From contig NZ_QLIR01000027.1 in NCBI RefSeq assembly GCF_003428155.1, positions 1-18,036 of the forward strand: a stretch of 18,036 nt of DNA. Direction: 5' to 3'. Within the stretch, counting starts at the first letter, position 1. Each line of letters begins with the position of its first letter. Positions 1-18,036 of this stretch are shown in pieces. The position numbers were made by a program, and so were the translations under genes. Below the pieces are notes generated by a model. That model had not been told where the DNA came from. It did not search any database and saw nothing but the letters and a program-made list of their open reading frames with translations. Origin of the DNA: Fastidiosibacter lacustris. Lineage in GTDB: Bacteria; Pseudomonadota; Gammaproteobacteria; Francisellales; Francisellaceae.

Positions 1-1
1 C

Positions 2-424
2 AAGCATAAGTTAGCGCATTATGCAGGTTTAATTGCAGCGAATGTGCTAGGGGGAATACCGAAAGCGGGGTTAAGTGCCACCGTCAGAGGTGGCAAGGCA
101 ATGGCAAAGGTGGCATTGCCAAGGGTGGTGAAGGAAAGTGGGGCGGTTCCGAAGGGAAAAGGTTTAGCGAATCCATTTAAAGATAAATCTGCTAATGAAA
201 TTGATCAGATGTTCAGAGACAAGGGATTCAATCCTAGAGGGCTTGACCCTTTGAATGGAAAAGGCGGCTACGTGAACCCTAAAACAGATCGTTCTTACCA
301 TATTGATCCTGGTGGCAAATACAAAAAAGGTACCGAGTATCCACACGTAGATGTGAACCGTGCAAACGGTTCTAAGTTACCAAAGAAAAAATACCCTCTT
401 GGAGATGTGTTAAATGACAACTGA
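2..424 (+). CDS. 5'-partial CDS: C-terminal end of a larger protein, putative polymorphic-toxin C-terminal domain
   Basis: The frame is open from base 2, with no stop before the tracked GTG at 44. A Gly/Lys/Ala-rich linker precedes a compact basic domain with paired His motifs (RSYHIDPGG ... EYPHVDVNR). The stop at 422-424 is overlapped by the next small ORF. I could not assign a family by eye. Confidence 0.45.
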   Translation, partial: KHKLAHYAGLIAANVLGGIPKAGLSATVRGGKAMAKVALPRVVKESGAVPKGKGLANPFKDKSANEIDQMFRDKGFNPRGLDPLNGKGGYVNPKTDRSYHIDPGGKYKKGTEYPHVDVNRANGSKLPKKKYPLGDVLNDN

Positions 425-650
425 TAGCTTTCTTTTGAGTTTTGAAATATCCAAGGATGGTAATGAATTAGATATCCATTGTGATGATAATGGTCTAGAA
501 AAATTACTCTCACTTCTTTCCTTGCTCAAAGGCAAAGCGCAACATGAGCATTTAATGACGCCTAGTTGGGGGGGGGGGTATGAGCTTTCTGAAGAACCTC
601 AATCAGAAGGTAGTCAGCTGCTGCATAAAGTTACCATCCATAAATGGTAG
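414..650 (+). CDS. Small acidic immunity-like protein (78 aa), translationally coupled to the upstream toxin-like ORF
   Basis: ATG 414 overlaps the upstream stop (TGA 422-424). The product is small and acidic (ELDIHCDDNGLEKLL ... HLMTPSWGGGYELSEE). Position and size fit a cognate immunity gene. Confidence 0.4.
   Translation: MTTDSFLLSFEISKDGNELDIHCDDNGLEKLLSLLSLLKGKAQHEHLMTPSWGGGYELSEEPQSEGSQLLHKVTIHKW
568..578 (+). repeat. G11 homopolymer inside the immunity-like ORF
   Basis: Direct count gives ggg at 568-570 plus gggggggg at 571-578. The tract encodes W-G-G-G in frame. It is very atypical for this AT-rich sequence. Confidence 0.95.
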
Positions 651-772
651 ATGCGCGTGACGGGATCAGATCTCAAATTTGCAAGCAAACTGATGTTGAT
701 TATTTGTTGTAATCATAATGCGATTCCTTTGCTTTTTTGGTTAAACATGACAAGTTAAAAATATTAACTCAT

Positions 773-1075
773 CTAAGCATGTTTAGAAAAAATCATCTCA
801 TATGACTTTTCAGCTGAGGTATTCTCTTTTAATAAATCGTTAATCTTAATTTCTAAATAATTCGTTATCGCTAATAATATTAATATGGTAGGATTACATT
901 TGCCATTGATAATCTTACTGACTGTTCCCGTTGATATACCCAGTTCTTTACTTAACTCAACACTATTAACGTTATTTTGATACATGTAGATTTTAAGGTT
1001 TGTGCGAATGAGGTTTAATATCTGGGGATAGGCATCTATTTCAGTAATGTTTAAATAATTGATTTCCTTATTCAT
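773..1075 (-). CDS. XRE-family helix-turn-helix transcriptional regulator (100 aa)
   Basis: Classic HTH_3 core: NSVELSKELGISTGTVSKIINGKCNPTILILLAITNYLEIKINDLL. An AAGGA lies upstream of the ATG on the minus strand. The gene diverges from the NRPS leader region. Confidence 0.8.
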   Translation of the reverse strand: MNKEINYLNITEIDAYPQILNLIRTNLKIYMYQNNVNSVELSKELGISTGTVSKIINGKCNPTILILLAITNYLEIKINDLLKENTSAEKSYEMIFSKHA

Positions 1076-1416
1076 GATGGCTTAATTTCCTTTATTCATC
1101 AATAAGTAGATCTTAGTTAAATAGGAGCATTTATACAACAAAAGTTGTTGAAATAAAATAACATGATTGATATTATTAATTTTGAGTCATTATTAAGAGC
1201 CCCCCGATTTCTTAATCGCAACCTTCATCCCCCCGACGAAATAAGGAATTACTTAACTAGCAAGGAAATGACTCAATTAATCACTTCTCTCTAAAAACTC
1301 TTCCAAATAGAAGAGAATCGCCATATTACCCGAGTTTAAATATAATGCAACTGATTTTTATTCATCAAATTGATGTTTTTTGTACTTTGAAACGGATTGA
1401 ATACATCAAATAAAAC

Positions 1417-1431
1417 TACTTGTTACAAGTA
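1417..1431. promoter_or_regulatory. 15-bp perfect palindrome TACTTGT-T-ACAAGTA, candidate operator next to a possible promoter
   Basis: Read directly. It sits just upstream of TTGAGC (1435-1440) and TATTAT (1460-1465), a -35/-10-like pair with a long 19-bp spacer, about 70 bp before the strong SD at 1491-1498. Function is not demonstrated. Confidence 0.25.
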
Positions 1432-1503
1432 ATGTTGAGCTTCTGATCTTATTTTGCTCTATTATATACATAAAATTTATACTCAAAAATGGGAGGGATA
1501 GAA

Positions 1504-1566
1504 ATGACTCTTAAATTAACAAAGCAACAGGAAGAATTTATTAAACAAAATAAATTTAATCATTAG
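1504..1566 (+). CDS. Candidate 20-aa upstream ORF (MTLKLTKQQEEFIKQNKFNH)
   Basis: It is not in the ORF track because it is too short. The strongest Shine-Dalgarno in the region (GGGAGGGA, 1491-1498) lies 5 nt before the ATG. The ORF ends 29 nt before the NRPS start codon. Confidence 0.25.
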   Translation: MTLKLTKQQEEFIKQNKFNH

Positions 1567-1595
1567 CCTAAGCTTAAAATGGGGTTGTATTAATC

Positions 1596-2195
1596 ATGCA
1601 AATTAATGTTATCGTTATTGGGGATACTGGTGTTTGTCTTGAATGCTGTAAATTAATCTTTAAGTCACAAGCTTATAACCTTATTGCTGTTATCAGCGAT
1701 GATCAAGCTGTACTAAACTGGTGTTGTCAAAATAGAATCGAAACACTGACTTATCAAGCGTATCAAAATAGCCAATATCGAGATTATTTGTTATTCAGCA
1801 TTATCAATCAACGCATTATCCCTGCTCAAATAATCAAAAAACATCAGATAAGACTTGCAATTAACTACCATGATTCTCTATTACCTGCTTATGCAGGCAT
1901 CAACAGTACTACCTGGACCATCCTTAATAACGAGAAAAAACATGGGGTGACTTGGCACAAAATGATTGATGGGATTGATGAAGGGGATATTATTCAGCAG
2001 GCTTCAGTAGCGATTACGCCAAAGGACACTGCACATAGCCTTAACTTGAAATGCACAAAAAAAGCAATTGAATTATTTAAAGCTTTATTAACTAATTTAG
2101 AAAATAATACATTAAGCGTTCAATCTCAAGATCTAAGCAAGAAAAGTTATTATGGCTTAGATTATCTCCCACAAAACTATGGATTCATTAATGAT
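1596..2195 (+). other. Formyltransferase (F) domain of the NRPS-like protein
   Basis: Asn90/His92 in INYHDSLLP (His codon 1869-1871) and Asp in IDGIDEGD match the N-H-D catalytic arrangement of methionyl-tRNA formyltransferase-type domains. Confidence 0.75.
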
Positions 2196-5100
2196 TGCAC
2201 AAGCTTAGAGGATATCCATCGATATTGTCGAGCACTTTATTTTGGCGATGATTACCCAAATCAAATCACATCGGTAAAAATACAGCTTGAAAACACCGTT
2301 TATCTATTAGATATGCCCACGTTTGCAAATATACCACACCCTTTAAGTGATATAACAGGACTCTATATTGTTTCAGGTGAAAAAGCTCTGCACTTCCCAA
2401 CTATAAGAAATGCCTATGGTATTAAGATAAACTTAAACAAAATTGTGTCAATAAACGAACTAATATCACATAAAATCATAGTCAATGATAATGACTGGAA
2501 TAAGTTAAAAGCAATTAAAAAAAATGAAAAAAAACAGTTTAATCACGCTTTAAGGCTCAGTGAGAAGGCAAATTCTATCATTAGTAAAGCAATCACAAAT
2601 GATGAATCAGCTAAATTCAGTTACTCTATTGACGTTGATGAACTAAACACTCAAGAAGCTATTTCTGCTATTTCATTGGTTTTATTGCGATTATTTCAAC
2701 AAGACGAGTTTTTAATTCATTTTTATTCAGGTGACTCTAGACTTAATCATTTATCCCATTTAATTGACAGTAAATGTTTTATTGAATTTAACCAAAAGCA
2801 ACTTGAGCTTCAACTAGGAGATTTTGCAAACTACATTGACGAAAATTCAAACAAAAAACATTTACTAACCAAAGACTTTTATTATCGATACCACTGCATA
2901 AATCTGCTTACTGATGTTGGGATTTATTATAATGGTAGTTTTACTGATAGCATTACGCCACACAGATTAAACTTTATTCTTTATGATGAAAAAATAGAGA
3001 TCATTAGCCATGACACTGACAAGCTTGAAATCAATGCGATTGTATCTTCATTACAAGTTGTCATTAGCGAATATCACTATCACTTAAAACAAAATACTCC
3101 GCTCAATGACATTAGCTTACTATCGAAAGAAGAGTATCAAAAAATCATTATTGACTGGAACAAAACCGATAAACCCTATCCGAAAGATAAAACCATTTAT
3201 CAGTTATTTCAAGAACAAGTCGAAAAGACACCTGATCATATTGCCGTGGTATTTGCAGGTCAACAACTAACGTATGCTGAGCTCAATGCTAAAGCGAACC
3301 AACTGGCAAGATATTTACGATTACTAACTGATATTCAACCCGATACTTTGATTGCTTTATGCTTAGATAAAAGCTTAGAAATAATTATTGGAGTTTTGGG
3401 TATTTTAAAATCAGGGGCGGCTTATGTACCGATTGACCCTAGCTATCCTGATGAAAGGATTAGATACATACTTGACGATACTCAAGTATCTTTATTGTTA
3501 TCCCAATCACATTATGTCTCAAGACTAAAATCTATTTCAAAGGCAAACATTATTTCATTAGATAATTATTGCTATCAAGGCTTACCAATCGATAATTTAA
3601 AACCTATAAACACATCAAATGATTTGGCTTATATTATTTATACATCTGGAACGACTGGAATGCCTAAAGGTGTTTGCATAATGCACAAAAGTTTGTGTAA
3701 TATGGCATTTTCACAACAGGAAAATTTAAATATCAATGAAAGCTCAAGAATTCTGCAATTTGCATCGATTGGTTTCGATGCCTCGGTATGGGAAATTTTT
3801 GGTGCTTTAAGTTTTGGTTCTCAACTTCATGTTATGCAGGATAAAATTAAATTACACAAAGACACTCTAGAAAAATATATTGCTTTAAATGAAATTGATA
3901 TCATAGCATCAACACCTTATAATTTAGTAACTATGACACCTTCTAATGTCAAATCATTACGGTGTTTAATTTCTGAAGGGGAGGCTTGTACTACTCATAT
4001 TTTAAATAAGTGGGGAAACATATTAATTAACTCATATGGAACAACAGAAAACACTATTTGCATGACGCTGTATAGTTTTAAAAAAGGAGATTTACCAAAT
4101 AATATTGGTAAACCTTTAGGAAATATAAAAGTTTATGTCACCGATCCTTATGCAAATAATATGCCCATAGGAATTATTGGTGAGTTATGTATAAGTGGTA
4201 TAATATTAGCTCAGAAATATTTGAATCAACCTAGAATTACTGCTGAAAAGTTTATTGCTAATCCTTTTGCGAGTGAAGAAGACAAACAAAAAGGCTATGA
4301 TCGGTTATATAAAACAGGCGATTTAGTCAGATGGCTGCCTGATGGTAATTTAGAGTACATTGGACGCAAAGATACTCAGGTTAAAATCCGCGGATTTAGA
4401 ATTGAACTGGGTGAAATTGAAAATGCTGTAACAACTATTGAAGGCATTGACCAAGCAGTTGTCATTAATAGATCCGTTAACGACGAGCAATATCTCTTTG
4501 CTTATTACACTGCACATCATCCCATTACCCCTGAATTAATAGTAGAACAACTTGCTAACAAGTTGCCACATTACATGGTGCCCAGTGCTGCCTTGCAAAT
4601 CAATGAAATACCGTTAACTATTAATGGCAAGGTTAATATAAAGGTCTTACCTGATATTCCTTTCCAAAGTGCTCAAATTTATATTGAGCCAAGGACTGAA
4701 CAGGAAAGACTTGTTTGTCAGGCTTTCTCTACGGTATTACTGATTGAAAAAATAGGCATTGATGATGATTTCTTTAGACTAGGTGGTAATTCTATTAAGG
4801 CAATTCAACTATCAATGGTCTTACAATCAAATCTTGAGATTGATGTCGCTGAAATATTTGATTTACGCACACCCAGAAAGCTTGCCTATAATAAACGTAT
4901 TACACATGATTTATTGATTGCTAAATTAGCACAAATTAAACAGTATTATACTCAGCATCATAACAAACCACTAAATTCCGCTGCATTGCTTAAAAAAGAG
5001 CAATATTTGGCAGAAGTTGCCCATATGCCGATAATACATTACACAAACAAACCAATTAAAACGGTATTATTGACTGGCGTCACTGGTTTTCTAGGGTGCA

Positions 5101-6395
5101 ATCTGTTACACCAGTTACTGACTTTAACATCCTATCAAATTTACCTTTGTATTAGAGCTAAAGATGAAGTGCATGCAAGCGAACGTATGGCACATAAATA
5201 TCAATTTTATTTTGACGTGTCTCTGGAAGATCATTTTAGTGATCGTATTATTTACATTGCTTGTGATTTAGAAAAAGAGCAGATTGGATTAGCAGATAGT
5301 GAATATCATCAACTGATTAAAAATATAGATAGCATTATTCATTGTGCTGCTTTAGCAAAACACTACGGGATTGAACAGGTATTTTATAATGCTAATGTAC
5401 AAGCAACAATTCATTTGCTTGAACTTTGTCAACTGACCAACTTGAAAGATTTTCATTATATATCGACTTACTCTGTGATGACAGGGATTGTCAATGAGAA
5501 TGAAACTATTCTAACTGAGGATGATCAGTTAACGATTGATGGTGAATGGAACTCTCCATATACTAAAACTAAATACCTCGGTGAAATCAATGCAATTAAA
5601 TGGCGTGAAAAAGGCATTAACAGCAGTGTGTATCGTGTTGGGAACTTAGCCTTTATGCAGCACAATGGCAAGGTACAGGAAGATGTTAAAGATAATGCCT
5701 TTGCAACCTATATTGCTTTTATTCGTAAGTTAGGTTGTATTGCTGATAATATGAATGAAGTAGAGATTTCACCTGCTGACATGACAGCAAAAGCGATTGT
5801 TAAACTATTTGATAAACATCAGTTAAACAATCGGACACATCATGTATTTAATCCCCATAAAATCGATTTATCTAAAATGCTGAGTACGAAAAACCATACC
5901 ACCCAAGTGATAACTTTTGAATTGTTTATTGATAGGTTAATCAATTATTTACAATACAACGATGATTGTTCTTTAATTGGAAGGTTTTTATTACGCATGG
6001 GATGGCAAGCTGATACAAAAAAGAGTCATTTCAACATAAGTAGCGGTACCACTATTTTACAAAGCAAGACGGAATCGATGTTTAAAATGATGAATTTTGA
6101 ATGGCCTATGATTAATGACAAACAGTTAACAGCTTACGTTGATAGGTTAGCCAGTACTTTTGATGGGATTGTAGAAACACCTATAACTGCTCCTAAATAT
6201 TTCAGGCTAAAACAGTGGTGGATAAGGTTTGATAAGTTGACAAATAGCGCAAAAATAAAAATGATGAGGCTTTTCAAAGCACATAAAAAAGCCATTTCCA
6301 TTGTTGGTGCGTTATTGTTTATGGCGCCATTATTTTATGTCTTAGAACTTTTAGATATGATTACTATGCTGGAATTTTTGAATGCTCCTGTTTAA
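1596..6395 (+). CDS. Single-module NRPS-like enzyme: formyltransferase - relic condensation lobe - adenylation - thiolation - thioester reductase - C-terminal hydrophobic tail (1599 aa)
   Basis: N-terminal Fmt-like motifs are INYHDSLLPAYAG and IDGIDEGDII. A-domain core motifs are LTYAELNAKANQLARYL, LKSGAAYVPIDPSYP, YIIYTSGTTGMPKGV, FDASVWE, NSYGTTE, GELCISG, YKTGDLVRW, GRKDTQVKIRGFRIELGEIE and NGKV. The T motif is FFRLGGNSIKAIQL. R-domain motifs are LLTGVTGFLG and YTKTK (YxxxK). Confidence 0.9.
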   Translation: MQINVIVIGDTGVCLECCKLIFKSQAYNLIAVISDDQAVLNWCCQNRIETLTYQAYQNSQYRDYLLFSIINQRIIPAQIIKKHQIRLAINYHDSLLPAYAGINSTTWTILNNEKKHGVTWHKMIDGIDEGDIIQQASVAITPKDTAHSLNLKCTKKAIELFKALLTNLENNTLSVQSQDLSKKSYYGLDYLPQNYGFINDCTSLEDIHRYCRALYFGDDYPNQITSVKIQLENTVYLLDMPTFANIPHPLSDITGLYIVSGEKALHFPTIRNAYGIKINLNKIVSINELISHKIIVNDNDWNKLKAIKKNEKKQFNHALRLSEKANSIISKAITNDESAKFSYSIDVDELNTQEAISAISLVLLRLFQQDEFLIHFYSGDSRLNHLSHLIDSKCFIEFNQKQLELQLGDFANYIDENSNKKHLLTKDFYYRYHCINLLTDVGIYYNGSFTDSITPHRLNFILYDEKIEIISHDTDKLEINAIVSSLQVVISEYHYHLKQNTPLNDISLLSKEEYQKIIIDWNKTDKPYPKDKTIYQLFQEQVEKTPDHIAVVFAGQQLTYAELNAKANQLARYLRLLTDIQPDTLIALCLDKSLEIIIGVLGILKSGAAYVPIDPSYPDERIRYILDDTQVSLLLSQSHYVSRLKSISKANIISLDNYCYQGLPIDNLKPINTSNDLAYIIYTSGTTGMPKGVCIMHKSLCNMAFSQQENLNINESSRILQFASIGFDASVWEIFGALSFGSQLHVMQDKIKLHKDTLEKYIALNEIDIIASTPYNLVTMTPSNVKSLRCLISEGEACTTHILNKWGNILINSYGTTENTICMTLYSFKKGDLPNNIGKPLGNIKVYVTDPYANNMPIGIIGELCISGIILAQKYLNQPRITAEKFIANPFASEEDKQKGYDRLYKTGDLVRWLPDGNLEYIGRKDTQVKIRGFRIELGEIENAVTTIEGIDQAVVINRSVNDEQYLFAYYTAHHPITPELIVEQLANKLPHYMVPSAALQINEIPLTINGKVNIKVLPDIPFQSAQIYIEPRTEQERLVCQAFSTVLLIEKIGIDDDFFRLGGNSIKAIQLSMVLQSNLEIDVAEIFDLRTPRKLAYNKRITHDLLIAKLAQIKQYYTQHHNKPLNSAALLKKEQYLAEVAHMPIIHYTNKPIKTVLLTGVTGFLGCNLLHQLLTLTSYQIYLCIRAKDEVHASERMAHKYQFYFDVSLEDHFSDRIIYIACDLEKEQIGLADSEYHQLIKNIDSIIHCAALAKHYGIEQVFYNANVQATIHLLELCQLTNLKDFHYISTYSVMTGIVNENETILTEDDQLTIDGEWNSPYTKTKYLGEINAIKWREKGINSSVYRVGNLAFMQHNGKVQEDVKDNAFATYIAFIRKLGCIADNMNEVEISPADMTAKAIVKLFDKHQLNNRTHHVFNPHKIDLSKMLSTKNHTTQVITFELFIDRLINYLQYNDDCSLIGRFLLRMGWQADTKKSHFNISSGTTILQSKTESMFKMMNFEWPMINDKQLTAYVDRLASTFDGIVETPITAPKYFRLKQWWIRFDKLTNSAKIKMMRLFKAHKKAISIVGALLFMAPLFYVLELLDMITMLEFLNAPV
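2613..3186 (+). other. Possible relic C-terminal lobe of a condensation domain (no HHxxxDG seen)
   Basis: TQEAISAISLVLLRLFQQDEFLIHFYSGDSRLN resembles the post-C4 segment of C domains. LSKEEYQKIIIDWNKTDKPYPKDKTIYQLFQEQVEKTPDHIAVV is a typical C-to-A linker. No His-motif is visible upstream. Confidence 0.35.
3198..4655 (+). other. Adenylation (A) domain
   Basis: Motifs A1-A10 are listed under the CDS entry. Specificity-pocket residues read by hand alignment to GrsA-PheA are D728 A729 W732 A771 I792 E794 S813 I821 C822 K1012. Confidence 0.9.
4683..4910 (+). other. Thiolation / peptidyl carrier (T) domain
   Basis: LGGNS motif. The predicted phosphopantetheinyl Ser1066 codon is at 4791-4793. Confidence 0.85.
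5058..6171 (+). other. Terminal thioester reductase (R) domain, SDR fold
   Basis: Rossmann motif TGVTGFLG, IIHCAALA, and catalytic Y1322-x3-K1326 (YTKTK, Tyr codon 5559-5561). The position directly after the T domain is as in terminal NRPS/CAR reductases. Confidence 0.85.
6291..6356 (+). other. Predicted C-terminal transmembrane / tail-anchor helix of the NRPS-like protein
   Basis: AISIVGALLFMAPLFYVLELL is about 21 mostly hydrophobic residues, preceded by a basic stretch (KMMRLFKAHKK), 12 aa from the C terminus. Confidence 0.5.
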
Positions 6396-6423
6396 ACATT
6401 TAAATTAGAATTAAGGATTGGAG

Positions 6424-7647
6424 ATGCGCCTAACAAGCAAAAAAGATTTAACTTCATCGTTTGATGAATTTTCAGAAATTGTTCCTGGTGGTTTTTATTG
6501 GTTTGATTTAAATCATAAATTAATGGCAATAAATTCATTTGCTCTAAAAACTGGTAATGCAAAACTTAGCGATGTTATAGGTAAAACTCCGATAGAAATG
6601 CACCCAAAAGAAATGGCAGATGAAATCATCTCAAACCATAAGCAAGTAATTAAGACAGGCAAACAATTACACTGTCAAGAAAGAATACAGGATTTTAAAA
6701 CTGGAAACACTGTTTTTTTTGATGTTGTACTTTCACCATTATTCGATGAAAATAACGAAATATTTGGTGTTTGTGGTATTTCAACTGACATCACCGAACG
6801 CAAGCGCCTTGAAGAAGAAACCATCCGCCAGAAAAACCAACTTGAGAAAAAATTAGAATATCAAAAGAACTATCTTAAAGCTTATGGGTATGATTACGTG
6901 GACGCACTTAAAAAAATTTCTGATGCCCTTGAAAATATTGAAAAACGACTAATGAAGTTGGATATACCAACTGGGGTACGCAGTCAACTTAATGATGAGT
7001 TTTATACAATAAACGAAAGTTTGTCCGATATATATTCTCTGTATCAAAAAATCAACACATCAATATTAGATCAAGAACACAATAATGATGAAGTAGAAAA
7101 AAATGAGATGCCTCTTAACTTGGAAGATTTAGTTGAAACAGAAGTCAATTTAGCCAATTCATCTATTAGTGCTGAATTTGATCTGAATGTCTCCTTTGAA
7201 ATCGACGAAAAATCAAGACAAAAGCTTTATATCGATTATAAAAAAGTTCGTCACATTATCCGTACTTTATTTGCGAACTACACTAAAGCAATCAATAAGG
7301 AAGGTAGGAAAAAAGACATTCAGTTAACTATTACTGCTGAAGAGGGTATACGAGATAAATTGTATGTTACTTTTGAATTTGATGGCAATATGCCATTTCT
7401 AGAATTAGAAAATGATAATATCAGAGCAGAGCATCTTGTATATCAATCTCAAACCCATATTGCTAGCGATAAACATAACTTTGCTTATGATCTTTCCTTA
7501 GCGAAGTATTATGCTGACTTGCTCTGTGATGGTGAAGAATTGAATGATTCCTTATTTGAAGGTTCAAGGTTCTCATTCACTTTGCCATTTCGCAAAGCGA
7601 CTAACGATGGCAAAGAAAAAAAGTTTAAGCCAACGCTTGTGGAATGA
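6424..7647 (+). CDS. PAS-domain protein with degenerate HisKA/HATPase-like core (pseudo-histidine kinase)
   Basis: The PAS region ends in ISTDITERKRLEEE, followed by a coiled coil. At the H-box position it reads YLKAYGYDYVDALKKI, with no His. N-box-like FANYTKA and the tail GSRFSFTLPF are retained, but G1 (FEFDGNMPF) and G2 (YDLSLAKYY) are degenerate. I chose ATG 6424 over the tracked TTG 6418 because AAGGA at 6413-6417 lies 6 nt upstream of it. Confidence 0.7.
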   Translation: MRLTSKKDLTSSFDEFSEIVPGGFYWFDLNHKLMAINSFALKTGNAKLSDVIGKTPIEMHPKEMADEIISNHKQVIKTGKQLHCQERIQDFKTGNTVFFDVVLSPLFDENNEIFGVCGISTDITERKRLEEETIRQKNQLEKKLEYQKNYLKAYGYDYVDALKKISDALENIEKRLMKLDIPTGVRSQLNDEFYTINESLSDIYSLYQKINTSILDQEHNNDEVEKNEMPLNLEDLVETEVNLANSSISAEFDLNVSFEIDEKSRQKLYIDYKKVRHIIRTLFANYTKAINKEGRKKDIQLTITAEEGIRDKLYVTFEFDGNMPFLELENDNIRAEHLVYQSQTHIASDKHNFAYDLSLAKYYADLLCDGEELNDSLFEGSRFSFTLPFRKATNDGKEKKFKPTLVE

Positions 7648-7805
7648 TAGTTTGTTAAGTCTCCGTTTAGAGTATACCTTAACTTGATGTCAGGCAATAT
7701 CAATATACCTGTCAGATTTAAGTTGGTATTTATTTTAGTTGACAGTTTAAATGCAACCTCTTAGGCTCTAAACTGGCAATGTTTAACAAAAAATATATAA
7801 TTCAT

Positions 7806-7824
7806 CAGCGAAACTCAGTGAGTT
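7806..7824 (+). repeat. Copy A of an exact 19-bp direct repeat CAGCGAAACTCAGTGAGTT (contains palindrome AACTCA-G-TGAGTT)
   Basis: Read directly. It is identical to 9888-9906, and the flanks diverge immediately on both sides. Confidence 0.95.
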
Positions 7825-8074
7825 GAATTTTATGAGCAAATAATCAATTGCTATCAATTTGAGCCTAATAGAACTGTAAAAATATTCAAAACTGAGCTTG
7901 CTAATAGTGATTTAAACTGTTTATTTGTTTGTTTTTAGATCAGATATTTTGTACGGATGTGTAAAGTCATCCCAAACCATATGAGATGTTTAGCTGCTTA
8001 AAGATTAAATGATTTGTGGAGGAGAGTATTCATTTTGCCTTAAATGAAAGCACAGCATATGCTCCCAACTATCA

Positions 8075-8116
8075 ATTGACATCCTCCCCTCCCTAAAGGA
8101 AGGGGAGGATGTCAAT
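8075..8116. repeat. GC-rich perfect hairpin (16-bp stem ATTGACATCCTCCCCT / AGGGGAGGATGTCAAT, 10-nt loop)
   Basis: Read directly. It lies about 30 bp upstream of where the SHMT-like reading frame opens (8146). No U-tract follows on either strand. Confidence 0.9.
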
Positions 8117-8145
8117 AGGTCTCATTATCGGTCGTCAACTTGTAA

Positions 8146-8748
8146 ATCGGCGTTGATATTATTCATGGCAGTACTCATAAAACATTTCCAGGACATCAAA
8201 AGGCAATTATCGCCTTTCATTCTGATTTTCATCAAGATGATGAGGATAAAATTAGGCATAGCGTTTCGCCAGGATTGCAATCAAAATCAGGTACAGCGGA
8301 AATGATGGCATTAGCTTATGTCTTTTGTGAAATGAAAGTACATGCTGTGGCTTATGCTAAAAGTGTGTGTGAGCATGCACAAATTATGGCAAAACATTTG
8401 ATTGAACAGAGGGTTGATGTTTCAGGTCATCGATTTAACTATACCCAAACACATCAGGTACGGTTACCAATGAAATCAGAACGCTATACATGGGATGTCT
8501 TTGCTCAATTACATCAGGTAGGCATTCGTGTCTTACCAGCGTGGTTGCCTTTTGAAAGTAGCTGGGGCGTTCGATTGGGAACAAATGCACTGACAAGACG
8601 AGGATTTGTAGCAGAAGACTTTTTAACAACTGTTGATTGGATTACCTGCGTTATTAAAAATAAAACAAATATTAAAAACATAAGAAAGGAAGTGGATGCG
8701 CTTGCAAATAAGTATCCTCTGACACAATTGAAATATACGCTGATATAA
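8146..8748 (+). pseudogene. 5'-truncated serine hydroxymethyltransferase-like (fold-type I PLP) gene fragment
   Basis: The frame is open from 8146, upstream of the tracked TTG at 8275. GVDIIHGSTHKTFPG matches the SHMT PLP-lysine motif (THKT). SPGLQSKSGTAEMMALA and GVRLGTNALTRRGF match the FPGxQGGP and GIRIGTPAxTTRG regions. The roughly 200 N-terminal residues are absent. Confidence 0.6.
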
Positions 8749-8807
8749 CTATGTCGAAGTATCGAATAAGTTTTTTTAAACTGTTTTTACCATTAGGGTG
8801 ATAAGAG

Positions 8808-9850
8808 ATGCATAATATTCAATATGATTTATTTAGTGATACCAATGTGAATCCCTATTATGCTATGCGTCAGATGATGAGTCGAGCAAAAGTTGGTAAT
8901 GAGGCAGCAGGGGAAGATCCAACCGTGAATTTACTTTTGGCACGGGTTTGTGAGTTACTGGGAAAGCCGGCGGCCGTTTTTATGCCAACCGGAACTATGT
9001 GTAGTGGTGTTGCTTATCGGGCTCTCTGTCAACCTGGAGAGAGAATTATTATTGAAAAAACTGCGCATCCATTGAAAATATGGCATCGGGGATGATTGGT
9101 GGGCTAGTTGGTGCTCAGCCACAGATCATTGAAGGAGTACGGGGAATATTCAATGTTGATCAGTTAAAACAGGCTGTGGGTCTTAATAGCGGATATAATA
9201 TTGCTAAAGCAACGGTTGTTTCAATAGAGCAGACAACAAACCTTGGTGGTGGTGCCGTTTGGTCATTGGAAACTATTAATAACATCTGCGAATATACACA
9301 TCATCATGGGCTTAAAGTACATATGGATGGTTCAAGACTTTTAAATGCGTGTATAGCAACAGGCATTAAAGCCAGTAGCTACTGTGAACATGTTGATTCA
9401 GTATCGATTGATTTTGCTAAAGGTCTGGGTGCCCCGATGGGCTCGGTTCTTGCCGGAAGTCAAGCATTTATTGATAAAGCTTGGTTTTATAAATTCCAGC
9501 AAGGCGGTGTTATGCATCAGGCAGGATTTATGGCTGCTGCCTGTATCTATGCGCTTGATCATAATATTCAACGATTGAGTCAGGATCATGCCAATGCCAG
9601 TTATTTTGCAGAGCGCTTATCTCAGCATCATGACATAGAGGTTATGACTGTCGAAACCAACATTGTTATTTTCACCCTAAACAGGCGAGACTCTTTTGAT
9701 GCGTATCAACTGCATCAAATACTTCTGCAAAAAGGTATCAGACTTTTAGCCTTAAATGATCGACAATTAAGGGCAATTTTTCACATGGATATACAAACTA
9801 AAAGTATCGATAAAATTATTAAAATCATTATCGGAGTATTACCAACATAA
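8808..9850 (+). pseudogene. Low-specificity threonine aldolase-like (Beta_elim_lyase family) gene with one frameshift
   Basis: Two ORFs (8808-9095 and 9080-9850) together give a full-length aldolase: DLFSDTN, VGNEAAGEDPTVN, GKPAAVFMPTGTM, TAHPL | ASGMIGGL, and PLP-lysine SIDFAKGLGAP. The frame switches near 9072-9082 at an A4 tract. This could be a true mutation or a sequencing error. Confidence 0.75.
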
Positions 9851-9887
9851 TAGCCAGGTAAAGTATCTGTTTTAGCCCTTATGCAAC

Positions 9888-9906
9888 CAGCGAAACTCAG
9901 TGAGTT
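9888..9906 (+). repeat. Copy B of the exact 19-bp direct repeat CAGCGAAACTCAGTGAGTT
   Basis: Identical to 7806-7824. It lies at or inside the proposed left end of the IS6-family element. Confidence 0.95.
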
Positions 9907-9952
9907 ATTAGTCATAGTATTAATAACACTTATCTTATTGGGTCAAATTTCT

Positions 9953-10662
9953 ATGGACTTAAGCACTAAACCGAAACGCCATCGTTATCCTATCGAAATC
10001 ATTAACTCGGGAGTATGGTCATATCATCGATTCAATGACAGCTATCGCGATGTTGCAGAAAGACTAGCATTTAGAGGAATTCAAGTTAGTCATGAAACGA
10101 TTAGAAAGTGGTGCAATAAATTCTCAAACACTTTTAGTGATTTTATTAAAAAACAGCAACGTGAACCAACAGATAAATGGCATCTAGATGAGATGAACAT
10201 TACAGTAAATGGTGAGTATTTTATTCTCCGGCATGCAGTTGATTCCGAAGGATTGGAGTTGAATATCTTTGTACAAAAGCGTCGTAATAAAAAAGCAGCT
10301 ATTCGTTTTTTAAGAGGTTTACTTGGAAATTATCCTGACCCGAGAGTTTTGATTTCAGATAAGCTATCAAGTTATACTAGACCAGTTAATAATATGATAG
10401 CAAATACTGAGCACAGATCACACAATGACTTAAATAATCGCGTTGAAAATGCTCATCAAAACCGACGTGAAGAAAGGAGAACTCTCTGGTAAAGTTTAAA
10501 TCCCCTAGAGGTGTTCAGCAAACTGTTAATCTCATGGGCAAAGTGCGTAATATTTTTGCCATTCCAGTTGGTAGATATAAGAATTCCGCTAAAGAGCAAC
10601 GTTATCAATTTAAGTTGGCAAAAAAGATGTGAAATCTAGCAGCACAAAATATTTGCGCCTAA
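9953..10662 (+). pseudogene. IS6-family DDE transposase, frameshifted with an in-frame stop
   Basis: MDLSTKPKRHRYPIEIINSGVWSYHRFNDSYRDVAERLAFRGIQVSHETIRKWCNKF, DKWHLDEM and NNRVENAHQ are typical of IS6/IS240. The frame breaks near 10465-10485, and the C-terminal VKFKSPRGVQQ... continues in another frame to TGA 10630 (probably an ex-TGG) and then to TAA 10660-10662. The tracked start at 9881 is probably read-through from the IS end. Confidence 0.75.
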
Positions 10663-10816
10663 AATTTATAATTCTGATCATGATACATCATGCAAAAGTT
10701 AAGTTGATGGTGCGTTTTTAGTTACGATTAATTACAAAATGTATCAATAGTAGTAATTGCCTTACACCCACATGTAGAGTTAATATCAAGCCGGTTTAAC
10801 AAAACAGGAGTAACTA

Positions 10817-11119
10817 ATGAAAAATTTAGCTAATAAGTTTGTCCTATTAACAATGTTTCTTGGAGTGTGTTCGGTTTATGCCTATTCGCATAAAGATGTT
10901 AAATTAGTGAATATCACTGACAGTATTATGGCAAAAGAATCGGTGTATAGAAAGATTAAGGATAATAATATACAGTTAACCAAAATATCAGATTTGTATA
11001 ATCAGGCGGTTCAAAAACTTTATGAGGAAAATGTTAGTACAACATATGTTGCGTCTGATGGAATCGTGCTTTATTTAAACAAAGATTTAGTTATAACAAG
11101 TTTAATACTTGATTATTAA
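10817..11119 (+). CDS. Hypothetical small secreted protein (100 aa)
   Basis: AGGAG lies 6 nt upstream of the ATG. The N-terminal signal-peptide-like segment is MKNLANKFVLLTMFLGVCSVYA. No family was recognised. Confidence 0.5.
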   Translation: MKNLANKFVLLTMFLGVCSVYAYSHKDVKLVNITDSIMAKESVYRKIKDNNIQLTKISDLYNQAVQKLYEENVSTTYVASDGIVLYLNKDLVITSLILDY

Positions 11120-11143
11120 TTTACAGGAAGGCAATGGTTAATT

Positions 11144-11362
11144 ATGAAAAATATTTGTAGATCATTTATCTTATTTAATTTTGTATTATTTTCAATAGGA
11201 TTAGCTGCTGAAGATGTTAAAATTCAAGAAAAGAAGTCTTTACATTTTTGCACAACTGATTTGGAATTATCAAAAAATGATGGAAGGAATCCTTCTAATC
11301 TAGCAGATGATAACTTTAAAGTTCTTGCTTTAAACGATAAATGTAGCGGCTCGCTTTCATAA
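11144..11362 (+). CDS. Hypothetical small secreted protein (72 aa), 3' end possibly remodelled by the transposon insertion
   Basis: Signal-peptide-like MKNICRSFILFNFVLFSIGLAA. The last codons (CSGSLS-stop, 11341-11362) lie in a visibly GC-richer stretch that leads into the transposon end repeats. Confidence 0.4.
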   Translation: MKNICRSFILFNFVLFSIGLAAEDVKIQEKKSLHFCTTDLELSKNDGRNPSNLADDNFKVLALNDKCSGSLS

Positions 11363-11366
11363 TCAC

Positions 11367-11495
11367 CCCGACCCGCTTTTATCGCTCAAAGTGGGACCAC
11401 ATTAATTGACTCTATAAATATTTTCTGACCCACATTAAATGACTTTATAAATTTCTCGACCCACATTATTTGCATCTGGGACCACATTAAATGAT
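11367..11495 (+). repeat. Transposon terminal array: four direct copies (plus one degenerate) of a 19-bp motif with core GACCCACATTAAATGA, putative transposase-binding sites
   Basis: R1 11392-11410 TGGGACCACATTAATTGAC. R2 11426-11443 TGACCCACATTAAATGAC. R3 11457-11474 CGACCCACATTATTTGCA. R4 11477-11495 TGGGACCACATTAAATGAT. Degenerate R0 is at 11367-11385. All copies share one orientation, have irregular 20-34 bp spacing, and lie directly upstream of the resolvase/transposase operon. Confidence 0.8.
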
Positions 11496-11519
11496 TTTAT
11501 CCAGTGCGCTTAAAGTGTC

Positions 11520-11539
11520 AGAAAAACCCTCGTTTTTCT
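11520..11539. promoter_or_regulatory. Palindrome AGAAAAAC-CCTC-GTTTTTCT between transposon end and resolvase gene, candidate res subsite
   Basis: Read directly (8-bp arms, 4-bp spacer). Its location between the end repeats and the resolvase start is where a res site or resolvase promoter would be expected. No functional evidence. Confidence 0.25.
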
Positions 11540-11652
11540 TGTAATTGCATATCCCCACAATATTTTATTGTTCACCAATAAGATTACCCGTTGAGAAAAT
11601 CAAAGCAAAGTGATATAGTTTTTGCAGTGTTTTATTGTGAGTTTGTCTTATC

Positions 11653-12279
11653 ATGTTAGTTGGTTATATTCGTGTTTCTAAATCAGATGGTAGTCAGGTC
11701 TTAGATTTACAGAAAGACGCCCTATACAAAGCTGGTGTGGAAGTGGACTACATGTATGAAGATCTTGCCTCTGGGCGCAAAGATGATCGCCCAGGCTTAA
11801 TCGCTTGTTTAAAAGCTTTACAGCCAGGCAACACACTTGTCGTTTGGAAGCTTGATAGACTTGGTCGCGACATGAAACACTTAATAAGTGTAATTGATGA
11901 TTTAAATCATAAGAAAATTGGGTTTAAAGTGCTAGCAGGTGCTGGTGCTGAAATTGATACGACAACGGCAAATGGACGTCTAGTATTTGGCATTTTTGCA
12001 GCCTTAGCAGAATTTGAACGTGAACTAATCAGAGAGAGAACTCAAGCAGGACTGGCTGCTGCAAGAGCCCGAGGTAGAAAAGGCGGGCGTCCTCGTAAGA
12101 TGGATATTCAAACTTTAAAAATGGCAATGTCCGCTATGTCTGATCGAAACTCAATTGCACATGAAATTGCCAAACGCCTAGGAATTACAACTACAACACT
12201 TTACGCCTATGTTAATGGTGATGGAACACCTAAAGAACTGGGTAGTAAATTGCTGAATAAAGTAGACTCTAATGGCTAA
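11653..12279 (+). CDS. Serine recombinase (resolvase/invertase family)
   Basis: N-terminal catalytic motif MLVGYIRVSKSDGSQ (Ser9), DRLGRD, and GRLVFGIFAALAEFERELIRERT. The C-terminal HTH is IAKRLGITTTTLYAYV. The stop overlaps the next ATG (12272). Confidence 0.9.
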   Translation: MLVGYIRVSKSDGSQVLDLQKDALYKAGVEVDYMYEDLASGRKDDRPGLIACLKALQPGNTLVVWKLDRLGRDMKHLISVIDDLNHKKIGFKVLAGAGAEIDTTTANGRLVFGIFAALAEFERELIRERTQAGLAAARARGRKGGRPRKMDIQTLKMAMSAMSDRNSIAHEIAKRLGITTTTLYAYVNGDGTPKELGSKLLNKVDSNG

Positions 12280-13903
12280 ATCACTTCCCACTGAGCAATT
12301 AATCATCTTGCATAATAAAATGTCTATGTACGCAGCAAGAGATCCAAAAAGAAAGCAGTTGGTATGTGATTTTGCTAATAGCTTTGGGGTGTCTGAAAGC
12401 ACTGTTCGACGTCAATTGCGTGAACATATTCATTTTTCAAAGGTTTCTCGACTAGATAAAAACACACCAAGAGTTATTTCTAAGTCAGACATGTTGCTTT
12501 ATTGCAGAGTTATTGCTGCTTTAAAGCTTCGCACATCAAACAAGAAAAATAAACATTTATCAACTCAGCAGTGCATCAAGATTCTTGAAAATTATGGTGT
12601 TGAAACAGCTGAAGGATTCGTAATATCATCAAAAGGACTTTTAAAGAAAACAACCATAAATAGATATTTGAAAAACTGGGGGTATGATCCAACTTCTATG
12701 AAAGTTGAACCAGCAGTGGTTAGGTTTGAAGCCGAAAATAGTAATGACTGTTGGCAATTTGATTTTACGCCTTCAGACTTAAAGAAAATTTCTGCTAATA
12801 GCTCTAAAAAGCTATTCATTGCTAATGTTACTGATGATAAAAGTGGTATGTTGTATTATGAGTACGTTGAATCAGACGGTGAAGACGTGCTTACCGCATT
12901 GAAATTTTTATTTAATGCAATGTCTGCAAAGAAAATAGAAGGTATGCCATTTCAAGGGATCCCCAAAATGATCTATACGGATAATGGTGCTTTTGCAAAA
13001 AGCGCATTGTTTAAACGTGTTCTAGATGCCTTGGGAATTCAACTAAAGAAACACTTACCAAAAAATAAGGATGGGCGACGAACAACTGCCCGAGCAAAAG
13101 GAAAGGTTGAAAGGACAAATCGCACGATAAAAGAATCCTTTGAGCCTTTATTCCATTTACATCAACCAGAAAGCCTTGAGCAAGCCAATTTATGGGCGAC
13201 GAATTATTTGCGTCAATATAATCAGTCATCACATCGATCTGAGGATTGTAGCCGAATAAAAGCATGGTCAAAATTTTTACCCGCTGAAGGTTATAGAGAA
13301 ATGTGCTCTTGGGAAAAGTTTTGTCAAATTGTGCGCGATCCTGAATTAAGACGAGTTGCTTCAGATGGTTGCGTTAGTGTTAATGGTGTCAAATACCAAT
13401 TATCAACTGAGATGGCTGGATTAGAAGTAACTTTGCTACATGGCATGTTTGACAATGAGCTTCATGTTGAGTTTAACAGTGAAACACATGGACCTTTTTA
13501 CCCATTTTCCGGTCCAATTCCCTTACATACCTATAGGTCACCTCCTAAGAGCAAAAGAGAAAAGACAGCAGATGAAATAGCTAGCTTAGCTGAAACGCTT
13601 TCTGTACCAATATCTGTTATGTCTAACAGTAAAGATGATAGCATCCTCAAAAGCCTAGAAGCTTCACATGTTACTGATTGCCAAATTACATCAATACCAT
13701 TTAGAGAAGATAAGAAAACAACTTTTCAAAACAGATTAGAGGCAAAAAAAGCAATTGCTAAATATTTGAATAGACCATTGGCAGAATTAAGAGATGAGCA
13801 ATTAGATCATATTAATATGTTAGTTCAGGAGTCTCTAAATAAAGAGTTTTTACTCTCGAAAGTAAAGCAATATTTTTCTTTGTCAATTGCACAGCTTGAA
13901 TGA
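12272..13903 (+). CDS. Mu/TniA/TnsB-type DDE transposase (rve integrase core, 543 aa)
   Basis: DDE triad candidates are D164 (CWQFDFTP, codon 12761-12763), D237 (MIYTDNGAFAKS, 12980-12982) and E280 (KGKVERTNRTIKE, 13109-13111). There is an N-terminal HTH-like region and a Mu-transposase-like C-terminal beta region (VSVNGVKYQL). Confidence 0.85.
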   Translation: MAKSLPTEQLIILHNKMSMYAARDPKRKQLVCDFANSFGVSESTVRRQLREHIHFSKVSRLDKNTPRVISKSDMLLYCRVIAALKLRTSNKKNKHLSTQQCIKILENYGVETAEGFVISSKGLLKKTTINRYLKNWGYDPTSMKVEPAVVRFEAENSNDCWQFDFTPSDLKKISANSSKKLFIANVTDDKSGMLYYEYVESDGEDVLTALKFLFNAMSAKKIEGMPFQGIPKMIYTDNGAFAKSALFKRVLDALGIQLKKHLPKNKDGRRTTARAKGKVERTNRTIKESFEPLFHLHQPESLEQANLWATNYLRQYNQSSHRSEDCSRIKAWSKFLPAEGYREMCSWEKFCQIVRDPELRRVASDGCVSVNGVKYQLSTEMAGLEVTLLHGMFDNELHVEFNSETHGPFYPFSGPIPLHTYRSPPKSKREKTADEIASLAETLSVPISVMSNSKDDSILKSLEASHVTDCQITSIPFREDKKTTFQNRLEAKKAIAKYLNRPLAELRDEQLDHINMLVQESLNKEFLLSKVKQYFSLSIAQLE

Positions 13904-13920
13904 TATATAAGGAGATTGAA

Positions 13921-14895
13921 ATGTATATTGAAGCAAATGAATTTTATGGGTTTGTTAAATTCTTTAATGATGCTGGTTACTATGAAACGCAAGCCCATAA
14001 AAGGATTTATAATGATATCACCGCACATATTCAATCTGGTGGGATATATGCATTAACTGGTTCAGTTGGCGCAGGTAAAACAAAGTTACTTAATAAAATC
14101 CAAAGCGATTTAGATAGTAAAAAACAAATTATCGTATCAAGATCTTTGACGACAGAAAAAAAATCTTTAACCATAAAAACACTGCTTGTGGCACTCTTTT
14201 ATGACCTCCTCAAAGGAGAAAAGGTTATCAAAATACCATCGGTTAGTGAAAAACGCGAGCGTGAGTTGATTGACCTTATAAAAAAGCACAACAAACCTGT
14301 CGCCTTATTGATTGACGAAGCTCATGATATACATGGTTTAACCTTACTTGGTCTTAAAAGACTTGTTGAAACAACCGCCTCACAAGGTTACAGACTGTCT
14401 ATTATTATGGCAGGTCATCCGAAGCTTGGTAACGCACTTTCAACAGCAGCGATGGAGGAAATAGGTGCGCGAACCAAAATATTTAACATTGATGATGCTA
14501 TTGGCGATAAAGAAAAATATATTATCTGGCTACTTAAAGAGTGCTTAGATCCGAAGAAAAAATACCAAGAAATTATTTCTCCAGAAGCTATTCAGAAGCT
14601 TGCAAGCTCATTACAAACACCTCTGCAAATTCAACATTATCTTACTCAGGCAATACAGTCGGGGCATCAATTAGGTGAAAAAATAATTACCCCAGAGTTG
14701 ATTGAACAAACATTAAGTTTCGATCTAAATTCATTAGAAGCTCAACTTGCACGAAAGGGTTATCAACTAAAAGATACCTGTGAGATGCTAAATGCAACAG
14801 CTAAGGAAGTGCAAGATTACTTACAGGGTAAGTCTAACTCCCCACGGAAAAATGAGTTTATCCAGAAATTGCGCAGTATTGGAATTTCAATATAG
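13921..14895 (+). CDS. TniB/ExeA-like AAA+ ATPase (transposition accessory protein)
   Basis: Walker A is LTGSVGAGKTKLL and Walker B is ALLIDEAHD. I chose ATG 13921 because AAGGAG (13909-13914) lies 6 nt upstream. The tracked alternative ATG 13900 overlaps the transposase stop. Confidence 0.8.
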   Translation: MYIEANEFYGFVKFFNDAGYYETQAHKRIYNDITAHIQSGGIYALTGSVGAGKTKLLNKIQSDLDSKKQIIVSRSLTTEKKSLTIKTLLVALFYDLLKGEKVIKIPSVSEKRERELIDLIKKHNKPVALLIDEAHDIHGLTLLGLKRLVETTASQGYRLSIIMAGHPKLGNALSTAAMEEIGARTKIFNIDDAIGDKEKYIIWLLKECLDPKKKYQEIISPEAIQKLASSLQTPLQIQHYLTQAIQSGHQLGEKIITPELIEQTLSFDLNSLEAQLARKGYQLKDTCEMLNATAKEVQDYLQGKSNSPRKNEFIQKLRSIGISI

Positions 14896-14904
14896 GTCAT
14901 TGAT

Positions 14905-15975
14905 ATGAACACTCTTACTACTCAAGAATTACCGGAATACACCACATTCCTCAAACAAGCAACAACTGAGATACATAAGTCATATATACGGACAGTGAGA
15001 TCAGTGAATAAAGAAGTAACTTCCCTTTATTGGTGGCTAGGCGAGCACATTGTTCAATATCAAGATCAATACGGGTGGGGCAAGTCGGTTGTTGAACGTC
15101 TATCCAAAGACTTGAAACAGAAATTTCCAAGCGCAAAATTTGGTTTTTCACCGCAAAACTTATGGTATATGAGGCAATTTTATCTTGAATATAACGGCAA
15201 ACCAGAACTCCAACAGCTTGTTGGAGAAATTCCATGGGGGCAAAATTTGCTCATCATGAGCAAGGTAAAAGAGGATAACAAAAAGCTGTATTATCTTCAG
15301 TCAACTAAAGATTTTGCTTGGACGCGTGATACACTACGTGACCAAATAAACTCAAATGCATATGAGCGGCATTACTTGGCAACTAAACATCATAATTTTG
15401 ACAGTACGCTCCCAAAGATGCTTGCAGAGCAGGCAGATCAATCTATGAAAGACGTTTACATGTTTGACATGTTGGGCATTGCTGAACCAGTTATTGAAAC
15501 TGAAATTGAGCGCCGTATGGTTGAAAAAATTAAAGATGTAATCATGGAATTAGGCTATGGGTTTAGCTTTATTGGCAATCAATATCGTATTGTAACGCCT
15601 GATTCAGAATATTTTATTGATCTATTGTTTTACCACAGAAAACTACAGGCCTTAGTAGCTTTGGAGCTAAAAAGGACTCGCTTTAAACCAGAGCATGCAG
15701 GCAAAATGAATTTTTACTTAAACCTTTTGGATGAGTTCGTTAAAGAGCCTAATGAAAATCCATCTATCGGCATTATTTTATGTGGCGAACACAGTAAATT
15801 TGACGTTGAATATGCTTTAAGAGGGATCGATAAACCGGTTGGTGTTGCAGGGTATCAGTTGACCCGTGATATACCTGAAAAACTAAGGGATGCTTTGCCT
15901 GATGCGACTCAATTAGAAGAAAAAATTCAGTTTGAGCTTGGTTTGAATCAAGATAAATCAGATGATAAACAATAA
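14905..15975 (+). CDS. DUF1016/YhcG-family protein with C-terminal PD-(D/E)xK nuclease motif
   Basis: The N-terminal region (VNKEVTSLYWWLGEHIV, SPQNLWYMRQFYLEY, IPWGQNLLIM) is typical of YhcG. The nuclease motif is intact: FIDLLFYHRKLQALVALELKRT (D ... E-x-K, about 15611-15675). Only 9 bp separate it from the ATPase stop. Confidence 0.8.
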   Translation: MNTLTTQELPEYTTFLKQATTEIHKSYIRTVRSVNKEVTSLYWWLGEHIVQYQDQYGWGKSVVERLSKDLKQKFPSAKFGFSPQNLWYMRQFYLEYNGKPELQQLVGEIPWGQNLLIMSKVKEDNKKLYYLQSTKDFAWTRDTLRDQINSNAYERHYLATKHHNFDSTLPKMLAEQADQSMKDVYMFDMLGIAEPVIETEIERRMVEKIKDVIMELGYGFSFIGNQYRIVTPDSEYFIDLLFYHRKLQALVALELKRTRFKPEHAGKMNFYLNLLDEFVKEPNENPSIGIILCGEHSKFDVEYALRGIDKPVGVAGYQLTRDIPEKLRDALPDATQLEEKIQFELGLNQDKSDDKQ

Positions 15976-16673
15976 AGTAAAGAGAACGCTTCCCGCTTCT
16001 ATCCTACGCCCATTTAAAGCGGACTGGGAAAAGACCAATTTATGCATAAATTTGGATAGTACGCGCACAAATGAATTGCTTCAATCAGTTTTGCCCAAAG
16101 ATCAACTTAAATCATATCATATCATATTATCCAAGGAGGCTGCGCTAATCTTAACCTCAAGTTGAAGTTAAATGATGAACGTATGAAACTTTTGCGTATT
16201 TATATTCGTGATCATCAAGCATCTTATCGAGAACATGCGATTGCCCAGCTAATACATAAAACCATTCCAGTTCCAATCATAGAAACAATTGGGACTAGCA
16301 AAGGACTAAAGTTTGCTTTATGCGAGTTTATGTCAGCTATAACCCTACGTGAACTATTACTCAGCAATCAAATATGATCTTGAAGCCATTATGTATCAGG
16401 TTGGTAAAGCACTTACAAACATTCAAAAAATCACCTTTCAAGTTTCAGGATTCTTTGATCAACAGCTTAAGATAATTGCATCTACTGCTGATAATGAATG
16501 TATCAAACTTGCCAGACGAGCATTAGAACACAAAACAGCAAAAATAGTGCTTTCTGAAGAGCTTATTTCAAGAATTACTCAATTGCTTTACAAGTACGAT
16601 AATTTAATCCAAAAAATCAATGGCGTGCAATTGGTGCACGGTGATTTTGGACCGGAAAATATTTTGGTAAATA

Positions 16674-17684
16674 ACGTGAGTTCGATATAAAAGATTGAAA
16701 TTTATTCATAAAAGAGATTCTAATCGGGTTGCTTGAGATCGCCTTAAATGCTATATCTAAAGCCCCAAAACACAAACAACCCTAATGGCTATGCTAGAGA
16801 CTATTTTTTGTTTTGTCGATGATTTTTGTGAAGAGTTTATCCCTGTATGGCAACAGCATTTGATTGAACATGCTCAGAAAAAACGAGAAAGACAAGGTAT
16901 GATGGCGTGGAGCGAGGTTATGACTATCATGATACTATTCCACCAGAGTCATTATCGTAATTTGAAGCACTTTTATTTGGATTATGTATGCACCCATATG
17001 AAAGATGCTTTCCCACGCACAGTAAGTTACAACCGCTTTGTTGAGTTACAAAAATCGGTATTGGTACCACTATGTTTTATGCTTCACCTGCTTAAGGGAG
17101 ATAAAACGGGAATTTATTTTATTGACTCGACACCCATCAAAGTTAGCCATATTAAGCGTGAGAAGCAACACAAAGTTTTTGATGGATTGGCTAAGAAATC
17201 AAAGTCTACAACAGGTTGGTTTTTTGGATTTAAGTTGCATCTAATTGTTAACGATAAAGGGGAAATCATAGCTTTTAAAGTGACTGCAGCGACAATAGAT
17301 GACCGTGTACCTGTTGAGGATTTAACCCGTGGGCTTATTGGCAAATTGGTTGGTGATAAATGGTATATCAAAAAGGCATTGTCGGAGCTCTTATTTGAAC
17401 GGGGGTTGCAACTGATTACACGAGTTAAAAAGAAAATGAAAAGTGGATTGGTTTCATTGATAGATAAAGCACTTTTAAGAAAACGCGCAATTATTGAGTC
17501 AGTGAATGATCAGCTTAAGAATATCAGTCAAATTGAGCACACAAGACATCGTTCGATTTGGAATTTCATGACAAATTTGCTGTGTGGTTTAGTTGCATAC
17601 TATTTTCAACCAAAAAAGCCAAGTTTACGTACTAAGCAGAACCGTGAGTTGATGGCATTGTGATCAATTATATCGAACTCACGT
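16674..17684 (+). mobile_element. IS982-family insertion sequence (1011 bp) with 16-17 bp terminal inverted repeats and a 6-bp target-site duplication
   Basis: The left IR ACGTGAGTTCGATATA (16674-16689) is the exact reverse complement of the right IR TATATCGAACTCACGT (17669-17684). TAAATA is duplicated at 16668-16673 and 17685-17690. Removing the IS plus one TSD copy restores the APH frame (ENILVNKVSNQW). Confidence 0.85.
16785..17663 (+). CDS. IS982-family DDE transposase (292 aa, apparently intact)
   Basis: LETIFCFVDDFCEEF at the N terminus, IDSTPIKV, GFKLHLIVNDKGEI, LVGDKWYI and ESVNDQLKNISQIEHTRHRS are characteristic of IS982-group transposases. Confidence 0.9.
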   Translation: MAMLETIFCFVDDFCEEFIPVWQQHLIEHAQKKRERQGMMAWSEVMTIMILFHQSHYRNLKHFYLDYVCTHMKDAFPRTVSYNRFVELQKSVLVPLCFMLHLLKGDKTGIYFIDSTPIKVSHIKREKQHKVFDGLAKKSKSTTGWFFGFKLHLIVNDKGEIIAFKVTAATIDDRVPVEDLTRGLIGKLVGDKWYIKKALSELLFERGLQLITRVKKKMKSGLVSLIDKALLRKRAIIESVNDQLKNISQIEHTRHRSIWNFMTNLLCGLVAYYFQPKKPSLRTKQNRELMAL

Positions 17685-17915
17685 TAAATAAGGTGAGTAA
17701 TCAATGGAAAGTTAGCGCAATACTGGATTGGGAGTTTGCATTTTCAGGTTCAATGTTATGGGATGTTGCAAACATGCTGCGCTATGCACATCAAGTACCA
17801 GCTAATTTTGAAAAAGCTTTCATCTCAGGGCTGGTACAGTCAGGTATTACATTACCTAAAGTATATAAGTTTAGACTTGACCTGACAGTTGCCTATTTTT
17901 CAAACGTGGTTTTTG

Positions 17916-18036
17916 TCAGATATGGTTGAGCAATTCAACCTTCTCTTGCCAGTGCGTTTTCCCATCAGTAAAAGTTGCTATTGGTGTTCTGCCACAACAC
18001 ATTTTGCCTTGATGAGTCCTTTGATGATTATACTGA
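17916..18036 (-). CDS. 3'-terminal 39 codons of an rve-type (IS481/IS3-like) transposase, partial at window edge
   Basis: My own minus-strand translation, not in the ORF track: QYNHQRTHQGKMCCGRTPIATFTDGKTHWQEKVELLNHI-stop (stop = 17916-17918). YNxxRxHQG...G.TP is the conserved C-terminal signature of integrase-core transposases. It overlaps the aberrant 3' tail of the APH pseudogene. Confidence 0.5.
   Translation of the reverse strand, partial: QYNHQRTHQGKMCCGRTPIATFTDGKTHWQEKVELLNHI

Follow-up and report, generated by a model that had tools for sequence, protein, structure and literature searches.

Nonribosomal peptide synthetases (NRPSs) that join a formyltransferase, an adenylation domain, a carrier and a terminal reductase in a single module have been described from both bacteria and molluscs. 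In Legionella, the 'Cluster C' of Tobias et al. (PeerJ 2016, PMC5126622) is a monomodular NRPS for which the predicted product is an N-formylated amino acid that a C-terminal Red domain reduces to an aldehyde, alcohol or oxazoline; because regulators cluster with these NRPS genes, the authors proposed a role in signalling. In molluscs, the T-R didomain of FmtATR reduces an N-formyl-tyrosine thioester to N-formyl-tyrosinol, and the closest non-mollusc homologues of the enzyme are bacterial (Venugopalan and Schmidt, JACS 2025, PMC11869996). That an N-terminal formyltransferase (F) domain formylates a carrier-bound amino acid is established for LgrA (reviewed in PMC10510592) and, since full-length mollusc FmtATR could not be reconstituted (PMC11869996), LgrA is the only example for which formylation by such a module has been shown.

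The synthetase discussed here is of this design, which is real but already described, i.e., predicted in Legionella and partly characterised in molluscs. An initial annotation of the DNA had taken the architecture to be uncharacterised, a view that the two reports overturn (PMC5126622, PMC11869996). The same annotation held that closely related, characterised enzymes of identical architecture with a known product would count against it; in spirit the two reports supply such a case, mollusc FmtATR being matched by domain order.

A one-module synthetase with the domain order F-C*-A-T-R

The window, i.e., the whole stretch of DNA analysed here (18,036 nucleotides), is an entire contig of the free-living lake bacterium Fastidiosibacter lacustris and not of a decaying endosymbiont. 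Its features are collected in Table 1. The synthetase is read in a stop-free run of 1599 codons, for which the chance probability is about 1e-55 at the base composition of the region (33% G+C DNA, 4.8-kb ORF), and no other ORF of at least 80 aa overlaps positions 1596..6395 on either strand.

Table 1. Coordinates of the synthetase, its domains and its two immediate neighbours in the window.
Feature	Position	Strand	Remarks
XRE/Cro-type HTH regulator gene, 100 aa	773..1075	-	Divergent from the synthetase; HTH_26 E 5e-9, HTH_3
F-C*-A-T-R synthetase gene	1596..6395	+	One intact ORF, 1599 aa, ATG start
F, two-subdomain N-formyltransferase domain, aa 1-~295	1596..2480	+	Pfam Formyl_trans_N; AF2 model
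C*, C-terminal-lobe remnant of a condensation domain, aa ~296-530, without HHxxxDG	2481..3185	+	hhalign; Foldseek
A, adenylation domain, aa ~531-1020, code DAWAIESICK	3186..4655	+	Pfam AMP-binding, AMP-binding_C; TIGR01733
T, carrier (PCP) domain, aa ~1030-1100, phosphopantetheine site S1066 in LGGNS	4683..4895	+	PP-binding E 3e-9
R, NAD(P)H thioester reductase domain, aa ~1150-1530	5043..6185	+	NAD_binding_4 E 4e-45; TIGR01746
Hydrophobic C-terminal segment, aa 1567-1585, ISIVGALLFMAPLFYVLEL	6294..6350	+	Kyte-Doolittle mean 2.1
PAS pseudo-histidine-kinase gene	6418..7647	+	22 nt past the synthetase stop; Pfam PAS_4 E 1e-12

Pfam matches were obtained for Formyl_trans_N (residues 73-160, E 1e-19), AMP-binding (538-876, E 5e-76), AMP-binding_C (940-1012), PP-binding (1039-1097) and NAD_binding_4 (1159-1401). 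All catalytic motifs are present, and the catalytic residues of F, A, T and R are invariant in an alignment with 13 full-length relatives that are 27-66% identical overall, to which all statements on invariance below refer. The protein thus shows the monomodular Fmt-A-T-R pattern, with F, A, T and R in one polypeptide and without an active condensation domain. The ORF, the domain matches and the invariant residues bear out what the initial annotation had read from the DNA: a stand-alone F-(C*)-A-T-R module on a single 1599-aa protein, comprising an Fmt-type formyltransferase with catalytic N/H/D positions, one complete adenylation domain, a carrier and a terminal reductase with intact GxxGxxG and YxxxK.

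The F triad N90, H92 and D128 is invariant and corresponds in the alignment to N-x-H and D of WbkC, a sugar formyltransferase. In an AF2 model (pLDDT 86.6), the fold of the initial ~300 residues matches ArnA-N and Fmt across ~296-309 superposed columns (E 1e-18). By sequence, sugar N-formyltransferases are nearest (E 1e-16), the F domain of LgrA being much further away (E 3e-6).

Between F and A, hhalign matches residues ~343-545 to the half of NRPS condensation domains that follows HHxxxDG (probability 98.7%, E 5e-16, columns 273-505 of 518); in the templates HHxxxDG lies at positions 142-183, upstream of the aligned part, and the motif is absent from residues 1-545 of the synthetase. An AlphaFold model of residues 296-540 has a pLDDT of 84 and a pTM of 0.83, and a Foldseek search with it (model m32e3fb87a960) against the PDB returned condensation-family domains only (C, Cy, E and X-type; best 8hlk, E 6e-8). 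Pfam Condensation gave no direct match to this region of the protein itself, but matches the same region of a homologue (P0036; profile 187-362 of 456, 29 bits). Of the two-lobed condensation fold, only the C-terminal lobe is present, the N-lobe with its HHxxxDG being missing. The C* that the earlier domain order had placed in brackets is thus real by both profile-profile alignment and fold search. It is half a condensation domain, catalytically dead, and most likely only preserves the C-A platform carrying the F domain.

The A domain scores 415 bits against AA-adenyl-dom TIGR01733 (NCBIfam cut-off 317). Its core motifs YTSGTTGMPKG, FDAS, GELCISG, YKTGD, LPHYMVP and NGK were found, A5 reads YGTTE rather than YGPTE, and D728 (the A4 Asp) and K1012 (the A10 Lys) are invariant, as is S1066 of the carrier. 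The best solved relatives are LgrA, TycA and GrsA-PheA. Read by GrsA numbering, the specificity code agrees with GrsA-Phe (DAWTIAAICK) at 7 of 10 positions, the pocket having A278, E301 and S322. DAWAIESICK is not known to match any published code; compared with published codes, it may be of the Phe/Tyr type. This Phe-like code with a more polar pocket suggests—though this is a guess—that the substrate may be an aromatic amino acid with a polar substituent.

In the R domain, TGVTGFLG occupies residues 1160-1167 and the YxxxK motif is formed by Y1322 and K1326; T1160, G1161, G1164, G1167, S1290/T1291, Y1322 and K1326 are invariant. The match to Thioester-redct TIGR01746 (residues 1156-1520; profile positions 1-367 of 371) reaches 177.4 bits and so remains below the cut-off of 213.35. 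Because motifs and solved relatives agree, we treat R as a divergent reductase domain despite this score: it retains the Tyr and Lys required in true reductases, and its nearest solved relatives, 6vtj (7e-29), the R domain of AusA (1e-28) and MxaA (3e-24), are reductive releasers.

Past R follows an extension of ~70 aa, which among the 13 aligned relatives is common only to the closest homologue (P0001). It contains the most hydrophobic 19-residue window of the whole synthetase, a candidate membrane anchor.

A conserved three-gene unit and its relatives

The synthetase lies between the HTH and the PAS gene, and the order HTH-synthetase-PAS is a conserved three-gene unit, kept in three relatives (L081, L001 and L002). 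HTH homologues likewise lie upstream and on the opposite strand in L001 (55% identity) and L002 (47%), and L081 has an HTH_26 gene in that place; the PAS gene is found in its position in L081 (62% identity), L001 (56%) and L002 (47%). Synthetase and PAS gene are probably co-transcribed. NCBI places the start of the latter at 6424 (407 aa, WP_116964749) and names it 'PAS domain-containing sensor histidine kinase'. We rejected this function: although the C-terminal half of the protein aligns with the DHp and CA domains of HK853, Pfam found PAS domains only and no kinase domain, the H-box reads AYGYDYVDAL compared to NMSHDIRTPL in kinase partners (His to Tyr), and G1 (DGNMPFL vs DTGIGIP) and G2 (NFAYDLS vs GHGVGLH) are lost. 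The N-box Asn is kept.

The synthetase gene had also been described as intact among pseudogenes and insertion sequences. Decayed and mobile genes do begin ~1.9 kb downstream, the rest of the contig holding an SHMT fragment, a frameshifted beta-eliminating lyase, IS6 and IS982 transposases, a Tn-like module and an APH gene split by IS982; yet both immediate neighbours are intact and syntenic. Neither a phosphopantetheinyl transferase nor an exporter gene lies within the 18-kb window.

For the F+C* cassette, 1,832 cluster representatives were counted at E<=1e-30. A search for proteins with the same domain order, suggested by the initial annotation, was successful: 26 of the best 150 of these representatives are single-module F-C*-A-T-R proteins. 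Relatives of this type are present in other Fastidiosibacteraceae (Caedibacter, Cysteiniphilum), Legionellaceae including L. drancourtii, and further metagenome-assembled genomes (MAGs). Separately, and only as a tentative reading, these bacterial enzymes may be the lineage from which mollusc FmtATR was donated.

Proposed reaction cycle and biological role

From the observed domains we infer the following cycle. The A domain would adenylate one amino acid and load it onto the phosphopantetheine arm at S1066. F, via N90/H92/D128, would then formylate the alpha-amine of the carrier-bound aminoacyl thioester, with N10-formyl-tetrahydrofolate as the donor. Finally, the SDR-type reductase (Y1322/K1326) would release the product using NAD(P)H, one hydride step giving an N-formyl amino aldehyde and two an N-formyl amino alcohol. 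For Legionella Cluster C, an identical cycle has been predicted (PMC5126622). The sequence does not tell these two outcomes apart, as the nearest solved R domains include both kinds: AusA R forms an aldehyde and MxaA an alcohol. As a class, the N-formyl amino aldehyde or alcohol put forward by the initial annotation is the most reasonable prediction; to our knowledge, no product is known for the bacterial members of the monomodular F-A-T-R family.

We consider it likely that the gene at 1596..6395 of F. lacustris specifies a working nonribosomal synthetase, complete in one module, that would follow this chemistry. Were F inactive or directed at another acceptor, the enzyme would act as an ordinary A-T-R protein, its free amino aldehyde dimerising to pyrazines or dihydropyrazines. 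Consistent with this are the proximity of the domain to sugar N-formyltransferases rather than to LgrA F, the short span of the Formyl_trans_N match and the unsuccessful reconstitution of formylation by FmtATR. However, the triad is retained in 13/13 relatives despite their low overall identity, the F+C* cassette is kept N-terminally in >1,000 NRPSs and the entire fold is predicted with high confidence; because triad, cassette and fold are so conserved, a dead F domain is hard to reconcile with the data and we regard this alternative as highly improbable. Even less credible is that the gene is a non-functional relic which recent acquisition or silencing has left intact on a contig rich in mobile elements. 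The fragments, frameshifts, IS and Tn-like elements of the remaining contig would fit, as would the 129 predicted pseudogenes of F. lacustris and the G+C content of the gene (31-34%, below the genome mean of 36.3%), but the long open frame, the retention of all catalytic residues and the intact HTH and PAS partners, syntenic in relatives that are 47-62% identical, argue otherwise.

As for what a functional synthetase does, its neighbourhood raises the idea that synthetase and PAS protein are a signal synthase and its receptor, with the N-formyl product as a diffusible signal; in Fastidiosibacter, output would pass through the pseudokinase and the divergent HTH regulator instead of phosphotransfer. 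In 28 of the 52 loci with enough downstream DNA, a specific PAS subtype follows the F-initiated NRPS gene on the same strand (start <=1.5 kb), compared to 15 matches in ~601 kb of upstream flank, and the partners are mostly genuine or hybrid sensor kinases. Synteny of the HTH and PAS genes in the closest relatives and the regulator clustering from which Tobias et al. suggested signalling (PMC5126622) point the same way. The link is only positional, however: a sensor kinase could equally regulate the NRPS gene in answer to another cue, many ligands bind PAS domains, and the kinase core is degenerate here. Moreover, the pairing is independent of NRPS type, occurring with one to several modules and with R or non-R ends, which argues against a single shared ligand. 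We therefore hold this role, which is compatible with the synthetase reading, to be unlikely, though worth stating. The same tentative standing belongs to its generalisation, namely that F-initiated NRPSs and the PAS kinases directly downstream make up an as yet undescribed family of synthase-receptor modules in bacteria associated with protists and hosts (Legionellales, Fastidiosibacteraceae/Francisellaceae and others) that would use N-formyl aldehydes, alcohols or short formyl-peptides as signals. The Fastidiosibacter unit would then be a derived one, its synthase perhaps tethered to the membrane by the C-terminal helix, with a pseudokinase receptor and an XRE-type regulator.

More doubtful again is a host-directed role, in which the product, an N-acyl amino aldehyde able to enter cells, would block cysteine or serine proteases, for instance the phagolysosomal cathepsins of protist hosts. 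Aldehyde-forming AusA R is among the nearest solved R domains, and R domains of gut-bacterial NRPSs make peptide aldehydes that inhibit cathepsins. Among relatives of the F+C* cassette there is a concentration of lineages associated with protists or hosts (Legionellales, Coxiellaceae, Francisellaceae, Rickettsiales, Chlamydiae and Holosporales MAGs), and the ANI between F. lacustris and 'Ca. Nebulobacter yamunensis', an endosymbiont of Euplotes, exceeds 95% (PMC9837558). All of this is circumstantial, and the taxonomic skew may stem from the ancestry of the cassette rather than from function; in addition, inhibition by a lone formyl-amino aldehyde is expected to be weak, and mollusc FmtATR, alike in architecture, reduces fully to the alcohol.

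Comparison with described synthetases

Among characterised initiation modules, that of LgrA (F-A-PCP) likewise has an N-terminal formyltransferase that transfers a formyl group from N10-formyl-THF onto the carrier-bound first amino acid; for the A-T part, no solved structure scores better than LgrA (E 1e-230), and the linear gramicidin line, too, has an R domain at its end, on LgrD. However, the F domain of LgrA is compact (~193 residues) and abuts A directly, such that LgrA residue ~200 corresponds to residue ~527 here, whereas the window protein combines a two-subdomain F (~295 aa) with a C* of ~235 aa and hence is not of the LgrA type. Furthermore, the LgrA product is taken up by a condensation domain, the line having 16 modules, while the present module ends in R. 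A smaller, condensation-related C* domain just before the first A domain is also known from the initiation module of ACV synthetase (Iacovelli et al. 2021, PMC7884236); there it stands at the extreme N-terminus and activity depends on it, whereas here it is placed between F and A.

The SDR-type reductase with TGxxGxxG and S/T-Y-K, and with it release as aldehyde or alcohol, is shared with A-T-R and C-A-T-R enzymes, i.e., AusA, MxaA, Lys2, carboxylic acid reductases and 6vtj, which unlike the window protein have no formyltransferase domain. The free-amine aldehydes of A-T-R enzymes cyclise or dimerise to pyrazinones or pyrazines, which a formylated amine cannot do.

Mollusc FmtATR, from the bursatellin/oxazinin (bur-ox) pathway, has the same single Fmt-A-T-R module and the same predicted logic of formylation followed by reduction, and its aromatic substrate, tyrosine, recalls the Phe-like code found here. 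It is likened to the window protein by description rather than by sequence, and the T-R didomain alone was assayed (a four-electron reduction to the alcohol). FmtATR is encoded by an animal gene with introns, and its cluster also comprises genes for an aminocarboxypropyl transferase, a P450 and FMOs; no gene for any of these was found in the 18-kb contig.

Legionella Cluster C, like the synthetase discussed here, is a bacterial single-module F-A-T-Red enzyme with the same predicted products and regulator genes nearby; its description is a prediction, and no product is known. The homologue (L062, 1568 aa) from L. drancourtii LLAP12, a genome among those analysed by Tobias et al. (PMC5126622), has the same Pfam domains and matches, in unchanged order, the profiles of F, C*, A, T and R. 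In L062, the Formyl_trans_C subdomain is detectable by Pfam, the code is Val-like (DAFWLGGTFK) instead of Phe-like, and the partner downstream is a real PAS histidine kinase instead of a pseudokinase. For related F-C*-A-T-R proteins such as P0036, Pfam in addition matches Condensation within C*. Compared to Legionella Cluster C, the window protein stands out by its origin in the Fastidiosibacteraceae, its Phe-like code, its pseudokinase partner and its hydrophobic C-terminal tail.

An intact single-module synthetase with a condensation-domain remnant

The synthetase is encoded by 1599 uninterrupted codons from an ATG start (window 1596-6395, + strand), a run of sense codons expected by chance with a probability of ~1e-55 given the base composition of this DNA (~33% G+C), and no overlapping ORF of at least 80 aa was found on either strand of the same interval. 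Matches to Pfam (see the table) and to NCBIfam, i.e. to the amino-acid adenylation domain TIGR01733 (415 bits, above the cut-off) and the thioester reductase TIGR01746 (residues 1156-1520; 177 bits, below the 213-bit cut-off), bear out the initial annotation of one ORF with formyltransferase (F), adenylation (A), carrier (T) and reductase (R) domains. The catalytic residues it named are present as well, and alignment with 12 full-length relatives (27-66% identical) shows them to be invariant: the formyltransferase triad N90, H92 and D128, the A4 Asp (D728) and A10 Lys (K1012) of the A domain, the carrier serine S1066 in GGNS, and the TGxxGxxG motif (1160-1167), S1290/T1291, Y1322 and K1326 of the R domain. 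With Tyr1322 and Lys1326 intact, a non-reductive R* domain acting as a Dieckmann cyclase was rejected.

The ~370 residues that separate the Pfam matches to the F and A domains are without a family match. Residues 1-535 were modelled confidently with AlphaFold from the family alignment (pLDDT 86.6, pTM 0.82); the first ~300 residues of the model superpose on complete two-subdomain formyltransferases over ~296-309 columns, among them the N-terminal domain of ArnA (2bln) and Fmt (3tqq), each with an E of 1e-18. In sequence, the F domain comes closest to sugar N-formyltransferases (7n7a and WbkC, E 1e-16; ArnA, 1e-13) and matches the F domain of LgrA at E 3e-6 only.

Pfam applied to the window's C* region alone returned nothing meaningful, and profile-profile and fold comparison were needed to place it. 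Residues ~343-545 align with the latter half of true condensation domains from multimodular relatives (columns 273-505 of 518; probability 98.7%, E 5e-16), whose HHxxxDG motif lies upstream of the aligned part, at template positions 142-183; a search of synthetase residues 1-545 for this motif found none. A separate model of residues 296-540 (pLDDT 84, pTM 0.83) retrieved exclusively condensation-family domains from the PDB (McyB C1, LgrA C, TycB C, Txo1 C, EpoB Cy and EntF C; E 6e-8 to 1e-4, TM 0.55-0.62), and in one homologue, P0036, Pfam Condensation does match the C* region (profile positions 187-362 of 456). Because alignment and fold both identify the C-terminal half of a condensation domain and HHxxxDG is absent, the original C* assignment was correct: C* consists of a condensation domain's C-terminal lobe and lacks the catalytic one. 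Its role is probably merely to keep the C-A platform on which the F domain is mounted.

Beyond the R domain, a ~70-aa extension (window 6186-6392) is common only to the synthetase and its homologue P0001 from a TARA marine metagenome. Within it lies the protein's most hydrophobic 19-mer, residues 1567-1585 (ISIVGALLFMAPLFYVLEL, window 6294-6350; Kyte-Doolittle mean 2.1), which may be a membrane anchor, a feature that would be unusual for an NRPS.

Predicted substrate and reaction cycle

Read against GrsA numbering, the A-domain specificity code is DAWAIESICK, which agrees with that of GrsA-Phe (DAWTIAAICK) at seven of ten positions. The differences, A278, E301 and S322, would enlarge the pocket at its bottom and render it more polar, tentatively suggesting a Phe-like aromatic substrate, possibly para-substituted as in Tyr or amino-Phe. 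Relatives carry DAWTIAAVCK and DAWTCAAVCK (which we take to be Phe-like), DASTIAAVCK (presumably Tyr-like; in P0006 and L049), DAFWLGGTFK and DALWLGGTFK (presumably Val-like) and, in ~1400-aa Legionella F-C*-A-T proteins, DAWQFGLIDK (read here as Gln-like). As these codes differ widely, the N-terminal F+C* cassette must have been combined with many substrates. The homologues P0002 (Caedibacter; locus L001, 9889-14472) and P0004 (Cysteiniphilum; locus L002, 9983-14596) share 86-98% identity over residues 1-650, comprising F, C* and the start of A, versus 25-39% in the A-domain core, where DAWTCAAVCK, in our reading Phe-like, stands against the supposedly Val-like DAFWLGGTFK. The pattern suggests that the A domain was replaced naturally within a conserved F-C*...T-R scaffold, and it marks where such modules tolerate recombination.

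In the proposed cycle, the A domain would adenylate one amino acid and thioesterify it onto the phosphopantetheine of S1066. The F domain would then formylate the α-amine of the tethered residue with N10-formyl-THF as donor, carrier-bound formylation by an F domain being established for LgrA (PMC10510592). Finally, the R domain would release an N-formyl amino aldehyde or, if a second hydride is transferred, the alcohol. The closest solved R domains are 6vtj (7e-29), that of AusA (1e-28), which yields an aldehyde, and that of MxaA (3e-24), which yields an alcohol. The product class put forward initially, an N-formyl amino aldehyde or alcohol, is upheld as a prediction, and the same class has been predicted for Legionella Cluster C.

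Conserved partners and the surrounding contig

Features of the synthetase and its surroundings (window coordinates unless given as synthetase residues)
Feature	Position	Strand	Remarks
Formyl_trans_N	residues 73-160		Pfam, E 1e-19
AMP-binding	residues 538-876		Pfam, E 5e-76
AMP-binding_C	residues 940-1012		Pfam
PP-binding	residues 1039-1097		Pfam
NAD_binding_4	residues 1159-1401		Pfam, E 4e-45
HTH gene	773-1075	-	intact; conserved partner; divergent from synthetase
PAS gene	6418-7647	+	intact; conserved partner; starts 22 nt after synthetase stop; PAS domain at residues ~15-135 of its product
SHMT-like gene	8275-8748		C-terminal fragment
Beta-eliminating lyase gene (threonine aldolase type)	8808-9095 and 9080-9850		two overlapping ORFs
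IS6-family transposase	9881-10492		203 aa
Serine resolvase, DDE (rve) transposase, AAA_22 ATPase, YhcG/DUF1016 PDDEXK nuclease	11653-15975		co-oriented block
APH-family phosphotransferase gene	16349-16690 and 17660-17929		split; APH profile positions 93-183 and 184-228
IS982 transposase gene	16785-17663		intact; inside APH gene

The synthetase had been described as intact among pseudogenes and IS elements. This holds for the decayed and mobile DNA further downstream and not for the immediate HTH and PAS neighbours, which are both intact. The locus of P0001, the closest homologue (66% amino-acid identity, a distance at which synonymous sites are saturated), has the same three-gene arrangement, the synthetase being flanked by a divergent HTH gene and a gene for a PAS protein of ~406 aa, as do a Caedibacter MAG (L001) and Cysteiniphilum (L002), which is why we regard both neighbours as conserved partners. 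Of the downstream DNA, the broken lyase gene is either a frameshift pseudogene or a sequencing error, and the co-oriented block is similar to Tn5053/Tn7-like transposition modules. The window comprises an entire contig of 18,036 bp: seven proteins encoded next to the synthetase are identical to RefSeq proteins of Fastidiosibacter lacustris on a contig of that length, whereas an exact-sequence look-up of the synthetase itself returned no record. Megablast of the whole window against plasmids found nothing, leaving no indication of a known plasmid. Decay as in an endosymbiont genome was considered and rejected: F. lacustris (Thiotrichales, Fastidiosibacteraceae) is a free-living bacterium isolated from a lake, and its 2.07-Mb genome (36.3% G+C) is only moderately pseudogenised (129 predicted pseudogenes, 25 IS copies). 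Its ANI to 'Ca. Nebulobacter yamunensis' (JAMBMW000000000), an obligate endosymbiont of Euplotes, exceeds 95% (PMC9837558). Being culturable (on BCYE with cysteine) and having such a close endosymbiotic twin, it is a tractable organism in which to find the product and its role.

Upstream of the synthetase, a short ORF of 20-25 codons (MTLKLTKQQEEFIKQNKFNH, 1505-1567; 1491-1567 together with the GGGAGGG that precedes it) ends ~30 nt from the synthetase start; it was rejected as a leader peptide, not being conserved at L001, L002 or L081, three loci with the HTH-synthetase-PAS order. A promoter scan of 600-8400 was uninformative, because it returned 41 sites against 41.2 expected; terminator-like sites numbered 5 (2.8 expected).

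The pairing with a PAS gene extends well beyond the closest relatives. Among the 80 best-matching loci (L001-L080), a same-strand gene of the PAS subtype modelled on the window neighbour begins no more than 1.5 kb downstream of the F-initiated NRPS gene in 28 of the 52 with enough downstream DNA, while ~601 kb of upstream flanks contain only 15 matches to this subtype. Six of the seven single-module R-terminated loci have the partner downstream; the exception, L067, has none there and two upstream. Whichever domain terminates the NRPS, most PAS partners are sensor kinases, either genuine or hybrid. In the window neighbour, however, the H-box reads AYGYDYVDAL rather than the NMSHDIRTPL of kinase partners, replacing His by Tyr, and the G1 and G2 ATP-binding boxes are lost with the N-box Asn kept; the partners at L001, L002 and L081 have likewise lost the phospho-acceptor His, G1 and G2. 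Judged from these motifs, the protein is a pseudokinase, though annotated by NCBI as a sensor histidine kinase. The conserved association of NRPSs with PAS sensor kinases offers a lead to what may be a new signalling system.

A populated family and its described relatives

The initial annotation did not recognise a one-module enzyme of this kind as a characterised architecture. This was not borne out: Legionella Cluster C (PMC5126622), a mollusc enzyme (PMC11869996) and many database proteins share it, and the proposed search for proteins of the same domain order, once run, recovered single-module F-C*-A-T-R relatives. A scan with one genome per species (GTDB), in which the source genome is absent and the best match is 51% identical, revealed 573 stretches encoding relatives of the F+C* region. 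The best 80 loci, classified with custom domain profiles, include many in Legionellales, Coxiellaceae, Francisellaceae, Rickettsiales, Chlamydiae and Holosporales MAGs, with others in cyanobacteria, Bacteroidota, Acidobacteriota (Pyrinomonadaceae) and Chloroflexota (Anaerolineales, Ardenticatenaceae). Seven of them (L001, L002, L009, L049, L062, L067 and L069) carry single-module F-C*-A-T-R genes; multimodular lines among the 80 also start with the F+C* cassette, some with R as their last domain. When 1.84 billion cluster representatives were searched exhaustively with HMMER, the F+C* profile matched 1,832 proteins at E<=1e-30; among the best 150 there are 26 with the single-module order F-(C*)-A-T-R, all ~1500-1600 aa long apart from one of 1990 aa. 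A separate word-index search with this profile retrieved 17 proteins, mostly truncated and including no mollusc sequences. Given these 26 representatives and seven loci, the architecture is a populated family rather than a singleton.

Many Legionella species among the best 80 loci carry an F-C*-A-T protein of ~1400-1450 aa whose C-terminal tail matches no custom profile; proteins of ~1400 aa in the homologue search have a thioesterase domain (PF00975). These Legionella loci (L029, L030, L034, L037, L041, L042, L044, L055, L056, L071 and L077) encode the Gln-like code DAWQFGLIDK or a one-residue variant, usually with a PAS hybrid kinase downstream, and their predicted product is N-formyl-glutamine. 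They match Clusters G and I of Tobias et al. 2016 (PMC5126622).

The same study, whose genomes include Legionella drancourtii LLAP12 (our L062), described Cluster C as a monomodular NRPS whose predicted product is an N-formylated amino acid that a C-terminal Red domain reduces to the aldehyde or alcohol, with possible oxazoline cyclisation; its authors also noted similar clusters ending in a TE domain, and the regulators nearby led them to suggest signalling (PMC5126622). In molluscs, Venugopalan and Schmidt 2025 reported 'FmtATR' (Mytilus edulis CAG2199366.1; order Fmt-A-T-R), the T-R didomain of which uses NADPH to convert N-formyl-L-tyrosyl-CoA or -SNAC to N-formyl-L-tyrosinol; its authors were unable to reconstitute the enzyme at full length and state that its nearest non-mollusc homologues are bacterial (PMC11869996). 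We liken it to the window synthetase by described domain order. In the limited literature searched, there was no report of a product for a bacterial F-C*-A-T-R member. As also pointed out for the mollusc enzyme (PMC11869996), the one-module design represents a compact biocatalyst for N-protected amino aldehydes and alcohols.

Among multimodular systems, LgrA has an F domain of 193 residues (PMC10510592) directly followed by the A domain, its residue ~200 corresponding to residue ~527 of the window synthetase, which thus differs by the part intervening between F and A. A smaller condensation-like 'C*' domain also precedes the first A domain of ACV synthetases (PMC7884236). Set against these systems, the window synthetase is an uncharacterised new member of an already described architecture with predictable chemistry, and what distinguishes it is its pseudokinase partner, its hydrophobic tail and its specificity code.

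Follow-up and report, generated by a model that had tools for sequence, protein, structure and literature searches.

The locus analyzed here raises the question of whether a gene for a predicted YhcG (DUF1016) nuclease, which directly follows the three genes of a transposition module, is a passenger or a working part of the transposon, and, if it is a part, what it contributes. The first-pass annotation had offered two readings: the nuclease is simply the first cargo gene, or it is an accessory of the transposon, that is, an analogue of the TnsA endonuclease or a factor recognizing the target. The window, by which we mean the whole stretch of 18,036 nucleotides from Fastidiosibacter lacustris that was analyzed, contains the following features:

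11342-11535, + strand: left inverted repeat (IR-L), delimited by homology to relatives, inner limit approximate
11536-11652, + strand: region upstream of the resolvase gene, with the best sigma-70-like promoter match
11653-12279, + strand: serine resolvase, 208 aa (Pfam Resolvase, 7.8e-43)
12272-13903, + strand: DDE transposase TnpA of the rve (retroviral-integrase) superfamily, 543 aa
13900-14895, + strand: AAA+ ATPase TnpB (AAA_22/ExeA-like), 331 aa (Pfam AAA_22, 2.5e-12)
14905-15975, + strand: predicted PD-(D/E)xK nuclease YhcG/DUF1016, 356 aa (Pfam DUF1016_N and YhcG_C)
15962-17929, + strand: pseudogene of the APH (phosphotransferase) family, variable cargo or downstream DNA
16672-17686, + strand: IS982-family insertion sequence, which splits the APH-like gene and lies outside the YhcG transposon

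The genes for resolvase, transposase, ATPase and YhcG form one tight operon. The open reading frames of the resolvase and the transposase overlap by 8 bp, those of the transposase and the ATPase by 4 bp, and 9 bp separate the ATPase gene from yhcG, in agreement with the first description of the locus. A scan of the junctions from the resolvase upstream region to the end of yhcG found no terminator-like site. The sigma-70-like promoter match at 11591-11619 fits at 10/12 positions plus TG, and both the operon promoter and a res site presumably lie within 11536-11652.

The resolvase is 43% identical to BinL of Tn552 and 82-89% identical to the resolvases of relatives in Legionellales. TnpA has 1541 homologues at E<=1e-30 and matches the PHROG transposase family phrog_310 (2e-39), while its Pfam rve match (1e-06) stays under the gathering score; the Pfam scan gave no match to a Mu-transposase C-terminal domain, and the profile of the family retrieved only weak matches to retroviral-integrase cores from the PDB (E>0.1). 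In the relatives, tnpB invariably lies directly behind tnpA. The ATPase had been called TniB-like, which holds for its general class; TniB (PF05621) is absent from the 13 Pfam families matched at E<=0.01, of which AAA_22 is the best, and the more specific match is to the PHROG family phrog_296, 'DNA transposition protein' (9.7e-15). Neither TniQ/TnsD nor TnsA had a Pfam match among the 19 larger open reading frames of the window that were scanned, consistent with the earlier statement that no TniQ-like gene is present.

The left end was placed by comparison with relatives. The terminus of IR-L, TGTAGCGGCTCGC..., is located at 11342 and thus 25 bp upstream of position 11367, where the module had originally been taken to start; the end repeats themselves were confirmed as four direct, subterminal copies of ~GACCCACATTAA at 11392-11500, which are presumed to be transposase-binding sites. 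IR-L is homologous to the 192-bp inverted repeats of a complete element of Legionella drancourtii (L011). Directly ahead of the terminus lie the 6 bp GATAAA (11336-11341), which would correspond to the left copy of a target duplication. The window, in a contig that ends at 18036, contains no inverted copy of this end (IR-R), so that the element is open-ended here. The best explanation is that the window contains the left portion of a small transposon of the replicative type.

The gene behind yhcG has decayed. The APH-like pseudogene overlaps the yhcG stop codon, is frameshifted (15962-16165, 16162-16377 and 16349-16690) and resumes at ~17687-17929, beyond the IS insertion; Pfam APH matches were obtained with fragments of 113 aa and 89 aa, and in two near-identical contigs (L001 and L003) the first two segments form a single open reading frame of 136 aa. 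The inserted element encodes a transposase of 292 aa at 16785-17663 (Pfam DDE_Tnp_1_3; NCBIfam transpos_IS982, 9e-74) and is bounded by 24-bp inverted repeats (I1). The APH-like gene is missing from the relatives, in which IR-R or a different cargo comes after yhcG.

The family to which the module belongs is widespread and unnamed, and most of it consists of bare elements of ~3.8 kb in which the resolvase gene, tnpA and tnpB lie between inverted repeats. These repeats are ~170 bp long, include several subterminal repeats and have the termini TGTA...TACA. The majority of the family lacks yhcG. Its complete YhcG-less members, of which about 40 were found, measure 3.5-4.1 kb, show target duplications and have IR-R directly behind tnpB. 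Target duplications are 6 bp long in at least 10 relatives, and those of YhcG-less elements (GATAAT, ACTAAG and GCTATT) have a central TA. Copies of the family also sit on Salmonella virulence plasmids, adjoining spvR, and current pipelines label its proteins only 'IS481 family transposase' and 'ExeA/AAA ATPase'. TniQ is absent across the family, and the 3.8-kb relatives have space for three genes only. Therefore, the absence of TniQ, on which the first-pass annotation had built part of its case, is no sign that YhcG replaces TniQ; the whole family, including the complete YhcG-less relatives, is TniQ-less, as is Tn552.

An arrangement in which yhcG lies directly behind tnpB and is followed by the right inverted repeat occurs at 24 or more distinct loci. 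The hosts are Legionellales, Cellvibrionales, Thiotrichales and Desulfobacterota, and the TnpA identities range from 47 to 100%. IR-R was located immediately past yhcG in L008, L011, L012, L014, L015/16, L017, L020, L021, L022, L024, L065, L099-L101 and L119, and two well-supported lineages share this arrangement: one, in Legionellales, comprises the element of the window, and the other is from Cellvibrio, Endobugula, Cocleimonas and Syntrophobacteraceae. The four-gene elements have sizes of 4.8–5.0 kb, and three complete ones illustrate the type:

L011, L. drancourtii: 5004 bp, target duplication CGTAGA
L024: 4853 bp, target duplication AATAGG
L065, Cysteiniphilum: target duplication CCTAGC

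The gap between tnpB and yhcG is -1 to 19 bp (19 loci). In the window, yhcG likewise lies behind tnpB on the same strand; its location inside IR-R is seen in the relatives. The comparison of transposase-ATPase relatives that had been proposed thus placed yhcG in the same slot inside the element boundaries, and neither a transposon end between tnpB and yhcG nor any other gene in the yhcG slot, two of the arrangements that had been named as arguing against an accessory gene, was found in the relatives examined.

The genes for TnpA and YhcG have also diverged together. Pairwise distances of TnpA and YhcG are correlated with r=0.96 (Mantel test, a value reached by 0/5000 permutations), and with r=0.97-0.98 when two subsets of elements are taken separately. 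YhcG evolves 0.69 times as fast as TnpA. Its dN/dS is 0.03-0.08, compared to 0.03-0.06 for the resolvase, dS is alike for all four genes within close pairs, and purifying selection on yhcG equals that on tnpA and tnpB. Many elements carry yhcG without further cargo, and variable cargo is always found outside the four-gene block, for example, radical SAM and hydrolase genes behind yhcG (L177), OMP-like genes between IR-L and the resolvase gene (L015/16), or HTH and thioesterase genes (L021). Thus, yhcG is very probably an integral, co-inherited gene of the window's transposon lineage, and the label 'simply the first cargo gene' does not describe it best, because its position is conserved and cargo varies elsewhere. 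The proposal that YhcG is a part of the transposon therefore stands as far as it concerns a conserved module gene, but is not supported in its two specific forms, the TnsA analogue and the replacement of TniQ. It should be noted that a single origin of the four-gene arrangement is unsupported, since the union of the two YhcG-bearing groups received a bootstrap value of 0.02 in the trees, all of which were built by neighbor joining. The module may have acquired yhcG twice in this one slot, and a repeated capture of that kind would favor a functional tie between the two.

With regard to what YhcG does, the reading that we favor, at roughly even chances, is that its role is autonomous and lies outside the transposition reaction. 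TnpA and TnpB alone would perform transposition by the replicative route, the resolvase would resolve the cointegrates, and YhcG would be dispensable for the chemistry, substituting for neither TniQ nor TnsA. Co-expressed from the transposon operon, it would act as an autonomous DNA nuclease, with an activity shared by the stand-alone YhcG proteins of integrase-bounded islands and of loci for type I restriction-modification, and would help the element or its host to persist. It would probably do so by cleaving DNA that is foreign or belongs to competitors, in defense or in conflicts between mobile elements.

Several observations point in this direction. The YhcG-less sister elements are complete and have target duplications, and one element (L023) has lost yhcG by an internal deletion and retains both inverted repeats. 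Retention of the replicative route is suggested by the resolvase, which is kept and strongly constrained in all YhcG-bearing elements, and by a pair of 100% identical inverted copies, 10.9 kb apart, that carry reciprocal halves of target duplications (L015/L016), an arrangement that fits replicative inversion. The protein itself matches both family domains far above their cut-offs of ~33 bits (DUF1016_N, PF17761, 1.2e-41, 142.5 bits; YhcG_C, PF06250, 2.6e-59, 200 bits). The nuclease motif, which had been noted as intact, follows the published E...D...ExK pattern (PMC1189080), and its residues E215, D239, E254 and K256 are invariant in 22/22 transposon-linked homologues. No residue separates these 22 proteins from non-linked relatives and they have no extra domains, so that YhcG does not appear to be specialized for the transposon. 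Stand-alone copies share 46-80% identity with the YhcG of the window, and with the genes at 77-80% identity the transposon copies have only the coding sequence in common. Stand-alone genes are found in type I restriction-modification loci, beside tyrosine integrases or alone in chromosomes, and the most frequent neighbors of non-linked copies are type I restriction-modification subunits and tyrosine integrases. YhcG also matches the candidate phage-defense gene PDC-S02 of PADLOC over its full length (1.4e-128).

Other observations are less easily reconciled with an autonomous role. The passenger genes of small transposons usually turn over. In this nearly passenger-free family, by comparison, yhcG has kept one fixed slot during the divergence of TnpA down to 47% identity, which is more typical of a gene working directly for the element, and a double acquisition in this slot would point the same way. 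A role in defense is weakened by the slow evolution of YhcG relative to TnpA, unlike that of many arms-race defense genes, and by the only report on phage tests of PDC-S02 that was found in the literature, in which one representative failed to protect E. coli B from T4, T5 or T7 (bioRxiv 10.1101/2024.09.26.614923).

A tentative alternative makes YhcG a participant in the transposition reaction itself, namely a structure-specific nuclease that acts on the strand-transfer (Shapiro) intermediate and cuts its 5' donor strands or its flaps. In function, it would then correspond to TnsA of Tn7 or to the cryptic MuA nuclease. It would shift the products in favor of simple insertions or rescue intermediates that have stalled, and the resolvase would be kept as a back-up. 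The related claim that the enzyme is an accessory nuclease, recruited independently of TnsA, that alters the outcome or efficiency of transposition on branched intermediates or donor flanks, is likewise rather doubtful. Such a role would agree with the fixed position of yhcG as the last gene of the operon, its co-divergence with TnpA under equally strong selection, the otherwise passenger-free family and the possible second acquisition. The nuclease domain resembles NucS/EndoMS, which is, together with MGME1 and Cas4, among the top 50 Foldseek matches, and an earlier profile analysis has placed it near nucleases that act on branched DNA, namely YraN and the Holliday-junction resolvases of archaea (PMC1189080). 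In addition, YhcG homologues recur beside other recombinases, up to an overlap of an integrase start with the yhcG stop (L092-95), and the sole phage-defense test of PDC-S02 was negative. However, the resolvase is kept and constrained, the inverted pair fits replicative inversion, the YhcG-less sisters and the deletion derivative have intact ends, the transposon-borne proteins lack lineage-specific residues and domains, and the gene order differs from that of Tn7, in which tnsA precedes tnsB. The top 50 structural matches include no TnsA, and YhcG gave no Pfam TnsA match; a TnsA analogue that enables cut-and-paste transposition is thus disfavored.

It is very unlikely that yhcG is an incidental passenger of this copy without a lasting link to the element. 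This explanation could draw on the high frequency of YhcG-family genes on many kinds of mobile elements and in defense islands, on the many family members without yhcG and on the close stand-alone copies; linkage to a transposition operon is confined to one part of the YhcG family tree. It is largely refuted by the recurrence of the same gene in the same slot and orientation across four host groups, by the elements in which it is the only additional gene, by the distance correlation, and by the fate of true cargo, which varies among copies and decays, like the APH-like gene of the window, while yhcG remains intact. Slightly less probable still is a target selector that replaces TniQ/TnsD or TnsE, recognizes a DNA sequence or structure and recruits the ATPase, in spite of the missing TniQ, the adjacent ATPase gene and the large helical N-terminal domain (modeled with high confidence), because about 40 complete elements devoid of both proteins still insert with 6-bp duplications, the duplications are similar with and without YhcG, including the central TA, no shared flanking gene or attachment site was seen, and a pure selector would not need the strictly conserved catalytic residues.

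With thousands of homologues, among them a y-gene of E. coli K-12, YhcG/DUF1016 forms a very large family of high conservation, for which a neighborhood analysis in 2005 found no conserved partner (PMC1189080). Full-text literature searches returned no paper that ties it to a transposition module. What emerges here is a conserved genetic partnership, in the form of a minimal transposon lineage with yhcG as the sole gene beyond the transposition machinery, and a widespread unnamed family of TniQ-less resolvase-transposase-ATPase elements is now documented. The cultured strains Legionella drancourtii LLAP12 and Cysteiniphilum litorale DSM 101832 offer a small 5-kb experimental system for the questions of whether an additional PD-(D/E)xK nuclease changes replicative transposition and whether small transposons can stably domesticate a defense-type nuclease. 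If the accessory-nuclease reading were true, the lineage would have arrived, by convergence, at a second answer to the TnsA problem, a first biochemical role would be assigned to a 20-year-old orphan family, and stand-alone YhcG proteins beside integrases or in islands might serve other mobile elements in the same way.

Among known systems, the layout of the family is of the Tn552 type. In Tn552, the beta-lactamase transposon of S. aureus, binL, p480 and p271 have the same contiguous order of resolvase, DDE transposase and ATPase, and in the copy in pMW2 (binL 7773-7180, p480 fragments, p271 5772-4957) the genes run to one inverted repeat. Both are devoid of TniQ and TnsA, and the 6-bp target duplication of the window's family is within the range of Tn552, which is 6-7 bp. 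Repeated subterminal sites have been described for the ends of Tn552 (PMC8649781), a trait shared by IR-L of the window. Nevertheless, the family appears to be separate from Tn552 in the narrow sense, because TnpA is only 27% identical to the catalytic core of p480 (E 2e-8) and the ATPases have no significant similarity (E 0.1 for TnpB and p271 with BLASTP). In addition, Tn552 carries bla as cargo and no nuclease gene, whereas YhcG is a constant fourth gene in the window's lineage.

Tn5053/Tn402 (tniA, tniB, tniQ, tniR) shares with the family a DDE transposase, an AAA+ ATPase, a serine resolvase, multi-repeat ends and, as far as can be inferred, replicative transposition with cointegrate resolution. 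The differences are the presence of TniQ in Tn5053/Tn402 and its absence from the window and the 3.8-kb relatives, the lack of a Pfam TniB match of the window's ATPase, target duplications of 5 bp rather than 6 bp, and the resolvase gene, which is last in Tn5053/Tn402 and first here. Tn7-like elements also combine a PD-(D/E)xK nuclease, a DDE transposase and an AAA+ regulator with arrays of end repeats, but the domain order of YhcG (helical N-terminal, nuclease C-terminal) is opposite to that of TnsA, the nuclease gene lies ahead of the transposase gene in Tn7 and behind the ATPase gene in the window, and the window's element keeps a resolvase, has no target selector and belongs to a family in which sister elements dispense with the nuclease gene. 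Precedents for a stable non-transposase gene that aids the persistence of an element are the toxin-antitoxin genes embedded in the transposition module of Tn3-family transposons and the accessory nuclease TnpB of IS200/IS605 elements; their proteins and transposase families differ, and neither an antitoxin nor a guide RNA is evident in the window. Stand-alone YhcG proteins such as E. coli YhcG and PDC-S02 have the same two-domain architecture and the same E...D...ExK motif as the YhcG of the window.

The left end and the core of a Tn552-like replicative transposon without TniQ lie in the window, and comparison with related loci places this transposon in a lineage whose elements have YhcG as a fixed fourth gene, co-inherited and located within the ends. 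The features of the element and its surroundings are as follows.

1596-6395, + strand: NRPS-like protein of 1599 aa with formyltransferase, AMP-binding, PP-binding and terminal NAD-binding reductase domains
6418-7647: PAS-domain protein, after the NRPS-like gene
8275-8748, + strand: SHMT-like C-terminal fragment
8808-9095 and 9080-9850, + strand: beta-eliminating-lyase (threonine-aldolase-like) gene, broken into two overlapping ORFs
9881-10492, + strand: IS6-family transposase (NCBIfam, 1.7e-44), some 850 bp 5' of the left transposon end
11653-12279, + strand: serine resolvase (Pfam Resolvase, 7.8e-43)
12272-13903, + strand: transposase TnpA (Pfam rve, 1e-06, under the gathering score; PHROG phage transposases, 2e-39)
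13900-14895, + strand: ATPase TnpB (Pfam AAA_22, 2.5e-12; PHROG 'DNA transposition protein', 1e-14)
14905-15975, + strand: YhcG (Pfam DUF1016_N, 1.2e-41, and YhcG_C, 2.6e-59)
15962-17929: APH-family phosphotransferase pseudogene, its start overlapping the yhcG stop codon, with a frameshift and an interrupting IS982 element
16672-17686: IS982-family element, disrupting the APH-like gene

As first noted, the resolvase and transposase genes overlap by 8 bp and the transposase and ATPase genes by 4 bp, and 9 bp separate the ATPase gene from yhcG. The best promoter-like site lies immediately 5' of the resolvase gene, and none of the element's gene junctions has a terminator-like site. TnpB has no Pfam TniB match. 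The end repeats described in the first-pass annotation are present, with four direct copies of approximately GACCCACATTAA upstream of the resolvase gene (11392-11500), but the element does not start at 11367, as had been proposed: comparison with complete relatives places the left terminus, TGTAGCGGCTCGC, at 11342. No inverted copy of the repeats (up to 2 mismatches) or of the 21-nt terminus (up to 3 mismatches) occurs in the window, and the contig reaches its end at 18036 without the right end of the element; three further public contigs with an identical transposase (5-6.5 kb) also stop before any right end. A Pfam scan of the 19 larger ORFs of the window matched neither TniQ nor TnsA, in agreement with the earlier statement that the window contains no TniQ-like ORF, and megablast gave no match to the module among the PLSDB plasmids.

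The region upstream of the left end is a patchwork of mobile elements, and the lyase ORFs together with the SHMT-like fragment (8275-9850) are probably pseudogenes. A 72-aa ORF (11144-11362, + strand) enters the left inverted repeat (IR-L), and its stop codon, TAA at 11360-11362, is supplied by the transposon end; a small host gene was probably shortened or changed when the element inserted. The frameshift in the APH-like gene lies between 15962-16165 and 16162-16377, where two related contigs (L001, L003) have a single 136-aa ORF.

Searches with the four window proteins (tblastn) revealed yhcG directly 3' of tnpB in Legionellales loci (L008, L009, L011, L012, L014-L017 and L043; TnpA 60-70% identical), in the genomes of Endobugula (L020), Cellvibrio (L021), Cocleimonas (L022), Syntrophobacteraceae (L024) and Cysteiniphilum (L065), and in metagenomes (L097-L102, L107, L110 and L119), as well as in L177 and L178. 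In 19 loci, yhcG starts -1 to 19 bp after the stop of tnpB. Many of the compared loci are short metagenomic contigs, and wherever downstream DNA is present, the right-end repeats and the terminus come after yhcG. Complete four-gene elements were found in Legionella drancourtii LLAP12 (L011; NZ_JH413829.1, about 45469-50472; 5,004 bp, with the target duplication CGTAGA read directly), in L024 (4,853 bp, AATAGG) and in L065 (CCTAGC), and in L008 and L020 the contig is exactly one element. The first-pass annotation had envisaged that relatives might have the right end between the ATPase gene and yhcG, or unrelated genes in the position of yhcG; among the relatives compared, neither an element end between tnpB and yhcG nor a different gene in the slot was found, and the position of yhcG is conserved in two groups, one in the Legionellales (including the window) and a second comprising Cellvibrio, Endobugula, Cocleimonas and Syntrophobacteraceae. 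Full-text literature searches returned no description of YhcG/DUF1016 in a transposition module. For YhcG, an orphan family, the arrangement provides the first genetic context that is conserved, and the system is small and testable.

The two proteins have diverged together. Pairwise distances of TnpA and YhcG correlate with r=0.96 across 17 elements, a value reached by 0 of 5000 permutations in a Mantel test, and the correlation holds within the Legionellales (r=0.97) and within the second group taken together with L065 (r=0.98), with YhcG changing at about 0.69 times the rate of TnpA. In close pairs, dS is alike for the resolvase gene, tnpA, tnpB and yhcG, and the dN/dS of yhcG (0.03-0.08) is equal to or below that of tnpA. 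A tree of 97 YhcG sequences, built like the other trees by neighbour joining on tblastn-derived translations, places all transposon-linked proteins in two groups (bootstrap 1.0 for the Legionellales, 0.985 for the second group). A single clade of all transposon-linked YhcG proteins is unsupported (bootstrap of the union 0.02), so that either one or two acquisitions of yhcG are possible. Losses do occur, as the TnpA tree nests a YhcG-less Methylococcales clade within the second group (bootstrap 0.9) and pairs L023 with the YhcG-bearing L024 (bootstrap 1.0). The yhcG remnant of L023 (3645-3936), which lies 3' of tnpB and is followed by an intact right inverted repeat (IR-R), consists of codons 1-45 fused to codons 302-354, with 71% and 83% identity to L024, and is direct evidence for loss of yhcG via internal deletion. 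Nearly every copy of the gene is intact, the other exception being L097, with one nonsense codon.

Additional cargo varies and sits outside the four-gene block. Of the relatives on long contigs, L177 is the nearest (TnpA 70%, YhcG 80%); its yhcG is separated from IR-R by genes for a radical-SAM protein, an aspartyl-protease-like protein and a hydrolase. Other elements carry cargo on the left, where two unrelated genes (L015 and L016) or HTH-2TM and thioesterase genes (L021) separate IR-L from the resolvase gene. The window has the decayed APH-like gene 3' of yhcG. In L015, an inverted-repeat match of 266 nt (6928-7192 versus 13567-13831) reaches into the last approximately 110 bp of yhcG, so that the left end repeats the 3' end of yhcG in inverted orientation; this suggests that in this lineage the left end was rebuilt out of a right end.

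A serine resolvase is kept in every YhcG-bearing element, with a dN/dS of 0.03-0.06. The Legionellales group shares one resolvase type with L065, and the second group has another, with at most about 30% identity to the first. The resolvase of L065 (856-1458) is 73% identical to that of the window (11653-12279) and the TnpA proteins are 47% identical, the resolvase being far more conserved across lineages. Together these observations suggest that the resolvase/res module is swapped among elements. Two 100% identical, inverted, YhcG-bearing copies of 6,904 bp, 10.9 kb apart in one metagenome-assembled genome, bear on the route of transposition; they lie at the following positions.

L015, 6928-13831: CAWASG010000001.1, ~1682363-1689266
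L016, 6928-13831: CAWASG010000001.1, ~1700187-1707090

Their 6-bp flanks are reciprocal (GATACT/CATAAC), as expected for intramolecular replicative inversion, although two insertions followed by homologous recombination would look identical. TnpA and TnpB, together with the resolvase, would still carry out replicative transposition, and YhcG would be an accessory that is unnecessary for the transposition chemistry.

We give about even odds to YhcG being an autonomous nuclease that benefits the element or its host, in defence or in competition between mobile elements. The nuclease motif noted earlier is indeed intact, its catalytic residues (E215, D239, E254 and K256) being invariant among transposon-linked proteins, and in comparison with non-linked relatives a single marginal position is specific to the former. 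Stand-alone yhcG genes 77-80% identical to that of the window exist, including chromosomal copies (L090/91); no tnpB or IR-R remnants surround these close copies, and homology ends with the coding sequence. More distant yhcG genes lie mostly in type I R-M loci or adjoin integrases, and the window protein matches the PADLOC phage-defence candidate PDC-S02 (1e-128). Against defence, the one PDC-S02 representative assayed was not protective against T4, T5 or T7 (10.1101/2024.09.26.614923), yhcG evolves slowly, and its association with the transposon is unusually stable for a passenger. It should be mentioned that L092-L095 (e.g. L092, 7001-9215) have a second tight pairing of YhcG with a recombinase: a yhcG gene with 78% identity to that of the window has no transposase nearby, and its stop overlaps the beginning of the gene for a tyrosine integrase (Arm-DNA-binding and Phage_integrase domains).

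That YhcG directly processes transposition intermediates appears rather unlikely. Its TnsA-like form, the switch to cut-and-paste transposition proposed earlier, is counted against by the strongly constrained resolvase retained in every YhcG-bearing element, by the inverted copies with reciprocal flanks, and by the absence of TnsA from the Pfam matches of YhcG and from the top 50 structural matches of its AlphaFold2 model. This model is of moderate confidence (pLDDT 70; the N-terminal domain is good, the nuclease domain 60-79), and its Foldseek matches to MGME1, NucS/EndoMS and Cas4 (best E 4e-3) are weak and fold-generic and thus give no specific functional assignment. PDB sequences yielded nothing useful for TnpA, TnpB or YhcG (single sequences, and family profiles for TnpA and YhcG).

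A role as target selector, the other accessory function suggested initially, has a small probability: elements with and without YhcG produce similar target duplications, no common attachment site was seen, and a substitute for TniQ is rejected because the family is normally without TniQ. Incidental cargo, the simplest initial reading, is similarly improbable and is rejected because of the conserved position and the co-divergence with the transposase.

The wider family is large. A tblastn search of plasmids gave 927 records, and a protein search gave 1541 homologues at E<=1e-30 among 8000 candidates scored, in Legionellales, Rickettsiales, cyanobacteria, Pseudomonas, Methylococcales and Enterobacterales; existing annotations read just 'IS481 family transposase' and 'AAA/ExeA family'. 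Matches to the transposase include about 390 records of Salmonella plasmids. The one inspected, Salmonella Typhimurium plasmid pSTUK-100 (NC_016864.1), carries a three-gene member (L180, 2939-6105; TnpA 43% identical) that adjoins spvR and a carbonic anhydrase gene; the annotations of its genes go no further than recombinase, 'IS481 family transposase' and 'ExeA family protein'. Genome loci number more than 579; a scan of the genome collection gave 80 loci, and an inverted-repeat search paired the ends in about 40 of these 80 plus the plasmid loci. The typical element is 3.5-4.1 kb long, with inverted repeats of about 170 bp that are often 92-100% identical, termini of the form TGTA(G/A)CG...CG(C/T)TACA, and a 6-bp target duplication centred on TA, such as GATAAT (L004), ACTAAG (L005) and GCTATT (L074). 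It contains the resolvase gene, tnpA and tnpB alone, so that the absence of TniQ is the norm of the family and not peculiar to the window copy. A YhcG-less member of 6.5 kb on P. syringae pPMA4326B (L007, 5130-11680) carries the HopW type III effector gene between tnpB and IR-R.

Among known systems, Tn552 shows remote sequence similarity: the identity of TnpA to the p480 core is 27%, and between the ATPases there is no significant similarity. Nevertheless, the gene order is shared with Tn552 (binL, p480 and p271 in the pMW2 copy), and the target duplication of Tn552 agrees in size with the 6 bp of the family.
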